This document shows positions 1 through 64,000 of a stretch of 64,000 bases of DNA, in pieces. The first letter of the stretch is position 1. Each line of letters begins with the position of its first letter. The DNA is taken from NCBI GenBank assembly GCA_029263195.1, contig JAJCXX010000059.1, positions 15,166-79,165 on the forward strand, in the 5' to 3' direction. The position numbers were made by a program, and so were the translations under genes. The notes below the pieces were generated by a model. It saw nothing but the letters and a program-made list of their open reading frames with translations. It was not told where the DNA came from and did no database searches. The DNA comes from Acidimicrobiales bacterium. GTDB taxonomy: Bacteria; Actinomycetota; Acidimicrobiia; Acidimicrobiales; Aldehydirespiratoraceae.

Positions 1-816
1 TGGCTGAGTCACAGAGTTGATCCCGGCGAGGGTGATTCCGCGAAGTATGAACGGAAGGACCGAGGCTGGAAGATCGGCGCCTCCGGCCAGACCACATGCT
101 GCGACACAACCGTTGTCGCGGGTGGAGGACAGAACATTGGCGAGTGTGTTGGACCCGACGGTGTCGATGGCTCCGGCCCATCGGGCCCGCCCGAGTGGGG
201 AGACATCGCCCGACAGTTCGGCTCGATCGATCACGTCAGAGGCCCCGAGCGTCTTCAGATAGCCGGCCTCGGCCGGTCGGCCGGTGGAGGCGACGACCTC
301 GAACCCGAGCTTTGACAACACGGCCACGGCCACGCTTCCAACTCCGCCGGCCGCCCCGGTGACCACCACCGGCCCGGTTTCCGGTGCGACGCCGTGTTCT
401 TCGAGGGCTAACACGGACAGCATCGCGGTGTAGCCGGCAGTGCCGATCGCCATGGCGCGACGGGTATCGATCGAGTCGGGGAGTCGGGTCAGCCAATCAC
501 CGTTGACCCGGCTGCGCTGGGTGTATCCGCCCCAGTACTGCTCGCCGGTGCTCCAACCGTTGAGAACCACACGATCTCCCACCTCCCAACGACGATCGGA
601 GCTGTCGGTCACGACGCCTGACAGGTCGATTCCGGGCACGATCGGAAACTTGCGCAGCACCGGCCCACCGGTCAGCGCCAGGCCGTCCTTGTAGTTGAGC
701 GACGAATACTCGACGTCGATGGTCACGTTGCCATCGGGGAGGTCAGATTCATCGAGCTGAGCAAACGCGACGTGCTGACCGTCGTCGTCCTTGGTGACTA
801 GAAGAGTCTGGAACAT
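1..816 (-). CDS. YhdH/AcuI-like NADPH quinone oxidoreductase / acrylyl-CoA reductase (MDR superfamily); 3' part of the gene lies beyond position 1
   Basis: Reverse-strand translation from ~816 reads [50 protein letters not shown]..., which follows the N-terminal pattern of E. coli YhdH (…VDVHWSSLNYKDALAITGKG…). It is absent from the ORF track because it runs off the window edge. The start coordinate is approximate (+/-2). Confidence 0.6.
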
Positions 817-875
817 GTGCGCGAACGTATCTCACTCGGCATGATGCGTGGCAGCCGCACAACAGGAGTTGTCCA

Positions 876-1739
876 GTGAAGTTCGGAATCGCATTCGCCA
901 ACGCCATGTCGTTCACATCGGGAGAGGGCGCTGCCCTCCTCGGCCGATCAGCCGAGGCCGCCGGGTTTGAGTCGGTCTGGACCGTCGAGCACATCGTCTA
1001 CCCCGAGGGATACGAGTCGACCTATCCGTACTCGCGTCACGGCAAGATGCCCGGAACAAGTGAGAACCCGATTCCCGATCCCCTCGTTTGGCTCGCTCAT
1101 ATTTCGGCGGTCACCGACACGCTGAAGCTCGCCACGGGGATCTCGCTTCTTCCCGAGCACAATCCGCTCAAGTTCGCCAAGGAGGTCGCCACCCTCGATT
1201 CGATGTCGGGTGGCCGAGTGGAGCTCGGGATCGGAATCGGCTGGCTCAAGGAGGAATTCGCGGCGCTCGGCGTGCCGTGGGAACGCCGTGGGCCCCGCAC
1301 CGAGGAATACATGGAGGTCATCAGGACGCTGTGGTCCGGCGACGACGTGAGCTTTCACGGCGAGTTCGTCGACTTCGATCACATCAGCTGCAACCCGAAG
1401 CCTGCCAACGGTCGTGTGCCGATTCACATCGGCGGGCACAGCGAGGCGGCCGCCAAGAGGGCCGGGCGAGTCGGCGATGGGTTCTGGCCGGCCCGAGGCG
1501 ACCTGCCGGTACTGGCCGAACTGGCCCGTCAGACCGCCGAAGACGCCGGGCGTGATGCGTCGTCGATCGAGATCACCGGCCAGCACAAGGGAATCTTCGG
1601 CGACGATCCGGCCGCCGCGGTGGAGGAACTCGAGTCCTGGGGCGTGCATCGAGCAATTGTTCCGGCCTTCATGTTTCTCGGCGACACCGCTGAGATGATG
1701 GCCGAATTCGGTGAGAAGGTCATCGCCCCCTACGGCTGA
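876..1739 (+). CDS. LLM-class (luciferase-like) flavin/F420-dependent oxidoreductase
   Basis: 287 aa with a GTG start. The N-terminus MKFGIAF and the motifs TVEHIV and LGIGIGW are typical of luciferase-like monooxygenase / F420-dependent LLM proteins. Confidence 0.8.
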   Translation: MKFGIAFANAMSFTSGEGAALLGRSAEAAGFESVWTVEHIVYPEGYESTYPYSRHGKMPGTSENPIPDPLVWLAHISAVTDTLKLATGISLLPEHNPLKFAKEVATLDSMSGGRVELGIGIGWLKEEFAALGVPWERRGPRTEEYMEVIRTLWSGDDVSFHGEFVDFDHISCNPKPANGRVPIHIGGHSEAAAKRAGRVGDGFWPARGDLPVLAELARQTAEDAGRDASSIEITGQHKGIFGDDPAAAVEELESWGVHRAIVPAFMFLGDTAEMMAEFGEKVIAPYG

Positions 1740-2622
1740 GCGGGGTCGAATGGTCCCAGTCGGCAAGAAGGCTTCGAATGGCCGTGATCAAGATGAGCGG
1801 CACATCGAGCATCGGATGATGCCCGGCCGTGGGCAGCTCGATCACCGGCGCGACCCGACCCAGCTTGTCGTACATGTAGTCGCCGATGTCGGGTGTGACG
1901 AGGCCATCCTCACAGCGCAGCAGCGCGACCCGGCAACGAATCTGGGAAAGCAGTGCTTCGGCCTCATGGCGTCGTGGCACGAAGATGGATGGGTCGAACT
2001 TCCAGTGCCACCGGCCATCGGTGGGGTCGAGGCGTAGCGAACTACGGGCAATGTGATCACGGACGTAGGGGAGATAGACAGCCTGCTCGGGCACAGTGCG
2101 GAAACGGCCGTAAGCCACTTCGGGATCCTCGTAGGTCTTCGGCCTGCTGAACTGGGCGCCGGCACGTGCCGCTTCCACCTCGGGGTCCTCAACCTGTATG
2201 GGCGAATCGATGATGATTCCACCGAGAAGGATGTCGGGGTGAGTGGCCGCTGTGGCAACGGTGACGAATCCACCCATGGAGTGGCCGACCACCACCGGAG
2301 GCCCATCGAAGTCGGCATTGGCGATCACCGCCGCAACTTCGTCACACCAGGTCTTGAGCGGGTACGAGGTGCGCCAGTCGCTGTCGCCGTGTCCCGACAT
2401 GTCGATGGCGGCAATTCGATGGTTGGGAAGAAAAGCCGGGGCTATGTGATCCCACCATTTGGCGTGGGCCGCCCCGCCATGGACGAAAACGATGCCCGGA
2501 CGGCCCTTCTGTCCCCATGTGAGGTAGTTGATGTTGGCTCCGTCGACCAGGACCCGGTGCTGCTCGGGCGTTGTGGTAATCGCCCGGTTGAACCATTCGG
2601 GTGTGTCCGTCACGTCGTTCAC
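1720..2622 (-). CDS. alpha/beta-fold hydrolase
   Basis: 300 aa. It has a GHSMGG nucleophile elbow and a VFVHGG oxyanion region. Its start overlaps the upstream MFS gene stop by 4 nt. Confidence 0.8.
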   Translation of the reverse strand: MNDVTDTPEWFNRAITTTPEQHRVLVDGANINYLTWGQKGRPGIVFVHGGAAHAKWWDHIAPAFLPNHRIAAIDMSGHGDSDWRTSYPLKTWCDEVAAVIANADFDGPPVVVGHSMGGFVTVATAATHPDILLGGIIIDSPIQVEDPEVEAARAGAQFSRPKTYEDPEVAYGRFRTVPEQAVYLPYVRDHIARSSLRLDPTDGRWHWKFDPSIFVPRRHEAEALLSQIRCRVALLRCEDGLVTPDIGDYMYDKLGRVAPVIELPTAGHHPMLDVPLILITAIRSLLADWDHSTPLSRRGR

Positions 2623-3806
2623 CTTCGGCTCCTGGGCCCGACCTCGGCCACCTTTGTCACCGGTTCGACCTCTCCGATTATCCGACCACTCGAGACGAGT
2701 CCGACCGCCGCGATCCCGGCCGCAACAAGGAACCCGGTGGGACGATCGGTGGCATCGGCGACGACGCCGATCACGGGGCCGCCGACCCCAAACGCCAGAT
2801 CGAAGAACATGGAGAAGCTGCCAACAGCGTGGCTGCGTTCGGCTTCAGGAGCAGTGTCGACCACCAGCGCGAACAACGCTGGAAACAAGAATGTCTGAGC
2901 CACGGCGATCGTGGCCGCGCCAACGTAGACACCGACCGGTCCCCGCCACCCCCACAACAACAGGAGTCCCAGAACGCCGAACGATAGAGATATTCGGGTG
3001 GTCAGAACCGGCCCGAGCTGATCGGGCACACGGGCCGCGACAATTCGCAGCACCAACACCACAACCGCGAAGACGGTGAAGACCGTGCCCGTATTTTTGA
3101 TACCGACATCGGCCGCGTGGAGAGCGGCGAAAGCCAGGAAGCTCGTGTAGCCGAGCAGTCCGAGGAACATCACCACCCCCGGTCGTATCGCCGCCGGATG
3201 CAAAAAGCCGCGTCGCTCGACGTCGACCGGTGGTTCGTCGGGGGCGCCGGGTGCGGTGGAGCCCACCAGCGCGGCGACGAGAGCGAGCCCGCCGGCCAGT
3301 ATCCAGGTGGTGTCGCTCGACCAATGGTCGGCGACCAACTCTCCCAATGGCGGCCCGAGAGCAACGGCTCCGTAGATGGTCAACGAGAAGTACGAGGCAG
3401 CCTCGCCGCGCCGGTCGTCGGGGGAGAGGTCCTGAATGGCGGTGGCCGCTCCGACGAAGATTCCGGCTTCGCCGAGTCCGGCGACCATTCGTATCGCGAT
3501 CACCGCCGGGATCGAGTTCGCCAACGACAGGGCGGCTGTGGCGAGTCCGGCGATGATGGCCCCGCCCATGATGAGGGTTCGGCGTCCTCGTCGGTCGCCG
3601 ATCGAACCGGCCACGGGACGAACCATCGCGGCGGCCACTCCGAACGATCCGACTGCCAACCCGACCTGCGTGGACGTCCCTCCGAGGTCTTCTTTCACAA
3701 ACAGCGGTAGGACCGAGAGGGTCAGGCTGAGTCCCATGAAATAGAGGGTGCTGGCAACGCAGATGAGAAGAAATCGGGGCGTCAGCAGCCTGGCGGGGTT
3801 CGGCAC
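2619..3806 (-). CDS. MFS transporter
   Basis: 395 aa, about 12 predicted TM helices, with the conserved G-x-x-x-D-R-x-G-R-R loop (GSIGDRRGRR). Confidence 0.8.
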   Translation of the reverse strand: MPNPARLLTPRFLLICVASTLYFMGLSLTLSVLPLFVKEDLGGTSTQVGLAVGSFGVAAAMVRPVAGSIGDRRGRRTLIMGGAIIAGLATAALSLANSIPAVIAIRMVAGLGEAGIFVGAATAIQDLSPDDRRGEAASYFSLTIYGAVALGPPLGELVADHWSSDTTWILAGGLALVAALVGSTAPGAPDEPPVDVERRGFLHPAAIRPGVVMFLGLLGYTSFLAFAALHAADVGIKNTGTVFTVFAVVVLVLRIVAARVPDQLGPVLTTRISLSFGVLGLLLLWGWRGPVGVYVGAATIAVAQTFLFPALFALVVDTAPEAERSHAVGSFSMFFDLAFGVGGPVIGVVADATDRPTGFLVAAGIAAVGLVSSGRIIGEVEPVTKVAEVGPRSRR

Positions 3807-3883
3807 CGGGTGAGCTTGACCGACCGAATCCGAGCAGACAACCTGCGGGGGAGATTGATTCGGGCGCGTCGATGTGGCTCAGG

Positions 3884-4801
3884 TCACCACGTGGTATCGA
3901 TTGCCTCGGCTGAGAGCACCCACGGATCGAGTGAAAGCTCGGCCGGGTCGAATCGTGTGATCAGGTCGCTGGGCCTGACCAGTTGTTCGGGCACGTCGAT
4001 TCCGAGACTGGCGGCAAGCACGGATACCACTCTTTCGGGCCCGTCGCCGAGGACCGATCGGTCGTGCAACGTTACGGAGCCGTGCCGTTTCGCCAGCCTC
4101 TTTCCGTCGTCGGCCAGGACCAACGGTACGTGGGCGTAGGACGGGACCGAGAGTTTCAGCACCGACTGCAAGTGAATGTGGCGCGGCGTGGAGTCGAGAA
4201 GATCATCGGCCCGCACGACCTCGCCCACGCCCTGGTCGGCGTCGTCGACCACGACCGCCAGGTTGTAGGCGGGCGTGCCGTCGTTGCGACGCAGCACGAA
4301 ATCGTCGACCGATGCGCTGACGCTCCCGTGAAGAAGGTCGACAACATCTGTTGCGGTCGAGAAACAGCGGAGACGAAGGGCGGCCGGGCGACCCGATTCC
4401 TCGTTTTCGGCAACCTTCTTCGCCGGCAGATCCCGACATGTTCCGGGATAGGTACCGGGCGGTTTGTGAGGAGCTACGGCCGCTTCCCGCACCTCTCTAC
4501 GAGAGCACCAACATCGGTAGGTCAGGCCGGCATTCGACAGGTCGGTTATGGCGTCTTCGTAGAGGTCCGACCGCTCGGACTGCCGAACCGGTGGGTCGTC
4601 CCAGTCGAGTCCGATGAGCGAGAGATCGCGGGCCTGACGATGTTCGTAATCGCGGGACGACGTGGAGAGGTCGAGGTCCTCGAATCTCAAGAGGAACCTC
4701 GAACCGTCCGATCGTGCGAACAGCCACGCTGCCAACGCGGTGCGAAGATTGCCGATGTGGAGGTCGCCGGTGGGGCTGGGGGCGAATCGACCGGTCGGCA
4801 T
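3884..4801 (-). CDS. gluQ: glutamyl-Q tRNA(Asp) synthetase (truncated GluRS paralogue)
   Basis: 305 aa. It has the HIGH-type motif (GDLHIGNLRTAL) and a class-I GluRS catalytic core, with no anticodon-binding domain. Confidence 0.75.
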   Translation of the reverse strand: MPTGRFAPSPTGDLHIGNLRTALAAWLFARSDGSRFLLRFEDLDLSTSSRDYEHRQARDLSLIGLDWDDPPVRQSERSDLYEDAITDLSNAGLTYRCWCSRREVREAAVAPHKPPGTYPGTCRDLPAKKVAENEESGRPAALRLRCFSTATDVVDLLHGSVSASVDDFVLRRNDGTPAYNLAVVVDDADQGVGEVVRADDLLDSTPRHIHLQSVLKLSVPSYAHVPLVLADDGKRLAKRHGSVTLHDRSVLGDGPERVVSVLAASLGIDVPEQLVRPSDLITRFDPAELSLDPWVLSAEAIDTTW

Positions 4802-4932
4802 TCACTGATGCTCGCACGTCGGCCGCTGGCGCGGGCTACGGAGGGCGCAAATGTCTGGCGAGGAGACCGATCCCGAGCGCTTTCTCTCCGACCCAGCGAG
4901 TCAACCGGGTCGGGTTCTGGAACACTGGTGCG

Positions 4933-5664
4933 ATGACAACCCGACCGGGCGAAGAACACCACCGCATCCAGATGGTTCACAGCCATCGAGATGTGCAGGG
5001 CGGATTGGCGCGCGCCACGGTGTTTGGAGTGAGCGACGGCCTGGTGTCGAACATTGCTCTCATTCTCGGTATCGCCGGAGCGTCGACCGATGGGTCACTC
5101 GTCAGGCTCGCCGGCATTAGTGGCCTGTTGGCCGGAGCCATCTCGATGGCGGCGGGGGAGTGGATATCCGTCCGGGCCCAGAACGAACTCATCGAACGCG
5201 AACTCGAAATCGAGCGACGTTCGCTGGCGGAAGATCCAGAAGCCGAGAAACGTGAACTCGCCGCGATTTACAGGGCGCGCGGAATCGACGCGGAGCATGC
5301 TCGCCAGGTCGCCGAGGCGGTCATGTCCGATCCCGAAGTTGCCCTGGAGGTTCACGCCCGCGAAGAGCTTGGCGTCAACCCCGATGGCATCGGCAACCCC
5401 ACGCTCATTGCGGTGTCGTCGTTCTTCGCCTTCGCTCTGGGAGCGATCGTGCCACTGGCGCCATGGTTCTTCGCCGAGGGTTCATCAGCAGTGATTACTT
5501 CGGTGGCTTTCGGGATCTTGGCCGCGGCGATCGTCGGCGTTCTGCTGGCCAAATTCACCGAGCGGTCACCCGTTCTGACGGCGACACGACAGGTTCTCGT
5601 GGCCGCCGGCGCAGCAACCGCGACCTATGTGATCGGGTCTGCTCTGGGCGTTTCCGGTATCTGA
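4933..5664 (+). CDS. VIT1/CCC1-family Fe/Mn transporter
   Basis: The ORF track extends upstream, but the plausible start is the ATG at 4933 (MTTRPGEEHH…). The motifs VFGVSDGLVSN and SMAAGEWISV and the C-terminal TM pair are typical of the VIT family (DUF125). Confidence 0.7.
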   Translation: MTTRPGEEHHRIQMVHSHRDVQGGLARATVFGVSDGLVSNIALILGIAGASTDGSLVRLAGISGLLAGAISMAAGEWISVRAQNELIERELEIERRSLAEDPEAEKRELAAIYRARGIDAEHARQVAEAVMSDPEVALEVHAREELGVNPDGIGNPTLIAVSSFFAFALGAIVPLAPWFFAEGSSAVITSVAFGILAAAIVGVLLAKFTERSPVLTATRQVLVAAGAATATYVIGSALGVSGI

Positions 5665-5756
5665 TCCGTCCCAGTTGCGGTTCAAGTGCTCTGAAACATG
5701 AGCCGATAGCACCATCTAGCGGAGTCCATCCGTACTGATCTATCGGACCGATTGGG

Positions 5757-7160
5757 GTGCACGTGGCAATAACCGATGTTGCGAATCGGTCCGATGTCTC
5801 CCACCTGCTCCGACGGGCCGGTTTCGGTGGAAGCCTGGCGGAGATCAACGCGCTCACCGGCCGCACCCGTGAGCAGTGCGTGGATGCGATCATGGGATTT
5901 CGGGCCACCGACAGTGTTCCGGACGGCCCCGACGTCGGGGTGCCGGCATTCGTGTCCAAGCAGAACCAATGGGATTCCCACAGCGAGGTGCTCAACTGGT
6001 GGTTCGCACGAATGGCAGCGACCCCGAATCCGACGACCGCTCCTGGTGTCGTACCGGCGGTTGCCTCGCCGACTCCTCTACAGGAGAAGATGACGCTGTT
6101 CTGGCACGATCACTTCGCCTGCGGGCAGGACAAGGTGAGTGACATCCCGGCCATGTGGGACCAGATCTCGATGTTTCGCCGCAAGGGCCTGGGAGCCTTC
6201 GGTGACCTGCTGCGGCTGGTGTCGGTGCACCCGGCGATGTTGGTCTATCTCGACAATCAGTCGAACGTCGCTGGATCCGAACAGGAGAACTACGCCCGCG
6301 AGCTGATGGAGTTGCACACCATCGGGGTCGGCGAGTTCACCGAGGACGACGTGATAGCGATGGCCCGTGCCTGGACCGGCCACAACACGATCGGCTGGAC
6401 CGGATCGGAGTGGGACTCGACCTACGTCTATTCGTCGTCCGAACACGATGACTCTTCGAAGACGCTGTTCGGCATCACAGCCAACTGGAATGGACTGGTA
6501 CGGAGTCCTGGCGAGCGCGAGGTCATGGCCGAGTTCACAACCGGATCGAAGCAAGGGGCGACCGCCCGATTCATGTCTCGAAAGCTATTCCGTTGGTTCG
6601 CTCATCTGGACCCGTCAGATGCGGTCGTCGACTCACTCGCCGGTGCTTTTGTCGCCTCCGGCATGCAGGTGTCGGCGCTCGTGCGGGCGGTCCTCAGCCA
6701 CGATGAGTTCTGGGGGCCTGAGAGCCGATGGGCGCAAGTCAAGAGTCCCGTCGATTTCATGGTGTCGATCATTCGTCGATCCGGGCTGCCAGCCGCCGAC
6801 ATGGGTCTCCATTGGCGCATGGAGAGCATGGGTCAGGTGCTGCTCGAACCGCCCAATGTTGCTGGTTGGGGAACTGGTGCCGGCTGGCTTTCGACGGCCT
6901 CGGCCTGGGGACGTGGCGCGATGATGAGAGGCCTGAGGTGGAGGGCATCGGATTCCGGGCTGCTGGCCGGCACCGGAAGTCTGGCTGCGGCCGATGCCGT
7001 CCAAGCGATCTTCGACCTGTTCGGGCTGGAGGAGGTTTCCGCCGCAACTCGTCTGGAACTCGAGCGTTGGCACCAGGAGACCCACGCCACCTCAAGTTGG
7101 TCGATACCCACCCAAGGTTTCATGCTCGGAGCCATGATTCCGGAGTTTCAGGTCCAATGA
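5757..7160 (+). CDS. DUF1800 family protein
   Basis: 467 aa with a GTG start. The N-terminal HLLRRAGFG signature and the motifs LFWHDHF and ELHTIGVG are characteristic of DUF1800. It overlaps the next gene by 4 nt (ATGA). Confidence 0.75.
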   Translation: MHVAITDVANRSDVSHLLRRAGFGGSLAEINALTGRTREQCVDAIMGFRATDSVPDGPDVGVPAFVSKQNQWDSHSEVLNWWFARMAATPNPTTAPGVVPAVASPTPLQEKMTLFWHDHFACGQDKVSDIPAMWDQISMFRRKGLGAFGDLLRLVSVHPAMLVYLDNQSNVAGSEQENYARELMELHTIGVGEFTEDDVIAMARAWTGHNTIGWTGSEWDSTYVYSSSEHDDSSKTLFGITANWNGLVRSPGEREVMAEFTTGSKQGATARFMSRKLFRWFAHLDPSDAVVDSLAGAFVASGMQVSALVRAVLSHDEFWGPESRWAQVKSPVDFMVSIIRRSGLPAADMGLHWRMESMGQVLLEPPNVAGWGTGAGWLSTASAWGRGAMMRGLRWRASDSGLLAGTGSLAAADAVQAIFDLFGLEEVSAATRLELERWHQETHATSSWSIPTQGFMLGAMIPEFQVQ

Positions 7161-8929
7161 ACGCAACGACCATCATCGAAGATCATGAGGCGGGGATCGC
7201 CCGCCGTCGGTTTCTGCAGGGGGCACTGGCTCTGGGTGGCGCAGCCGGCGTGTCGCCCGGATGGCTCGATCGGATCGCGTTGGCCGGGCCGCCTCTCGGG
7301 CCTTCGGATCGGATCATCGTGTCGGTGTTCCTCTTCGGTGGAAATGACGGTCTCAACACTCTTGTTCCGGCTGAGGACGGACGATATCGCAGCGCCCGCG
7401 GCTCGCTGGCGGTGGACGTCACAGGAGCGACGTCTGTCGGCGAAGGTCTTCACCTGCATCCCGCGCTGACGCGGCTCAAGTCCCGATTCGATGCCGGCCA
7501 GGTCGCGCTGGTCAGGGGAGTGGGAGAGCCGTCGAACGACCACAGTCACTTCAGCTCGAGGGCGACCTGGATGAGTGCTCAGCCTGGCATGGTCAATCCG
7601 ACGGGTTGGCTCGGACGCTATGCCGACAGTGCCGGCATGGGTGATCTCTCTGCGGTTTCGATCGGATGGGGCGAGGTGCCGCTGGTACTCAAGGGCAACA
7701 CGACCCCGACCACATCGTTGCCTCCCAACGGCGGGTTGTTCGGAGCCGACCGATCCGAATCATACGAGCGCCATGCCATGGAGGCCCTGAGTCGAATCGG
7801 GGGCGCCGGTGCCGGCATGGGTCCATTCGGTCCTGCGGTTTCCGGCTCGATCGGATCCGCGGTCGACACGGCGCAACAGATCAGTCCGGCATACGTCCCC
7901 ACCCTTCCCACCGAAGGCCTCGGACTTGATCTGGCTCTGGCGGCTCAGGTGATCAATCTCGACGTCGGTGCGAGGGTGCTCAGCGTTTCTCTGAGCGGAT
8001 TCGACAACCACAGCTCCATGCGTCCCGATCACGACGATCTGATGACTGAACTCGATGCCGGGATAGACGCGTTCTTCGCCAATCTCGCGCCGCAGTTCGT
8101 CGGGCGTACCTCTCTCCTCGTGTCCTCGGAGTTCGGAAGGCGGGTCCGACCCAATGATTCCGGAGGCACCGATCACGGAGCGGCTGGCCTGGCCATGTTG
8201 ATTGGAACTCGCGTCAATGGCGGACTGCATGGGGTTCAGCCCTCTCTGGGTGATCTCGACCGCCGAGGCGATCTCAAGCATCACGTCGACTTCCGGTCGG
8301 TCTACGCGACCGTTCTTGATGATTGGCTCGGTGCTGATCACGGGTCACTCCTGGGCGGCAACCATCCCAAGCTCGGATTGTTCTCTGCTCCGGGGCCCGG
8401 CGGTTTCTTCGACGTCAGCTCCGACAAGTACTACGGGCCGGCGGTCGGCTGGTTGGCAGGGCGTGGAATCACCACCGGCACCGGGATCGGAGAGTTCTCT
8501 CCCGATGGCCCCGTCACCCGAGCCCAGATGGCGACGTTTCTCTGGCGCTACCGAGGCCAACCGTCGGGTGCTCCGGCTGCCGCATTCTCCGATGTTCCTC
8601 GCGGGACCTACTACTCAGCCGCTGTTGATTGGCTTTCTCAGACGGGAATCACCACGGGAACGGGATTCGGACGATTCTCTCCCGACGATCCAGTCACGCG
8701 CGGTCAGATGGCGGCGTTCCTGTGGCGCTTGGAGAACAGGCCCGGGGGATCTCCACGCGCTGGCTTCTCCGATGTACCGTCCGGCAAGTACTACACCCAG
8801 GCAGTCGACTGGCTACTTCACCGAGGCATCACAACTGGTCTAGGTGCCGGTCGATATGGGCCGGACGAAGTGGTCACGCGGGGGCAAATGGCGACGTTCC
8901 TCTGGCGATTGGCGGGTAGTCCGGTGTAG
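7157..8929 (+). CDS. DUF1501 (sulfatase/alkaline-phosphatase-fold) protein with twin-arginine signal and three C-terminal SLH repeats
   Basis: The true start is the ATG at 7157 (MNATTIIEDHEAGIARRRFLQGALALGGAAG); the ORF track extends it upstream. RRRFLQG is a Tat motif. The central domain matches DUF1501 (VFLFGGNDGLNTLVP…TDHG). The C-terminus carries three 60-aa repeats, FSDVPxxxYYxxAVDWLxxxGITTGxGxGRFSPDxPVTRGQMAxFLWRL, that match the SLH consensus. Confidence 0.8.
   Translation: MNATTIIEDHEAGIARRRFLQGALALGGAAGVSPGWLDRIALAGPPLGPSDRIIVSVFLFGGNDGLNTLVPAEDGRYRSARGSLAVDVTGATSVGEGLHLHPALTRLKSRFDAGQVALVRGVGEPSNDHSHFSSRATWMSAQPGMVNPTGWLGRYADSAGMGDLSAVSIGWGEVPLVLKGNTTPTTSLPPNGGLFGADRSESYERHAMEALSRIGGAGAGMGPFGPAVSGSIGSAVDTAQQISPAYVPTLPTEGLGLDLALAAQVINLDVGARVLSVSLSGFDNHSSMRPDHDDLMTELDAGIDAFFANLAPQFVGRTSLLVSSEFGRRVRPNDSGGTDHGAAGLAMLIGTRVNGGLHGVQPSLGDLDRRGDLKHHVDFRSVYATVLDDWLGADHGSLLGGNHPKLGLFSAPGPGGFFDVSSDKYYGPAVGWLAGRGITTGTGIGEFSPDGPVTRAQMATFLWRYRGQPSGAPAAAFSDVPRGTYYSAAVDWLSQTGITTGTGFGRFSPDDPVTRGQMAAFLWRLENRPGGSPRAGFSDVPSGKYYTQAVDWLLHRGITTGLGAGRYGPDEVVTRGQMATFLWRLAGSPV
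8405..8926 (+). repeat. three in-frame tandem 180-bp units encoding the SLH modules of the DUF1501 gene
   Basis: The units begin at 8405, 8585 and 8765, by arithmetic from the protein repeats F417, F477 and F537. Confidence 0.7.
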
Positions 8930-9006
8930 TGGGTGGCTGGGTCTGATCCGGTGCGGCGCTAGCGTCGATTCCGGAGCCAGGGGACCGAGCATGCCGAAGT
9001 CAGCCG

Positions 9007-9840
9007 ATGTCTGAATTATCCCTTGACCTTGAGCGCGTCGGCGCGGCGTCGGTCGCGATCCCGAAGGTCTTTGTCGATACCCCTCAGTACATCAGCGATG
9101 GTCTCAGCCGCATGCTGGGGCTCGATGTGATTCTCAAGGTGGAGACCGTGAATCCGGTCGGATCGGCGGCCGGCCGGGCGGCCGAGTGGTGGTTCGAATG
9201 CAATCCGGACGAACGGCGAATCGTCTGTCCGTCGGTGTCGGATCTCGGTGTTGCCATGGCCAGGGCCGGCCGGGTGCGCGGAGTCGAGGTCGACCTGTTC
9301 GGTCCGTTGGTCGCCGATCGGGGCATGGTTGATCTGCTTCGTCGTGGTGGCACCACGGTGCAACTGGATGGAAACGATCTCTTGGAGGCCTCGGTCGAGG
9401 CCCGGCGCTACGCCGCAGTGGTGGACGCCCGATTGGTCGAGGACGAAACCCATATCGAGTTCGTGGAGGGAGCGGCGACAATGGCGGCCGAACTCCAGGC
9501 GGATGTCGACTCGATGACCGAGATCTATGTACCTGCCGACTCGGGTTTCCTGGCGGTGGGCGTCGGGCAATGGTGTCACCAGATGATGCCGAGCACTCGA
9601 GTTGTGGCGGTTGTGGTCGGAAACGGACCGGGTCCGGTCGGGATGGCCACGACGTCCATCGATCAGACCGTTCATGTCGACAATGAGTCGATCGACCGGG
9701 CGCGGGAGGCGCTGGCGCGGCACGAGGGCCTTCGGGCGTCGGAAATCGGCGCGGCCCCATTGGCAGCGGCCATGCTGAGCGCTCCGCAGGGCGGAGGATC
9801 GACGGTGGTGGTCGCAGTGACCAGTCGCGATCTGGGCTGA
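9007..9840 (+). CDS. PALP-fold (Trp-synthase-beta/threonine-dehydratase-like) protein lacking the PLP-binding lysine
   Basis: 277 aa. ILKVETVNPVGSAAGRAA aligns with the K-x-E-x-x-N-P-T-G-S-F-K-D-R-G motif, but the Schiff-base Lys is replaced (SAAGRA). AELQADVDSMTEIYVPADSGFLAVGVGQ aligns with the E-x-x-x-Q-…-D-x-V-F-V-P-V-G-G-G-G-L-x-A-G region, with the Gly loop degenerated. Confidence 0.6.
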   Translation: MSELSLDLERVGAASVAIPKVFVDTPQYISDGLSRMLGLDVILKVETVNPVGSAAGRAAEWWFECNPDERRIVCPSVSDLGVAMARAGRVRGVEVDLFGPLVADRGMVDLLRRGGTTVQLDGNDLLEASVEARRYAAVVDARLVEDETHIEFVEGAATMAAELQADVDSMTEIYVPADSGFLAVGVGQWCHQMMPSTRVVAVVVGNGPGPVGMATTSIDQTVHVDNESIDRAREALARHEGLRASEIGAAPLAAAMLSAPQGGGSTVVVAVTSRDLG

Positions 9841-12312
9841 TCAACCGCGTTTCTTGGTTCGTGCGGTGGGAGCGGCGCTGGTCGGATCTTCGGGCCATGA
9901 GTGCTTCGGGTAGCGGCCACGCAGTTCTCGCCGGACCTCGGCGTAGCCGGTCTCCCAGAACGAGGCGAGATCGTCGGTCACCTGCACCGGACGGTGGGCA
10001 GGGGAGAGCAGATGCAGTACGACTCGCACCGCTCCGCCGGCCACGGTCGGCGATTCGGTCATCCCGAACATCTCCTGAAGCCTGACCGGCAGGACGGGGG
10101 CCGGGCCCATGTAGTCGACCGGGATTCGAGAACCGGATGGCACGTCGATGTGACTCGGGGCGAGACGATCGAGGTCGCGTCGTTGGCGCCAGTCGATCAG
10201 TGATCCGAGAGCGCCCTTGACATCCAGGGCCTCGAGATCGGATCGTCGCTTGGCGTTGCCGAGTTGAGGTGTGACCCAGTCGTCGAGTCGCTCCATCAGC
10301 GATTCGTCAGAAACGTCGGGCCATTCATCGGGGAAATTGGAGTGGGCAAACGCGAGCCTCGACCGATAGCGCTGATCGGCCTGGTTCCATCCGAGAATCG
10401 CCAGCCCCTCGCGACGCACCCCAGCCAGCAGGGCTTCGGTCACTTCTTGAAGTGGTGGATCGGGCACCCGGCCACTGACCAGGATGAGCGAGCCGAGCGT
10501 CTGTTGATCCTCGAACACGACGTCTCGGGCCCTGCGATCCCAGCCCCCGCGCACTGCGTGTTCGATCCGCTCACCGTGGAGGCTACGAATCTCTTCGAGA
10601 CTGACCGGTGCGGCGGTTCGAATAATCGCATCGGGTCCGGCGCCTTGCAGTTCGGCTACCGCCAGGAAGGGTTCGCGCGCCAACCCGTCGTCGGCTGGCA
10701 TGGTCGCTCCGGCACCAGACGTGAGAAGGAAGCCGCCGGGCTCCTTGCGCCTCATGGCGATTCGGTTAGGAAAGGCCTGAGAGATGAGTGGGCCGACCAG
10801 GTCGAGATCGAAGGGCTCATCGACGACGTCGAAGGCCCGGCGCCACCGTCGCGACGAGTCGCGGGCCCGGGACCTGGCGGATCGATCCACGCCGGGGCCT
10901 CCAGCGTGCAGCGCCTCCACTCTGGCCCGAAGATCGGTGGGCCGGTCGCGGCCGACCAAGAGATCACGGTCGGACAACACAGCCGCGACATCACACGCGG
11001 TGGCGGACTGACCGAGATTCGATCCGACGAGCATCAGATGGGCGAGTCTGGGCTCGGTACCGAGCCGCATCATGCTTCGACCGTGTTCTGTTATTCGTCG
11101 GTCCTCATCGATGGCCCCGAGAGCCGTCAGGGTTTCTCGGGCCGAATCGAGCGCAGCGGTGGGAGGAGGATCGAGCCATCGCAGTTCGGTGTGATCCACT
11201 ACTCCCCATGCCGCGATTTGCAGGGCCATGTCGGTGAGGTCGGATGTGAGGATCTCTGGAGGGTCGTGGCGGGGTCGGCGGGACTGATCGCTCTCGGACC
11301 AGAGGCGAACACACGCGCCGGCTTCCTGGCGGCCGGCCCGCCCTCGCCTCTGATCTGTTGATGCTTGGCTGGTACTGACGGTGCGCAGGCGACTCATCCC
11401 GCGACCATGGTCCATTTCGGGTCGGCGTCGTCGGCCGGTGTCGACCACGACTCTCACTCCGTCGATCGTGACGCTCGTCTCGGCCAACGGTGTGGAGAGG
11501 ATCACCTTGCGATGACCTGCCGGGTCTGGCTGAAGTGCGAGGTCCTGCTGGACCGGCGGAAGCATCCCGTGCAACGGCGTGATCACGATCTCGTCGCCAA
11601 GGCGACGCTTGAGCTCTCGTTGAGCTCGTGAAATGTCGCGGGCGCCGGCCAAGAAGACGAGAACGTCGCCGGGATGGCGATCCAGGGCAGCAACCACAGC
11701 GTCGGGAACCTCCGCTTCGGCGTCTCGGCCTGGAGCAGGAGGGCGGTAGATCGTGCTGACGGGATGGGTTTGTCCCTCGGCGCGGATCACGGAGTCGGTA
11801 CCGAGGCCGGTACTGAGGGCTTCGGAGTCGAGGGTCGCCGACATCACGATGAGCCGCAGGTCCGGACGTAGTGCATCAAGAGTTTCGAGAGCGAACACGA
11901 GTGCGGTGTCGGCGTGGATGCTGCGTTCGTGGAACTCGTCGAACACCACGGCACCCACCCCTGACAGGGACGGGTCATCGAGAAGCATCCGGGTGAGTAC
12001 GCCTTCGGTCACGACCTCCACGCGAGTGTGGCGTCCGACCCTCGTGTCGAATCTGGTTCGCAGCCCGATGGTCCGGCCGATCTTCTCGCCGCGTTCGTCG
12101 GCCATTCGTTGAGCGGCAGCCCGCGCCGCGACCCGACGGGGTTCGAGAATGATCACTTTCTTACCGTCGAATTGGCGAATGCCGATTAGGAACGGAGGCA
12201 CCCGCGTGGTCTTGCCCGTGCCCGGTGGGGCTTCGATGATCACGACGGCATTGTCGATGAGGGCCGCCTCGAGCTCGGGCAGTACTTCGTCGACCGGGAG
12301 GTGAGCGGCCAT
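9841..12312 (-). CDS. hrpB: ATP-dependent RNA helicase HrpB (DEAH-box)
   Basis: 823 aa. Motifs: Walker A GTGKTT, DEFHER, an HA2-like region and the C-terminal HrpB domain. Confidence 0.85.
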   Translation of the reverse strand: MAAHLPVDEVLPELEAALIDNAVVIIEAPPGTGKTTRVPPFLIGIRQFDGKKVIILEPRRVAARAAAQRMADERGEKIGRTIGLRTRFDTRVGRHTRVEVVTEGVLTRMLLDDPSLSGVGAVVFDEFHERSIHADTALVFALETLDALRPDLRLIVMSATLDSEALSTGLGTDSVIRAEGQTHPVSTIYRPPAPGRDAEAEVPDAVVAALDRHPGDVLVFLAGARDISRAQRELKRRLGDEIVITPLHGMLPPVQQDLALQPDPAGHRKVILSTPLAETSVTIDGVRVVVDTGRRRRPEMDHGRGMSRLRTVSTSQASTDQRRGRAGRQEAGACVRLWSESDQSRRPRHDPPEILTSDLTDMALQIAAWGVVDHTELRWLDPPPTAALDSARETLTALGAIDEDRRITEHGRSMMRLGTEPRLAHLMLVGSNLGQSATACDVAAVLSDRDLLVGRDRPTDLRARVEALHAGGPGVDRSARSRARDSSRRWRRAFDVVDEPFDLDLVGPLISQAFPNRIAMRRKEPGGFLLTSGAGATMPADDGLAREPFLAVAELQGAGPDAIIRTAAPVSLEEIRSLHGERIEHAVRGGWDRRARDVVFEDQQTLGSLILVSGRVPDPPLQEVTEALLAGVRREGLAILGWNQADQRYRSRLAFAHSNFPDEWPDVSDESLMERLDDWVTPQLGNAKRRSDLEALDVKGALGSLIDWRQRRDLDRLAPSHIDVPSGSRIPVDYMGPAPVLPVRLQEMFGMTESPTVAGGAVRVVLHLLSPAHRPVQVTDDLASFWETGYAEVRRELRGRYPKHSWPEDPTSAAPTARTKKRG

Positions 12313-12327
12313 TCTTTCAGGGCCGAT

Positions 12328-13005
12328 TCATTGGAGCTGGTTGGTGATCGAACGGACGGCGTCGGCGACGGTCTCGGGGTTGGATTTCATCACGTAGTGG
12401 CGGGCCCCTTCGACCGTGGTTCGCGTCACGTTGGGGAGTTTTCTCTCCATGTAGTCGTTGGCGCCGAGGAACGCCCGGTCGTCGCTCCCCACGACCAGCG
12501 CGACCGGTATGTCGATCTCCTGAAGACGGTCGATGACCATGGAGTCGATGTGCAGGGCGATGCCCGCTGCAGTCGAGGTGACGCCGTATTTGGGGGCGCT
12601 GGCCTCGACCCGTTCGTTCCAGCTCTCGCGGGCGGCCTGGTCTCGGAACCCCGGGCCGGTCGATACCAACACGAGCCCGCTGAGAACACTGGGTCGGGTC
12701 AGGACATGGGCCATGCCCAGGTAGCCACCCAATGAGTGACCGACGAGTGTCGTCGGTCGGGTCGAGTCGGTGATCAACTCGTCGATGTCGTCGAGCACCG
12801 CCTCGCGGCCGTATGCCGCCGGATCGTCGGGGGACGGTGATTGTCCGTGACCCGGGAGATCGATGCTGACGCACCGGTGATCACCGGCGAGCAGGTCGAC
12901 AGTCGGACCCCAGACCGACGAATCGGAATCGAGGCCGTGAAGGAACAGCACGTCCGGGCCGTCGCCCCTCCGATCGATGTGAAGGAATGGTGTTCGGTCG
13001 CTCAC
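12328..13005 (-). CDS. alpha/beta-fold hydrolase
   Basis: The likely start is the GTG at 13005, preceded by GGAGG with a 6-nt spacer; the longer ORF to 13098 would overlap the upstream enoyl-CoA hydratase. It has a GHSLGG nucleophile elbow. Confidence 0.7.
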   Translation of the reverse strand: MSDRTPFLHIDRRGDGPDVLFLHGLDSDSSVWGPTVDLLAGDHRCVSIDLPGHGQSPSPDDPAAYGREAVLDDIDELITDSTRPTTLVGHSLGGYLGMAHVLTRPSVLSGLVLVSTGPGFRDQAARESWNERVEASAPKYGVTSTAAGIALHIDSMVIDRLQEIDIPVALVVGSDDRAFLGANDYMERKLPNVTRTTVEGARHYVMKSNPETVADAVRSITNQLQ

Positions 13006-13019
13006 AACTGACCTCCGGT

Positions 13020-13814
13020 TCAGCGGCCCTCGAAGATCGGCCGGCGTTTGTCCATGAACGCCTGCACCCCTTCGCGGAAATCGGCGCTCGAGTAGCAACG
13101 GGATGCGGCAGCGGCGGCCGCGGCGTCGAGGTTGTCGTGCAACAGTGAATCGACGGTGAGCTTGCCGGCACGGATCGAAAGTGGCGACAAACCGCCGATC
13201 TGATCGGCGAGAGTCGCGGTCTGGGCATCCAGGTCGTCCTTCTCGGTCAAGACATCAACGAGACCCATCCGATGGGCCTCGGTTGAGTCGACCACCCGTG
13301 CCGTGAACAGCAACAGTTTGGCGGCGCTGGGTCCGACCAGGTGGACAAGTCTTGCGGTCGCCGATCGGGGATAAGCGAGGCCCAGGCGAGCCGGCGGAAC
13401 CGAGAACAGGGCGTCGTCGGAAGCGAACCTGATGTCGGCGAGCAAGGCGATCGCCAGACCTCCGCCCATGCACGGCCCGTGGATCGAGGCTACGACCGGC
13501 ACCGGGATCGATTCGATCGCGTTCCATGCGAGCTGCTCGGATGAGTCGTAGTGCCCGGCCTTGTCGCCGGTTCGACGCTCCGGGAACTCACTGATGTCGG
13601 ATCCGGCCCCGAATGCCTCGGTGCCCGATCCCTTCAGGATCACACAGCGAATGTCGGGGTCGGACATGATCTGCTCAACCGCCCCGGGGACCTCGCGGTA
13701 CATCGCACTGTTCATGGCGTTGCGGCGCCCGGGATTGTCGATGATGAGCGTGGCGGTGGGCCCGCTCAGTTCGATTCGTATTTGTGCCACGCGGTCAGGA
13801 TTGCAGATCGACAC
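13020..13814 (-). CDS. enoyl-CoA hydratase/isomerase (crotonase) family protein
   Basis: 264 aa with the crotonase motifs NPGRRNAM and KGSGTEAFGAGSDI. Confidence 0.8.
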   Translation of the reverse strand: MSICNPDRVAQIRIELSGPTATLIIDNPGRRNAMNSAMYREVPGAVEQIMSDPDIRCVILKGSGTEAFGAGSDISEFPERRTGDKAGHYDSSEQLAWNAIESIPVPVVASIHGPCMGGGLAIALLADIRFASDDALFSVPPARLGLAYPRSATARLVHLVGPSAAKLLLFTARVVDSTEAHRMGLVDVLTEKDDLDAQTATLADQIGGLSPLSIRAGKLTVDSLLHDNLDAAAAAAASRCYSSADFREGVQAFMDKRRPIFEGR

Positions 13815-13838
13815 GCGTGTCGGGTGGCAAATCCACGG

Positions 13839-16800
13839 TCAGTGGGCGTGACCGACCATTCGCTCACCTTGGAGCTCACCTTGGAGTCCGGCCTCGATCT
13901 GCTCGGCCGGAGCCGGTCGGGTGAAGTAGTACCCCTGTCCGAATCGGCATCCGAGTGCCCGGAGTCGGGTGTGTTGCACCGGCAACTCGATGCCTTCGGC
14001 GATGGTGGTGGCACCCATCTCGTGCGCCAGTCGCAGAACCGTCGTGACGACGCTTGACCGTTCGTTGTCCTCGAGTTTCATGACGAACGACCGGTCGATC
14101 TTGAGGATGTCGGCCGCGAAGACCTCGGCGTATCGCAGTGTTGCGTTTCCAGTGCCGAAGTCGTCGATCGCCACCCGCAGCCCGGCATCGCGGAGCTGAT
14201 CGATTCTCTCCTTGATCAGCTCGAAGTCGTCGATCAATGCCGATTCGGTGAGCTCCAGCACGACGGCGCTGTGATCGATACCTGATTCGTCGACTGTGTT
14301 GAGGATCTCCGACACGATCCCGTCGCGCTTGAGCTGAACCGGCGAGACGTTGACGCTCACGTATATGTCGTGGCCGGCTTTGCGCCACTTGGCCGCCTGG
14401 TTGACGGCGGTGTCGAGGACCGATTGGCCGATGGGGATGATCATTCCGTTCTTCTCCGCCAGCGGAATGAAGGAGTCTGGACTGACCATTCCTCGCTTCG
14501 GATGGAACCATCTCACCAGAGCTTCGACGCCCACTGTCTTGCCCGAGGCGAGATCGACGATCGGCTGGTAGTACAGCATCAACTCGTCGTTCTCGATGGC
14601 CGCTCCGAGGGCGTTGGCGATCTCGAATCGTTCGACGGTCTCGTCGGACATACCGGCTTCGTACACAGCCCAACGGCCCTTGCCCTGGCCCTTGGCCTCG
14701 TACATGGCAACATCGGCATGACGCAGAAGGTCCTCCGGCGTCTGACAGTCGTCGTCGCTGACGGCGATTCCGACGCTCACGCCGATGATTATCTCGCGAC
14801 CCATCAGACGCACAGGGCGCGACAGCTCCTCGACCACGCGATCGGCAATGGTCGTGATGTCGGTTTCGCTGTAGACATCGGTGAGTAGCACGGCGAATTC
14901 GTCTCCGCCGAATCTTGCTGCCTTGTCCTGGAGGCGCAGGCGGCCGAGCAGACGGCTGGATATCTCCACCAGAACCTGATCGCCGGCGGCGTGTCCGAGA
15001 GAGTCGTTGACGTTCTTGAAATCGTCGATGTCGATGAAGAGAACTGCGACCTTGCCCGGTCCGGACTCATGCTCACGAAGGGATGCAGTGAGTGTGTCGG
15101 TGAACTGCACGCGACTTCCGAGGCCGGTCAGATCGTCGTGGAGGATCTGGTGACGCAGGTCGTCCTCGAGCTTCTTGCGGTCGCTGATGTCGCGAATGTT
15201 GAGCACGAGGCCCCGTACTGCGTCGTCGTCACGCCGATCGGTGAGGGTGACTTCGACGGTCCTCCACTGGCCCGACGAGTGTGCGAGTGAGACCTCCACG
15301 GTCCGACTACCGACGCTTCCGTTGGCGAGGTCGTCGCGCAGTTGCTGGATTCTACGAACCTGATCGGGGGGCAAGAGCTCGAGAACGTTTCGGCCTTGGA
15401 CTTCATCGGGTCGGAGGCCGAGAAGGTCGTAGACAGTGGGGCTGGCGTAGGTGAACGATCCCTGCTCATCGACGACGCTGATGACGTCGGAGCTGTGCTG
15501 AACCAGGCCTCGGAACCATTCCTCGCTGCGTTGCAGGCCGATCTTGGCCGCTCGTTCCTCGGTGATGTCGCGTGCTGTCATGACCACACCGCCGACTTCA
15601 TTGTCGTCGGAGAAGTCGCAGGCGGAGATCTCGAACCAGCGGTAGTCGTCTCCGGCCGTTCGAAACCGGGCGTCCATGGTGATCGGTGGCTCAGAAGGAC
15701 TGGTCGGCCGGTGCAGGTGTTCGGTGATGCGGCCGGCGTCTTCGGTGTGCGCGAGCCCGATGAGACCCGTGTCGATGATCTCGGTGCTGCTGAGGCCGAG
15801 AATCCTCGTGGCATTGGGTGAGACGAAGAGAACGCGGTCGAGTGAGTCGGTCACCATCACGACGTCGGTCGACTGCTCGACAAGGGCGTGGAGTCGTCGT
15901 TCCGACCGGCGCTTGAATGCATCTTCGCGCATGGTGATGTTGTGCAAGGCCAAGGTGGCGTGGGCGGCCATGGTCTGTAGAGCCAACTGCTGGCTGTGTT
16001 CCAGCGGTCCTCGGGGTACGACGATAATCGCGCCGTCGGACGAACCGAGGCGCACGTTGATCGACTCGGACTGCTGATCGAGTCTGATCATCTCGGAGAT
16101 CGTGGCCACGTCGTCGCCAGGGGGCCACATCGCATCCTGAAGATCGACTATGCCGCCGGAGGTCCGACTGACGACCACCGCATCCCCCTGGGAGCGAACG
16201 ACCGCGACGTGAGCGGAGTTGTCACCGAAGATGAGGCGGATCGCGCTGCCAAGTGCGCTCACCACGGAGGGAGCATCCTCGGCGGTCACGAGGTCTTGGG
16301 TGGTCTGGTTCAGTTCGTTGTCAAGTCGGGCCAGCTTGTCGCGTGCTCTCAACAGACCGACAACTCTGACCAATACGAGAGTCGACAACACGGCGGTGAA
16401 CACGAATGTGATTACGAAGCTTCCGCCAACCATGATCTGCATCAGTGCCAGCACCGGAAGCATCAGAACGCTCAGAGCCAAGCTGACAAGCCGGCTGCGT
16501 GTGAGGTCAGGACTGCTTGCCGGGGGCCGTTCGAAGAGTCCGGAGTGATCAGGTTCGTGTGCGAGCAGGGCGAACGATCCGAATCCCACGGCCGCGATCG
16601 GGATCAGGATACGGCCCCCCGGTTCACCGATCGTGTCGAGTATCGCCACCACGTCGGTGGCCAAGATGGTGAGCATCGCGGTGGCTGTGAGCCAGTAACT
16701 GCGGCTTCTCCGGGCCGGCCCGGTGGCAAGTCTGAGGGTCGTGGCAGCGATCGCCACCTCGGTGGCCGCATAGACGAGGGTGAGGGCGCGGTGCTCGACG

Positions 16801-17357
16801 GTGTACGTGCTGTCTTGGAGGTAGCCCTGCAGTACCCCGACCCAGAATGGCCCGAGCAGTGCGATGGCCACCATGACGACGTCGAGAGCATCGCCTTGCC
16901 CCACGAACGATCGGCGGGATCTCGCCATTGACAACAGCGACCAGATGACGAGGGCGTAGCCGCTGATGGCCAAGCCGTCGGCCGGACTCGGGAACGGGAA
17001 CTCCACTCCGGAAACCCCGGCGTGGACGGCCCTTGCCAGGCTGGCACCGAACAGGGCGCACGCACCTATGAACAGTTGGATCAATGCGGGGGTCTTGTCG
17101 GGTCGCCGCTTGAGAAAGACTCCGCCGGCGATCAGACACACGAACGAAAACACGACGAAAAGGAGTTCAGCCAGAAGTGTCGGCGCCAGGAAAAGCAGAG
17201 CGCCCACTGCGGCAAGCCACCAGCCAGATTTGAACCTTTGCATCGTCACGAACGAACAGTCGGCAATTCGCACGATTTGTTGAGGGGTAGGGGAAGGCTC
17301 GGTTGATCGACCACCGAGAGTGAGATTGGCGGTGCGTCGCGTGCAAGAGTTATCCAC
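13839..17357 (-). CDS. membrane-anchored PAS-PAS-GGDEF-EAL sensor (diguanylate cyclase/phosphodiesterase)
   Basis: 1172 aa by the ORF track (GTG start). An alternative start at M39 (17243) precedes the first TM helix directly. It has about 8 N-terminal TM helices, PAS repeats, an intact GGDEF motif and an intact EAL domain (EALVRW). Confidence 0.85.
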   Translation of the reverse strand: MDNSCTRRTANLTLGGRSTEPSPTPQQIVRIADCSFVTMQRFKSGWWLAAVGALLFLAPTLLAELLFVVFSFVCLIAGGVFLKRRPDKTPALIQLFIGACALFGASLARAVHAGVSGVEFPFPSPADGLAISGYALVIWSLLSMARSRRSFVGQGDALDVVMVAIALLGPFWVGVLQGYLQDSTYTVEHRALTLVYAATEVAIAATTLRLATGPARRSRSYWLTATAMLTILATDVVAILDTIGEPGGRILIPIAAVGFGSFALLAHEPDHSGLFERPPASSPDLTRSRLVSLALSVLMLPVLALMQIMVGGSFVITFVFTAVLSTLVLVRVVGLLRARDKLARLDNELNQTTQDLVTAEDAPSVVSALGSAIRLIFGDNSAHVAVVRSQGDAVVVSRTSGGIVDLQDAMWPPGDDVATISEMIRLDQQSESINVRLGSSDGAIIVVPRGPLEHSQQLALQTMAAHATLALHNITMREDAFKRRSERRLHALVEQSTDVVMVTDSLDRVLFVSPNATRILGLSSTEIIDTGLIGLAHTEDAGRITEHLHRPTSPSEPPITMDARFRTAGDDYRWFEISACDFSDDNEVGGVVMTARDITEERAAKIGLQRSEEWFRGLVQHSSDVISVVDEQGSFTYASPTVYDLLGLRPDEVQGRNVLELLPPDQVRRIQQLRDDLANGSVGSRTVEVSLAHSSGQWRTVEVTLTDRRDDDAVRGLVLNIRDISDRKKLEDDLRHQILHDDLTGLGSRVQFTDTLTASLREHESGPGKVAVLFIDIDDFKNVNDSLGHAAGDQVLVEISSRLLGRLRLQDKAARFGGDEFAVLLTDVYSETDITTIADRVVEELSRPVRLMGREIIIGVSVGIAVSDDDCQTPEDLLRHADVAMYEAKGQGKGRWAVYEAGMSDETVERFEIANALGAAIENDELMLYYQPIVDLASGKTVGVEALVRWFHPKRGMVSPDSFIPLAEKNGMIIPIGQSVLDTAVNQAAKWRKAGHDIYVSVNVSPVQLKRDGIVSEILNTVDESGIDHSAVVLELTESALIDDFELIKERIDQLRDAGLRVAIDDFGTGNATLRYAEVFAADILKIDRSFVMKLEDNERSSVVTTVLRLAHEMGATTIAEGIELPVQHTRLRALGCRFGQGYYFTRPAPAEQIEAGLQGELQGERMVGHAH

Positions 17358-17366
17358 TTTTCCACA

Positions 17367-17394
17367 GGGCCCATTGGCCTAGGCCAATAGGCCC
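17367..17394. promoter_or_regulatory. 16-bp perfect palindrome ATTGGCCTAGGCCAAT (28 bp with one mismatch pair: GGGCCCATTGGCCTAGGCCAATAGGCCC) in the divergent intergenic region
   Basis: Read directly from the sequence at 17373-17388. It lies between the start of the PAS-GGDEF-EAL gene (17357 or 17243, minus strand) and the SAM-decarboxylase-like gene (17433, plus strand). Confidence 0.4.
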
Positions 17395-17432
17395 AGATAC
17401 CATCCTTGACTCTGACTAGGACAGGAGTTGAC

Positions 17433-17774
17433 GTGAGGGACCTCGCGCCTCAGATCCACAGACAACGTCTGGTGATCGAGGGATACCCCGAAAGGCCACT
17501 CGAAGCGCACGACATCACCGACTATTTGTCGAAGATGTCCGAGGTGCTCCAAATGACCACTCTTCAGGAGCCGCTCACCAATCTCAGCTCTCGCTATGGC
17601 TGGGCCGGGTGGATCCACTGGGAGAACTCGGGCGCCCACTTCTACGCCTGGGAGAAGCCAGTCCTGTTCTTCAGCGTCGACATCTACACGTGCAAGCGGT
17701 TCGATCCGCATGCCGCAGTCGCCTTCACCCGAGAGTTTCTGGGAGCCGAGACGATCGAGTTCAAGGAATTCTGA
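17433..17774 (+). CDS. S-adenosylmethionine decarboxylase-like protein (AdoMet_dc / SpeH class 1a fold, pyruvoyl-enzyme family)
   Basis: The likely start is the GTG at 17433, preceded by AGGACAGGAG with a 5-nt spacer. It aligns with Thermotoga SpeH: LVIEGYPE matches LVAEFYEC; HWENSGAHFYAWE matches ISESHLTIHTWPE, with the pyruvoyl-precursor Ser conserved but in Asn-Ser rather than Glu-Ser; VDIYTCKRFDP matches IDLFTCGEDVDP, with the Cys conserved. Confidence 0.55.
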   Translation: MRDLAPQIHRQRLVIEGYPERPLEAHDITDYLSKMSEVLQMTTLQEPLTNLSSRYGWAGWIHWENSGAHFYAWEKPVLFFSVDIYTCKRFDPHAAVAFTREFLGAETIEFKEF

Positions 17775-17775
17775 G

Positions 17776-18633
17776 TTGGTCGACATCGACCTGACGGTTG
17801 GAGCCGAGCAACGCCGGTATCTCGTCAATGAGCTGAGATCGAGGGTTAACCGGCCCGATTCGACAAAACATTTCGGATTATATTTTGTCGCCTCGCACAG
17901 TGACTTCGCGCCGCTGGCCCGATTCGTCGAGAGATCGGTGTTCCTGAGGCAGTTCGGTAACGACGACGAGGAAATGGACCGCGAATACGGGCCCTTCGAG
18001 GCCTCCTCGTTCTTCATCCTGGCGGTTGACCATCACCAATCCGAGCCAATCGGAGCGATCCGGATCATCGAGCAATCGGTCGCCGGGTTGAAGACTCTCG
18101 CCGACATCGAGATGGAGGCGGCCTGGGGAACATCCCCCGATCAGTTCGTCTCCCAACATTGCGGAACCGACGACCCCGATCGTGTGATCGATGTGGCTAC
18201 TCTGGCCGTCAGGTCAGAGTGGAGCGCCACGGCCACGGGAATGCTCACCGCAGCAGCCCTGTACGGCGGCATATACCGAGTCACCTACGCGGTCCGATCG
18301 CGACAGGTGGTGTCGGCCCTCGACGAATCGGTCGCTGATCTGCTTCGGTCGGTCCACATACCTCTGGATCCGATCTGTGATCTCCCGGCGATCGAGTACC
18401 TGGGTTCGCCCGCCACGAGGCCCTACGTGATCCAGGTCGGCGAGGCCGAGTCGGTAATGCGCACCAATGAGACACTTCTGGGCGTGCTGATGGGCGGAAT
18501 TGTCGACAAGCAGTATTCACTTCCGCCGATCGACCTCGACAATCCCAATCCGCATCCCATCGAGATGGAACCGCAGTTCCTGGACTCCGAGCCGGCCGTG
18601 CAGCCGGCCGCCGCAAAGTCCCTGGTCGACTAG
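17776..18633 (+). CDS. hypothetical protein; LuxI/OlsB/FeeM-like N-acyltransferase fold suspected (Acetyltransf_5-like)
   Basis: The start is probably the TTG at 17776, 1 nt after the upstream stop, with an AAGGAA site 7 nt upstream. The core RSVFLRQFGNDDEEMDREYGPFEASSFFILAVDHHQSEPIGAIRIIEQS fits the autoinducer-synthase / N-acyl-amino-acid-synthase pattern R-x-V-F-…-E-x-D-x-Y-D-…-Y/F-L/I-…-I-G-x-x-R-L/I-L/I. This is a weak, recognition-only call. Confidence 0.45.
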   Translation: MVDIDLTVGAEQRRYLVNELRSRVNRPDSTKHFGLYFVASHSDFAPLARFVERSVFLRQFGNDDEEMDREYGPFEASSFFILAVDHHQSEPIGAIRIIEQSVAGLKTLADIEMEAAWGTSPDQFVSQHCGTDDPDRVIDVATLAVRSEWSATATGMLTAAALYGGIYRVTYAVRSRQVVSALDESVADLLRSVHIPLDPICDLPAIEYLGSPATRPYVIQVGEAESVMRTNETLLGVLMGGIVDKQYSLPPIDLDNPNPHPIEMEPQFLDSEPAVQPAAAKSLVD

Positions 18634-19613
18634 TCGACCCGATCCGGGTTGACCACATCGGGTTCGATATACATCGGGCGGGCCGATGGCACGACCGAGC
18701 GAACCGAGTCTTCGAGTCGATTGATAGCGCCGGCGAGTTCAGCGACGGAGTATTGGGGTGAGAACTGCACCTTGGCGGCGACCAGCAATTCGTCGGGGCC
18801 GAGATGTTGCGTGCGAAGATGGATGAGGTGCTCGACACCGTCGGTCGAGGCGATGGCCGACCTGATGAGCGCCAGGTCCTTGCGGCTGGCGCTCTCGCCG
18901 ATGAGAAGGCTCTTCATCTGAATCGCGAGCACCATAGCGATGGCGCCGAGCAGCAGCCCGATCGCCAGCGTTCCGATGCCATCGAACACGGGGGCGTCGG
19001 CAGCGACGGCAATCGTCAGAGCAACAATGGCCAGCAGCAGCCCGACCAGTGCTCCGAGATCTTCGAGAATCACGACCGGTAGCTCCGGCGATCTCGTGTC
19101 TCGAATGAACGCTGGCCAGCTTTGTCGACCCTTCAGCGGGAGAGCTTCAAGGATCGCCGTGCGAAACGAGAGCAGCTCCAGGATGACGGCCAACCCCAGC
19201 ACGACGAACGCCCAAGTCGGGCTGTCGATCTGGTGGGGATGTCGGATCTTGTCGATCCCCTCGAGAATGGCGAAGAGCGACCCGATCGAGAAGAGCACCA
19301 TCGAGACCACGAACGACCAGAAATACCTCTCGCGTGCGTACCCGAAAGGATGCTGGGCGGATGGCTCCCGCTTGGCGAGTCGTCCGCCGAGAAGAAGCAG
19401 CGCCTGATTGCCGGTGTCGGCGAAGGAGTGGATTGCTTCGGCGAGCATCGATGCCGCCCCGGTGAATGCGAACGCCAGCAACTTCGAAATGGCGATGCCG
19501 AGGTTGGCGACGAAGGCCGCCAGAATTGCCCTGGTTCCACCACTTGCACTCATCGGATCTCCGTGTCGACGACTGGTGGATGGTAGCTGCCGACTTCCAA
19601 GGCCGGCGGCCAA
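18630..19613 (-). CDS. cation diffusion facilitator (CDF) family transporter
   Basis: 327 aa with six TM helices. It has the CDF signature HSFADTGNQALLL and a C-terminal cytoplasmic domain. Confidence 0.85.
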   Translation of the reverse strand: MAAGLGSRQLPSTSRRHGDPMSASGGTRAILAAFVANLGIAISKLLAFAFTGAASMLAEAIHSFADTGNQALLLLGGRLAKREPSAQHPFGYARERYFWSFVVSMVLFSIGSLFAILEGIDKIRHPHQIDSPTWAFVVLGLAVILELLSFRTAILEALPLKGRQSWPAFIRDTRSPELPVVILEDLGALVGLLLAIVALTIAVAADAPVFDGIGTLAIGLLLGAIAMVLAIQMKSLLIGESASRKDLALIRSAIASTDGVEHLIHLRTQHLGPDELLVAAKVQFSPQYSVAELAGAINRLEDSVRSVVPSARPMYIEPDVVNPDRVD

Positions 19614-19683
19614 CCTCAGAGAGGCCCGATCGCACCCCCGACGCTATGGTCGGTCATCGAAGTCGCCGAGAGGAGCCGGTCGG

Positions 19684-20163
19684 GTGTCATCAGGTCCTGC
19701 GGTAGGGGTGCCGAGAGTCTTCTCGTCGCCAGACGAGCTATTTGATGCGGTTGGGGCCGAGCTCGGCTACAGCCAGTGGACGCTGATCGACCAGACACGC
19801 ATCGACATGTTCGCCGACGCGACTGGCGACCATCAGTGGATCCATGTCGATCCGGAGCGAGCTGCCGCCGGACCGTTTGGCGCCACGATCGCCCACGGCT
19901 ACCTGACGTTGGCGATCACCAACAAGTTCTTACCGGAGATCGTGCGAGTGGATGGCGCGTCGCTCGGGATCAACTACGGCGTCAACAAGGTTCGCTTCCC
20001 ACAGGCGGTCACGGTTGGTTCGCGAATCCGGGGTAAGGCCACGCTGACTGCATGCGATCCGATACCCGGCGGCGTGCAAACCGTGATCACGATGGTTGTC
20101 GAGATCGAGAACGAAGCCAAGCCGGCCTGCGTCAGTGAGTCGGTGAGCAGGTTCATGCATTGA
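19684..20163 (+). CDS. MaoC-like (R)-hydratase / hotdog-fold dehydratase
   Basis: The likely start is the GTG at 19684, preceded by AGGAG with an 8-nt spacer; GTG 19708 is an alternative. The motifs FADATGDHQWIHVDPERAA and FGATIAHG are characteristic of MaoC. Confidence 0.7.
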   Translation: MSSGPAVGVPRVFSSPDELFDAVGAELGYSQWTLIDQTRIDMFADATGDHQWIHVDPERAAAGPFGATIAHGYLTLAITNKFLPEIVRVDGASLGINYGVNKVRFPQAVTVGSRIRGKATLTACDPIPGGVQTVITMVVEIENEAKPACVSESVSRFMH

Positions 20164-20223
20164 CCGGGTGACGTTGTCGGCACGACGGCCATACCATTGT
20201 GTTCTGTCTGGAGGCAATGTTCG

Positions 20224-21168
20224 ATGGCCAAGCGCAAGAAGCAATCGCGGCACGCCCGAGCGGCATCGGTATCTCTGCCCCCGGTCGCGCCAGGGCTGCT
20301 GAGCCCCACTCGCCGGGTACCAGCCGAGATAGCCCGACCTCCCTACGCCCTGACCGGCGAACCGGGCCCTTCCGTCTCATCGCTCATTCGTACCCCCGAC
20401 GAAATCGGTGCCATGCGAAGGGCCGGGCGCGTGGCCGCCGAGGTGCTTCTCGAGGCCGCCGGAAAGGTGGGAGTTGGCGTGACCTCCGACGAGATCGACC
20501 GAATCGTCCACGACGAGACCGTGGCCAAGGGCGCATATCCGAGCCCTCTCAACTACCGCGGCTATCCCAAGAGCGTCTGCACCTCGGTCAACGAGGTCAT
20601 TTGCCACGGGATTCCCGATAGTCGGCCACTGGCCGACGGCGACATCGTCAACATCGACGTCACGGTCTACATCGACGGCGTCCACGGCGACACGTCCGCC
20701 ACATTTCTCATCGGCGATGTCGACGATTCTTCGGTTCGGCTGGTGGCCCAGACCCGAACCGCGCTCGAATTGGCCATCGCCGCGCTGACTCCCGGCTGCC
20801 CGGTAAGCGAGATCGGGCGAGTCATCGAGGCCCATGCCGTGAAGCACCAATTGGGAGTGGTGAGGGAGTTCATCGGCCACGGGATCGGAACCGAGTTCCA
20901 CAGCAATCTTCAAGTGGCTCACTACTACGACCGCCGACACCGGGCTCCGCTCGAAATCGGAACCACGTTCACCATCGAGCCGATGCTCACCCTCGGTTCG
21001 CCCGAAGCGGCATTGTGGGACGACAACTGGACCGCCGTCACCGCGGATGGTCGCCGAACCGCTCAATTCGAACACACGCTGTTGATGGGGGAGGGCGGCG
21101 CCGAGAAGCTCACAGTCACCGCGGCAGGCGAGTGCGCCCACCAGATTTCGCTGGAGTCTGTCGCCTGA
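20224..21168 (+). CDS. map: type Ic methionine aminopeptidase with N-terminal extension
   Basis: The ATG at 20224 is preceded by GGAGG. It carries a roughly 40-aa Pro-rich extension followed by the MetAP core, including ICHGIP, DIVNIDVT and the metal ligands. This is the actinobacterial MapB-like architecture. Confidence 0.85.
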   Translation: MAKRKKQSRHARAASVSLPPVAPGLLSPTRRVPAEIARPPYALTGEPGPSVSSLIRTPDEIGAMRRAGRVAAEVLLEAAGKVGVGVTSDEIDRIVHDETVAKGAYPSPLNYRGYPKSVCTSVNEVICHGIPDSRPLADGDIVNIDVTVYIDGVHGDTSATFLIGDVDDSSVRLVAQTRTALELAIAALTPGCPVSEIGRVIEAHAVKHQLGVVREFIGHGIGTEFHSNLQVAHYYDRRHRAPLEIGTTFTIEPMLTLGSPEAALWDDNWTAVTADGRRTAQFEHTLLMGEGGAEKLTVTAAGECAHQISLESVA

Positions 21169-21197
21169 CCACGGTCAAATCGTCGGAGTGAACTACC

Positions 21198-21641
21198 GTG
21201 GCGTCTTCAACCACACGACGGGACCGAAAAATGGCATCACTCGACACCATCGAGGGCATCGGACCGCGATACCGCAAGTGGCTGGCGCGCTGCGGCGTCC
21301 AGACCACAGGGGGGCTGCTCAAAGCCGGCGCTTCCAAGAAGGGCCGCAAGGGTCTCGCTGCGGAGTCGGGTTGCACCGAAAAGCAGATCCTGGGATGGGT
21401 CAACCGGGCCGATCTGATGAGGGTCCGGGGGGTGGGCGAAGAATACAGCGACCTTCTCGAGGCGTCGGGTGTCGACACCGTGAAGGAACTCCGCAAGCGC
21501 AAGCCGGCCAACCTCCACGCCAAGATGCTCGCGGTGAATTCCGCCAAGCGAAAGGCTCTCGTGAGGCGGCCTCCGTCGCTCGGTGAGGTCGAACGCTGGG
21601 TGGCCCACGCCGGCGAACTCGATCCAGTGGTCACCCACTGA
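21198..21641 (+). CDS. DUF4332 domain protein (HhH-like)
   Basis: 147 aa with a GTG start; M12 at 21231 is an alternative start. LDTIEGIGPRYRKWLARCGVQT, followed by a second HhH-like repeat, is typical of DUF4332. Confidence 0.6.
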   Translation: MASSTTRRDRKMASLDTIEGIGPRYRKWLARCGVQTTGGLLKAGASKKGRKGLAAESGCTEKQILGWVNRADLMRVRGVGEEYSDLLEASGVDTVKELRKRKPANLHAKMLAVNSAKRKALVRRPPSLGEVERWVAHAGELDPVVTH

Positions 21642-21664
21642 TACTCGAGGGGATGCGAGGGCTG

Positions 21665-23116
21665 TCAGCCCACCACTGAGAACTCCACCTTCCGTGCCTG
21701 GCGATCGACGGCGTCGAGCCTGATTTCGATCTCGGCACCGAGATCCAATCCCTTGGACGGGATCTTGCACACCACCGCCGGCTCCGTCAACTGAACGCGT
21801 CCACGGTTTCGTCGCGTGTCGATATCGGTGACCACAGCGTTGAAGATTTCGCCGATTCGTGGTTCGAGTGTCACGGCCTCGACGAAGTCGAATACCGCTC
21901 GTTCGAGAGTGCGGTCTCGTTGCTTCGCTGCGGTCATGAGCGCGGGCATCTCGTCGAGCGCTTCCGACGCCCATTCGGGAACGGCTCGCCCGGCGCAGGT
22001 GGCAACCAGCACCTCGTTGGCGAATCGGTCGCACAGCCGACGAAGCGGAGCTGTCACATGGCTGTAGGTGGACGCGATCGCGGAGTGTTCCTGTTGTTCG
22101 GGAGCCATGTGGTCGTGGAATGCCACGTATCCGGCACCTCGGAGCCCGCGGGCCGCTTGGTTGAGCATGGCCGAGTTGGCCGGGGTGTCGGGCCGAAGCT
22201 CTCTGATCCTGTCGGCGTAGCTCATCTGGTCGGGCCATTCGAGACCGAGTGCTCGCGCTGTGCGTCGCAGACGCGAGACAGTTCGAACGTCGGGCTCGGG
22301 AAGCGTGCGGAGCAGGCCCTCACCGTTGTCGAGCATGATCCGGCTGGCCGCGATTCCAGTCAGGAGCGAGATCTGGGCGTTCCATTCCTCGATGGGGATG
22401 CTCTCGTCGTACTCGAGCCGATAACAGCCATCGGAATTCTCGACGACCTCCTGAGAGGGCAGGGCGAGACTGACTCCGCCGCGGGCTTTCTCGCGGAGGA
22501 TTCGTAGTAGTCCGATCTCTCCGAGTAGAGCGAGAGGTTCATCGGCCTCGGCGGCTGCGGCCATCTGCTGTGCCTGTTGGTAGGTGAGCTGGGCGCGGTT
22601 GCGGATCATGGCTCGCTCGATGTGGGCATCGATGATGATCCCGTCCGGGTCGAGATCGATCGACCAGAGAAGGGCCTGACGATCGGCCCCTTCGAGGAGG
22701 CTGCCGGCGTTTTCGTTGATCCTCGGGGGGTGAAGAGATGTGCGTCGGTCGGGGCTGTATAGGGTCAGCCCACGGGACCTGGCCTCCTCATCGACGAGAC
22801 CTCCCGGGGGTACGAGCGCTGCGACATCGGCGATGGCATAGGAGACCCGGTAGCCCCGCTTCGTGCGTCGGGCCGAGAATGCCTGATCGAGATCCATAGA
22901 GCCAGGAGGGTCGATCGCCACGAACGGGATGTCACGAGCATCTCGGATGTCGTTGCCGGCGCCAGGGGGAGCCTGGGGGCCTCTCGCTGCCGATTCCTCG
23001 GCCGCCGCGAGAACCTCATCGGAGAACACCTCGGGGATTTCTAGTTCGGATCTGAGCTGCTTGAACCCCTCGATCATTCTCGGATCGGGCGGACAACGGA
23101 CGAATCTGGATGGCAC
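21665..23116 (-). CDS. RNB-domain exoribonuclease (RNase II/R family)
   Basis: 483 aa with the RNB catalytic region (…HVTAPLRRLCDRF…) and an S1-like C-terminus. Confidence 0.75.
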   Translation of the reverse strand: MPSRFVRCPPDPRMIEGFKQLRSELEIPEVFSDEVLAAAEESAARGPQAPPGAGNDIRDARDIPFVAIDPPGSMDLDQAFSARRTKRGYRVSYAIADVAALVPPGGLVDEEARSRGLTLYSPDRRTSLHPPRINENAGSLLEGADRQALLWSIDLDPDGIIIDAHIERAMIRNRAQLTYQQAQQMAAAAEADEPLALLGEIGLLRILREKARGGVSLALPSQEVVENSDGCYRLEYDESIPIEEWNAQISLLTGIAASRIMLDNGEGLLRTLPEPDVRTVSRLRRTARALGLEWPDQMSYADRIRELRPDTPANSAMLNQAARGLRGAGYVAFHDHMAPEQQEHSAIASTYSHVTAPLRRLCDRFANEVLVATCAGRAVPEWASEALDEMPALMTAAKQRDRTLERAVFDFVEAVTLEPRIGEIFNAVVTDIDTRRNRGRVQLTEPAVVCKIPSKGLDLGAEIEIRLDAVDRQARKVEFSVVG

Positions 23117-23158
23117 GGGCGAAAACCTAGCCGTATGGGCACGGCTGCGTTGTCCAGC

Positions 23159-24667
23159 TCAGCCCGGCGTGGCCGAATCCTCGCGAGGCAGCTCTATCCA
23201 GGTACGACCCGGGAGAATTGCGATCGGTCGGCCCTCACCGTCGATGTATTCCGTCTGGTCGGGGACCCCGGCCCGCCGCCAGAATGCCTCGATCATCTGG
23301 CCATCGGTGAGTATCCATGCGGTTCCCGAACCGACGGAGATCGCTTCGGGTGATCTCGCGTCGGCCGCCGACACGCCGTAGCCGACGAACTGCACGATGA
23401 CGGTTGTCGGAGCCGTTCGGGTGCCGGATGTGTCGACGGTGGCGGAGCCATCCTGGGTGCGATCCCACCCGTTGCCGTTCCAGGCGTATTCGACGCGCGA
23501 CCGCGGGTAGTTGATCGTGATTCCGCCAACGGGCTGTGCCGACGCGTTGATAGCCTCGCCGGCTGTTCGGAAGGTGAACATGGGTGATGGTGTGGCCGTC
23601 GCAAGCTCTGCGCCGATTGCCCAGAGGTTGAATGCATTGGTGAAGAGGTTGTGAGGGGCACGTCTACCGCTGTCGCGGTAGTACCCCTCCGGGGATGACG
23701 AGGCTCCGACATCGATGAGGGTCGAATCGGCAAGAGCGGCGCGAGAGCCTCGGTTTCCGCCGGAGTTCGCGAAGAGCGGTGAGTTGAATTGGGCCAACAG
23801 GTCGAAGTCCCCGGTTCGCATCGATCGAACCGGCCCGACCACCTCGGCGCCAGTGGAGTGGAAGACCGCCGCGAGGCGGGTGAGCCCCCCCTCGACCTCC
23901 TCCACGAACACGATGTCGGCGTCGTTGATCCCGGATTGCGGACGGGCGGTGGTCACGTTGTCGATCTTTACTGCGAGCGCCGGCCTTCTGGGGTCGTCGA
24001 ACGTCGTCAACCCGGTCAGGACGGAGCGATTTTCAAGCGATTTGAGCACGTCGATTCGTCGCCGGACGTCGTCGAGCTCGAGAGCCAGGGTGGTGCGGGC
24101 CTCGCCCAAGGAGTTGAGGGCGTCGACGGCATCGGAGTGCTGCGTGACCGCGCTCGTCAGTCGGTCTCGATCAACGGTGAGTTCGTCCTGGAGCGAACGC
24201 AACTCGGAGTCGATCTCATCGAGGCGCCTTTGGGTGTCCTCGATGACCGCGCCGTAGAACTCCCGGCGTCGGTCGGGGGTGTCGTCGCCTTGGAGAGTCT
24301 GGATTTCGGTCAGCAAGGCGTTGCCCCGCGGATCACCGGCGGTGTAGCCGGCCAAGGCGATCTCGACCCTGGTGCTAGCGGGCTCGCGGCGGGAATCGAC
24401 GGTTCGCTCGATCAGGTCTCCGGTGAGCTCGATCTCGACCTCGCGGCGGTTGATGAGTTGGACCAGCTCTTCGATGCCGAAGTTGGCATCAAGTATCTCG
24501 ACGTCGAATTGGGCCAACTCGTTGATGATCTGATCTCGGCGGGATTCGAGTTGGGAAATCTCGCCCGGATCGACCTGGCCCGCGGCCGGCTGCGCTACCG
24601 CCACCGCTGCGATTGCACAGACGGCGAGGGTGGCAACCTTGGATCGGAAGAATCGGTTCATGCTCAA
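23159..24667 (-). CDS. secreted coiled-coil / DUF3048 domain protein
   Basis: 502 aa with a TTG start; the ATG at M3 (24661) is an alternative. It has a signal peptide and a roughly 200-aa heptad-rich region. The C-terminal domain (PALAVKIDNVTTARPQSGINDADIVFVEEVEGGLTRLAAVFHS) matches DUF3048. Confidence 0.65.
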   Translation of the reverse strand: MSMNRFFRSKVATLAVCAIAAVAVAQPAAGQVDPGEISQLESRRDQIINELAQFDVEILDANFGIEELVQLINRREVEIELTGDLIERTVDSRREPASTRVEIALAGYTAGDPRGNALLTEIQTLQGDDTPDRRREFYGAVIEDTQRRLDEIDSELRSLQDELTVDRDRLTSAVTQHSDAVDALNSLGEARTTLALELDDVRRRIDVLKSLENRSVLTGLTTFDDPRRPALAVKIDNVTTARPQSGINDADIVFVEEVEGGLTRLAAVFHSTGAEVVGPVRSMRTGDFDLLAQFNSPLFANSGGNRGSRAALADSTLIDVGASSSPEGYYRDSGRRAPHNLFTNAFNLWAIGAELATATPSPMFTFRTAGEAINASAQPVGGITINYPRSRVEYAWNGNGWDRTQDGSATVDTSGTRTAPTTVIVQFVGYGVSAADARSPEAISVGSGTAWILTDGQMIEAFWRRAGVPDQTEYIDGEGRPIAILPGRTWIELPREDSATPG

Positions 24668-24750
24668 TCTGTGGCCTCACGCCGCCCGCGCCCGATCACC
24701 GTAACGTGCGGGGCCGTCGCTCGGACGTCGCGTGCGACTACCGTCGGAGC

Positions 24751-25245
24751 GTGGCCACCGAGCAGGAAGTGATCAGGTTCAGTCGGACCGATGTCGGAGC
24801 TGTGGCCGCGGCTATGCGCTCCATGTCCGGTGGGAGCGAACCGGGCGGCTGGATCAACATCGGTCCTTGGCTCCCCGACGACGTAATGCTCGACGTTCCG
24901 GTGCGCTCGGGCCTGGGGGCGTGGTTCTCGGGTCGAGGACCCCAGGTGCCGATGGCCACGTGGATTGCCGGCTCCAGCGGCAAGAAGAAGCCGGTGCCCG
25001 CTCAGATTGGGATCGAGCATGGCACCGGACCCGATGCGCTGAAGCGTCTCGGCGAGCGCGGACACGATCTGCCCGACGGTTGGGTTCCCCGACAGGATCA
25101 TGCCAAGCATGGCATCGTGGCGGAGTTGCCGGACGATGTGGTGCCGGCCGATGTGGTCTTGTGGCTCATGGTGGCAACAGCGGCTCTGTGTCAAATCGTT
25201 GATCCGGGCGATCGTTGGCGGGCAGTGGTACACCGTTCGACCTGA
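24751..25245 (+). CDS. hypothetical protein
   Basis: The ORF is protein-like in composition (not Arg/Pro-biased) with high third-position GC. The start is uncertain (GTG 24751 or 24769, or ATG 24811). I recognise no domain. The opposite-strand ORF is Arg-rich and looks spurious. Confidence 0.3.
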   Translation: MATEQEVIRFSRTDVGAVAAAMRSMSGGSEPGGWINIGPWLPDDVMLDVPVRSGLGAWFSGRGPQVPMATWIAGSSGKKKPVPAQIGIEHGTGPDALKRLGERGHDLPDGWVPRQDHAKHGIVAELPDDVVPADVVLWLMVATAALCQIVDPGDRWRAVVHRST

Positions 25246-25254
25246 GCCTTGTGG

Positions 25255-25704
25255 TCAGTCGATCGTGAGTTCGACGATGAACTTGGTGATATCGGCAGGT
25301 TCGTGGCCGTCGCTGAACCCGATCGTGACGGACTGATCGACGGAGACGGCGACCATCCCGGCGTTCCCCAGCCAGGCATGAATGAAGTCATCGGGGTCGT
25401 CGCTGTTGCGCCAGGCGTTCCACACTCGTAGTTGTCCCCCGTCCGGACACACGATGTCGACCTCCTCAGGACTGTTGTCCGACCAGATGATGAACCGTCT
25501 GGCGCTGATGTCGCCGACTCGCATCTCAGCGTCGGAGTCGATGACGATTGCCTGGGGTCGTGGTGCGGTGGAGCGTTTGCGAACGACCTTCACGGTGGAG
25601 TTCGCCGCGACCTCGGTACGCCAGATGGACCTGATCTCGGTCGTGCCGTCGAGGATCGACTCCGACTGCTGTTCGGCGAACCCCTCGGCCCAGGAATCGG
25701 TCAT
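25255..25704 (-). CDS. hypothetical protein
   Basis: 149 aa and acidic. Its start overlaps the upstream membrane-protein stop by 4 nt, consistent with an operon. I recognise no domain. Confidence 0.4.
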   Translation of the reverse strand: MTDSWAEGFAEQQSESILDGTTEIRSIWRTEVAANSTVKVVRKRSTAPRPQAIVIDSDAEMRVGDISARRFIIWSDNSPEEVDIVCPDGGQLRVWNAWRNSDDPDDFIHAWLGNAGMVAVSVDQSVTIGFSDGHEPADITKFIVELTID

Positions 25705-26405
25705 GTCGGAACAGTCCGGAACGGATCGATTGCGACATCGGACCAGTAGGGGCGGCCGACTTCAACGTCGACCTTTGCGGTCTCGACCTTGCCGCTCAGA
25801 GGGTTGAATCGCCGCGGGGGCTTTCCGGCCGCCATTCTCGTGGCATTTGCGGCGCCCCAGCCGACTCTCTTGGAGTGGTTCTTCCAAACACGCGATCGCA
25901 CGGTGGCAGCCGGTGGTCGCGCCCTGTTTCGGGTGGCAACAAGAACGTCGTCGCCTCGTTTCCATCGCGTTGGCGGCGGCTTTTCGACCGGGACCGCCAC
26001 CTCTGCTGCGGGTTCGAACGGTGGCGCTGATTCGGGATCTTCAAATTCGGCTTCGAGCAGCACTGGCTCGAACTCGAGGTCGGGAAGACGGCGAGCGGCG
26101 TGATATGGATCGGTGATCAGTTCCGAATCGGCTTCGATGGAACGCAACTCACGCTGCTGGTTCCAGGTGAGGCGAAGGCTCGATTGGCCGTACTTGTCGC
26201 GAAGAGTGGCTCGGATCGCGGCATCGCCTTCGGCTCTTTGCCGGAGTCGTTCGGCTTGCCTACTTCGGTGGCTCCCCAGCCGGCGCCGGCCGGTCGGCCT
26301 GAACGAACCCCGGCTGGGATTGCCCAGCCAGTCGAGAATGATCCACACCGCGCCCGCTCCGGCCCACACCGCCACGAAGAGGAATATTACGCTCCTGCCC
26401 CACAT
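25701..26405 (-). CDS. hypothetical single-pass membrane protein
   Basis: The plausible start is M81 of the track ORF (26405), directly preceding the TM helix VIFLFVAVWAGAGAVWIIL. It lies 8 nt downstream of the nucleoside hydrolase stop. The rest is charged or low-complexity. Confidence 0.45.
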   Translation of the reverse strand: MWGRSVIFLFVAVWAGAGAVWIILDWLGNPSRGSFRPTGRRRLGSHRSRQAERLRQRAEGDAAIRATLRDKYGQSSLRLTWNQQRELRSIEADSELITDPYHAARRLPDLEFEPVLLEAEFEDPESAPPFEPAAEVAVPVEKPPPTRWKRGDDVLVATRNRARPPAATVRSRVWKNHSKRVGWGAANATRMAAGKPPRRFNPLSGKVETAKVDVEVGRPYWSDVAIDPFRTVPT

Positions 26406-26413
26406 GAGCGTCG

Positions 26414-27358
26414 TCAGGGCCCCAGCTTGATGACTGCATCGACGATCCTGTGGACCACGGTCGGGGCGTCGACCTCCCGTAGCACCAACGTGGCGGAGTC
26501 GTCCGGGGCGATGCGGCCGTCGCGTCCGCTCGGGCGGTAGTCGACTACGGTCATGCCCCGCGTGAGCGCGCCGGTCAGCTCCACGTCCACCGGTCGGACG
26601 TCCCCTCCGAACAGGTCGGGATCGGTGGCGGCGAGCACAGCACATGCGTCGTGAATCGGTGCGCCGGCCCAGCCGCGGATCTCACCGATGCGCTCGACCG
26701 CGTAGTCGAGTAGATCGGCCGCGAGCCGTGCCGCCGGAAACCCGGCGTCTCGAAGCATGTCGCGTTCTTCGGGCCCCAGAAGCACCTGATGAGTCACATC
26801 GAGGCCGACCATGGTGACGGGTCCGGCTTCGCGCAGAACAATTGCGGCGGCTTCGGGATCGGCCCAGATGTTGAATTCGGCGGTGGCCGTGACGTTCCCG
26901 CCGACCGCGGCGCCACCCATAATGGTGAGGCCCCCGAGGCGGTCGGGGAGAGTCGGATCCCGTCGAAGTGCGAGGGCGATGTTGGTCAGCGGTCCGATGG
27001 CGACGAGATGGAGGCCCTCGATGTCGTGTGAGGTTTCGAGGATGAACCCGACGGCGTCGTCGGAGTCCTCGGATCGGTCGAGATCGGGGATGGTGACCGA
27101 GCCCAATCCGGTGGGCCCGTGTACGTAGCTGGCGTCGATCGTGTCGGCCACGAGCGGTCGGGCGGCCCCGCGATGAACCGGCACGTCGAGCCCGGCCGCC
27201 TGTAGAACGGCCAGCGCATTGTGGGTCGTGTGCTCGATGCCGACGTTGCCGTTGACGGTGGTGATCCCGACCAGGTCGGCGGTGTGAGCGGCGGTGAGTA
27301 TGGCGATGGCATCGTCGAGGCCGGGATCGCAGTCGATGAGCATCGGGATCTTTGACAT
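26414..27358 (-). CDS. nonspecific (IU-type) ribonucleoside hydrolase
   Basis: 314 aa. The N-terminal DCDPGLDDAIAI motif is the Ca-binding DxDxxxDD signature of nucleoside hydrolases. Confidence 0.85.
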   Translation of the reverse strand: MSKIPMLIDCDPGLDDAIAILTAAHTADLVGITTVNGNVGIEHTTHNALAVLQAAGLDVPVHRGAARPLVADTIDASYVHGPTGLGSVTIPDLDRSEDSDDAVGFILETSHDIEGLHLVAIGPLTNIALALRRDPTLPDRLGGLTIMGGAAVGGNVTATAEFNIWADPEAAAIVLREAGPVTMVGLDVTHQVLLGPEERDMLRDAGFPAARLAADLLDYAVERIGEIRGWAGAPIHDACAVLAATDPDLFGGDVRPVDVELTGALTRGMTVVDYRPSGRDGRIAPDDSATLVLREVDAPTVVHRIVDAVIKLGP

Positions 27359-27391
27359 GGGGTGATGCTAGGTCGGTCGTGTCCGGGGCGG

Positions 27392-28297
27392 TCAGCCGAG
27401 CAGTTGCTCGACCTCGGATGGGGTCGGGATCGAGGGTTGGGCCCCGGCTCGTTGGGTCGTCGCGGCGCCGACCCGAACGGCCCATTCGGCGGCGGCGGTG
27501 AGCGTTTCTCCGCGGAACAGAGCGTCGGCGAGGGCACCACAGAAGGAATCGCCGGCCGCGGTGGTGTCGACCGGGGTCACGACCGGTGCACGTATGTGCA
27601 CGACATCGGTGTGGTCGACGACCAGGGCCCCGTCGGCCCCGAGCGTCACGACCACCGACCCGCACGGCAGGCTTCGCGCCAGCCCGATCGCGGTGGAGGG
27701 GTCGACCGGACCGTCGAAGCCGGCCAGCGCCGCCAATTCGGTTTGGTTCGGCACGAGCACGTCGGTGTGAGCCAGCAAGGTGTCGGGAAGCCCCCCGGGT
27801 GGGGCGGGAGCCGGGTTGAGGATCACGGTCCCGTGTGCCGTTCGGGCTGCGGCGGTGACGACATCGAGCGGCACCTCCAACTGCAGGAGGGTCACCGCAG
27901 CCGATTCGAGGGTCGGTCCGGCCGCAATGAGATCATCGACGCTCAGGCGGGCGTTGGCGCCGGGGCTGACGACGATTGAGTTGTCGCCATCGGATTGAAC
28001 GGCGATGAATGCGATGCCACTCGGGGTCCCCCGAGTGGAGAGCAGATGTGTTGTGTCGATCCCATCGGACTCGAGTGAGGTCCGAAGATCGTGGCCGGCG
28101 GCGTCGTCGCCGACGCGTCCAATCATCGCCACCCGACGGCCGAGTCGAACCGCGGCCACCGCCTGGTTTGCGCCCTTCCCGCCGGGGATCCGGCGTAGGT
28201 CGCCTCCGAGCACCGTCTCACCGACGAGGGGCACCTGCACCACGTCGACCACGAGATCGAGGTTGGCGCTCCCGACGACGGCGATCTCGGCTTTCAC
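27392..28297 (-). CDS. rbsK: ribokinase
   Basis: The true start is the GTG at 28297, preceded by GGAGG with a 7-nt spacer; the 483-aa track ORF is an artefactual extension. It has the N-terminal VVGSANLDL and GGKGANQA motifs and the C-terminal anion-hole motif TTAAGDSF. Confidence 0.8.
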   Translation of the reverse strand: MKAEIAVVGSANLDLVVDVVQVPLVGETVLGGDLRRIPGGKGANQAVAAVRLGRRVAMIGRVGDDAAGHDLRTSLESDGIDTTHLLSTRGTPSGIAFIAVQSDGDNSIVVSPGANARLSVDDLIAAGPTLESAAVTLLQLEVPLDVVTAAARTAHGTVILNPAPAPPGGLPDTLLAHTDVLVPNQTELAALAGFDGPVDPSTAIGLARSLPCGSVVVTLGADGALVVDHTDVVHIRAPVVTPVDTTAAGDSFCGALADALFRGETLTAAAEWAVRVGAATTQRAGAQPSIPTPSEVEQLLG

Positions 28298-28387
28298 TGC
28301 GGCTCCTCCGCTTGGTCCGGCATGAAATCGGGCTGGCTCGCCGACGTTACATGGCCCTCGGTCGACTCGCTGTGTCACACTCCGTCG

Positions 28388-29143
28388 ATGCTCCAGATCG
28401 AAGATTCCGAAGGAGTGCGGTTGCTCACGCTCGATCGCCCCGAAGCGCTCAACGCCTTCAACCAGGAGCTCTACCACGCGTTGGCCTCGGCGCTGGACGA
28501 CTCGGCCGACGACGACAGTGTGTCCGTCGTGGTGCTCACGGGGTCGGGCCGGGCGTTCTCGGCCGGCAACGACCTGATCGAGATGGGGGCCCAGTTGTCG
28601 GGTTCGGCGGAGCGGCCCGGCTCGAGCGGGTTTCCGACGTTGATGGACGCGGTGGTCGAGTTCCCCAAGCCATTCATCTGCGCGGTCAACGGCTTGGCTC
28701 TCGGGATCGGGGCAACGATTCTCGGTCACGCCGATCTTGCCTTCATGTCGACCGACGCTCGTATCAAGTGCCCGTTCTCGAGCCTTGGCGTGGCCCCGGA
28801 AGCTGCGAGCAGCTACACCTTCCCTCGGATCATGGGCCGACAACAGGCCAGTTGGGTGCTGATGAGCTCGAAGTGGTTCTCATCGCAGCAGTGCGTCGAG
28901 ATGGGACTGGCGATCTCGGTTCATGAGCCCGACGACCTGCTCGACGTGGCTCTCGGGCATGCCGTGGAGCTTGCCGCTCTGCCCCTGGTGTCGCTGATGG
29001 CCACCAAGCGGTTGATCGGCGCCCATCACCGAGCGTCGATCGAGCTGGCGCGCTCCGGTGAGGACGCGGCGTTCGCTGAGTTGATGGGTGGTCCGGCCAA
29101 CCTCGAGGCGCTGCAGGCGTTTGCCGAACGAAACGTCGACTAG
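28388..29143 (+). CDS. enoyl-CoA hydratase/isomerase family protein
   Basis: The ATG at 28388 (MLQIEDSEG…) is the likely start. Crotonase motifs LDRPEALNAF and GSGRAFSAGNDL are present. It lies divergent from rbsK. Confidence 0.75.
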   Translation: MLQIEDSEGVRLLTLDRPEALNAFNQELYHALASALDDSADDDSVSVVVLTGSGRAFSAGNDLIEMGAQLSGSAERPGSSGFPTLMDAVVEFPKPFICAVNGLALGIGATILGHADLAFMSTDARIKCPFSSLGVAPEAASSYTFPRIMGRQQASWVLMSSKWFSSQQCVEMGLAISVHEPDDLLDVALGHAVELAALPLVSLMATKRLIGAHHRASIELARSGEDAAFAELMGGPANLEALQAFAERNVD

Positions 29144-29553
29144 CGGACGACGCTCTCCTCGATCTCGTGGAGGCGCTTGACGGCACCCACGAGGATCTTC
29201 TTCGCCAGCTTGGGGCTGCCGTCGAGCAGCGACGTGAACTCGCGTCGGTTCAGAGCCTCGATCACCATGTCGGTGTCGGCGGTGACCGTTGCGGTTCGCG
29301 GCACCCCGGCCACCACGGCCAGTTCGCCGAAGAAGTCGCCGGGTCCGAGCGTCGCCAGCACCTTGCCGTCGCGGCGGACCGTGGCTGTGCCTTCGGCGAT
29401 GATCATGAACTCGCGACCGGGCTTGCCCTGCACGGTCAGGTCGCGTCCGGCCTTGACGTTGACCTGAGTCATGAAGGAGGCCACCTTTTTCAGCTCGCGG
29501 CTGGTGAGCTCAGAGAACAGTTCGATCTTGATCAATGCTGCTACGAGGGTCAT
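29140..29553 (-). CDS. cyclic-nucleotide-binding domain protein (stand-alone cNMP-binding / Crp-type effector domain)
   Basis: 137 aa. The motifs FGELAV…RTATV are typical of the cNMP-binding beta-roll. No DNA-binding domain is present. Confidence 0.7.
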   Translation of the reverse strand: MTLVAALIKIELFSELTSRELKKVASFMTQVNVKAGRDLTVQGKPGREFMIIAEGTATVRRDGKVLATLGPGDFFGELAVVAGVPRTATVTADTDMVIEALNRREFTSLLDGSPKLAKKILVGAVKRLHEIEESVVR

Positions 29554-29632
29554 TTCGCACCTTACGGTCGGGTCGATCGCCCGCTCATGACCTGTTTCTT
29601 AGCACCGAAGATGGCCGCGACGCAGCCCTCGA

Positions 29633-30592
29633 TCAAAAAATGGCGACGGGATTCACCGGCGCGCCGCAGCCCCCCACGACCGGCTCGGGGCTGGCTGAGA
29701 GGAAGAATTCGTGTCGGTTCATTGCTGAACAGGCCTCCGAAAGCGGCTCGAGATTCCAGTTCTGTCCCTGGGTGAGACCCATGTCGACGATGTGCAGGCA
29801 GTGCACGGCGAGGGCGTTGTCCCATGAGGACCCGGGGAACACCTCGAAGATGTAGCTGTCGGCGGCAACAGCCGCGATGTCGTGACGATGGAACCAGCCG
29901 ACCGCGTCGATTCCCGGCCCGGGATTGTTGCCCGATCCGTCGGCGCCGAACGTGTAGGCGTGAGCGCCCTGCTCGAAGAACAGGCGGATCCGTCCGGTTC
30001 GCAGCAGCACGATGTCGCCCGCTTTGATCTCCACTCCGCCCCAGGCGGCCGCCGCATCGAGATCGTCGGGGGTCACCTCATGGTCGTCGGGAAGAGCGTT
30101 GAGACCTTTCGAGGCGGGAATGTCGAGCAACACACCACGTCCGACGAGATGTCGGATCTTCTCGATCCCGAGCTCGCCGGCACCGTCGCGGGCCGTGATC
30201 GACGATGCGGTCACACCGTTGTAGAGCTGGTGCCCATAGCTGACATGGGAGAGGCCATCCCAATGGGTGGCGGCCTGAAGGCCCATCGTGATCATGTCGT
30301 CGCTGAAGTGGGGAACCATCGCGTCGCCGTCAGGATCTCCGAGATCGGGATGATCGATGGAGCCCATCACGTGGATCGGGTTGACGCGGGTGGGCACTTG
30401 GCCCAGCTGGACTCCAGCGTTCTCGAGATCGATGGCGCACGACACGCGATGTCCGGTGCGAATGTTGGCCGCAGCGGCCGAGACGACATCGTCGGTGATG
30501 AAGTTGAGAGTGCCTATTCGGTCGTCGTCACCCCATCGACCCCAGTTGCGCACCTGACGGCTCATCTCATGGAAGCGTTCATCGAATGACAT
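29633..30592 (-). CDS. cyclase-family protein (kynurenine-formamidase-like metal hydrolase)
   Basis: 319 aa. The pattern HWDGLSH(x)SYGH matches the H-x-G-T-H-x-D-x-P-x-H-type metal site of the PF04199 family. Confidence 0.75.
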   Translation of the reverse strand: MSFDERFHEMSRQVRNWGRWGDDDRIGTLNFITDDVVSAAAANIRTGHRVSCAIDLENAGVQLGQVPTRVNPIHVMGSIDHPDLGDPDGDAMVPHFSDDMITMGLQAATHWDGLSHVSYGHQLYNGVTASSITARDGAGELGIEKIRHLVGRGVLLDIPASKGLNALPDDHEVTPDDLDAAAAWGGVEIKAGDIVLLRTGRIRLFFEQGAHAYTFGADGSGNNPGPGIDAVGWFHRHDIAAVAADSYIFEVFPGSSWDNALAVHCLHIVDMGLTQGQNWNLEPLSEACSAMNRHEFFLSASPEPVVGGCGAPVNPVAIF

Positions 30593-30682
30593 GGTCGACC
30601 TCCTCGGTGCCGTCTGGAGCGTAGGCCATCGATGTTGCGCACCCGTCGGGGTGGGCTACTGTCGTCATCGAGTGATCTGCAT

Positions 30683-31300
30683 ATGACCAGCTTGTATCTC
30701 TTCTGTTTGGCGGTGGGCGGCCCGGTGCTGGCCTGGATCCTTTTCGCGGGCCTGGGCGCCGACAGCCTCGACGGAATCGGCGGCGACGGAATCGGCGATG
30801 GTGGTCTCGACGGAATCGGGGATGGTGGTCTCGACGGAATCGGCGGCGACGGCCACGGCGGCAGCGACGGCATCATGTCGGTGATCCCGCTGTCGAGTGT
30901 CGCGTTCGTCATGACGTTCTTCGGTGCCACGGGTCTCGCGTTCGGTTCAGTGGGCGCCTCGGTCGTATTCGCTTTCGTGATGGCGGTGACGATTGGTGTC
31001 GGTGCAGGCGTCGTGAACTCTGCTGCGTTCAGTTGGCTCAGACGCAACTCGGCTTCCAGCGACGTGAGTAGCCGCGAACTCGAGGGTTCGATCGCCACCG
31101 TGATACTGCCTGTCGACACCCACCATCGCGGACGAATCGTCGTCAACGTGGCCGGGGCCAGGGAACAAATGACCGCTTCGCCCGCCGACGGCACTTCGAT
31201 GGGGGTTGGCGACAAGGTTGTGATCGTGAGAATGTCGGGCGGTGTTGCGCTGGTTGCGTCTCTAGATGCCGCGCTCGGAACCGGCCATGAAATCGACTAG
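30683..31300 (+). CDS. NfeD-like membrane protein (flotillin partner, OB-fold C-terminus) with Gly/Asp-repeat linker
   Basis: The likely start is M18 (30683), directly before the TM helix. It has two TM segments, a (D/G)GIGDGGLDGIG repeat linker and a C-terminal OB-like domain (GSIATVILPVDTHHRGRIVVNVAGAREQMTAS…VVIVRMSGGVALV). It sits immediately upstream of the flotillin gene. Confidence 0.65.
   Translation: MTSLYLFCLAVGGPVLAWILFAGLGADSLDGIGGDGIGDGGLDGIGDGGLDGIGGDGHGGSDGIMSVIPLSSVAFVMTFFGATGLAFGSVGASVVFAFVMAVTIGVGAGVVNSAAFSWLRRNSASSDVSSRELEGSIATVILPVDTHHRGRIVVNVAGAREQMTASPADGTSMGVGDKVVIVRMSGGVALVASLDAALGTGHEID
30764..30862 (+). repeat. short tandem repeat (24-bp unit ggaatcggNgatggtggtctcgac x2, flanked by partial copies) inside the NfeD gene, encoding (D)GIGDGGLDGIG repeats
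   Basis: Read directly from the sequence. It corresponds to residues ~45-77 of the NfeD-like protein. Confidence 0.6.
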
Positions 31301-31336
31301 ATGGAACTCGACTAGACGGTCGTCAATCAGGAGGAA

Positions 31337-32659
31337 GTGCGAATGGACATAGCTCTTGTAGCGGGGCTCGCTGTTGCTCTCGTGGTCATCTTCGTCATCA
31401 TGGTGGTCAAGTCACTGATCGTCATTTGCCCACCGAACCGTGTGGCCGTGATTTCAGGCCGACAACGAGCTCTGTCGGACGGGCGTTCGGTCGGCTACCG
31501 CATTCTCAAAGGCGGTCGTACCTTGCGTATCCCGCTGATCGAGAAGGTCTCGTGGATGGATCTCAACACCATCCCGTTGGATGTCTCGGTCACGAACGCC
31601 TATTCGAAGGGCACCATCCCGCTCAACGTCCAGGGAATGGCCAACATCAAGGTCTCGAGTATCGAAGGACTGCTCGAGAACGCGGCCGAGCGTTTTCTCG
31701 ACTTCTCGAGCGCCCAGATCGGACAGATCGCCAAGGAGACCCTCGAGGCCAACCTTCGTGGTGTGTTGGCCACGTTGTCGCCCGAGGAAGTCAACGAGGA
31801 TCGTCTGAAGTTCTCACAAACGCTGATCGACGAGGCCGACGACGACATGAAGACTCTCGGGCTCAATCTCGACGTACTCAAGATCCAGAACGTCACCGAC
31901 GACGTCAACTATCTCGAATCGGTCGGCCGGAGGCTGAGCTCCGAGGTAGTGCGCGACGCCCGTGTCGCGGAGGCCAATCGCGCCTCGGAGTCGGAGCAGG
32001 CCGAAGCCAGGGCCCGCCAGCTGGCCGAGATCGCCCAGGTACAGGCCGACAAGGCGATTGTGGAGCAGCGGAACGAACTTCGGGTGCGTACCGCCGAGCT
32101 CGACGCGCTGGGCCGGATCAAGGAGGAGCAGGCCAAGGTGGCCGGCGAAACGGCACGGACGGTCGCAGAGCAGGAACTCCAATCAGAGCGGATCGAACTG
32201 GAGAAGCGTCGCCTGGAAGCCAGCGTGGTCACTCCGGCCCGTGCCGATCTCGAAGCCCGTCAACTCAACGCCCAGGCCGCCGCAGCCAGGATCATCGAGG
32301 ACGGAAAGGCACAGGTGGAGGTGTTCCGTCGGATCACCGATCAGTACCAGATCGCCGGCGACGATGGCCAACGAATCTTCGTGCTCAACATGCTCCCGGA
32401 CCTCATCGACAAGATCGTGTCCGTGGTCGACAACGTGTCCATCGACAGGGTCGCGGTGGTCGATACCGGATCGACTCAGGGCGGGGCCATTCCCGGGTTC
32501 TTGTCGCAGCTCCCTGCCGCTGTGGCGGGGCTCACCGAACAGATCGGGGCGATCACAGGAGTCGACATTCTCGGGGCCATGCGTGTCGACGAAGATCCCG
32601 ACGATGCGGTACAGGGAGAACTCGAGTCGAGCCTCGATCCGCCAGAGCTCGAAGGCTGA
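31337..32659 (+). CDS. flotillin / SPFH-domain protein (YqiK/FloA-like)
   Basis: 440 aa with an N-terminal TM helix, an SPFH/band-7 domain and a long Ala/Glu-rich coiled coil (EAERLRAE-like repeats). Confidence 0.8.
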   Translation: MRMDIALVAGLAVALVVIFVIMVVKSLIVICPPNRVAVISGRQRALSDGRSVGYRILKGGRTLRIPLIEKVSWMDLNTIPLDVSVTNAYSKGTIPLNVQGMANIKVSSIEGLLENAAERFLDFSSAQIGQIAKETLEANLRGVLATLSPEEVNEDRLKFSQTLIDEADDDMKTLGLNLDVLKIQNVTDDVNYLESVGRRLSSEVVRDARVAEANRASESEQAEARARQLAEIAQVQADKAIVEQRNELRVRTAELDALGRIKEEQAKVAGETARTVAEQELQSERIELEKRRLEASVVTPARADLEARQLNAQAAAARIIEDGKAQVEVFRRITDQYQIAGDDGQRIFVLNMLPDLIDKIVSVVDNVSIDRVAVVDTGSTQGGAIPGFLSQLPAAVAGLTEQIGAITGVDILGAMRVDEDPDDAVQGELESSLDPPELEG

Positions 32660-32728
32660 GCGACTACAGGAAGACCCGGCGTCCGTCTCGATTGGCGGGC
32701 GCCGACTTCGTACACAACAATCGCCTGG

Positions 32729-33307
32729 ATGTCAGGGGAAACGACGGTTCGCGACCGGCGACGCGAAGAACGCCGCACCAGGGTGATCGAGTCGGCCATG
32801 AGGCTGGCTCTCGACGGCGGATACGAATCGGTGCACATGCGAGCCGTAGCCGACAACGCAGATGTGGCGCTCGGGACCATCTACCGATATTTCTCCGGCA
32901 AGGACGAGATGCTCATCGCTGGGCTGGCCGAGTGGCTGGGCCTGATGCGGTACCGGTTGGAGATGTCGCCTCCGTTGGGCAAGACCGCCAGCGAGAGACT
33001 TGCTGCGGTTCTGACCTCGGCGTCGACCTCGATCGACGGCGCACCTGTGCTGATGGGGGCGCTGGTGACAGCGATGGGTACCACCGACCCGGCGGCGGCG
33101 CGCTACAAGCTGGCGGTTGAGCTGGAAGTCCGGAAGTTGGTGGTGATGGCGATCGGTGACGACGACACGATCGATGCCATGGGAGTGGCACGAGTAGTGG
33201 GCCACGTCTGGGTATCGGCAACGAGCAGATGGATCGGCGGCCTGGCCGACGATGGCAGCGTGGGAGTCGAGTTGCGTCACGCCACGAGGATGCTCCTGGG
33301 TGACTAA
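32729..33307 (+). CDS. TetR-family transcriptional regulator
   Basis: 192 aa with an N-terminal HTH (VHMRAVADNADVALGTIYRYFSGKDEML). Confidence 0.8.
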   Translation: MSGETTVRDRRREERRTRVIESAMRLALDGGYESVHMRAVADNADVALGTIYRYFSGKDEMLIAGLAEWLGLMRYRLEMSPPLGKTASERLAAVLTSASTSIDGAPVLMGALVTAMGTTDPAAARYKLAVELEVRKLVVMAIGDDDTIDAMGVARVVGHVWVSATSRWIGGLADDGSVGVELRHATRMLLGD

Positions 33308-33328
33308 CCGGGCCCGACCGACGCCGAA

Positions 33329-35545
33329 TCAGCGCAGGTCGAGTACCTCGTCGAAGGCCTCGGACTTCTTCGGTTTCGAGAAATAGAAGCCGAGCGCCTG
33401 ATCACAGTCGAGTTCCTTGAGCACCTTCAGTTGCTCCTCGGTCTCGACCCCTTCGGCGATGACGATGAGACCGAGAGCGTGGGCAAGATCGATGATGGCC
33501 GCGACGATGGTGGCGGAATCTCGATCGGTGGCCAGCCCGGCCACGAACGACTGATCGATCTTGAGCACGTCGAGCGGCAGCCGGTGAAGATACGCGAACT
33601 GCGACCAGCCAGTTCCGAAATCGTCGATCCCGAGGCTGATCCCTAGAGCGCGGAGTTGGTCGAGCTGATCGGCCGCCGAATTGGCATCGCCCATCAGCGC
33701 AGATTCCGTGATCTCCATGCAGATCTCGTCGGTGGTGATGCCGGCATCCGCGATGGCACGTTCGATGAATCCGACGAGATCGGGGTCTCCGAGTTGACGA
33801 CCCGACAGATTGACCCAAATACGAATCGGCTCGCTCTCGGGCTCACGGAAGAGCCGCCAGGCCGCGGCCTGGCGACAGGCCTCGGTGATGACCCACTTCC
33901 CGAGGTCGACGATGATGCCCGACTCCTCGGCCAACGGAATGAACTCGCCGGGAGGCACGATGCGCCCGTCGGGGCGTTGCCACCTGACCAGCGCCTCGAA
34001 TCCCACGATGCGTCCCGAGTCGAGATCGAGTTCGGGTTGGTAATGGAGTATGAGTTCGCCGTTGGTGACGGCCCGTCGAAGGGCCTCTTCGGTGTCGATG
34101 CGTTCGAGAGCGAGGCTCTGATCAACTTCGTCGTGGATCGCGAATCGATTCCGTCCGCCGTGCTTGGCTTCGTACATGGCGGTGTCGGCGTTGTCGAGCA
34201 GTTGGGTGGCGTTGTCGGCTCCGAGCGAGGTGGCAATGCCGATCGATGTGCCGAGATTGACGGTGTGGCCCCCGAGTACGAACGGCTGGTCGAACGCTCC
34301 GAGGATCCGGCGAGCCACCGCGGTTGCGCCTCGTGCCCCGTCGGTGCCGGCGCAGAGCATCACGAATTCGTCGCCGCCCAATCGGGCGAGGGTGTCTCCG
34401 GGGCGGACTATCGCCGACAACCGTTCCGACACCTTCGACAAGGCGGTGTCGCCGGCCTGGTGCCCGAGGGTGTCGTTGATGATCTTGAATCCGTCGAGGT
34501 CGATGAACAACACGGCGATGGGTTGCAGCGATCGTCGACTGACCGCGAAGGCCTGGTCGAGACGATCGAGAAGGAGCGCCTTGTTCGGGAGCCCGGTGAG
34601 CTCGTCGTGGAACGCCTGCTTGATGAGGCTCTGCTCGGTTTCGCGTTGCTGGGTGATATCGCGCCCTGACGATTGCAGCTGAGTGACATCGCCCGAGGAG
34701 TCGCGAATCGGGGTGAGAGCCGTCTCGAACCAGCGGTAGGAGCCGTTTCGGTGCCGGAGACGATGACGGAATCGTGTGGGTTCGCCGCCTCGTCGGGCCG
34801 CATCGCTGAGGGCCTGGACGAGAGCATCGCGGGTGTTGGCGTGGGAGAGGTCGACGGGGTGGGATCCGGCGAGCACCGCAGGGTCGAGGTCGAGTAGTCG
34901 ACGCACCGAAGGCGAGACGTAGGTGAAGGTCCCGTCGGGCTGGTGCAGACACACCAGGTCGGAGGTGTATTCGGCCATCGCCTGGAAGATGCTCTCGGCT
35001 TCGGCCAGCGCTTGGGTGGTGGCTTCGATGATTGCTTCGGTCTCGCGCTCATCGGCCAGAGTGCGAAGCTCGGCCAGAAGCATCGATATGGCGCCGTCTG
35101 AGTCGGTGACCGGGGTCAACTCGACACGGATGGGCCGACTCGAGTTGTCGCCGGTGTCGATGGTGCGAGAGCCGGCGACCCCGGTGGATGCTTCGTCGAT
35201 CAGCGGAGCGAGGATGGTGGCGGGATCGGCGGTGCCCCACAAGGGTGCCACCCAGAGCGGTCGGCCGAGCAGGCTGTCTCGTGTGGCCCCGAGCGAGTCG
35301 GCTCGGTCGTTGCAGTCGAGTACGGTGCCGTCGAGGTCGACGAGAAGTGCCGCGTCGGTGAGTCGGGTGAGTGCGATTCGGGACTGGAGTTCGCGACTCA
35401 GATCGTCGAGATCGGGATCGGTGAGAGTGGCCAGATTCTGTAGCACCGACAAGCGGAGTTCGTTGGTTGTCTGAGTCGTGGGGCTGGCCTCGTCGGGCAC
35501 ATCTTCTCCTGCGTTGGCGGGTCGGTCCCGCTGGGAAAATGACAC
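33329..35545 (-). CDS. cytoplasmic PAS-PAS-GGDEF-EAL protein (diguanylate cyclase/phosphodiesterase)
   Basis: 738 aa with an intact GGDEF motif (LGGDEFVML), an intact EAL domain (EALVRWQRPDG…) and two PAS-like regions. Confidence 0.85.
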   Translation of the reverse strand: MSFSQRDRPANAGEDVPDEASPTTQTTNELRLSVLQNLATLTDPDLDDLSRELQSRIALTRLTDAALLVDLDGTVLDCNDRADSLGATRDSLLGRPLWVAPLWGTADPATILAPLIDEASTGVAGSRTIDTGDNSSRPIRVELTPVTDSDGAISMLLAELRTLADERETEAIIEATTQALAEAESIFQAMAEYTSDLVCLHQPDGTFTYVSPSVRRLLDLDPAVLAGSHPVDLSHANTRDALVQALSDAARRGGEPTRFRHRLRHRNGSYRWFETALTPIRDSSGDVTQLQSSGRDITQQRETEQSLIKQAFHDELTGLPNKALLLDRLDQAFAVSRRSLQPIAVLFIDLDGFKIINDTLGHQAGDTALSKVSERLSAIVRPGDTLARLGGDEFVMLCAGTDGARGATAVARRILGAFDQPFVLGGHTVNLGTSIGIATSLGADNATQLLDNADTAMYEAKHGGRNRFAIHDEVDQSLALERIDTEEALRRAVTNGELILHYQPELDLDSGRIVGFEALVRWQRPDGRIVPPGEFIPLAEESGIIVDLGKWVITEACRQAAAWRLFREPESEPIRIWVNLSGRQLGDPDLVGFIERAIADAGITTDEICMEITESALMGDANSAADQLDQLRALGISLGIDDFGTGWSQFAYLHRLPLDVLKIDQSFVAGLATDRDSATIVAAIIDLAHALGLIVIAEGVETEEQLKVLKELDCDQALGFYFSKPKKSEAFDEVLDLR

Positions 35546-35731
35546 GGGATTTCCCGCGTGGAAAAGGTAGCCACCACGAACCGTGGGGCGGTGGATGCCG
35601 ACGACGCGCCGCGCGATTTGCGACCACGCTGAGCGGTTTCAGGAAGTAGGCCCGGTGGGCTGGGACGATCGAGGTCCCGACACTATTGTCGCTGCGTCGA
35701 CACGATTCGGAACGCAACAGGAGATGACTCG

Positions 35732-36658
35732 ATGCCCGGACACCTCGAAGGCAAGAATGTCGCAGTGACGGGTGGAGGCGGTGGCATAGGCAAGGCGATC
35801 GCTCTGGCGTGCGCCGATGAGGGGGCGCGGGTGGTGGTCGCCGACTACGGGGTGGCCATGGACGGTAGTAGTCCGTCGAGCGAGGTGGCCGACGCGGCCG
35901 TCGCCGAGATTCGATCTCGCGGTGGCGAGGCCATCTCGGTCGCCGGCGATGTCTCCGAATTCGATGTCGGAGAACAGATCGTGGCGGCCGCTTGCGACAC
36001 CTGGGGAACGATCGACGGGGTGGTGTGCCCGGCCGGTGTTCTTCGCGAACGCATGCTGTTCAACATGACCGAGGACGAATGGGATGCCGTCATCGCCGTT
36101 CATCTCAAGGGCCACTTCAACATCTTTCGGGCGGCCATGGCACGAATGCGCAAGCAACCCACCGGTGGTTCCCTGGTCGGGTTCACCTCAGGGGCGTTCA
36201 CGGCTTCGACCGCTCAGGCCAACTATTCCGCGGCCAAGGGCGGCGTTGTGAGCCTCACCCGCTCGGCGGCGATGACCGCGGCCAGTCTGCGGCTGAGAGG
36301 GGGACCGGCCATCAACGCCAACTGCATCGCACCTGTGGCCCGCACTCGCATGAGCGAGAATGTCCCGTTCGAGATCGAGACCGGGGAACCCGAGGACATC
36401 GCTCCGATGGCGATCTATCTAATGTCCGACGCCGGGCGTGATGTCAATGCCCAGATCTACACCGTGGTCGGGCGGCGGATTTCGGTGTGGAATCAGCCGA
36501 TCGAGGTCCGCACGATGTGGGCGGGCGGCGACCGTTGGAGCCCGGCCGATATCGCCGCCACGTTGCCGGGGACGATCGGCCAGGAGCCCAACCCGTTCAT
36601 CGCCGATCTCGAACGGCGCATGTCGGAGATGGCGGCCGCCAAGGAGGCCGAATCGTGA
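35732..36658 (+). CDS. SDR-family oxidoreductase
   Basis: 308 aa with a TGGGGGIG Rossmann motif and YSAAK catalytic residues. Confidence 0.8.
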   Translation: MPGHLEGKNVAVTGGGGGIGKAIALACADEGARVVVADYGVAMDGSSPSSEVADAAVAEIRSRGGEAISVAGDVSEFDVGEQIVAAACDTWGTIDGVVCPAGVLRERMLFNMTEDEWDAVIAVHLKGHFNIFRAAMARMRKQPTGGSLVGFTSGAFTASTAQANYSAAKGGVVSLTRSAAMTAASLRLRGGPAINANCIAPVARTRMSENVPFEIETGEPEDIAPMAIYLMSDAGRDVNAQIYTVVGRRISVWNQPIEVRTMWAGGDRWSPADIAATLPGTIGQEPNPFIADLERRMSEMAAAKEAES

Positions 36659-37440
36659 GTCGACTGATGCCGGAGGAGCCGCCCGGGCGCGGACTCCTCG
36701 ACGACAAGGCTGTGGTGGTGACGGCGGCGGCTGGAACCGGAATCGGCTCAGCGGTGGCCAAGCGCGCTCTGATCGAGGGGGGCCGGGTACTGATCTCCGA
36801 CATCCATCAACGTCGGCTCGACGACACCGCCGACCGACTTCATACCGAGACCGGCACCCGACCGTTCACCGCCATGTGTGATGTCACGATCGAGGACGAT
36901 GTCAGGTCGCTGATCTCTGAGGCGATCGATTCGCTGGGCCGCGTCGACGTAATGATGAACAACGCCGGACTCGGCGGTTCGGCCAAGCTGGTCGACATGA
37001 CCGACGAGCAATGGTCGGCAGTCATCGGGGTCACTCTCGACGGCACCATGCGCTGCACCCGTGCTGCGCTGCGGCAGATGATCGCTCAGGGCGAAGGCGG
37101 CGCGATCGTCAACAACGCGTCGGTGGTCGGGTGGCGGGCCCAACAGGAGCAGTCCCACTACGCGGCGGCGAAAGCGGGGGTAATGGCGCTGACTCGTTGT
37201 GTGGCCATGGAGGCGGCCGAGCACGATGTTCGGGTCAATGCCGTTGCTCCCAGCCTGGCCATGCACCCCCACTTGTCGAAGGTCACGACGGTCGAACTGC
37301 TCGACGAACTCGAGCAGGGCGAGGCCTTCGGTCGAGCCGCCGCGCCATGGGAGGTCGCCAACGTGATGGTGTTCCTGGCGAGCGATCTTTCCACCTACAT
37401 GACCGGTGAGATCGTCTCGGTGAGCAGTCGGCATCCCTGA
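36655..37440 (+). CDS. SDR-family oxidoreductase
   Basis: The start is the GTG at 36655, overlapping the upstream stop (GTGA); an AAGGAGG site lies 7 nt upstream. ATG 36667 is an alternative. It has TAAAGTGIG and YAAAK motifs. Confidence 0.75.
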   Translation: MSRLMPEEPPGRGLLDDKAVVVTAAAGTGIGSAVAKRALIEGGRVLISDIHQRRLDDTADRLHTETGTRPFTAMCDVTIEDDVRSLISEAIDSLGRVDVMMNNAGLGGSAKLVDMTDEQWSAVIGVTLDGTMRCTRAALRQMIAQGEGGAIVNNASVVGWRAQQEQSHYAAAKAGVMALTRCVAMEAAEHDVRVNAVAPSLAMHPHLSKVTTVELLDELEQGEAFGRAAAPWEVANVMVFLASDLSTYMTGEIVSVSSRHP

Positions 37441-37477
37441 GTCGGACCGGATTCCAGTCCTCGAATTCGCGCGGAAC

Positions 37478-37520
37478 GTGATCAAATCGATGTCAAATCT
37501 GCAATGATCCGCAAATTTTC
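37478..37520. promoter_or_regulatory. AT-rich patch with direct repeats (TCAAATC x2; GCAAT/GCAAAT) about 100 bp upstream of the ABC-transporter binding-protein gene
   Basis: This is the lowest-GC stretch I noticed in the window (gtgatcaaatcgatgtcaaatctgcaatgatccgcaaattttc). Coordinates are approximate (+/-2). Confidence 0.25.
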
Positions 37521-37622
37521 CGACCCCATGACTTGCGTTGTGGCCGCTGGCGCTGCAAAGTGCTGTTCTCTGTGGCGTCAGTCACAGGTCCACACAGACT
37601 GCCTTCCCTGGGGGAATTTGCA

Positions 37623-39401
37623 ATGGCCAACAGATCCAGACGCAGCCGCGTCGCGAAGCTCGTAGCCGGCCTGGCGGCGATATCTCTCATCGCCGTGGCA
37701 TGTGGGGGCAGCGACTCCGACGCCGACGTCGTCGGCGAAACAACTGTCCCCGCGACAACCACCACCGAGGCGGACGTCAACGCCACTACGGTCCCCACGA
37801 CTACAGCGGTCTCCGGCGGCGGCGGGACATCTGATCAGAAAGATCTGATACGTACCATCGAAGGCGTTCAGACCGGCGGAACCCTGCGCATCGGTGTCGA
37901 AGCCGAAACCGACGGACTCAACCCGACCGTGAACCGTTTCGCGGCCGCCTCCTACAACATGGGCTACACGGTCTTTGAGCCCCTGTTCGCGTGGGACTCC
38001 ACCGGCCAGCCGGTTCCGTATCTCGCCGAGAGTTCCGAATCGTCCGATGACGGTTTGGAGTTCATCATTCATCTTCGCCCCGACATTCTCTTCAGCGATG
38101 GCGAACCACTCAACGCCGACGCCATCGTCGCCAACTTCGAAGCTCTGCTCCTCGACCCGCTGATCTCGCTGGCGGTCCGGCCCGCGCTGAATCTCGACAA
38201 TCCAATCGAGACGGTCGACGAACTCACCGTGAAGTTCAACCTGTCGCTGCCCAACAAGCAGTTTGCAACCGGCTTGGTCGGCCAGCTCGGAATGCCCGGA
38301 TCGCCCAAGTGGCTGGCTGCCGCCATCGACGATCCGACCCTCAATCAAGCGCCAGTGGGAACCGGCCCATTCGTCATCGACAGCCGAACCCCGGACTCGA
38401 GCACCAAGTTCGTTCGCAACGACAACTGGTGGCAGACCCTTCAAAACGCCACGCCCGTCTATCTCGACGCGATCGAGTTCTTCCCCAACACCGATGCGCT
38501 GACCTCGGCCAGCCAGTTGGTCGCCGGTGACCTCGACGGGTTTGCCACTACCACCCCCAACGCCATCGCCACCATCCGCGACGAGGGCGACGCATTCATC
38601 CGAATCGACGATGATCAGGGTGAAGAGTCGTTCGCGATGATGAATACGGCCCAGCCGCCATTCGACGACATTCGGGTTCGCCAGGCCATCACTTTCGCCA
38701 CCCCACGTGAGAACTACATCGAATTCGTCGGTGCCGGTATCCTCCGCGAGGCCGACTCGATGTTTGCTCCGGAACTCATCTGGAACAACCCCGATGTTGT
38801 TCAGGAAGGCGACGAGCCCGAGAGGTCCGGACCGCTGGTGGACGCGTACTGCGCCGACTTCCCGGAGAACTGCGACGGCGGCCGAATCAACATCGACCTG
38901 CAGTATTCAGGTCCGTCGGTCGAGCAGGAAACGATTGCCGACATTCTTTCGGCTGGCTGGGGTGACTTCTTCAACGTCAATCGTGTGGTGCTGCTACAGG
39001 ACGATCACATCACCAACGTTGCTCTCGGCGTGTCCCAGATGGTGACCTGGCGTCAGTTCGGTGCCCCCGATCCGACCGCTGATCGTGTCTGGCTGGCTTG
39101 TGACTCGATCGGCTTCCTGTCGCTCAACTGGCCCCGATTCTGCGACCAGGAACGTGAGGATCTCCTCAATCAGGCTCGCGAAACCACCGACCTCGATGCG
39201 CGGGCAGCTCTCTGGCAGGAAATCCAGCAGAAGGTCCACGACGACTACCTCTACATATTCTTCACCCACACCCTCTGGATGTCGGCATTCGACGCCAAGG
39301 TGAGGAACGAATGTGGTGTGGTGTCACCCGACGGCGCCGAACTGTTGTGCACCAACAACGGCTCGATGTTCAACCACGCGATGTGGATTGATCAGGGCTG
39401 A
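37623..39401 (+). CDS. ABC transporter substrate-binding lipoprotein, family 5 (peptide/nickel type)
   Basis: The true start is M31 of the track ORF (37623). Its lipobox-like signal peptide is LAAISLIAVACGGS. A family-5 solute-binding domain of about 590 aa follows. Confidence 0.8.
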   Translation: MANRSRRSRVAKLVAGLAAISLIAVACGGSDSDADVVGETTVPATTTTEADVNATTVPTTTAVSGGGGTSDQKDLIRTIEGVQTGGTLRIGVEAETDGLNPTVNRFAAASYNMGYTVFEPLFAWDSTGQPVPYLAESSESSDDGLEFIIHLRPDILFSDGEPLNADAIVANFEALLLDPLISLAVRPALNLDNPIETVDELTVKFNLSLPNKQFATGLVGQLGMPGSPKWLAAAIDDPTLNQAPVGTGPFVIDSRTPDSSTKFVRNDNWWQTLQNATPVYLDAIEFFPNTDALTSASQLVAGDLDGFATTTPNAIATIRDEGDAFIRIDDDQGEESFAMMNTAQPPFDDIRVRQAITFATPRENYIEFVGAGILREADSMFAPELIWNNPDVVQEGDEPERSGPLVDAYCADFPENCDGGRINIDLQYSGPSVEQETIADILSAGWGDFFNVNRVVLLQDDHITNVALGVSQMVTWRQFGAPDPTADRVWLACDSIGFLSLNWPRFCDQEREDLLNQARETTDLDARAALWQEIQQKVHDDYLYIFFTHTLWMSAFDAKVRNECGVVSPDGAELLCTNNGSMFNHAMWIDQG

Positions 39402-39447
39402 CTGAGTTCGAGTGAGGAAGGGATCACCCGGGACGTCGAGGGAGTAG

Positions 39448-40449
39448 ATGCGCTACATATTGCAGCGAATAGGGCAGTTGGTGATGGTGCTGTTGGCCGT
39501 CACGGCCATCACATTTGCTTCCGTCAACGTCCTGGGTGATCCCCTCACCAACATTCTCGGCCCGCTGGCCAGCGTCGATTGCACCGACGTCGAAGCCGGC
39601 TTGGTCGAGGACATCTCCACGCGAGGCGGCACCAGCCAAGGCGATTGTGAGGTGATCGCTCTGACCAGGGCCGAATTCAACCTGGATGACCCCTTGCCGC
39701 AGCGCTACGTGACCTGGCTGGGAGACATCGCCACCGGTGACTTCGGCACGTCGTTCCAGAATCAACTTCCCGTCTCCACGGTCATCAAGAACAAGTTGCC
39801 GGTCACCCTGCGGCTGGTGGGGATGGGCCTCTTTCTCTCGATCATGATCTCGATCCCGTGGGCCCTGCTCTCGGCCTACCGTGCGAATCGTGCCTTCGAC
39901 AACGTGTCGACGGTGGTGTCGTTCGGACTACTCGCCGTCCCGAACTTCGCCATGGGAGTGATTCTCTTCTACTTCTTCGCGGTGCGATGGCAGATCTTCC
40001 CGACGAGATACGACCCATCGAACGCCTACTCCCAGATCAAATCGTTGGTATTGCCTGCTCTGACTCTCGCTCTGCCACTCGCGGCCACCTATCAACGTCT
40101 CCTGCGCACCGACCTCATCACCACGCTTCAGGAAGACTTCGTTCACATGGCCCGCGCCAAGGGCTTGCCAAGCCGCACCATCATGGTGCGCCACGCTCTT
40201 CGGCCGTCGATGTTCTCGGTGCTCACCGTGTTCGGTATCAACACAGGGGCGCTGCTCGGCGGCACGCTCGTGATCGAACAGATCTTCTCGGTTCCGGGCA
40301 TGGGGGGAGAGATCGTCACGGCAATCGTTCGTGACGACACCCCGGTAGTTCTCGGAATCGTGGTGATCATCGTCACCGCATTCGTCGTGGTGAACCTGTT
40401 GGTCGACCTGATGTACTCAATACTGGATCCGAGGGTTCGACGTGGCTGA
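39448..40449 (+). CDS. ABC transporter permease (DppB/OppB-like)
   Basis: 333 aa with six TM helices and a BPD_transp_1 EAA-type loop. Confidence 0.85.
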   Translation: MRYILQRIGQLVMVLLAVTAITFASVNVLGDPLTNILGPLASVDCTDVEAGLVEDISTRGGTSQGDCEVIALTRAEFNLDDPLPQRYVTWLGDIATGDFGTSFQNQLPVSTVIKNKLPVTLRLVGMGLFLSIMISIPWALLSAYRANRAFDNVSTVVSFGLLAVPNFAMGVILFYFFAVRWQIFPTRYDPSNAYSQIKSLVLPALTLALPLAATYQRLLRTDLITTLQEDFVHMARAKGLPSRTIMVRHALRPSMFSVLTVFGINTGALLGGTLVIEQIFSVPGMGGEIVTAIVRDDTPVVLGIVVIIVTAFVVVNLLVDLMYSILDPRVRRG

Positions 40450-41335
40450 CGACATCTCAACCGAAAACACCGAAGTGGTGCTCGACGAAGCCGAGCTCGA
40501 AATCGACGACGCCGTCAAGAAAAAGCTCGGTGTCGGCTTCTGGATCGCCATCGTCTGGCTCGTTCTCGTTGTCGGACTCGCCTTCCTGGCGCCGGTACTT
40601 CCCATCGACGGCCAGAACGATGTGGCTGCGGGTGGTCGGCTCGAATCGCCGAGCATGGACCACTTCTTCGGCACCGATGCCGCCGGCCGAGATGTGTTCG
40701 CCCGCACCATCTGGGGAGCTCGGGTTTCGTTGTCGGTCGGTTTCATCGCCATATTGTCGGGGCTGTTCGTGGGCGGACCGCTCGGAATCATCGCCGGCTT
40801 CTTCAGGGGGAAAGTCGACGCCGTGATCTCGTTCATCTTCTTGTCGCTCCTGTCGTTCCCGAGCCTCGTGCTGGCACTTCTCATCGTCAACAGCCTCGAT
40901 AGATCGCTGAAAATCGTGGCTCTGGTCTTGGGAATTCTGGCGGTGGCTCCGATCGGCCGGCTGGCCCGAGCCAACACGATCGTGTTCGCCGAGCGTGAGT
41001 TCGTCCAGGCATCCCGGGTGATCGGGGCCAAGAACGGGCGAATCATGGTTCGGGAATTGCTTCCCAACGTGCTGATCCCCATGAGTGCCCTGGCCCTGCT
41101 GGGTATGGCCGTGGCGATCGTGGCCGAGGGGGGCCTGGCGTTTCTCGGTCTGTCGGTCAAGGAAGGCGCCACCTGGGGGAAAATGATCCTCGAAGGCGCT
41201 GACCCCCGCACTCTGCGCACCGGCACCCATGTTTCGATGTCTCCGATCATGGTGTTGTTCCTCACCGTGCTCGCGCTCAACTATGCGGGTGATCGGGTGA
41301 GGTCGTACTTCGATGTCCGCGAGACGGCGTTCTAG
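40442..41335 (+). CDS. ABC transporter permease (DppC/OppC-like)
   Basis: 297 aa with a GTG start overlapping the upstream gene by 8 nt. It has six TM helices. Confidence 0.85.
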   Translation: MADDISTENTEVVLDEAELEIDDAVKKKLGVGFWIAIVWLVLVVGLAFLAPVLPIDGQNDVAAGGRLESPSMDHFFGTDAAGRDVFARTIWGARVSLSVGFIAILSGLFVGGPLGIIAGFFRGKVDAVISFIFLSLLSFPSLVLALLIVNSLDRSLKIVALVLGILAVAPIGRLARANTIVFAEREFVQASRVIGAKNGRIMVRELLPNVLIPMSALALLGMAVAIVAEGGLAFLGLSVKEGATWGKMILEGADPRTLRTGTHVSMSPIMVLFLTVLALNYAGDRVRSYFDVRETAF

Positions 41336-41343
41336 GAGCTCCC

Positions 41344-42405
41344 ATGGCTGAACCGCTGTTGACCGTCCGCGACCTGAGCGTGAGATTTCCCACCACCCGC
41401 GGGGTGGTGCAAGCCGTCAACGGCGTGGAGTTCGATCTCGAGGAAGGTCAGACGATCGGGATCGTCGGTGAATCGGGTTCCGGAAAGTCGGTCACCGCCA
41501 AGACCCTGATGAACCTGCTACCCCGAAGCGCCGAGATAGAAGGTGAGGTGACTTTCGACGGACGCGACGTGAGAGAAATCGCGGCCAAAGGAGAGGATCA
41601 TTTCTGGGGGGTGCAGATGACGATGGTGTTCCAGGACCCCATGACATCGCTCAACCCGGTGAAGCGGTGCGGTGAACAGATCGCCGAGACTCTTCGCTAC
41701 CACCTGGGTCACGACAAGAAGAAGGCCATCTCCGAGTCGATCGACCTGCTGGAAAGGGTCGGGATTCCTGAGCCGGCCAAGCGGGAGAGGCAGTACCCCC
41801 ACGAACTCTCCGGCGGACTGCGTCAGCGAGTCGTGATCGCCATGGCGTTGGCCTGCCAGCCCCGCCTGCTGATAGCCGACGAACCGACCACAGCCGTCGA
41901 TGTGACCGTGCAGAAGCTGCTGCTCGACCTTCTCGACGACCTCCGCAAGGAGCGTCAAATGTCGATGATCCTGATCACCCACGATCTGGGAGTGGCGCGC
42001 GGACGCTGCGATGAAGTGGCCGTCATGTATGCCGGCAGAATCGTCGAACGGGCCGATTCCCACACACTCTTCTCCGACTCCCGACATCCCTACACCGATG
42101 CCTTGCTGCGGTCGATCCCCCGTATTGAGCAGCCGAGTCACACCAGACTCGATCCGATCCCCGGTCGCCCGCCCGAGTTGATCAACCCGCCGGTGCGGTG
42201 TGCGTACGCTCCGCGTTGCCGGTTCGCCCAGCGCAACTGCCTCGAGGAGATCCCCGATGTGAGTGGAGTGGTCGGAATGCACAGTTTCGCCTGTCACTAC
42301 CCGGCCAACACCGAGCGCGGCGAGGCGGCACTTCAGTCCAATCTCGATAGAGGAGAGACGGCCGGCGGCCTCCATCTCCATGCAGTGGCAGAAGGAGCAA
42401 GCTGA
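41344..42405 (+). CDS. ABC transporter ATP-binding protein (DppD/OppD-like)
   Basis: 353 aa with Walker A GESGSGKS, the signature LSGGLRQR and Walker B LLIADEPT. Confidence 0.85.
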
Positions 42406-43406
42406 TGGCAGGCAGCGGACTCGCCCCGCTTCGCGATCGACCCGACGTGCTGCTGCGTGTCGAGGAACTGGTCGTCGAGTTTCCAGTGGGCCGAAAAGAT
42501 GTGGTCCACGCGGTCTCGGGCATCAGCTTCGACGTCGCCGAAGGGGAGACGTTGGGCATTGTCGGTGAGTCGGGTTGCGGCAAATCGACCGTCGCCCGCG
42601 CCATCGTCAGGCTCAACGATGTCCGCGGGGGCAAGGTCATGTTCGAGGGCAAGAACCTTGCTGTCCTCGAGGGTGAGGAGTTGCGCAAGTCACGGCCCGA
42701 TCTGCAAATGATCTTTCAGGATCCGATCTCTTCGCTGAATCCTCGACGCAAGGTCCGCGATGTCATCAGCGAGGGACTCAAGGTCTGGGGCAGTCAGATG
42801 GGCGCATGGTCGGAGGGTCGCATCGACGAGTTGATGCACGCCGTCGGCGTCGACCCCAAGTTCGGCGACCGTCGACCCCACCAGTTCTCAGGCGGTCAGT
42901 GCCAGAGAATCGGTATCGCCCGAGCTCTGGCCATGGACCCGAAGGTCCTGATTTGTGATGAGCCGGTATCGGCGCTCGATGTGTCGGTTCAGGCCCAGGT
43001 TCTCAACCTGCTCGAGGACATGAAGGTCCGCTATGGCCTCACTCTGCTGTTCATCAGCCACGACCTTGCCGTGGTGAAGAACGTCAGCGACCGAATCATC
43101 GTCATGTATCTCGGCAAGGCATGTGAGATCGGTGCCGCCGACGAACTCTACGAACACCCCCGTCACCCCTACACCCGCGCGTTGCTGGCATCCATCCCCG
43201 AGCCGGCACCCACAGTCGAGGTGAGTGAGGGCGACATCGAAGGCGAGTTGCCGTCGCCGATCAACCCACCGAAGGGATGCCGGTTCAACACCCGTTGCCC
43301 CCACGCCGACGAGATCTGCTACGAGGTCGAGCCCCAGATGGAAGCAGCCGGCGACGACCACTTCGTGGCCTGTCACCATCCTGTGGCTGTCTCGATCGAC
43401 GACTGA
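42405..43406 (+). CDS. ABC transporter ATP-binding protein (DppF/OppF-like)
   Basis: 333 aa with Walker A GESGCGKST and the signature FSGGQCQR. It overlaps the upstream gene by 1 nt. Confidence 0.85.
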   Translation: MAGSGLAPLRDRPDVLLRVEELVVEFPVGRKDVVHAVSGISFDVAEGETLGIVGESGCGKSTVARAIVRLNDVRGGKVMFEGKNLAVLEGEELRKSRPDLQMIFQDPISSLNPRRKVRDVISEGLKVWGSQMGAWSEGRIDELMHAVGVDPKFGDRRPHQFSGGQCQRIGIARALAMDPKVLICDEPVSALDVSVQAQVLNLLEDMKVRYGLTLLFISHDLAVVKNVSDRIIVMYLGKACEIGAADELYEHPRHPYTRALLASIPEPAPTVEVSEGDIEGELPSPINPPKGCRFNTRCPHADEICYEVEPQMEAAGDDHFVACHHPVAVSIDD

Positions 43407-43424
43407 GGAAGCCGACAGCGCCGC

Positions 43425-44348
43425 TCAGGCGAGCATCCACGAGGAGTTGGGAGACAGAAGGTCGGCGTCGTCGACGATATTGGCTCGCCCGTCGTCGCGG
43501 AGCTTATGGAGATGCGCCAGCACCGACATGGCCGCGGGCTTGTGCAACTCGGTCCTTGTGTCGGCGTAGAGAACCTCTACGATCTCGACCGCGGTCTGAG
43601 GAGCCTCGGTGAGTCGGGCAACGATCTGCGCCTCGCGTTCGAGTCGGTGCTGCAGGAGCGATGCCACGTAGGGGAGCGGTGAGATCATCGGCGGGCCGTG
43701 AGTCGGGTAGAAGATCGAATCGTCGCGATCGAGAAGCAGTCGAAGCGACCGCAGGTAATCGCTCACGCTTCCGTCGGGTGGCGGAATCACCGTGGTCGAC
43801 CAGCCCATCACGTGATCGCCCGAGAACAATGCCTTCTCTTCACGCAAGGCAAAGCAGAGATGGTTTGAGATGTGGCCCGGGGTGTGGAGCGATTCGATGG
43901 TCCAGCCCCGGCCGGTCACGACGTCACCGTGAGAGAGAGCCGCGTCGGGACGGAAGTCGAGGTCGGCGGAGTGCTCTTCGGTGTCGTCGCTGTCGGCGGA
44001 GGCGGCTTCGGAAGCGGACTGGGCGGGGTGCGGCCCGAATCCGAGCACGCGGGCTCCTGTGGCAGCAGCGATGGCCCGTGCCGCCGGTGAGTGGTCGCCG
44101 TGGGTGTGGGTGATGAGGATGTGGCTCACCGATTCGGCGCCCACCGCTCCCAGAAGCACCGCGATGTGATCAGCGTCGTCGGGCCCCGGATCGACGATGG
44201 CGACGTCGCCGCGGCCGACGATGTAGGTGCCGGTTCCTTGGAAGGTGTACTTCGATTCGTTGGGGCACACCACCCGGCGCAGCAGTGGCGAGACCTCGAC
44301 AACCTCACCGTGTCGGGGGTCGAACTCAGTGTCGAAGTCGATGGCCAC
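43425..44348 (-). CDS. MBL-fold metallo-hydrolase
   Basis: 307 aa with an HTHGDH metal-binding motif. Confidence 0.75.
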   Translation of the reverse strand: MAIDFDTEFDPRHGEVVEVSPLLRRVVCPNESKYTFQGTGTYIVGRGDVAIVDPGPDDADHIAVLLGAVGAESVSHILITHTHGDHSPAARAIAAATGARVLGFGPHPAQSASEAASADSDDTEEHSADLDFRPDAALSHGDVVTGRGWTIESLHTPGHISNHLCFALREEKALFSGDHVMGWSTTVIPPPDGSVSDYLRSLRLLLDRDDSIFYPTHGPPMISPLPYVASLLQHRLEREAQIVARLTEAPQTAVEIVEVLYADTRTELHKPAAMSVLAHLHKLRDDGRANIVDDADLLSPNSSWMLA

Positions 44349-44377
44349 GAACCGACACTACGTCTTCGACTGAATGA

Positions 44378-44674
44378 TCAGGTGGTGTTCTGGCCACCGC
44401 GGGCGTCGTGGAAGATCCGCCACATGATGAACGACACGCCCGTGGCCAGCACTCCCAAGATCAGGAGTTGGGCCCAGCCGCCTCGGTCGCCGGAATTCTG
44501 GGGCTTCGGGCCGGCATTGGGGGAACCAATGCTGTTGCCCGCGTCGTCGGGAGCAGAACCGGCGATGATGACTGTGCCATGGGCCGCCGCTGGGTCGACG
44601 ATCGACAATCCGACCGGCGACCACATCAGTGCACTTGCCGTGATGGCGACAGCCGCGAGCAGGCGTCGCTTCAT
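44378..44674 (-). CDS. small exported/membrane-anchored hypothetical protein
   Basis: The 98-aa reading from M90 of the track ORF has an N-terminal signal peptide (MKRRLLAAVAITASALMW), a Gly/Pro/Asn-rich middle and a C-terminal TM helix followed by a basic residue (GGWAQLLILGVLATGVSFIMWRIFHDAR). Its ATG overlaps the upstream SDR stop by 1 nt (TGATG). Confidence 0.4.
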   Translation of the reverse strand: MKRRLLAAVAITASALMWSPVGLSIVDPAAAHGTVIIAGSAPDDAGNSIGSPNAGPKPQNSGDRGGWAQLLILGVLATGVSFIMWRIFHDARGGQNTT

Positions 44675-45489
44675 CAGCCGACGTGTCCTGTGGAGGCCGC
44701 GATGTATCCGGGGCCCTCGCCGCCGCCGTGCACGGGTATGGCGCACCCCGTGACCCAGCGAGCCAGTGGCGAGGCACAGAACATCACCACGTCGGCGACC
44801 TCCTGTGGATCGCCCATGCGGTCCATCGCCAGGGTGTGGCCGACAGCCGCGATTCCGTCGTCGTCGCCGTAGAACAGATGGGCGTCTTCGGTGACGATCA
44901 TCCCCACGACCGGAGCGACCACTCTGATCGTCGGTCCCCACTCATGAGCCAGGGTCTGGGTCAGATTGATGAGCCCGGCCTTGGCTGCCCCGTAAGCGGC
45001 CCCCATGGGATTGGGGCGCTGCCCCGACACCGACGCGATGTTGATGATGACTCCGCCGGTCGGCTGGGCATCCATCACCGGTCGCACGGCCTGAGCGAAC
45101 GAAAGCGGAGCCAACAAGTTGAGGGCCACGATCTTTTCGTTGAAGCGAGGCGACGCCGTGGCACTGTCGGCCGGAGGTGCTCCTCCAGCGTTGTTGACGA
45201 GCACGTCGACACGATCGGTCGCATCGACCGCCGCGGCGACCACATCGGCCACCTGCGAGGGATCGCGAACATCGGCGGCAACGAAGTCTGCGACCCTTCC
45301 TCCGGCCTCGATGGGGATCTCAGGTGGTCGCCTGGCGCAAGTCACGACATTGGCGCCCCTCTCGAGAAACGAACGAGTGATCACCGCACCGAGTCCCCGG
45401 GTGCCGCCGGTGACGATGACGGATTGGCCGCTGAAGTCGAGTGGATCGGTGCCGGGCATGGGGCCGACACTACCTTCACGCATTCGCAC
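44674..45489 (-). CDS. SDR-family oxidoreductase
   Basis: 271 aa (or 261 aa from M11 at 45459), with TGGTRGLG and YGAAK motifs. Confidence 0.8.
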   Translation of the reverse strand: MRMREGSVGPMPGTDPLDFSGQSVIVTGGTRGLGAVITRSFLERGANVVTCARRPPEIPIEAGGRVADFVAADVRDPSQVADVVAAAVDATDRVDVLVNNAGGAPPADSATASPRFNEKIVALNLLAPLSFAQAVRPVMDAQPTGGVIINIASVSGQRPNPMGAAYGAAKAGLINLTQTLAHEWGPTIRVVAPVVGMIVTEDAHLFYGDDDGIAAVGHTLAMDRMGDPQEVADVVMFCASPLARWVTGCAIPVHGGGEGPGYIAASTGHVG

Positions 45490-45543
45490 CGGCGCGGGCG
45501 GTCGAATACCGTCTGATCCGACCCGACGGTTCGAAGGAGGACG

Positions 45544-46422
45544 GTGCCAGACAAGGTGATGACCGAGGATGCTGTCGCCGCCGAGATCACAAGCGGCATG
45601 ACCATCGGAATCGGAGGATGGGGATCTCGTCGGAAGCCGATGTCGATGGTGAGATCGATTCTTCGCAGTGATGTCGACGATCTACACGTCGTGAGCTACG
45701 GCGGCCCCGACGTCGGCATTCTCTGCGCCGCCGGCAAGGTCCGCAAGGTCACCTACGGTTTCGTCTCGCTCGACTCGATTCCTCTGGAACCGCACTTCAG
45801 GGCAGCCCGACAGTCGGCGACGGTCGACTTCACCGAGCTCGACGAGGGAGCGTTCTACCTCGGGCTGATGGCGGCGGCGCATCGTGTGCCCTTCTATCCC
45901 ACTAGAGCCGGGCTCGGTTCGGCCATGCTCAGCGAGAATCCGGACCTGCGAACGGTGGTGTCGCCGTACGACGATGGTGAAGAACTTGTGGCCATTCCCG
46001 CACTCGAAATGGATGTTGCGCTCATCCACATGAACCGAGCCGACCGGGCCGGCAACGGTCAGTTTCTCGGACCTGATCTCTACTTCGACGACCTCTTCGC
46101 CATGGCCGGTCGACGAACCTACATGTCGGCCGAGAAGATCGTGCCCACCGAGCAGTTCCTAGCGGAGGGAAGTGTGCACACTATTCGCATTCCGCGGATC
46201 CACGTCGACGGCGTGGTGGAAGCTCCGATGGGAGCACACTTCACCGAGTGCCCGCCCGACTACGGCAGAGACGAGGCCTTTCAACGCGAGTACGCGGCCA
46301 CCGCCAAGGAAGCCGAGGCCTGGACTGACTTCCGAGCCCAGTGGCTCGACCTTCCCTCCCACGACGCCTACCGACAGAAGCTCCTCGAGCGGTCGAATAC
46401 CGCCGAGAGCAGGACGCCATGA
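45544..46422 (+). CDS. CoA-transferase subunit A (glutaconate-CoA-transferase family; IpdA-like size and organisation)
   Basis: 292 aa with the subunit-A motif GIGGWGSRRKP. It overlaps subunit B by ATGA. Confidence 0.75.
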   Translation: MPDKVMTEDAVAAEITSGMTIGIGGWGSRRKPMSMVRSILRSDVDDLHVVSYGGPDVGILCAAGKVRKVTYGFVSLDSIPLEPHFRAARQSATVDFTELDEGAFYLGLMAAAHRVPFYPTRAGLGSAMLSENPDLRTVVSPYDDGEELVAIPALEMDVALIHMNRADRAGNGQFLGPDLYFDDLFAMAGRRTYMSAEKIVPTEQFLAEGSVHTIRIPRIHVDGVVEAPMGAHFTECPPDYGRDEAFQREYAATAKEAEAWTDFRAQWLDLPSHDAYRQKLLERSNTAESRTP

Positions 46423-47180
46423 CGCCCGACGATCCGGCCACCATCGATGAGATCTGCATCACTGCTCTCGCCGAGGCCTTCCGAGGCGATGGCGAGGTGC
46501 TCTGCAATCCCATGGGGCCGGTGCCGGTGATCGCTGGCCGGCTCGCCCGCGCCACCTTCGAACCCGACCTGATGCTGACCGACACGATCGCCTACGCGGT
46601 ATCGGGGAATCTGCCGCTCGGTGGCGACCCGAGCGACTTCACGGTCGAGGCCTACATGCCGTTCCGGTCGGTGTTCGACCAGGTTTGGTCGGGGAAGCGC
46701 CACGTGGTGATGGGAGCCAGCCAGATCGATCGTCATGGCAACCAGAACTTCGCGGCCATCGGCCCCTACCGAAAGCCCAAGGCTCAGCTTCTCGGTCTGC
46801 GTGGCGCCCCGGGAAACCTCATCAACCATGCCACCACGTATTGGGTACCAAATCAGGCTCGGGCCTTCGCGACGACGGTGGATGTCGTGTCGGGACCCGG
46901 ATACGACAAGTTGGCCGAACTCGGTGACTCGGCCAGGTTCTTCGAGATCCGTCGGGTCGTCACGAACCTCGGTGCCTACGACTTCGAGACCGCCGACCAC
47001 ACGATGCGACTCCGGTCGGTTCATCCGGGAGTCGAAATCGATCGAATCGTGGAGGCCACACCGTTCGATCTGACGATCCCCGCCGATGTTCCCCTGAGCC
47101 GACTCCCGGACGCCGAAGACCTCAGACTTATTCGCGAGGTGTTCGATCGGAACGGCGTGCGCAAGAGCGAGTTCCGGTGA
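46419..47180 (+). CDS. CoA-transferase subunit B (IpdB-like)
   Basis: The start is the ATG at 46419 (M27 of the track ORF). It is about 253 aa with subunit-B topology, overlaps the upstream gene by 4 nt, and overlaps the next gene by GTGA. Confidence 0.7.
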   Translation: MTPDDPATIDEICITALAEAFRGDGEVLCNPMGPVPVIAGRLARATFEPDLMLTDTIAYAVSGNLPLGGDPSDFTVEAYMPFRSVFDQVWSGKRHVVMGASQIDRHGNQNFAAIGPYRKPKAQLLGLRGAPGNLINHATTYWVPNQARAFATTVDVVSGPGYDKLAELGDSARFFEIRRVVTNLGAYDFETADHTMRLRSVHPGVEIDRIVEATPFDLTIPADVPLSRLPDAEDLRLIREVFDRNGVRKSEFR

Positions 47181-48349
47181 TCGATCTCGACCTCTCGCCT
47201 CGCTACGAGGCGTTTCGCGACGAATGCAGGACCTGGTTGCTCGACAACAAGCCCGACCGGGCCCTCGAATCGATGGATACGCCCGGCGGATTCGAACAAC
47301 ACCGTGAGTGGGAGAGGGTCCTGTTCGATGGCGGCTGGTCGGTTCCGGCGTGGCCCGCCGTCTACGGCGGGCGGGACTGCGACCTGATGGAGTGGCTCAT
47401 CTACGAAGAGGAGTATTGGTCCTCGGGCGTGCCGGGTCGGGTGAGCGCCAACGGGGTGAGCCTGCTCGCCCCCACGATCTTCAACTTCGGAACCACCGAG
47501 CAGCGGGACCATTTCCTGCCGCGCATGGCGGCCGGCACCGACATCTGGGCCCAGGGCTGGTCCGAACCTGATGCCGGAAGCGATCTGGCCGCAATCAAGA
47601 CCCGGGCGATTCGAGATGGTGATCAATTCGTGATCAACGGCCAGAAGACTTGGTGCTCCCGGGGGGCGTGGGCCGACTGGATCTTCTGCATTGTGAGAAC
47701 CGACGCCGACGCGGAACGGCACCGTGGCCTGACCTACCTGCTCGTGCCCGCCGACGCCCCTGGACTCGAACGTCGACCGATCGGTCGACTCGACGGTGAG
47801 CCCGGGTTTGCCGAGATCTTCTTCGATGATTGTCGGGTCTCGGTCGACAATGCCCTCGGGGAGGAAGGCCAGGGGTGGGCGGTGGCGATGGCGGCCGCCG
47901 GATCCGAGCGAGGACTCAACCTTCGCAGCCCCGGCCGCTTCATGGCAGCCGCGGAGAGATTGAGGGTTCTGGCGACGGAACTCCAGAGTTCGGGTGATCG
48001 GATCGACTGCCGGCTCCGCGACGAGGTGACCGATGCGTGGATCCGGTCCGAGGCCTACCGCTGGCAGACCTATTTCACCGCTTCCAGACTGATGGAGGGC
48101 GATGAGCTCGGCTCGGAGGCCAGCCTGATGAAGGTCTTCTGGTCTGAGATGGACCTCGAACTGCACGCCACGGCCATGAGACTTCTGGGTGATCGGGGCG
48201 AACTGGCTCCCGACGCCCCCGACTCGGTCGACCGGGGCGCATGGCTCGACGGCTACGTCTTCGCTCTATCCGGCCCGATCTACGCCGGGACCAATGAGAT
48301 TCAACGCAACATCATCGCCGAGCGGGTTCTCGGCCTTCCCCGGCGGTAG
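47177..48349 (+). CDS. acyl-CoA dehydrogenase
   Basis: 390 aa with a GTG start and ACAD N/M/C domains (…GQKTWCSRGAW…GTNEIQRNIIA). Confidence 0.8.
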   Translation: MIDLDLSPRYEAFRDECRTWLLDNKPDRALESMDTPGGFEQHREWERVLFDGGWSVPAWPAVYGGRDCDLMEWLIYEEEYWSSGVPGRVSANGVSLLAPTIFNFGTTEQRDHFLPRMAAGTDIWAQGWSEPDAGSDLAAIKTRAIRDGDQFVINGQKTWCSRGAWADWIFCIVRTDADAERHRGLTYLLVPADAPGLERRPIGRLDGEPGFAEIFFDDCRVSVDNALGEEGQGWAVAMAAAGSERGLNLRSPGRFMAAAERLRVLATELQSSGDRIDCRLRDEVTDAWIRSEAYRWQTYFTASRLMEGDELGSEASLMKVFWSEMDLELHATAMRLLGDRGELAPDAPDSVDRGAWLDGYVFALSGPIYAGTNEIQRNIIAERVLGLPRR

Positions 48350-48353
48350 TGGC

Positions 48354-49352
48354 ATGAGATTCAGCTTCAGCGCAGAACAGGACATGTTTCGCGACACAGT
48401 GCGCGACCTGTTGGCCGACAGGTGTTCCCCCGGTGCAATTCGAGCCAGCTGGGACGAGGATGGCCGTGTGGCGGGGTTGTGGGCAGCGCTCGGTGAGGTC
48501 GGTCTGACGGCGGTGCTGGCCCCCGAGTCGGTCGGTGGGCTGGCCATGAAGGAGATCGATCTGGTTCGGCCGATAGAGGAAGTCGGATACGCGGGTGTTC
48601 CCGAGCCTTTGGCCGAGCATGCCGGTGTGGCGGTGCCGGCCCTCGCCGAAGGAGGTTCGCCCGGCCTGGCCGAAGCGGCGGCAGCGGGTGAGATCACCTG
48701 CTCGATCGGACTCGGGGCGGGCGGCCGCTACGTGCTCGCCGCCGAGATCGCCGACCTGCTGGTGATGGAACGCTCAGGAGAGCTGTACGCCGTGCCGTCG
48801 GGTGTGATCACTCTCACACCTCAGCCGTCTGTGGATCAGAGCCGCCGTCTCTGTGAGGTCGACTTCGATGTCGCTGACGCCACCCCATTGGTCGGCGCCG
48901 ACCCCGGCGTGGCCTCCGATCGGGCCGTGCTGTTCGCGGCAGCGCAATGCCTGGGAGTTGCCAGGAGGCTTCTCGATGCCACGGTGGAATACGTCGGGAC
49001 TCGCCACCAGTTCGGCAAGCCCGTCGGCAGCTACCAAGCGGTGAAACACCAGTTGTCCGACGTGAGAATCGCCACGGAGTTCGCGGCTCCGCTCGTGTAC
49101 CGAGCGGCGTGGTCGATCGCTGCTGAATCAACGACGACGCTCGATCGTCGGCGCGATGTATCGATGGCCAAGGCGGTGGCGTCGGATGCCGTTGATCGGG
49201 CTTGTCGGGTCGCACTGCAGTGCCACGGAGCGATCGGCTACACGATCGAGTACGACCTGCAGCTGTGGCTCAAAAGGGGCTGGGCTCTGTCGTCGGCATG
49301 GGGAGATGCCCGCTTCCACAGAGACCGGGTTTCCGAATCTCTGGGAATCTGA
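48354..49352 (+). CDS. acyl-CoA dehydrogenase family protein, probable non-catalytic partner subunit
   Basis: The start is the ATG at 48354 (M56 of the track ORF), giving about 332 aa. The ACAD fold is present, but the C-terminus lacks the Y-E/A-G-T catalytic-base region. It lies 4 nt after the preceding ACAD. Confidence 0.7.
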   Translation: MRFSFSAEQDMFRDTVRDLLADRCSPGAIRASWDEDGRVAGLWAALGEVGLTAVLAPESVGGLAMKEIDLVRPIEEVGYAGVPEPLAEHAGVAVPALAEGGSPGLAEAAAAGEITCSIGLGAGGRYVLAAEIADLLVMERSGELYAVPSGVITLTPQPSVDQSRRLCEVDFDVADATPLVGADPGVASDRAVLFAAAQCLGVARRLLDATVEYVGTRHQFGKPVGSYQAVKHQLSDVRIATEFAAPLVYRAAWSIAAESTTTLDRRRDVSMAKAVASDAVDRACRVALQCHGAIGYTIEYDLQLWLKRGWALSSAWGDARFHRDRVSESLGI

Positions 49353-49359
49353 CCGAACG

Positions 49360-50229
49360 TCAGAAGTAGACCTGTATGAACTCGACCACTCGTTCGGCGG
49401 TGAGACATCCGTTTGACTGGATTGTGACGAGTGCATCCAACAGCGCCGGGGTGAATGGAACCTCCCCGGCGACGGCCTGGGTGAGGAAGTCGACCGAGAA
49501 GCCCGCCAGAAGGGGTGCGGCACACTTCGCCTCTTCAATGGTCATTCCGGCCGCGACGAGGGCGTTGCGAATCGATCGGTCGCAGTCTGAGGAAGTAGTG
49601 GCAGGGGCAACCGCTCCCGGGGCCACGAAGCGGAACAGGAACGTGGCGGCCTCGGCTCGCGTGACCAGACCATTGGGGTTGAAGGTGGTGGGCGACGTGC
49701 CGGTCGTGATGTCGTGTGCCTTCATCCAGGAGATCGCGGCATGTTGATACCCGGCGGTCACGTCGGTGAACGGATGCTGGGGGTCGCCGAGTGGTTGCTC
49801 GGCGTAGCGCCACAGCAAGGTTGCGAAATCGCCCCTCGTTATGGGCGCCTCGGGCTCGTACGTGGTGGGTGAGGTGCCGGTCGTGATGTTGGACGCAGCC
49901 ATCCAGCCGACCGGCCCGATCTGGTAGGAGGCCGTGACATCGTCAAAGGGGTTCTCTCCAGCGATCGGGTTGTTCCCGAGCGACAGGTCGAGACGGAAGA
50001 GGAACGCCGCCACCTGACCTCTGGTGACACTGTCGGATGGGCCGAAGCATCCCCGTTCGAGTCCGGTTGTGATTCCGGCCTCGACCAGCCACGCGATCGG
50101 AGTGGTGAAGTAGGTGTCTTCCGGAACATCGCCAAACCCGCTGGTGGTGCCGGCGGACGCGGGAGTGGCCGAAAGGATCACCGCTGTGGCGACCAGAGCG
50201 GCCACGATGAGTTTGAGTCGCGCAAACAT
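49360..50229 (-). CDS. secreted SLH-domain protein (three SLH repeats plus Cys-containing C-terminal domain)
   Basis: 289 aa with a signal peptide (MFARLKLIVAALVATAVILSATPASA). It has three repeats of F(G/D/T)DV…(A/G)W(L/M)…(I/D)TTG…VTR(G/A)…A(A/T)FLFR, followed by an approximately 90-aa C-terminal domain containing four Cys. Confidence 0.7.
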   Translation of the reverse strand: MFARLKLIVAALVATAVILSATPASAGTTSGFGDVPEDTYFTTPIAWLVEAGITTGLERGCFGPSDSVTRGQVAAFLFRLDLSLGNNPIAGENPFDDVTASYQIGPVGWMAASNITTGTSPTTYEPEAPITRGDFATLLWRYAEQPLGDPQHPFTDVTAGYQHAAISWMKAHDITTGTSPTTFNPNGLVTRAEAATFLFRFVAPGAVAPATTSSDCDRSIRNALVAAGMTIEEAKCAAPLLAGFSVDFLTQAVAGEVPFTPALLDALVTIQSNGCLTAERVVEFIQVYF

Positions 50230-50349
50230 GTCGGAATCCTCGCAGGAGGGTTGAGATCACTGATTCGGTCGGGGCAGCGACCGGCGCAGCAGGCTAGCGG
50301 CATCAACGCCGGTGTCCCACGCAGCGGGTGTCGGCCTACGCTCCGTGGC

Positions 50350-51063
50350 ATGTCGACGAATCCTGAATCAGCGGCGCTGGCCGCCGAGTTGCGTTCGCTC
50401 GCAGCGTGTCTCCACGGCCATGAGGCCGGAGCGGAGGAACGCATGGAGGCTCTCGCTCACCTCCGGGCCGCCGGTGAGCTACTGGCCCGAGGCGACCAGC
50501 GGCTTCGATGGTACGAGGAGTCCGAACAGACGGAATCCACGAGGGCCCGCAACCGAGATCTGTCTCCCTTCAGTGGCGCACTGAATGCCGTGGCTCCGCA
50601 GCTCGAGTTCTCCATGGGCGAGCTCCAAGACGGACGGCCCGCTCTCATCGGGCGGGTGAAACTCGATCGACTCCGCGAAGGTCCGCCTCACACCACCCAC
50701 GGGGGAGTGGTGGCCGGGCTGTTCGATGAGATGCTCGGAGCCGCTCAACGGCTGACCGGAAGACCCGGCGGAGTGACCGGTCGGCTGGTGGTGAGGTTCC
50801 GCAAGCCGACCCCGCTCGGTGAGGATCTCGAGTTTCGATCCTGGGTCCACGACGACCGCCAACGGAGGCTGGTGATGCGAGCCGACTGCCGGGTCCACCG
50901 TTCCGAGGAATCGTCGGGCTCGACCCGTGAGTTGCTCACCGCTGAGGCCGAAGCTGTGTTTCTCCGCGTCGACTTCGCGGGAATGGAAAGGTCGATGCGA
51001 GGCCGAGCATCCGGGTCGGCTCCGGCCGCGGCACCTCCATCGACCGCGGACCCCTCTGCCTAG
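50350..51063 (+). CDS. PaaI/hotdog-fold thioesterase family protein
   Basis: The likely start is M34 (50350). HGGVVAGLFDEMLG is the PaaI-type active-site motif. It has an Ala/Pro-rich C-terminal tail. Confidence 0.65.
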   Translation: MSTNPESAALAAELRSLAACLHGHEAGAEERMEALAHLRAAGELLARGDQRLRWYEESEQTESTRARNRDLSPFSGALNAVAPQLEFSMGELQDGRPALIGRVKLDRLREGPPHTTHGGVVAGLFDEMLGAAQRLTGRPGGVTGRLVVRFRKPTPLGEDLEFRSWVHDDRQRRLVMRADCRVHRSEESSGSTRELLTAEAEAVFLRVDFAGMERSMRGRASGSAPAAAPPSTADPSA

Positions 51064-51075
51064 AATCGTCGAGCA

Positions 51076-51699
51076 ATGAGTCCAGCCGACCCCCACCAGC
51101 GCTTGTCGAATCCGATAGCGGACGCGCTCAGGTCGATCAACCGTGAGGTCGACGACGACGGCACGGCTCCGATGATCGTGTTTCTCTGCACCGGCAACGC
51201 TGCCCGGTCAGTGATGGCCGCGGCGATGCTCCGCCGGATCCTGGGAGAAGGGTCCGGCTTCATGATCTCCAGCGGCGGAACCCACGTTCTGCCCGGCCAG
51301 CCGATGAGCGTCCGCACTCGCAGAGCGCTTGATCGTCACGACTTGAAGGATCCGTGGCATCGCAGCCATCAGCTCGACGAACACGACGTGTCGCGCTCCA
51401 GCCTGATCCTGGCAATGGAACCCCTTCATCGGGTCTGGATGCAGAGAAGTCACCCCGACGGACTGCCCATCACAGCGAGCATCAATCGTGTGGTCGAACA
51501 CCTTGAGTCTGGCTCTGGCCCGCTGAGCCGAGAGGCCTTCGACGATCGGGTTGCGGCATTGGGTCTTGGCGACCATGTGATCGAGGACTGGGAAGAGATC
51601 ATGGATCCGGCCTCAGGCGACCAGGCCGTCTTTGATGCTTGCAGCGACGAGTTGTTCGAACTCGTGAGCAGCCTCGGTGCTGCCTTGTCGTGGCCTTGA
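51076..51699 (+). CDS. low-molecular-weight phosphatase family protein (LMW-PTP / ArsC-like CX5R P-loop)
   Basis: 207 aa with the P-loop VFLCTGNAARS (C-x5-R-S). Confidence 0.65.
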   Translation: MSPADPHQRLSNPIADALRSINREVDDDGTAPMIVFLCTGNAARSVMAAAMLRRILGEGSGFMISSGGTHVLPGQPMSVRTRRALDRHDLKDPWHRSHQLDEHDVSRSSLILAMEPLHRVWMQRSHPDGLPITASINRVVEHLESGSGPLSREAFDDRVAALGLGDHVIEDWEEIMDPASGDQAVFDACSDELFELVSSLGAALSWP

Positions 51700-51722
51700 C
51701 GAAACACCGTTCGGAGGGTTTC

Positions 51723-52370
51723 GTGCTGGCGGTAGCCGTGGGAATCGTGGGCGTCACCTTCGGCGTGTTGGCCGATGCCGCCGGGTTGTCGCTGGCGAAG
51801 GTCGTCGCCATGTCGGCTCTCGTGTTCACCGGGGCGTCGCAGTTCGCCGCGGTGAGCGTGATCGACGGAGGAGGGTCTGGAGCTGCCGCGGTTGGTTCGG
51901 CGATGCTTCTGGCCGCGCGCAACGCCCTCTACGGGCCGGTTGTGGCGCGAGGCCTGCCTCGCAGCACGGCCGGGCGTCTGCTGGGCGCCCAGTTCGTCAT
52001 CGACGAAACCACGGCCATGTCTTCTGTTCAGGACAACCCCGACGACGCCGGCGACGCGTTCTGGTGGACCGGCTTGTGGCTCTGGTCGTTCTGGGTCATT
52101 GGATCGGTCGGAGGGGCTCTGGTCGGATCGGTCCTGGGTGAGCCCGAGACATGGGGACTCGACGCGGCATTCCCGGCGGCCTTCGTGGCACTGATAATGC
52201 CCCATCTTCGTTCGTCGCCGGGACGATTCGCGGCCCTTGGCGGAGCCGGTCTGGCGATCGTGGCCATCCCGTTCACCCCGGCCGGAGTTCCACTTCTGGT
52301 GGCGGCCACGGCGGTCATCCCGGTTTCGATCATTGCGACCCGTGCCACCGGAAACGGCGTCCGGCCATGA
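51723..52370 (+). CDS. azlC: AzlC-family branched-chain amino acid exporter subunit
   Basis: The start is the GTG at 51723, with GGAGGG upstream. It has multiple TM helices and the AzlC motifs FTGASQFAAV and LLAARNALYG. It overlaps azlD by ATGA. Confidence 0.7.
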   Translation: MLAVAVGIVGVTFGVLADAAGLSLAKVVAMSALVFTGASQFAAVSVIDGGGSGAAAVGSAMLLAARNALYGPVVARGLPRSTAGRLLGAQFVIDETTAMSSVQDNPDDAGDAFWWTGLWLWSFWVIGSVGGALVGSVLGEPETWGLDAAFPAAFVALIMPHLRSSPGRFAALGGAGLAIVAIPFTPAGVPLLVAATAVIPVSIIATRATGNGVRP

Positions 52371-52681
52371 GCTGGCTCATGGTCTCTGTCCTGATCGCCG
52401 GTGCCTACGGCTTCAAGGTCCTCGGGGTGTTCGGACTGGCAGGCCATCGGACCGGCCGTGTCGCGAATCGGATGGCCGCGCTGACGGCTCTCATCCCGGC
52501 GGCCTTGTTCGCGGCGCTGATCGTCGTGCAGACGTTGGGCTCGGACCAGAGCATCAGCGTCGACGCTCGCCTAGGTGGGCTGCTGGCATCGGTGGTGGCG
52601 GTGAGCCGCAGAGCCCCGTTCGTGGTCGTGGTGGTGGTGGCCATGGCAGCCACGGCGACTTTGCGTGCTGTTGCCGGTTGA
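52367..52681 (+). CDS. azlD: AzlD-family small membrane protein
   Basis: 104 aa from M73 of the track ORF, with about 3 TM helices. It is the typical partner immediately downstream of azlC. Confidence 0.6.
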   Translation: MSWLMVSVLIAGAYGFKVLGVFGLAGHRTGRVANRMAALTALIPAALFAALIVVQTLGSDQSISVDARLGGLLASVVAVSRRAPFVVVVVVAMAATATLRAVAG

Positions 52682-52741
52682 ACCGAACGGGTGCGCATCT
52701 CTGGCAGACTTCGATTGATGTCCAACAGCGACCCGGCCTCG

Positions 52742-54010
52742 ATGAGCCCCTTCTCCCGATTGATCGTCACCGGCGGACAACCCCTCGAGGGTGTGGTGCG
52801 AGTCGGTGGAGCAAAGAACTCGGCTCTGAAGTTGATGGCGGCGGCTCTGTTGGCAGAGGGAACCTACCGTTTCTGCAACATCCCGCAGATCACTGATGTA
52901 GCGCTCATGGCCGACGTTCTACGAGCCACGGGATGCGCCGTCCGGTGGGAAGACGCCGATCCGACTCCCGACCTGATCATCGAGGTTCCCGCCGAGATCG
53001 AGCCGGTTGCCCCCTACGAACTGGTCGAGAAGTTCCGTGCGTCCATCGTTGTGCTCGGCCCGCTCCTTGGTCGATGCCATGAGGCTCGAGTGGCTCTTCC
53101 CGGTGGTGACGACTTTGGTCCCCGTCCGATCGACATGCACGTGAGCGGACTCCGTGAGCTTGGTGCGGAGTTCGAGACGGTCCACGGCTACATCCAGGCG
53201 ACCACCGATCGATTGGTCGGATCTCGGATCAAGCTCGACTTCCCGAGCGTTGGCGCCACCGAGAACATCTTGATGGCAGCGGTGCTGGCCGAAGGTGTCA
53301 CCGTGATCGAGAACGCGGCTCGCGAACCTGAGATCGCCGATCTTTGTGAGCTCCTCAACAAGATGGGGGCCAACGTGATCGGATCGGGGTCGCCGACCAT
53401 GACGATCGATGGGGTTGGTGAGATGCACGCCGCCGACCATTGCGTGATTCCCGATCGGGTGGAGACGGCCACCTATCTCGCTGCCGTTGGTACCACCGGC
53501 GGTGAGATCACCATCAAGGACGCCCGCCATGAGCACATGGCGATGCTCTGCGAGAAGCTCGGCGAGATGGGCATGCGAATCTCGAGCGATGCCGACGGGC
53601 TATGGGTCCTTGCTCCGACGCGGCTGCGTTCCGTCGATTGTCCGACTCTTCCGTATCCGGGTCTGGCCACCGATTTCATGCCCTTCCTCGTGGCTTTGCT
53701 GTCCACCACCGAAGGCGTGGGAATCGTCACCGAGAATCTGTTTGCCGGCCGCTTTCGATATGTCGACGAACTCCGGCGCATGGGTGCCGACATTCGCACC
53801 GACACCCACCACGCCGTGGTGCGCGGGGTCGATCGACTGTCCGGTGCGCCGGTGAAGGCCCACGACATTCGCGCGGGTGCCGCGCTCGTGGTCGCCGGCT
53901 TGGGCGCCGAGGGTTCCACGATCGTCTCCGACGCTCAACACATTGCCAGGGGCTACGAAGATCTCGCCGGAAAGCTCTCGGGTCTGGGCGCCGACGTCGT
54001 TGCCGAGTGA
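52742..54010 (+). CDS. murA: UDP-N-acetylglucosamine 1-carboxyvinyltransferase
   Basis: It has the MurA signature GGAKNSALKLMAA and the catalytic loop region. The start is M18 (52742), M10 (52718) or M1 (52691). Confidence 0.85.
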   Translation: MSPFSRLIVTGGQPLEGVVRVGGAKNSALKLMAAALLAEGTYRFCNIPQITDVALMADVLRATGCAVRWEDADPTPDLIIEVPAEIEPVAPYELVEKFRASIVVLGPLLGRCHEARVALPGGDDFGPRPIDMHVSGLRELGAEFETVHGYIQATTDRLVGSRIKLDFPSVGATENILMAAVLAEGVTVIENAAREPEIADLCELLNKMGANVIGSGSPTMTIDGVGEMHAADHCVIPDRVETATYLAAVGTTGGEITIKDARHEHMAMLCEKLGEMGMRISSDADGLWVLAPTRLRSVDCPTLPYPGLATDFMPFLVALLSTTEGVGIVTENLFAGRFRYVDELRRMGADIRTDTHHAVVRGVDRLSGAPVKAHDIRAGAALVVAGLGAEGSTIVSDAQHIARGYEDLAGKLSGLGADVVAE

Positions 54011-54037
54011 AAACGACTCGGCCGGTTGGCCAGAGTC

Positions 54038-54274
54038 TCAATCGTCTTCGAGCGGCACCGCAGCTTGGGCGTCGGCGATGGCTCGGGCTCGATTGCGGGC
54101 CACCAGCAGCAGAAGGCTGAATACGGCCAGCGGTATGCCCACCAGTGCCAGTTCGTCCCATCCACCCGCGTGGGCCAACATCACGGCTGTGACCGAAGCG
54201 CTTGCATCCACCGCCGCAGCATAGAGGTGGAATGCGCGGTGGAGGGTCGGCGTTGAGCCCATCAGCTGCGACAA
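54038..54274 (-). CDS. hypothetical small membrane protein
   Basis: 78 aa with a hydrophobic C-terminal helix (LALVGIPLAVFSLLLLVA). Third-position GC is only moderate, so this may be spurious. Confidence 0.3.
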   Translation of the reverse strand: MSQLMGSTPTLHRAFHLYAAAVDASASVTAVMLAHAGGWDELALVGIPLAVFSLLLLVARNRARAIADAQAAVPLEDD

Positions 54275-54316
54275 TGTCAGCCCGGGCCACTCCCGACAGA
54301 GCCCTCGGAGATCAAC

Positions 54317-54577
54317 GTGCGCGAGAAGGTCGAGAAGGTGATCGCAGTGATCCGGCCGGCGATTCAGGCCGACGCGGGCGACATCGAACTGATCGACGTG
54401 GACGAGACGACCGGTGTGGTGACTGTTGAGCTCCAGGGAGCCTGTGTGACCTGTCCAGCGTCCACCCAGACACTGAAGGCCGGCATAGAACGAATCATGA
54501 AGGACCGTGTCGATGGAGTCACAGAGGTGATCGAGATCAACTCCGTGGGGATGAGCGAGAGCCCTGTCAGCCTCTGA
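54317..54577 (+). CDS. NifU-like (Nfu-type) Fe-S cluster assembly protein
   Basis: 86 aa with a GTG start and a GGAG site 6 nt upstream. It has the NifU C-terminal-domain pattern with a CxxC pair (LQGACVTCPAS). Confidence 0.7.
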   Translation: MREKVEKVIAVIRPAIQADAGDIELIDVDETTGVVTVELQGACVTCPASTQTLKAGIERIMKDRVDGVTEVIEINSVGMSESPVSL

Positions 54578-57245
54578 TCCGTGCGCCGTTCAGATTGCAG
54601 GCGTTGTGCACCAGACCCAAGTGGGAGTAGGCCTGAGGATGGTTGCCCAGCGCCCGTCTGGTCACCGGATCGTATTCTTCGGCCATCAATCCGGTGGGTC
54701 CGGCAAGATCGACGAGTTGGTCGAACAGAACTCTGGCGCCGGTCGTGTCGCCGATCAGGATCTTCGAGTCGATGAGCCACGAAGTCATCATGTTGAACCC
54801 GCCCTCTTCTCCCGGAAGGCCGTCGTCGTGGCGATATCGGTAGACAGTCGGACCTTCGCGGAGAGAGGCCTCGACCGCGGCGACGGTCGACCGGAATCTC
54901 GGATCATCGGCGTCGACCAGACCCGACAGGCCGATCATGAGAACCGAGGCATCGAGGTCGGTGCCGTCGTAGGCGGCCGTGAATGCTCCGACCTCTTCCT
55001 TCCACCCGTTGTGGAGGATGTCGTCGGCGATCAGGTCGCGGAGCGTCTTCCACTCGGGGCGTTCGCGACCGAAGACGTTCTCGGCCACGTGAACGGCTCG
55101 ATCGACGGTGACCCAACACATGACCTTCGAATAGACGTGGTGTCGGGGGGCCGCTCTGATCTCCCAGATGCCCTGATCGGGCTCGGACCAGCGTTGCCGC
55201 ACTGCGCCCACCAAGTCCTCCACGAGTCTCCAGTGTCGGGCCGACAGGGGAGCGTCGACCTCTCCGAGGCGGTGGATGAGCTCGACAACCGGCCCGAACA
55301 CATCGAGCTGAACCTGGTGATCGGCGGCGTTGCCGATCCTCACGGGGCGGGAGCCCGCGTATCCGGGAAGCTCTTCGATGGTGGCTTCGGGTGGGAGTTG
55401 GTGGCCGTTGACGGTGTAGAGCGGTGAGAGCCTCTCTGGTCCGGTGTCGATGGTCTCGAGAACCTGGAGCAGCCAGTCGAGGAGATTCATGGCCTCGCCG
55501 ATCGACCCGAGCCTCACCAACGCTCCCGCGGTGAGCGACGCATCGCGAATCCAGCAGTAGCGGTAGTCCCAGTTGCGAATCCCTCCGAGGAACTCGGGGA
55601 GACTGGTGGTGGGAGCAGCAAGAATCGCTCCCGTTGGCCCGTAGCAAAGGGCCTTCAGGGTGAGAGCGGAGCGGCGTACGAGATCGGTCGCCGACTCCGG
55701 AAGATCGAGGCGATCGACCCAATCGGACCAGTAGGCCGCGGTGGAGTCGCGGCGGGTCTGCTCATCGCTGTGGTCGGGACGCATGGATGCCGTGCCACAT
55801 CGGAGCTCGAGCGTCACGGTGCCGGCCGAAAGATCGACTTCGGCCCAAGCGGTCTGGTGCACCCCGGCGTCCTCGACTGTCCAGTTGACTCCAGGTGACC
55901 GCAACACCACCAGATCGGTGGCGTTGACGACTTCGAGGCCGCCGTCACGAACCTCGAGTTGTGTAGGGAATCTGCCGAAGTCGAGCCGGGGAGCGAATTC
56001 GATCCTCGCTGTACCATCACCTTCGATCACCCGAACCAGGTCGGTACGACCCGAGATCCGGTCGGGTCGGCCATCGGAGCAGTCGAGATAATCGGTGACC
56101 CTGACGTCGGGCCATGAGGTCTGGAGCACCAGCGAATCGTCGGTGTAGGTCTGCACCGGTGCCGAGTCGGTGCCGATGGCCTCGACCGAGAAGTGGCCCG
56201 CGCCGGGCCCACCGATGAGCTCGGCGAAGATGGCCGATGAGTCGATCCTGGGGACGCACATCCATGAGATGCGGGCGTCGGGGGTGACCAGAGCCGCGGT
56301 TCGCTGATCCGACAACATCGAGTGGGCCTCGATCGGGGTGACGCCGGCCCCGGCGAGCCAGTCGGCCCGCCTGGCGCACAGGGTCGCCAGCAATACAGCG
56401 ACATCCTCGGGTGAGTCGATCCGGTGGGGAGCCGACGTTTCGCCAGCTCCCACCTTCACTCCAAGATCGGGACCGTGGAGTGTGGCGAACGCGCCCTCGT
56501 CGGTTATGTCGTCGCCCAGGAACAGAACGGCGTTGGCGCCGACGGATCCTCTCACCGTGGCGAGGGCCTCGCCCTTGTCGGTTGGCACCAACAGGAGCTC
56601 GCAAACCATCTTGGCGTGCCTGACGGTGACATCACCGATCGTGTCGGCCACGCCGGCGACTCTCGCCAACAACGCCTCTACATCGGTGTTGGACACCATT
56701 CGGTAGTGAACTGCAACCGATGTCGGCTTCTTCTCGAGCGTGACTCCTTCGAACTCGTCGCAGGCGTCGTGGAGTCCCGAGACCAGATCGTGGCGTTTCT
56801 CCCGAAGTCCGGGATCGAGGTCGAGAGCGAAATCGATGTCGAATTCCGTGCCGTGGGATCCCACGAGATGAATCTCGACGGGTAGGCGGGACAGGGCGGC
56901 GAGATCGCGGAGCGATCGGCCGGAAATCACGGCTACGTGGGTGTGGGGGAGTAGGGCAATGTTGCGCAATGCAACAGCGGTCTCGCGAAGAGGAAGGGCC
57001 TTCATTGGATCGTCGACTATCGGAGCGATCGTGCCGTCGTAGTCGGAGGCCACCAGCAGCATCGGAGCGCGCGCCAACTGGTCGAGACGGTCCTGAAGTT
57101 GCTCGGTGAACAATGCGGTGTGCTCCACGGCCTCCGAACCTACAGCCGGATCGATGGTTGCCGCAGGAACCAGACCCGCGCCTGGACCACTCAACGCCGG
57201 TACTGTCGGCGGCGTGGATTCCCAGAACGACGAATCAAGTCCCAC
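54567..57245 (-). CDS. fusion protein: N-terminal HAD-IIB trehalose-6-phosphate-phosphatase-like domain + C-terminal glycoside-hydrolase family 15 (glucoamylase/trehalase-like) domain
   Basis: 892 aa. The N-terminus has LLVASDYDGTIAP and VISGRSLRDL (OtsB/TPP motifs). The C-terminus has NWDYRYCWIRDASLTAGALVRLG and an (alpha/alpha)6-barrel region typical of GH15. The start could be internal. Confidence 0.75.
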   Translation of the reverse strand: MGLDSSFWESTPPTVPALSGPGAGLVPAATIDPAVGSEAVEHTALFTEQLQDRLDQLARAPMLLVASDYDGTIAPIVDDPMKALPLRETAVALRNIALLPHTHVAVISGRSLRDLAALSRLPVEIHLVGSHGTEFDIDFALDLDPGLREKRHDLVSGLHDACDEFEGVTLEKKPTSVAVHYRMVSNTDVEALLARVAGVADTIGDVTVRHAKMVCELLLVPTDKGEALATVRGSVGANAVLFLGDDITDEGAFATLHGPDLGVKVGAGETSAPHRIDSPEDVAVLLATLCARRADWLAGAGVTPIEAHSMLSDQRTAALVTPDARISWMCVPRIDSSAIFAELIGGPGAGHFSVEAIGTDSAPVQTYTDDSLVLQTSWPDVRVTDYLDCSDGRPDRISGRTDLVRVIEGDGTARIEFAPRLDFGRFPTQLEVRDGGLEVVNATDLVVLRSPGVNWTVEDAGVHQTAWAEVDLSAGTVTLELRCGTASMRPDHSDEQTRRDSTAAYWSDWVDRLDLPESATDLVRRSALTLKALCYGPTGAILAAPTTSLPEFLGGIRNWDYRYCWIRDASLTAGALVRLGSIGEAMNLLDWLLQVLETIDTGPERLSPLYTVNGHQLPPEATIEELPGYAGSRPVRIGNAADHQVQLDVFGPVVELIHRLGEVDAPLSARHWRLVEDLVGAVRQRWSEPDQGIWEIRAAPRHHVYSKVMCWVTVDRAVHVAENVFGRERPEWKTLRDLIADDILHNGWKEEVGAFTAAYDGTDLDASVLMIGLSGLVDADDPRFRSTVAAVEASLREGPTVYRYRHDDGLPGEEGGFNMMTSWLIDSKILIGDTTGARVLFDQLVDLAGPTGLMAEEYDPVTRRALGNHPQAYSHLGLVHNACNLNGARIRG

Positions 57246-58098
57246 GAGTTGCTATCGGCACGAACACCGTCCGGCAGGAGTGAACTGCCAGCGATGCGAT
57301 AGACCGATCTGTACGGAGTGCATGCACCAGGCTTCGGTGGGCTTTCATTGTCCGGAGTGTTTCGGTGCTGGAGCGCAACGAGTGATCCGTGGTCCGGTCG
57401 CATTTGATCCGATCGTGACCAAGATTCTGATCGGTCTCAATCTGTTGGGGGTCCTGGTCTCGGTATACCTGGGTGGATCACTTCTTCGGCTCGGAGACGA
57501 GGCGTTGCGCGAAGGTGCGCTGTTCGCGTTCGCGATCGAGCGTGTCGGCACCAGTGTCGAAGGTCTCGGTGTCGACGACGGCGAGTACTACCGACTGATC
57601 ACTTCGGGATTCCTCCACGACGGCATCATGCACATCGGGTTCAACATGTTCGCCCTGTGGATCCTGGGGCCCCAACTCGAACGAGCGCTCGGCTGGCCGC
57701 GGTTCGTCGGCCTCTATTTCACCTCGATGCTAGGTGGATCGTTGGGAGTGCTGCTCGTGAGCCCCAACAGTCCGACCATCGGGGCATCCGGGGCAGTATT
57801 CGGGTTGCTCGGCGCGATCATCGTCATCCAACGCAAGTCCGGAATCAACATCTGGCAGTCCGGACTCGGTGGGGTGATGCTCATCAACATGGCGTTCACC
57901 TTTCTGATTCCGGGCGTGTCGATCGGGGGCCACATCGGTGGGCTCGTCGCCGGCGCACTGGTGGCCGCTCTCTACATCGGGGTCGTGCGCGCCAAACTTC
58001 CCGAGTGGTCGGCTCATGCCGGGGTGGTTCTCATGTCGGCAGTGTTCGTGTTGGGTTCGATCTGGGCCGCATCTCAGTGGGCCGACCCGATCTTCTGA
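57214..58098 (+). CDS. rhomboid-family intramembrane serine protease with N-terminal double-CxxC zinc ribbon
   Basis: The rhomboid core has GFLHDGIMHIGFNMFALWILGPQLE, the GASGAVFGLLGA catalytic Ser motif and a His in TM6. The N-terminus reads CYRHEHRPAGVNCQRCDRPICTECMHQASVGFHCPEC. The start is ambiguous (ATG 57106 or 57154, or GTG 57214); the longer forms overlap the divergent upstream gene. Confidence 0.75.
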   Translation: MDSQNDESSPTSCYRHEHRPAGVNCQRCDRPICTECMHQASVGFHCPECFGAGAQRVIRGPVAFDPIVTKILIGLNLLGVLVSVYLGGSLLRLGDEALREGALFAFAIERVGTSVEGLGVDDGEYYRLITSGFLHDGIMHIGFNMFALWILGPQLERALGWPRFVGLYFTSMLGGSLGVLLVSPNSPTIGASGAVFGLLGAIIVIQRKSGINIWQSGLGGVMLINMAFTFLIPGVSIGGHIGGLVAGALVAALYIGVVRAKLPEWSAHAGVVLMSAVFVLGSIWAASQWADPIF

Positions 58099-58108
58099 CC
58101 CCGGCGAG

Positions 58109-58912
58109 TCAGTCGTGTCCGGCCACTGTGGGCGAGAGTGGTCGTCGGTAGACGCTCACGTGCGTCTCGCCCGAGGGGTCGAATGGTTCGTCGGCCCAGT
58201 CGGCCCATCGGTCTTCGAGCACGAACCCGGCGGTGGCCGCGAGACAATCGAGCTGCGTCGGTGTCAGGTAGTGGATCATCCACGGTCGCATCCGAACTCC
58301 AGAACTGTTGATCTCGATGTGTTGACCCGCGATCAACTGATCGATGGGGTCGTGGCGAGACACTGACAGAACCGCCGCATCCAGCGTCACGTCCCTGACC
58401 GACACGCCACCGTCGGCGAGCCCCTCCTCGGGGGGAACGAAGCCTTCGATGACCAGGGCGCCTCCCGGCTGGATCACGTCGGCGAGTCGCTCCAGACACC
58501 GGATTTGCTCGGCCTCGGTGGGAAGATTGAAGAACGTGTTGAATGCCGCGAACGCCACGGAGAATCGGTCAGGTCTCAGCGGCAACTCGGCCATGTCGGC
58601 GATGATCGTCTTCACGAGCTGTCCGCCGGGCTTTGCCTCCAGCATCTCGATCATCGATGTCGACGCGTCGACTCCTACCACCTCCGCGCCGGCCTCGGCC
58701 AAGGGGATGGCGAGGCGGCCCGTGCCCACCCCGAGTTCGAGCACGGCCCCACCGGAGGCGATCGTGAGGATCTTGGCGACAGTGGCTGGTGCGTCGCTCA
58801 CGTCGCCGTACCAATTGTCGTAGACGTCGGCGAAACTCTCGCCGTAGGTGTCGGATTGATAGCCGTGCATCACCCCCAGTGTGCCGTGTTGCATGATGGA
58901 GCGGTCCGGCAT
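58109..58912 (-). CDS. class I SAM-dependent methyltransferase
   Basis: 267 aa with SAM-binding motif I, VLELGVGTGRL, and an acidic loop after beta-2. Confidence 0.75.
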   Translation of the reverse strand: MPDRSIMQHGTLGVMHGYQSDTYGESFADVYDNWYGDVSDAPATVAKILTIASGGAVLELGVGTGRLAIPLAEAGAEVVGVDASTSMIEMLEAKPGGQLVKTIIADMAELPLRPDRFSVAFAAFNTFFNLPTEAEQIRCLERLADVIQPGGALVIEGFVPPEEGLADGGVSVRDVTLDAAVLSVSRHDPIDQLIAGQHIEINSSGVRMRPWMIHYLTPTQLDCLAATAGFVLEDRWADWADEPFDPSGETHVSVYRRPLSPTVAGHD

Positions 58913-59066
58913 CGGGTCGGGCCGGGACCAGACAACGCATGCGGGAGGCGAATTGAGCGATCAATGGGCGGCTCCCGGTTCTCGGGCTGAGCAGCCGTCG
59001 GTCGCGGCGCCTCGATCATTCTTCCGTTCGGCGCCATCGTCTCCTGGCGTGGGCGACCCCGATGTC

Positions 59067-59876
59067 ATGCCCCGGCCTCTTCCGTTGCGTCCGCAGTCAG
59101 TGCTCGAGATCCTGGATTCCGGATTCTCGTTGATTCGGGCCCGGCCGGGTCTGCTGCTCGGGCTGGTGGCGGTGCTCCAGGTTCCGGTCACAGTCGTCGT
59201 CGCCTACCTCCGCCGTGATTCGGTCGGGTTCGACAGCCAGTTCATCTTCAGCGACCCCGCCGTCACGTCGGGTCCGCTGAGTGGTCGCATCGACTCGGCG
59301 CTCGTGGGGATCATCTCCGGATCGGTGATCCAAGCCTTGTCGGCCGTCGCCATAGGTGGCCTGGTTGCCGCCTGGTACGCCGATCGAGACCCCGACGTGA
59401 CCGAACTGCTTCTCGGTGTCGGTCGCCGTATCCATGTCGTGCTCATAGCGTGGTTTCTGGTCCACGTCCTCGAGATCCTGGCCGTTCTCGGACTGCTGAT
59501 CGGATCGTTTTTTGTTGCTGTCCTGATGCTGGTGGTCGCGCCCATCGTGGCGGTCGAGCAGGCCGGACCGATCACCGCGATCAGGCGATCGGTGCACCTC
59601 GTGCGGGGGCGCTTCGTGTCGGCCATGGTCTTCTTCGTTTTCTCCGGTCTGGTGGCCACCACGCTCGGAGCGGTGCTGGGCGGGCTGCCGACTCTTGTGG
59701 GCCTGATCATCGGTGTCAACGGCGGGTGGATACTCGTGGCGCTCGGGGGAGTGATCAGTGGCGTCGTGTCGACGAGCTTTCTTGCCGCCGCCACCGTCGC
59801 CTTCTATCTCGATCTGAGGATTCGTCGTGAGGGAATCGACATTCAGTTGGCGATGGTCGACCGGTTCCCGAAATGA
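59067..59876 (+). CDS. polytopic membrane protein (GPDPase_memb / DUF975-like), first gene of MoxR-associated operon
   Basis: The likely start is M63 (59067). It has about 6 TM helices with hydrophobic LVAVLQVPV… segments. It overlaps the next gene by ATGA. Confidence 0.55.
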   Translation: MPRPLPLRPQSVLEILDSGFSLIRARPGLLLGLVAVLQVPVTVVVAYLRRDSVGFDSQFIFSDPAVTSGPLSGRIDSALVGIISGSVIQALSAVAIGGLVAAWYADRDPDVTELLLGVGRRIHVVLIAWFLVHVLEILAVLGLLIGSFFVAVLMLVVAPIVAVEQAGPITAIRRSVHLVRGRFVSAMVFFVFSGLVATTLGAVLGGLPTLVGLIIGVNGGWILVALGGVISGVVSTSFLAAATVAFYLDLRIRREGIDIQLAMVDRFPK

Positions 59877-60559
59877 CCACGAGATCAGCGGTTGAGACCA
59901 TCGGCATGCCAGTCGCCAATGATGATCCGGAGCGAATCCGAGAATCGGCCCGACAGATTCTCCAACGGCCCGAGTTCGGTGACCATCGAAGCATCTTCGA
60001 ACGTGTCGTTGATTGGATCTCGGCGAAGCTCGGGGACATCTTCGGCGGTGTCTTCGGGGGATCGGGGTCGGGCACTGGGTTCGTGGGTCAAGTCTTCCAG
60101 GTTCTGCTGATCGGGTTCGCCGTCGTGCTGCTGTTCCTGGCCGTCAGGGCAATCTGGAGGGCTGCCAGGGCACGGAAGGTTCCCGAGCCCGACGACGGGA
60201 TCGTCATCGTGTTCGGCGAGGCCACCAATCCTGCGGACCTGATCGAGGCGGCCGAGGGAGCGGAGCGAGACCGCCGCTGGAAGCAGGCCCTCATGGCGCG
60301 ATACCGGCATTTGGTGGCGAGCCTCATCCAAGAAGCAGTTCTGCTCGATGTTCCGGGGCGCACGACCGGCGAGTATCGAGTGGAATTCCGACAGGTCCGC
60401 CCGGATGCAGCTATCGAGTTCGATCAGGTGACGACGTCGTTCGAGAACGCCTACTACGGCGACGAGCCGGTCGGAGCCGCCGAGTTCGAGGAGGTCAAGC
60501 GGGTCGTTGGTCTGCTGTCGGCCCGATCGGATCTCTTGGTCGGGACGATGCCCCGATGA
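59873..60559 (+). CDS. DUF4129 domain protein
   Basis: 228 aa with a central TM helix and a C-terminal DUF4129-like region (…KQALMARYRHLVASL…). It sits in the position conserved upstream of DUF4350/MoxR/DUF58 and overlaps the next gene by ATGA. Confidence 0.6.
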   Translation: MTTRSAVETIGMPVANDDPERIRESARQILQRPEFGDHRSIFERVVDWISAKLGDIFGGVFGGSGSGTGFVGQVFQVLLIGFAVVLLFLAVRAIWRAARARKVPEPDDGIVIVFGEATNPADLIEAAEGAERDRRWKQALMARYRHLVASLIQEAVLLDVPGRTTGEYRVEFRQVRPDAAIEFDQVTTSFENAYYGDEPVGAAEFEEVKRVVGLLSARSDLLVGTMPR

Positions 60560-61699
60560 CTCGGCGAGGTCGATTCGTTGTTGGTGGCGTGCTCGCCGTC
60601 GGGATGCTGCTGATCGTGATCATCGGTGCCGGCTCCTCCGAGGTGCTCGACCCCGACAGCACCAATCCCGATGGAGCCAAGGCCTTGGTGATGCTTCTCG
60701 AAGAGTACGCGACCCCGACCCGGGTCCTGGAAGAGGTTCCCGGCCCGGAGGTCGAAGTGGCCGTGCTTCTCGTCGACCGACTCGATGTCGCAGCCTCGGC
60801 GGCTCTCGACTCGTGGGTGTTCGAAGGCGGTGTGCTGGTGGTGACCGACCCGGGATCTCCGTTCGTACCCCAGATCGCCGGTGTCGGGTCGTCGGAGGAC
60901 GATGGTCTGCCGGAGATAGGCCGAGGATCGTGCAACCTCGGTGAACTCGGCGACCTCAGCGGAGTCGAACTCGTGAGCGTGCGAGGTGCGATTCTCTACG
61001 ACAACACCGGCTCCGACGGGCACTGTTTCGGCGACCGGGCCGCATCCTTCGTCGACCTCCGTCGCAGGGGCGACGGCGTGGTGATATCGATTGGCGGGGG
61101 TGGCGGGTTCGGCAACGACCTCCTCGACGAAGCCGACAACTCGGTGATGGCAGTCGCCCTCATGGCACCGACCTCCGATACCGCGGTGGCGGTGCTGCGT
61201 CGTTCGCTGAGATCACCGGAGTTCACACCCACGCCGGCCCCTGATGGATCGCCGCGTCGGGCCCGACGGGTCGGGGACGGCTCACAGAGCCTGTTCGATC
61301 TCATGCCCGAATACATGCGTTGGGTAGCCCTCGATCTGGCGCTGGCGTGGCTCGTGTACGTGTTGGCCAAGTCGAGACGGTTGGGCCGGCCGATTCCTGA
61401 TCACCAGCCGGTGAAGATCGCCGGCAGCGAACTGGTGTTGGCTCGGGGTCGCCTTCTCGGACGGCTCGGCCAGTCGGCAACCGTCGATCATCTGGTGGTC
61501 GGATTCCGGACAGATCTGAGTCGAACCCTCGGGCTGCCGCCGAACGTGCCCGACCAACGGCTGGCCGAGATCGCAGAGTCGCGGTCCGAACTGGAGGCTG
61601 ATGCCATCATGCGTGTGTTGAAGACCGTCGATGTCAGCGACGACCGTGAGCTCGTCGAGTTCGCTCGGCTACTCGATCAAATGTGCCAGGAGGTCCAGG

Positions 61700-61707
<8 letters not shown>
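60556..61707 (+). CDS. DUF4350 domain protein
   Basis: The ATG at 60556 is M182 of the track ORF. It has an N-terminal TM helix and a roughly 370-aa extracytoplasmic domain. It overlaps the MoxR gene by 8 nt. Confidence 0.6.
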
Positions 61708-62692
<985 letters not shown>

Positions 62693-62704
62693 CGGGGCTC
62701 GATC

Positions 62705-64000
62705 ATGCCCGTGCCCACCCGTCGACTGGCCATTCTCGTCGCGGTCGGTGCCGTGGCGCAGATAGCGGTGGCGGTGGCGGCCCCCGATCTTGCTCCGGCG
62801 ACCCTGCTGGGTTGGCTGTTGCTGTCGTTCGGTCTGGCACTGGAGGACTTCGTCAGTGCCCCGTCCCCTGGTTCGATCGGGTTTCGCCGCGACCTCCCGA
62901 TGGTGGCCACGATGGGGGGAGAGTCCGAGGCCACGTGGTTCGTGTCGAATCCGCTCGATCGAACTCTCCGGGTTGGAGTTGCCGATGAGCTGGCGCCTTC
63001 ACTGCGGCCGACCATCCGGAGGTCTGTCCTCGAGATTCCACCGAGGACCACCGCAGAGCTGAAGAACTCCGTACGGCCGACCCGCCGCGGAAGATTCGAG
63101 GTGTCGGAGGTGGTGATCCGAGCCGAGGGACGCCTCGGGCTGATGGCCCGACAGGGAGGTCGCCAGGTGCCGGCCGAGATTCGGGTTCACCCCTACTTTC
63201 GGTCTTGGAAGGAGGCCGAAATCCGGATCAATCGGGCTCGTCTCCTGCATGTTGGTGTTCGGTCGTCGAAACTACGCGGATCAGGCACAGAGTTCGACCA
63301 ACTTCGTGAATACACGGTCGACGACGAGTCGAGGAGGGTCGACTGGGCAGCAACCGCGCGTGCCGGCCATCCGATCGTTCGCACCTTTCGAGCCGAACGA
63401 AACCAGACGGTGGTCAATCTCCTCGACTCCGGTCGGGTCATGGCCGGAAGAGTCGAGGAGGTTCCCCGGCTGGAACACGCCATGGATGCAGTGATGACCC
63501 TCACGGCCGTGGCCACCGGTATCGGAGACCGGTGTGGTCTCGTGGTGTTCGACCGAAACGTGCACACCGTGCTGGCCGCGTCGAATCGACGATCGCAGCT
63601 GGGAGCGGTCACCTCTGCCATGTTCGACGTCGAACCGGCACTGGTGGAGTCCGACTACAAGAGTGCCTTCGCCTCGACTCTCGCCCGGTTTCGTAGGCGC
63701 ACCATGTTGGTGATCCACACCGACCTGGTGGCACAGGTGGTCACCGAGACCCTGCTGCCGGCGCTGCCTCTCGTAACGAAGACCCATCTGGTCGTGGTGG
63801 CCGCCTCCAGCGACCCCGATGTGGTGGGTTGGGCGACGGGCAAGGTGATCGACGGTGACCAGGCCCGTCGCCGAGCGGCCGCGACGGCTGCTCTGAAGGA
63901 TCGTGAGCGGGCCGCCGCCGAACTGCGATCGTTCGGCGCCATGGTGATCGACGCCCCGGCCGGAGAGTTACCCGGCCGATTGGCCGACACCTACCTCAAC
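62705..64000 (+). CDS. DUF58 (VWA-like) protein, 3'-truncated by window end
   Basis: The ATG at about 62705 (MPVPTRRLAILVAVGAV…) follows the MoxR stop. It has two N-terminal TM helices and a DUF58 core (…SGTEFDQLREYTVDDESRRVDWAATAR…). The ORF runs to the end of the window. Confidence 0.65.
   Translation, partial: MPVPTRRLAILVAVGAVAQIAVAVAAPDLAPATLLGWLLLSFGLALEDFVSAPSPGSIGFRRDLPMVATMGGESEATWFVSNPLDRTLRVGVADELAPSLRPTIRRSVLEIPPRTTAELKNSVRPTRRGRFEVSEVVIRAEGRLGLMARQGGRQVPAEIRVHPYFRSWKEAEIRINRARLLHVGVRSSKLRGSGTEFDQLREYTVDDESRRVDWAATARAGHPIVRTFRAERNQTVVNLLDSGRVMAGRVEEVPRLEHAMDAVMTLTAVATGIGDRCGLVVFDRNVHTVLAASNRRSQLGAVTSAMFDVEPALVESDYKSAFASTLARFRRRTMLVIHTDLVAQVVTETLLPALPLVTKTHLVVVAASSDPDVVGWATGKVIDGDQARRRAAATAALKDRERAAAELRSFGAMVIDAPAGELPGRLADTYLN

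Follow-up and report, generated by a model that had tools for sequence, protein, structure and literature searches.

Where does the DUF1501 protein of the bacterial DUF1800/DUF1501 gene pair do its work, and what might it do there? The pair is among the more widespread uncharacterised gene pairs of bacteria, and a search of the literature found no experimental function for either family. The question is raised by a copy in an Acidimicrobiales genome (GCA_029263195.1) in which the DUF1501 protein ends in S-layer homology (SLH) repeats. We examined this copy within a 64,000-nucleotide stretch of DNA (the 64-kb window), with positions counted from its first letter.

The upstream gene (5757–7160, plus strand) begins with GTG and encodes a 467-residue protein that matches the PF08811 (DUF1800) profile over its full length (profile positions 1–419 of 419; E = 3e-91, 307 bits, cut-off 26.1), the conserved HLLRRAGFGG segment beginning at residue 16. 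The downstream gene (7157–8929, plus strand) encodes 590 residues plus a stop codon, and its product matches PF07394 (DUF1501; E = 9e-21, 74.9 bits, cut-off 27) and three copies of PF00395 (SLH; E = 4.5e-35). The Pfam E-values for DUF1800, DUF1501 and SLH exclude chance. The best PF07394 stretch spans profile positions 241–369 only; the complete DUF1501 core, residues ~44–410, is delimited by the alignment of homologues and the AlphaFold model. The family motifs GGxD, SHF, DxH and GTDHG are all found in the protein, which is 100% identical to a protein in NCBI (P0001) encoded on a contig of 107 kb. An antisense gene called at 7760–8344 by crude GC3-based gene calling is a miscall and was overridden by the Pfam evidence. 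The sole NCBIfam match of either protein, to a NEAT/LRR 'exception' model, fell far below the cut-off and was rejected as a spurious, SLH-driven match.

The two genes share an ATGA overlap, read from the sequence at 7157–7160 (plus strand), where the DUF1501 start ATG overlaps the DUF1800 stop TGA (7158–7160). The coupled pair proposed in the initial annotation is thus borne out by sequence and Pfam together. A GGAG at 7142–7145 (plus strand), inside the DUF1800 coding sequence and preceding the DUF1501 start by 11 nt, is a weak candidate for a Shine-Dalgarno element. The (A/G)TGA junction also occurs at loci L005–L008 and at the paralogues L015 and L016. At other orthologues the genes are separated by ~10–30 nt, and in several of these the DUF1800 stop is closely followed by a GGAGG- or AGGAGA-like sequence. 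The 39 DUF1501 loci compared include MAGs of Acidimicrobiales, Armatimonadota, Verrucomicrobia, Bacteroidota, Myxococcales, Gammaproteobacteria and Planctomycetaceae. At 37 of the 39, DUF1800 directly precedes DUF1501 on the same strand; at the remaining two a contig end truncates the locus. Conservation of the pair beyond the source strain therefore holds, in several phyla, at every one of the 37 loci where the arrangement could be tested.

A VIT1-family (Fe/Mn transporter) gene (4930–5664, plus strand; PF01988, E = 1.4e-63) lies directly upstream of DUF1800. The same neighbour is present at 10 of 13 orthologous Acidimicrobiales loci and is missing at paralogue loci and outside the Acidimicrobiia. 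Because this neighbourhood is conserved only among orthologues within the lineage, a functional link of VIT1 to the pair was not adopted. An Rfam scan of the 64-kb window found no riboswitch upstream of VIT1 or of the pair, and promoter and terminator scans of 4600–9200 gave nothing above chance.

The DUF1501 protein begins with a predicted Tat signal peptide (7157–7285, plus strand; residues 1–43) containing RRRFLQG at 7202–7222 (residues 16–22). The leader runs from A-R-R-R-F-L-Q-G through the h-region ALALGGAAGV, which is moderately hydrophobic (Kyte-Doolittle maximum 1.58), to ALA|G at residues 41–43, a possible cleavage site as judged from the sequence. In an alignment of 50 homologues (A1), conservation is 90% or higher at each of R16, R17, F19, L20, Q21 and G22, and nearly all of the DUF1800-DUF1501 junctions examined show a motif of the RRxFL type. 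The only Pfam match on the leader, PF10518 (TAT_signal; 17.5 bits, E = 0.004), does not reach the cut-off of 22.7, and relatives score 18–22 bits; the NCBIfam Tat model (TIGR01409) did not match the 590-residue protein. In the AlphaFold model residues 1–42 have pLDDT <50. By its motif the leader is of the twin-arginine type, as first annotated. The clue to localisation that was initially seen in the SLH anchoring adds little; the twin-arginine motif of DUF1501 has already been described (PMC3542564, PMC5122149).

The remainder of the protein up to the SLH region (7286–8386, plus strand; residues ~44–410) has the alpha/beta core of the alkaline phosphatase superfamily. In this core G61-G62-N63-D64, S130-H131-F132, D283/H285, E325-F-G-R328 and D339-H340-G341 are invariant. 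The folds nearest to this core are those of the NPP and PafA phosphoesterases, which rank above all sulfatases. By their order and secondary-structure context, D64, S130, D283/H285 and D339/H340 are candidate residues of a two-metal site. Profile-profile comparison (hhalign) gave no alignment of DUF1501 with E. coli PhoA or AslA, and the catalytic residues are therefore not mappable by sequence. A PDB sequence search matched the SLH part and left the core unmatched, and PF00884 did not match the 590-residue protein.

The three SLH repeats, all on the plus strand, occupy 8405–8584 (residues 417–476), 8585–8764 (residues 477–536) and 8765–8926 (residues 537–590, the protein end). Each is defined by PF00395, by an HMM search and by structural matches to 3PYW and 6BT4, so the three C-terminal SLH repeats noted at the outset are secure. 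The triplet aligns with the whole SLH domain of Sap (E = 2e-13, PDB sequence search) and has the three-pronged spindle fold. Residues that contact the ligand are kept in all three repeats, namely a GW/DW tryptophan, GITTG, and TRAQ, TRGQ and TRGQ in repeats 1, 2 and 3; the corresponding SLH-Trp13, SLH-Gly29 (GIIxG) and SLH-Arg43 (TRAE) have described roles in ligand binding (PMC6081394). The repeat starts are spaced by exactly 180 nt, in agreement with the 180-bp tandem units first described. Among themselves, however, the repeats are only 59–65% identical in DNA and 60–67% in protein, and Tandem Repeats Finder run on 5000–10000 did not report them. They are therefore old, diverged domain repeats and not a recent DNA array.

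SLH anchoring was initially considered unusual for a high-GC, actinobacterial-type genome. This view was not upheld; in Acidimicrobiales it is routine. A second SLH protein is encoded in the window (49360–50229, minus strand), with a Sec-type signal peptide, three SLH repeats (E = 1e-44 with an HMM built from the three repeats above; PF00395 x3, E = 4e-30) and a short Cys-containing tail, so this genome employs SLH anchoring for more than a single protein. In related MAGs SLH modules are found on GH43, S8 protease, amidase (Amidase_2), SpoIID, 5'-nucleotidase, RCC1 and lysyl-oxidase-like proteins, and reviews place Actinobacteria among the SLH-rich phyla. The fusion itself recurs: the DUF1501+SLH architecture is present in 77 of the 78 best database clusters, and more distant relatives carry RTX repeats or DUF4214 as the C-terminal tail instead. 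Thus the DUF1501-SLH fusion is real, common in the lineage and already present, unremarked, in public databases.

Given the domain content, gene coupling, pair conservation, folds and conserved residues observed here, we lean, with confidence a little above even, towards a Tat-exported, SLH wall-tethered, phosphoesterase-type DUF1501 enzyme that works with DUF1800, the Acidimicrobiales version of a two-gene module. DUF1501 would be a metalloenzyme of the alkaline phosphatase superfamily that acquires its fold, and probably its metals as well, before leaving the cytoplasm by the Tat pathway. The SLH trimer, presumably gained by DUF1501 in the Acidimicrobiales lineage, would hold it at the wall through a putative SLH ligand. 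The core may be a two-metal phosphoesterase of the NPP/PafA type, with Ser130 the likely nucleophile and Asp64, Asp283/His285 and Asp339/His340 the likely metal ligands. From an NPP/PafA-like core, hydrolysis or transfer of phosphoryl groups (less likely sulfuryl groups) at the cell surface would be expected. DUF1800 would be an obligate partner, kept in a fixed ratio with DUF1501 by translational coupling, and on our preferred reading it would leave the cell in a folded complex on the Tat signal of DUF1501. Counting against the proposal are the failure to find csaB or SCWP genes in the 64-kb window, the Tat profile score below the Pfam cut-off and the lack of any profile alignment with PhoA or AslA.

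The place of DUF1800 is where this proposal meets its strongest competitor. On that view DUF1800 is not co-exported but remains cytoplasmic and is dedicated to DUF1501, whose maturation or proof-reading it would serve by supplying metal or cofactor, or by covering the signal peptide in the manner of TorD/DmsD. The protein encoded by 5757–7160 has no signal peptide, and a leader is likewise absent from DUF1800 at Acidimicrobiales loci and at most loci examined in other phyla. Its fold is mostly alpha-helical, and a PDB sequence search found no solved structural relative. Strict gene linkage and translational coupling also suit a maturation factor, and cofactor-bearing Tat substrates often have such partners. 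Against this, the gammaproteobacterial DUF1800 at L039 bears a signal peptide of the classical Sec type, which argues for DUF1800 working outside the cytoplasm. Furthermore, at 467 residues and with an invariant polar cluster (H117, H119, N167, N170, E177, N178, R181, E182, E185) DUF1800 is far bigger than known Tat chaperones. DUF1800 proteins have also been listed in a vesicle proteome (PMC12981691), a weak point on the same side. The polar cluster counts against our own proposal as well, since DUF1800 might itself be an enzyme. We regard a purely cytoplasmic DUF1800 as possible, if somewhat unlikely. Co-export with DUF1501 is suggested by the single Sec-signal example together with the gene linkage. 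In its fullest form our proposal is that DUF1800 and DUF1501 make up a two-subunit extracytoplasmic phosphoesterase or phospho-transferase, a heterodimer exported on the DUF1501 Tat signal, whose Acidimicrobiales forms are displayed on the surface by interchangeable tails (SLH, RTX repeats, DUF4214). We offer this decidedly tentatively, as fairly improbable in all its parts. If true, it would give marine Acidimicrobiia an unrecognised wall-bound enzyme for the use of organic phosphorus.

The module might instead modify a cell-envelope polymer and have no part in nutrient scavenging. DUF1501, like LtaS, EptA/MCR-1, BcsG and OpgB, would then add or remove a phospho-substituent on the wall or an exopolysaccharide, with the SLH repeats positioning it there. 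This would suit the DUF1800/DUF1501 pair of Proteobacteria, which was transferred together with genes for chitin synthase and a sugar epimerase (PMC5122149), and the SLH proteins of the present lineage include wall-remodelling enzymes such as those with Amidase_2 and SpoIID. The known transferases are anchored by N-terminal transmembrane domains, however, whereas the DUF1501 protein has only a predicted cleavable Tat leader, and polysaccharide-synthesis genes were not found at the window locus. An envelope-modifying role is in our judgement clearly unlikely.

What the SLH triplet binds bears on a further alternative, that it attaches directly to peptidoglycan or another glycan, or tethers the enzyme to an S-layer-like lattice, and does not recognise a pyruvylated polymer. 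Disputed cases of direct SLH-peptidoglycan binding are found in the literature, and no csaB or other SCWP genes were found among the ~50 ORFs of the 64-kb window. In related MAGs, a search seeded with E. coli WcaK gave one weak match (E = 0.045), and a renewed search from that match together with Pfam and NCBIfam recovered three CsaB-like genes. The encoded proteins match PF04230 (E = 1e-14 to 1e-22); with TIGR03609 they score 121–148 bits, below the equivalog cut-off of 213, a shortfall that favours the alternative. TIGR03609 is nevertheless their sole NCBIfam match, over nearly the full profile. CsaB-like genes adjoin SLH genes in the related MAGs L041, L076, L037 and L088, in the company of glycosyltransferases and a Wzm/Wzt exporter, an SCWP-type locus. 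In SpaA and Sap, pyruvylated ManNAc is contacted by Arg, Gly and Trp residues, and these are conserved in all three repeats. A ligand other than a pyruvylated polymer seems very doubtful.

Finally, a wall-displayed type I (formylglycine) sulfatase, as the initial wording sulfatase-fold would imply and which would accord with the membership of PF07394 in the same superfamily, is extremely improbable, since the C/S-x-P/A-x-R motif is missing (the segment reads S130-H-F-S-S-R, with an invariant Phe at +2 and a non-conserved Arg, R135, at +5), the two invariant Asp/His pairs suit a site for two metals and not the single Ca site of sulfatases, no maturase gene (anSME/FGE) was detected in the 64-kb window, and NPP and PafA are the nearer folds; of the alkaline-phosphatase/sulfatase-like core first described, the superfamily assignment stands and the term sulfatase-fold is imprecise.

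The SLH-tagged form is independent support for DUF1501 working extracytoplasmically, at the wall. Within a single Acidimicrobiales clade the DUF1501 core bears exchangeable C-terminal tails (SLH, RTX repeats, DUF4214), and its SLH-tagged version, being soluble and modular, is well suited to biochemical work. The chemical hypothesis is sharpened from 'sulfatase-like' to an NPP/PafA-like two-metal phosphoesterase with a Ser nucleophile, and co-export of DUF1800 is raised as a testable idea.

The co-export idea has a parallel in Tat hitchhiker complexes such as E. coli hydrogenase-2 HybO/HybC and DmsA/DmsB, in which one subunit carries the RR signal and an adjacently encoded, signal-less partner is exported with it in a folded complex. 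The likeness is one of analogy, as the families are unrelated. PhoD and PhoX, which are important for marine phosphorus scavenging, are metal-dependent phosphoesterases that act outside the cytoplasm and acquire both fold and metals before the Tat pathway exports them. Their folds are unrelated to DUF1501, and neither is known to have an SLH tail or a DUF1800-like partner. Compared with the NPP, PafA and PhoK two-metal phosphoesterases, identity is only 11–15%, so that no relationship is detectable at the sequence level; the DUF1501 core also has large insertions relative to NPP and PafA (e.g. residues ~190–250) and is proposed to act with a DUF1800 partner, which they lack. Anchoring of the Firmicutes SLH proteins (B. 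anthracis Sap and EA1, P. alvei SpaA and SlhA) relies on SCWP pyruvylated by CsaB; here the triplet is C-terminal and sits on a predicted Tat-exported enzyme and not on an S-layer lattice protein. The closest systems are the DUF1800/DUF1501 pair of proteobacterial chitin-synthase loci (PMC5122149) and the DUF1501 modules of Planctomycetes and Verrucomicrobia (PMC3542564), which share the families, their order and strand, and the twin-arginine DUF1501 leader. The present locus differs from both in having no PSCyt/PSD1 or chitin-synthase neighbours, in the C-terminal SLH trimer on DUF1501 and in its Gram-positive-type Acidimicrobiales host. DUF1501-SLH is thus this lineage's own variant of a module that is already known, though uncharacterised, and not a new kind of system.

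Two co-directional ORFs occupy the + strand at 5757-8929. The first (5757-7160, +; GTG start, 467 aa) is matched end to end by Pfam DUF1800 (PF08811, E 3e-91). The second (7157-8929, +; ATG at 7157, 590 aa), whose coding region sits within a longer stop-to-stop frame, matches DUF1501 (PF07394; 74.9 bits, cut-off 27) and three SLH repeats (PF00395, E 4.5e-35). The DUF1800 stop codon TGA (7158-7160) is contained in the start codon ATG at 7157 plus the A that follows, and the ATGA overlap is therefore real; the Pfam scan and the sequence at 7157-7160 bear out the overlapping pair described in the initial annotation. The pair was also said to be recurrent, and it is. Loci were fetched from Acidimicrobiales and from Armatimonadota, Verrucomicrobia, Bacteroidota, Myxococcales, Gammaproteobacteria and Planctomycetaceae MAGs, several phyla in all, and a same-strand DUF1800 ORF lay immediately upstream of 37 of the 39 DUF1501-core ORFs; the remaining two were cut by contig ends. 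The window's close clade (L005-L008) and a paralogue clade (L015, L016) share the 4-nt (A/G)TGA overlap. In other orthologues DUF1800 and DUF1501 are ~10-30 nt apart, and several of these carry a GGAGG- or AGGAGA-like stretch immediately past the DUF1800 stop. No promoter or terminator signals above chance were found around the pair, and no Rfam matches in the window. Chance does not account for the features of the pair and its SLH tail, which are real.

The AlphaFold model of DUF1501-SLH has a pLDDT of 84.5, mostly >90 outside one insertion, and Foldseek places the DUF1501 core in the alkaline phosphatase superfamily at ~10% identity. In the alignment and model the invariant residues comprise G61-G62-N63-D64, which follows the first strand, and S130-H-F, which lies at the N-terminus of a helix, together with D283/H285, E325-F-G-R328 and D339-H340-G. 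From knowledge of the superfamily, we take this Asp, Ser, Asp-x-His and Asp-His pattern to be the one expected of a two-metal site whose nucleophile is Ser. The assignment is only probable; sequence-profile comparison of DUF1501 with PhoA and AslA yielded no match. In the homologue alignment the core lacks the formylglycine signature C/S-x-P/A-x-R; of the alkaline-phosphatase/sulfatase-like core first proposed, the phosphatase superfamily stands but the sulfatase label is imprecise. The leader, called a textbook twin-arginine signal, runs A-R-R-R-F-L-Q-G, then ALALGGAAGV, then an ALA|G site, and residues 1-42 are the sole low-confidence segment of the model. Across 50 homologues, conservation reaches at least 90% at each of R16, R17, F19, L20, Q21 and G22, although PF10518 TAT_signal, the sole Pfam match in the first 60 residues, scores below the Pfam cut-off (17.5 vs 22.7 bits). 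From this motif, Tat export of DUF1501-SLH is likely.

The PF00395 matches make the C-terminal tail a genuine SLH trimer, as first read. The module can be aligned over the whole SLH domain of B. anthracis Sap (E 2e-13) and carries W and GITTG in all three repeats, with TRAQ, TRGQ and TRGQ in repeats 1, 2 and 3; TRAQ is a working variant of the SLH motif (Blackler et al., PMC6081394). The repeats start at 8405, 8585 and 8765, which confirms the 180-nt spacing exactly. They share 59-65% identity in DNA and 60-67% in protein, however, and Tandem Repeats Finder did not report them; they are therefore ancient, diverged domain repeats and not a recent DNA array.

NCBI holds a 100% identical DUF1501-SLH protein on a 107-kb contig, and the best species representative, 'Acidimicrobiales bacterium OFTM81' (L005), shares 87% identity with gene order unchanged. 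Among the top 78 database clusters (44-100% identity) the fusion recurs in 77, whose named sources are Acidimicrobiales, Actinomycetota or Ca. Aldehydirespiratoraceae MAGs and whose usual annotation is just 'S-layer homology domain-containing protein'; it is already in public databases, though undescribed there. Among the fetched loci the SLH tail on DUF1501 is limited to the Acidimicrobiales group, and in remoter relatives (45-54% identity over the core) the tail is made of RTX calcium-binding repeats, DUF4214 or an unannotated ~350-aa extension. A further, paralogous DUF1800/DUF1501-SLH pair is encoded in OFTM81 (L015), its DUF1501-SLH protein being 47% identical to that of the window. Both OFTM81 pairs have the 4-nt start/stop overlap, and the SLH fusion therefore predates duplication within the lineage.

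SLH anchoring had been considered unusual for such a genome, a claim that we do not uphold. The Acidimicrobiales and Microthrixaceae MAGs retrieved are rich in SLH genes, which often stand in runs of two to four; those scanned encode GH43, subtilase S8, Amidase_2, SpoIID, RCC1-repeat and lysyl-oxidase-like proteins, and reviews list Actinobacteria among phyla with many SLH hits (PMC6801904; PMC6081394). At one orthologous locus (L001) an N-terminal-SLH 5'-nucleotidase (11931-14126, +; 731 aa) is inserted directly after DUF1501-SLH, so that two predicted wall-anchored phosphoesterase-type enzymes adjoin. The window itself encodes a second SLH protein (49360-50229, -; 289 aa) with a Sec signal peptide, three SLH repeats, a ~80-aa Cys-containing tail and no recognisable catalytic domain. 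SLH anchoring is not unusual in this lineage. A protein identical to the 289-aa product is present in the Logan assemblies of SRR15505515 and SRR15505514.

A Pfam scan of ~50 ORFs from the 64-kb window found no PF04230 (CsaB-type pyruvyl transferase) protein or obvious secondary cell-wall polymer (SCWP) gene. A pyruvyl-transferase search in related MAGs was seeded with E. coli WcaK. Three PF04230 genes lie no more than ~10 kb from SLH genes in Acidimicrobiaceae SI072_bin141 (L041), a MAG labelled 'Actinomyces sp.' J010 (L076) and Microthrixaceae AC1.96 (L037); their sole NCBIfam match, TIGR03609 S_layer_CsaB, spans nearly the whole profile, with scores of 121-148 bits that stay under the equivalog cut-off of 213. 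There are 41 homologous CsaB-like clusters, some named CsaB by JGI and some placed in Acidimicrobiaceae by NCBI. One of these CsaB-like pyruvyl transferases, from an uncultured genome (L088; GCA_054014755.1, JBPMGG010000010.1, 1-17083), shares 67% identity with the J010 protein. Its gene stands in a single block with Amidase_2-SLH, Peptidase_S8-SLH, a GT2, two GT4 glycosyltransferases and a Wzm/Wzt ABC exporter, which makes this a locus of SCWP type. With these genes beside SLH genes in related MAGs, predicted CsaB/SCWP machinery is present in the lineage.

The DUF1800 model is very confident (pLDDT 91.9, pTM 0.91), mainly helical with a small beta unit, and has an invariant polar cluster of H16, R19, R20, H117, H119, N167, N170, E177, N178, R181, E182, E185, H230 and K235. 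The window DUF1800 has no signal peptide; its ORF opens 18 nt ahead of the start codon, and listed homologues are mostly 433-475 aa. The main rival to export is a cytoplasmic maturation role for this protein. DUF1800 proteins of the other phyla examined also have no leader, except at one locus of a Gammaproteobacteria MAG (L039; 8676-10004, +), where a classical Sec signal peptide, MKILFALTCLLLLWINPLHA|LND, precedes the domain. This single case suggests that DUF1800 works outside the cytoplasm; set against the missing leader nearly everywhere else, it makes the family appear to reach the extracytoplasmic space by different, lineage-specific export routes. Given the Sec case, the strict linkage and the coupling, we prefer Tat co-export, in which DUF1800 would leave together with DUF1501 and without a leader of its own. 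That the two proteins form a two-subunit, Tat-hitchhiking, wall-displayed phosphoesterase we consider rather unlikely.

The immediate upstream neighbour of DUF1800 is a VIT1-family (Fe/Mn transporter) gene (~4930-5664, +). Of 13 orthologous Acidimicrobiales loci, 10 have VIT1 ahead of the pair, but the paralogues and the loci outside Acidimicrobiia do not; we take it as synteny and not as part of the system. A role for VIT1 in loading metal into the Tat enzyme is conceivable, though unsupported. The conserved block comprises, in order, a GluQRS-like gene (-), VIT1 (+), DUF1800, DUF1501-SLH, a variable slot and a PLP enzyme, followed on the - strand by HrpB helicase, alpha/beta hydrolase, enoyl-CoA hydratase and PAS-GGDEF-EAL genes. 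The window encodes two large PAS-GGDEF-EAL (cyclic-di-GMP turnover) proteins, one Pfam-confirmed (33329-35638, -) and one (13839-17378, -) assigned from its syntenic position in annotated orthologous loci; its counterpart there belongs to the block adjoining the DUF1800/DUF1501 locus. Elsewhere lie a fusion of trehalose-phosphatase, trehalase-like N-terminal and GH15 glucoamylase-type domains (54567-57251, -; 894 aa) and genes for a MoxR-type AAA ATPase and then a DUF58/VWA protein (61622-64000, +). Just upstream of the latter are a DUF4129 gene (59831-60559) and three ORFs without a Pfam match (58863-59876, 60454-61212 and 61282-61668). Four ORFs with coding-like GC3 bias had no Pfam match at E <= 1e-5 (17557-18633, +; 25255-25761, -; 46341-47180, +; 54038-54589, -), the first of them none at E <= 1e-3 either.

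Of the 16 papers found to mention either family, those examined give no experimentally tested function for DUF1800 or DUF1501, which earlier work already places in one operon, with a Tat motif and function unassigned (PMC5122149; PMC3542564). DUF1501-SLH is a lineage-specific domain-architecture variant of this known, uncharacterised module.

Follow-up and report, generated by a model that had tools for sequence, protein, structure and literature searches.

Two adjacent genes in the 64-kb stretch of Acidimicrobiales DNA analysed here (the window), coding for a protein with the fold of S-adenosylmethionine decarboxylase (AdoMetDC) (ORF1, 17433-17774, forward strand, 113 aa) and for a GNAT-fold protein of the LuxI/FeeM clade (ORF2, 17776-18633, forward strand, 285 aa, TTG start), constitute a conserved, coupled cassette which recurs across phyla and is not a local oddity. 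ORF2 begins 1 nt past the TGA stop codon of ORF1 (17772-17774), and its ribosome-binding site as read from the sequence (AAGGAA, 17763-17768, forward strand) lies inside ORF1 near its 3' end and precedes the TTG codon at 17776 by 7 nt, as given in a preliminary description of this DNA. Measured over 60 loci, the distance from the stop of ORF1 to the start of ORF2 peaks at -4, -1 and +1 nt, and its median is -1 nt. An ORF2 homolog is encoded immediately 3' of ORF1 in all eight genome loci that include upstream DNA, the Acidimicrobiales loci being syntenic over the whole region and thus not independent of one another, and in 56 of the 68 metagenome loci picked by ORF1 alone, the metagenome set (80 loci) comprising those that resemble the query most, with many of the low-GC ones possibly mutual close relatives. 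A natural ORF1-ORF2 fusion (P0157) is also found on nine contigs. The coupling originally proposed for the two genes is thus strengthened by adjacency across phyla, by stop/start overlap or abutment and by gene fusion. The pair is present in Acidimicrobiales, Jatrophihabitans and Saccharibacteria, the last including a MAG with the pair (hhalign probability 99.8%), and the ORF1 proteins of Saccharibacteria and Actinomycetota are 60-70% identical. The high-GC Gram-positive setting described previously is not exclusive, as Saccharibacteria carry the cassette beside a histidine kinase and a receiver. In keeping with the initial view of an undescribed module, no description of the pair was found in the literature and there is no Pfam or NCBIfam model for the ORF2 family. 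What is new is the scale at which the pair recurs in Actinomycetota and Saccharibacteria, usually beside a membrane sensor.

The two proteins may act as decarboxylase and N-acyltransferase and together yield an N-acyl amine tied to the adjacent sensor, a reading which we place somewhat below an even chance and whose chemistry we infer. It is built on the observed folds of both proteins, the conserved Ser and Cys residues of ORF1 and the conserved charged core of ORF2, together with the observed gene coupling, the natural fusion and a sensor neighbourhood that recurs. Self-cleavage of the ORF1 proenzyme at N65|S66 would leave an N-terminal pyruvoyl group, and the processed enzyme would decarboxylate an amino-acid-type substrate, with SAM or a basic amino acid as candidates, to a primary amine. 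ORF2 would acylate this amine with acyl-ACP or acyl-CoA as donor, and the resulting N-acyl amine would most likely be detected by the neighbouring polytopic sensor, by analogy with CqsA/CqsS and LuxM/LuxN. This sensor is a GGDEF-EAL enzyme in Actinomycetota, whereas Saccharibacteria-like low-GC genomes have a histidine kinase there, accompanied by a stand-alone receiver. The cassette may thereby produce a new bacterial signal molecule.

ORF1 has the AdoMetDC fold and matches PF02675 above the gathering score. The preliminary description had placed it with class 1a SpeH; the fold holds, but the type is that of class 1b, represented by Thermotoga maritima and Bacillus subtilis, rather than class 1a, the Escherichia coli type (PMC10407285). 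The sequence motifs listed at that time are all present, with LVxExYxE corresponding to L13-E20, an N-terminal strand shared with class 1b T. maritima AdoMetDC (TM0655, PDB 1vr7/1tlu), followed by the pyruvoyl-type Ser and by Y85-T86-C87. In a profile alignment with the T. maritima enzyme, of low hhalign probability and resting on its agreement with the fold match, S66 falls on the pyruvoyl-forming S63 and C87 (Y-T-C-K) on the catalytic C83 (F-T-C-G). Both residues are invariant, S66 across 30 ORF1 homologs, and the ORF1 model places S66 in the hairpin turn that joins strands 56-63 and 66-73. The dipeptide formed by Glu62 and Ser in T. maritima is replaced by N65-S66, as the preliminary description had stated for the window, and by Thr, Asn or Ser before the Ser across the family. 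The counterpart of T. maritima His68, a residue listed as essential for processing and catalysis (PMC10407285), is an invariant Tyr (Y71) in this low-confidence alignment, while an invariant His (H69) occurs on the same strand two residues earlier. The Tyr at this position had previously been overlooked. S66, H69, Y71 and C87 are among the invariant residues, and the distinct invariant motif GWAGWIHWE-x-SGAHFYAW makes the active-site strand rich in Trp, His and Tyr. Autonomous processing of ORF1 is uncertain, given the Tyr at the His68 position and the Asn, Thr or Ser in place of Glu before the Ser.

Despite the shared fold, ORF1 is only 20% identical to T. maritima AdoMetDC, scores 21.7 bits against the TIGR03330 equivalog cut-off of 75.65 bits, and its family profile retrieves none of the AdoMetDC sequences in the PDB at E <= 10. 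Its partner is a GNAT gene rather than polyamine genes, and a phmmer search with a single E. coli SpeE query gave no spermidine synthase match in the 64-kb window and 100 related loci (665 kb of local flanks). Identity with the SpeH/SpeD equivalog was rejected on the TIGR03330 score, the change of His68 to Tyr and the lack of a nearby spermidine synthase, and for the same reasons SAM, invoked in the preliminary description, is not secured as the substrate of ORF1. Judged from its sequences, the ORF1 family forms a highly conserved branch that has diverged deeply within the AdoMetDC fold and whose processing site is altered, which bears on the maturation of pyruvoyl enzymes.

These features also weigh on a polyamine role, in which ORF1 would be a neofunctionalised SpeD homolog decarboxylating Arg, Orn or SAM to agmatine, putrescine or dcSAM, ORF2 a polyamine N-acetyl- or acyltransferase that sets the pools, and the sensor neighbourhood a polyamine-responsive signalling system. 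NspS-MbaA of Vibrio cholerae is a known case of polyamines acting on a GGDEF-EAL protein. Like SpeDA (arginine decarboxylase) and SpeDC (ornithine decarboxylase), ORF1 occurs without spermidine synthase, and SpeD homologs with such activities are found widely, Actinomycetota and the candidate phyla radiation included (PMC10407285). The reading is nonetheless improbable, as ORF1 is remote from characterised SpeD, SpeDA and SpeDC by both the equivalog score and the PDB search, has a distinct active-site strand in which His68 is not conserved, and lacks spermidine synthase in its surroundings, while ORF2 is nearer to long-chain acyl synthases than to SpeG/SSAT-type acetyltransferases.

The closest structural matches of ORF2 are FeeM and the acyl-homoserine lactone (AHL) synthases LasI, BjaI, TofI, MesI, RpaI and EsaI, so that both a FeeM-like and an AHL-synthase fold are found, with FeeM (TM 0.74) matching as well as or better than the AHL synthases. 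FeeM and the PF13444-type enzymes, which are OlsB-like and include the exosortase-associated acyltransferases of TIGR03694, use acyl-ACP to N-acylate amines or amino acids. Weak matches to PF13444, PF21926 and TIGR03694 occur across the ORF2 family; those to PF13444 are seen in 16 of 25 close relatives (best E 8.5e-5; gathering score 22.4 bits), the distant family member P0250 scores 23.3 bits, and ORF2 of the window itself has no Pfam match. Relative to FeeM-type enzymes, ORF2 differs in a conserved C-terminal extension of approximately 85 residues with an invariant YLGS motif and in always being paired with a decarboxylase-fold gene; we know of no FeeM-type enzyme with such a partner. The family comprises approximately 900 clusters at 50% identity, with ORF1 homologs numbering in the thousands, and E52, F56, F60, Y71, D85, R96, K106, D110, D139, T142, D183, Y208 and S211 are near-invariant in ORF2. 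As a LuxI/FeeM-like GNAT family in its own right, it is of interest independently of the cassette, and ORF2 is putatively an acyl-ACP/CoA-dependent N-acyltransferase.

The earlier placement of ORF2 in the LuxI/OlsB/FeeM branch thus stands for the fold but not for membership of the LuxI family. No match to PF00765 was obtained at E <= 1 for ORF2 or any of 24 relatives. Of the conserved LasI residues, which we take to be R23, F27, W33, R70, E101, S103 and R104, three have equivalents among 169 ORF2-family members, namely R70 (R96, 100%), E101 (D139, 98%) and F27 (F56, 96%), whereas the SAM-site residues R23 and W33 are replaced by E52 and N62, and S103 and R104 by A141 and T142, in an hhalign alignment of low probability (12.6%) that is nevertheless collinear with the fold match. 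ORF2 was accordingly rejected as a LuxI-family member on the profile result and on these low-confidence replacements, and the SAM-linked, AHL-type chemistry suggested previously is not indicated. A true AHL-type synthase, using SAM and acyl-ACP or acyl-CoA in the manner of LuxI with ORF1 supplying or modifying a SAM-derived moiety, would suit the AHL synthases among the best structural matches and the SAM-binding enzyme fold of ORF1. It is, however, very improbable in view of the same profile and residue results, the equal or better match to FeeM, which does not use SAM, and the missing carboxylate of dcSAM, which precludes lactonisation. As in LuxI systems (LasI, BjaI, TofI, EsaI), a cognate-looking signalling protein is encoded beside ORF2; here it is a membrane sensor, not a regulator of the LuxR type.

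The GNAT fold of ORF2 and the altered processing site of ORF1 together raise a serious rival, in which ORF2 would be a partner that triggers or regulates maturation of the ORF1 proenzyme, perhaps under the control of a ligand such as acyl-CoA or acyl-ACP, with no acyl transfer in the pathway and only a decarboxylated amine as product. In E. coli, activation of the pyruvoyl enzyme PanD depends on the GNAT-fold protein PanZ, and HdcB has the same activator role toward histidine decarboxylase (PMC3496974). This precedent was absent from the preliminary description. An ORF1 lacking a His68 equivalent may need help to process, and the tight translational coupling and natural fusion would fit a stoichiometric protein partnership. 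The likeness to PanD-PanZ is one of the type of partners, no homology to either protein being shown; the PanD fold is a double-psi beta-barrel, unlike that of ORF1, and PanZ is a small 127-aa GNAT confined to gamma-proteobacteria whose gene forms no operon pair with panD. ORF2 instead groups structurally with true synthases (FeeM, LasI, BjaI) rather than with small regulatory GNATs, and its retained equivalents of LasI R70 and E101 and its dense invariant charged residues resemble an active site. No ORF2 homolog is nearby in 11 of the 68 metagenome ORF1 loci, which indicates that ORF1 can work alone or with a partner encoded elsewhere, and an ORF1 with its Ser and Cys may use His69 or Tyr71 for processing in place of His68. 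The loci that lack ORF2 weigh on the two-enzyme reading as well. An activator role for ORF2 is consequently considered rather unlikely, and N-acyl transfer by ORF2 is the preferred reading.

The neighbour expected to detect the N-acyl amine is encoded head-to-head with the pair (13839-17243, reverse strand), and the membrane PAS-GGDEF-EAL enzyme announced in the preliminary description is, by Pfam, a PAS-PAS-GGDEF-EAL protein (EAL 4.9e-71, GGDEF 2.2e-43, PAS 1.3e-25). In this sensor with c-di-GMP output, approximately seven transmembrane (TM) segments are predicted within the first ~300 aa; a cytoplasmic linker domain comes next, then two PAS domains, a GGDEF domain with an RxxD I-site and an EAL domain. 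ATG 17243 is the likely start, the open frame extends to GTG 17357, and the gene is called at 1134 aa in the near-identical contig L001. In L003-L005 and L008-L010 the pair likewise diverges from an ortholog of this sensor gene, and the c-di-GMP link is conserved in three gene arrangements, with a GGDEF-EAL gene that is divergent in the window, L003-L005, L008-L011, L030 and L047, convergent in L036, L042, L048, L055, L057, L067 and L092, and co-directional in L093 and L095-L098. The low-GC loci show a fixed order in which a receiver gene lies ~450 nt upstream of the pair and a histidine kinase gene after ORF2, the receiver being a stand-alone Response_reg protein of 122 aa without a DNA-binding output domain. 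In total, 24 of the 31 loci with enough flanking DNA contain a two-component or GGDEF/EAL gene within ~4 kb, which places a polytopic sensor that has a signalling output next to the putative synthase genes. Between 7 and 10 TM segments are predicted per sensor, and the N-terminal modules of the two sensor types, kinase and GGDEF-EAL, align at an hhalign probability of 44% (E 2.4e-4), with common ancestry unproven.

In the CqsA/CqsS and LuxM/LuxN systems of Vibrio, the synthase genes likewise adjoin a polytopic sensor kinase that binds the hydrophobic product, and CqsA uses acyl-CoA and a SAM-derived amine. The present genes have no sequence relationship to these, the putative synthase is in two parts (decarboxylase fold and GNAT), and the output of the Actinomycetota sensor is c-di-GMP turnover rather than a phosphorelay. 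A bolder proposal, which we regard as unlikely, is that the cassette makes a new class of acylated, decarboxylated amine autoinducers for 7TM-type receptors, shared by Saccharibacteria and their host phylum Actinomycetota, with the receptors feeding c-di-GMP turnover in the latter and a histidine kinase and receiver in the former. Saccharibacteria are episymbionts living on Actinomycetota, and this lifestyle and the degree of ORF1 identity make a signalling language common to an ultrasmall parasite and its host phylum possible. To our knowledge, diffusible-signal systems are poorly known in Actinomycetota beyond butyrolactones and essentially unknown in Saccharibacteria and other bacteria of the candidate phyla radiation, while the ligands of many membrane GGDEF-EAL proteins are a long-standing gap in c-di-GMP biology. 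The cassette pairs candidate ligand-making enzymes with a specific sensor over two phyla, and is testable.

Several other genes are found close to the pair. Genes coding for an enoyl-CoA hydratase (ECH) and a MaoC dehydratase occur near it in the window and in relatives, and an AMP-binding acyl-activating enzyme, which would suit a supply of acyl groups to ORF2, is encoded immediately after ORF2 in locus L094. As described previously, a Cation_efflux (CDF) gene is convergent with ORF2; the two overlap at the ORF2 stop codon. Inclusion of the CDF gene in the module was rejected, as it is present in some relatives and absent in others.

Since the support for the sensor link is adjacency, sensing of the product and control of the enzymes are not separable. 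The cassette could conversely yield a membrane aminolipid or other envelope component, with the sensor controlling the enzymes through c-di-GMP or a phosphorylated receiver. A low-GC receiver without a DNA-binding domain must work through contact with another protein, ORF1 and ORF2 being possible targets, and long-chain N-acyl lipids are the products of FeeM and of OlsB-type PF13444 enzymes, the structural relatives of ORF2. The ECH and MaoC genes would fit this scheme but may reflect mere synteny; no c-di-GMP-binding motif or receiver-docking feature was found in ORF1 or ORF2, and polytopic 7TM-like modules suit the detection of a hydrophobic ligand at least equally. Control of the enzymes by the sensor is thus a doubtful alternative to product sensing, the reading retained here.

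The region between the divergent genes (17244-17432) contains blocks conserved among Acidimicrobiales in an alignment of eight orthologous intergenic regions, including TTTTCCACAGGGCC and a TAnnnT -10-like box (TACCAT, 17398-17403). A consensus scan of this region returned no sigma-70 site and Rfam no family match. TTGGCC (17374-17379) is situated 18 nt upstream of TACCAT, and the two boxes may form the ORF1 promoter, as far as can be judged from their sequence. The near-perfect palindrome of the preliminary description is recovered as a 28-bp element (GGGCCCATTGGCCT/AGGCCAATAGGCCC, 17367-17394) with two 14-nt arms that are 93% complementary. This palindrome, a candidate operator, overlaps the ORF1 promoter at its putative -35 box and spacer, and degenerate palindromes occur at the equivalent position in L003 and L005.

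The pair consists of two genes on the forward strand. ORF1, coding for a 113-aa protein with the S-adenosylmethionine decarboxylase (AdoMetDC) fold, runs from a GTG at 17433, with AGGAG five bases 5' of it, to a TGA stop codon (17772-17774). The open-reading-frame listing includes an alternative TTG start farther 5' (17406); the GTG is preferred because nearly all homologs are 113-116 aa long and begin with MRDLAP or MKDLAP. ORF2 (17776-18633), coding for a 285-aa protein with a GNAT fold, begins with a TTG one base past the ORF1 stop codon and ends with a TAG (18631-18633); direct reading of the sequence places AAGGAA upstream of its start, at 17763-17768 on the same strand. A near-identical public contig has both genes called in the same way. 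Divergent from ORF1 on the reverse strand is a gene (13839-17243) for which Pfam identifies a PAS-PAS-GGDEF-EAL architecture; its frame is open up to 17357, and homologs and the public gene call point to the ATG at 17243 as its start. The 189-nt spacer between the divergent genes contains a 28-bp palindrome (17367-17394; 93% complementary), and a CDF exporter gene (Pfam Cation_efflux) converges on ORF2. All the elements named in the preliminary description are present in the window. ORF2 and the CDF gene terminate within a perfect 14-bp palindrome, GTCGACTAGTCGAC (18625-18638), where their stop codons overlap (CTAG, 18630-18633); both proteins have a Val-Asp C-terminus, and the space between the two genes is insufficient for a terminator.

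ORF1 scores above the Pfam AdoMet_dc threshold (35.6 bits; threshold 25) but far below the cut-off of the NCBIfam equivalog for the Bacillus subtilis-type AdoMetDC (21.7; cut-off 75.65), and it is not an ortholog of SpeH. Sequence searches of the PDB with ORF1, ORF2 and both family profiles returned nothing useful, with only chance RRM matches for ORF1 and no AdoMetDC retrieved by its family profile, and a comparison of folds was therefore needed. The fold is of class 1b rather than the class 1a originally assigned, and ORF1 is a distinct, deep branch of it. In a low-confidence alignment to Thermotoga maritima AdoMetDC, S66 corresponds to the pyruvoyl serine S63, C87 to C83, N65 to E62 and Y71 to H68. 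Residues S63, H68 and C83 are essential for processing and catalysis (PMC10407285), and two of the three are thus retained in ORF1. The conserved Ser and Cys noted previously are therefore borne out, but the position of H68 is occupied by an invariant Tyr in the ORF1 family, which an invariant His (H69) precedes by two residues on the same strand. This family is large (at least 2288 matches in the homolog search, comprising every candidate scored) and very conserved, the motif GWAGWIHWE-[T/N/S]-SGAHFYAW-[E/D]-x-P-x-LFFSVDIYTCK being nearly constant among sequences labelled Acidimicrobiales, Jatrophihabitans and Saccharibacteria. As an atypical AdoMetDC branch of this depth, it appears to be undescribed. 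Neither the window nor 665 kb of related loci contained a detectable spermidine synthase, and the spermidine pathway was rejected as an explanation, there being no SpeE nearby. Ordinary polyamine metabolism, with ORF1 as a neofunctionalised SpeD-type ADC or ODC and ORF2 as a polyamine acetyltransferase, has a precedent in the neofunctionalised SpeD-type enzymes already known (PMC10407285), yet it is improbable given that ORF1 is so divergent, that ORF2 has the character of a long-chain synthase and that no polyamine genes lie nearby. The Acaryochloris marina plasmid pREC2 (locus L099, 4908-6357) encodes a distant relative of ORF1 (33% identity; hhalign 99.5% to the family), which retains the MRDLAP..., DSG and FTCK motifs and whose gene lies directly 3' of one for a 350-aa GNAT. 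This GNAT was dismissed as a relative of ORF2 (hhalign probability 0.05%), and the locus may represent a second, independent coupling of an ORF1-type decarboxylase fold to a GNAT.

The ORF2 protein of the window has no match in Pfam, PF00765 included, and only a weak match in NCBIfam, to TIGR03694 (E 1.6e-4). Weak matches to PF13444 (Acetyltransf_5) were obtained for 16 of its 25 closest relatives, and a match to FeeM for one. In a low-confidence alignment, collinear with the fold match, the near-invariant residues F56, R96 and D139 of ORF2 lie at the positions of F27, R70 and E101 of LasI, while R23, W33, S103 and R104 of LasI correspond to E52, N62, A141 and T142. With these four positions changed in that low-confidence alignment and no PF00765 match, membership of ORF2 in the LuxI family is not supported, and true N-acylhomoserine lactone synthesis by the cassette is highly unlikely. 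The most fitting description of ORF2 is a new family within the LuxI/FeeM structural clade, for which neither Pfam nor NCBIfam holds a model; its C-terminal extension is conserved and carries a YLGS motif. A word-indexed search yielded 26 homologs, all in Acidimicrobiales-like MAGs, a small family size that proved to be an artefact of search sensitivity, as an exhaustive profile search recovered 896 clusters at 50% identity (303 at E <= 1e-30). The genome scan for ORF2 relatives used the 12 closest sequences as query. One 670-aa protein (P0285) has two ORF2-like domains in tandem and no Pfam match.

An ORF1 homolog lies immediately 5' of ORF2 in all eight Acidimicrobiales-like loci having upstream DNA, evidence that is weakened because the entire neighbourhood is syntenic. 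In a Saccharibacteria MAG, the ORF1 homolog shares a 4-nt overlap with a gene for a 278-aa protein which has no Pfam match and is homologous to ORF2 (hhalign 99.8%, E 7e-30). Among 80 metagenome loci collected by ORF1 alone, the count covered the 68 that extend 500 nt or more downstream, and an ORF2-family gene occurs immediately 3' of ORF1 on the same strand in 56; of the remainder, one has such a gene 3 kb upstream and the other 11 lack it. The ORF1 stop codon and the first ORF2 start codon are only a few bases apart (60 loci; median gap -1 nt; peaks at -4, -1 and +1), a pattern that is the signature of translational coupling, and a continuous ORF1-ORF2 fusion (P0157) is found on nine contigs. 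The gene coupling anticipated in the preliminary description is thereby substantiated, and functional coupling of ORF1 and ORF2 is concluded with high confidence. No description of this pairing or of its fusion was found in the literature. Coupling would also be expected if ORF2 were an activator assisting the maturation of ORF1, in the manner of the GNAT-fold PanZ of Escherichia coli, which is needed for activation of the pyruvoyl enzyme PanD, and of HdcB, which likewise activates histidine decarboxylase (PMC3496974). The lack of a His68 equivalent in ORF1 makes partner-assisted maturation credible; ORF2, however, resembles true synthases and retains a catalytic-looking core, and a purely activating role is unlikely, if slightly less so than polyamine metabolism. 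In a variant locus, L076 (553-5138), the order is a receiver, ORF1, a convergent gene for a 301-aa protein with a weak match to LPG_synthase_C (an aminoacyl-transferase with a GNAT-like fold), a gene for a 280-aa protein without family and a histidine kinase, and a different transferase may stand in place of ORF2. In the Jatrophihabitans MAG locus L011 (8445-9786), ORF1 is followed by two LOG-family genes (Lysine_decarbox, PF03641), and the ORF2 homolog lies 2.5 kb upstream, beyond the GGDEF-EAL gene.

In the sensor protein of the window, about seven TM segments are predicted within the first 300 residues, and the GGDEF and EAL domains are both intact, the former with an RxxD I-site. Related loci were scanned with its GGDEF, EAL and PAS segments and with the Saccharibacteria receiver and kinase. 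Low-GC loci (0.33-0.53) encode a stand-alone receiver, divergent and about 450 nt upstream of the pair, and a polytopic histidine kinase of about 720 aa which begins directly past ORF2. In high-GC loci (0.65-0.73), the gene adjoining the pair codes for a membrane GGDEF-EAL protein, and three distinct arrangements occur: divergent and upstream (the window, its relatives, the Jatrophihabitans locus L011, L030 and L047), convergent and downstream (L036, L042, L048, L055, L057, L067 and L092) or co-directional and downstream (L093, and 3' of the fusion gene in L095-L098). A two-component or GGDEF/EAL gene lies within about 4 kb of the pair in 24 of the 31 loci with sufficient flank on both sides, and Ser/Thr protein kinases are encoded nearby in two of the loci that lack one. 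Loci L094 (5810-7654 and 890-2692) and L015 (4165-5562) contain the pair with no GGDEF/EAL or two-component neighbour and with Hanks-type Ser/Thr kinase genes nearby. Searches of the literature found no account of this link, spanning Actinomycetota and Saccharibacteria, between the pair and sensors of the kinase or c-di-GMP kind.

The sensors near the pair have seven to ten predicted TM segments; the kinase matches GAF weakly, and one GGDEF-EAL protein has a weak match to 7TMR-DISM. Long and short GGDEF-EAL proteins share a homologous N-terminal module (hhalign 97%). Pairwise BLAST gave no match between the GGDEF-EAL and kinase N-termini, and the profile-profile comparison (hhalign 44%, E 2.4e-4, 345 collinear columns) is at most suggestive of shared ancestry. 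A homolog search with the module of the window sensor recovered two proteins, one of which (P0297, 792 aa; 26% identity over 98% of the query) joins it to PAS and class III nucleotide cyclase (PF00211) domains with no GGDEF-EAL; apparently, one and the same input module feeds different second-messenger outputs. Another PAS-PAS-GGDEF-EAL gene, shorter than the first, occurs about 15 kb away in the window (33332-35638, reverse strand). In L003, L006, L007, L009 and L010, a paralog of about 750 aa is encoded just 3' of the pair, or past the CDF gene if present, so that c-di-GMP enzymes flank the cassette on both sides.

Taken together, the pair very probably forms a coupled two-protein enzyme unit tied to membrane signal transduction. 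A fuller scheme, which fits most of the data and is put forward tentatively, is that ORF1 would cleave itself at N65|S66 to become a pyruvoyl decarboxylase making a primary amine, that ORF2 would N-acylate this amine from acyl-ACP or acyl-CoA, and that the N-acyl amine would be linked to the adjoining membrane sensor, in the simplest case by serving as its ligand. Observed here are the folds, the conserved residues, the gene coupling and the neighbourhood; processing, substrate, acyl donor, product and the direction of the sensor relationship are inferred. The AMP-binding acyl-activating enzyme encoded directly 3' of ORF2 in L094 fits the need for an acyl donor. Synthases are paired with polytopic sensor kinases in cqsA/cqsS and luxM/luxN, where, as proposed for the cassette, the synthase genes lie beside that of a membrane sensor. 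Both fold superfamilies and this design are known already; the interest of the cassette is as a candidate ligand-sensor pair open to direct testing. The relationship could run the other way, with the sensor regulating ORF1 and ORF2, for example for aminolipid remodelling; the receiver, having no DNA-binding domain, is compatible with such an output role, which we nevertheless consider improbable.

The 28-bp palindrome overlaps a plausible -35 box, TTGGCC, and an 18-nt spacer, with a TAnnnT -10 box kept in relatives, and degenerate palindromes occur at the equivalent position in L003 and L005. It may be an operator, and the two boxes may form a promoter. A consensus scan of the control region found no sigma-70 promoter or terminator, and a search of Rfam matched neither a riboswitch nor any other family. 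The CDF exporter, present in some relatives, is missing from L003, L008 and L010 while the pair and sensor persist; it was rejected as a component of the module and is a neighbour, contrary to the link initially drawn. Genes for alpha/beta-hydrolase, enoyl-CoA hydratase and MaoC-dehydratase flank the locus (12328-13814 and 19408-20163) and are syntenic in relatives, and enoyl-CoA hydratases are also encoded near the Jatrophihabitans copy of the pair. These neighbours could reflect plain synteny or the supply of acyl chains.
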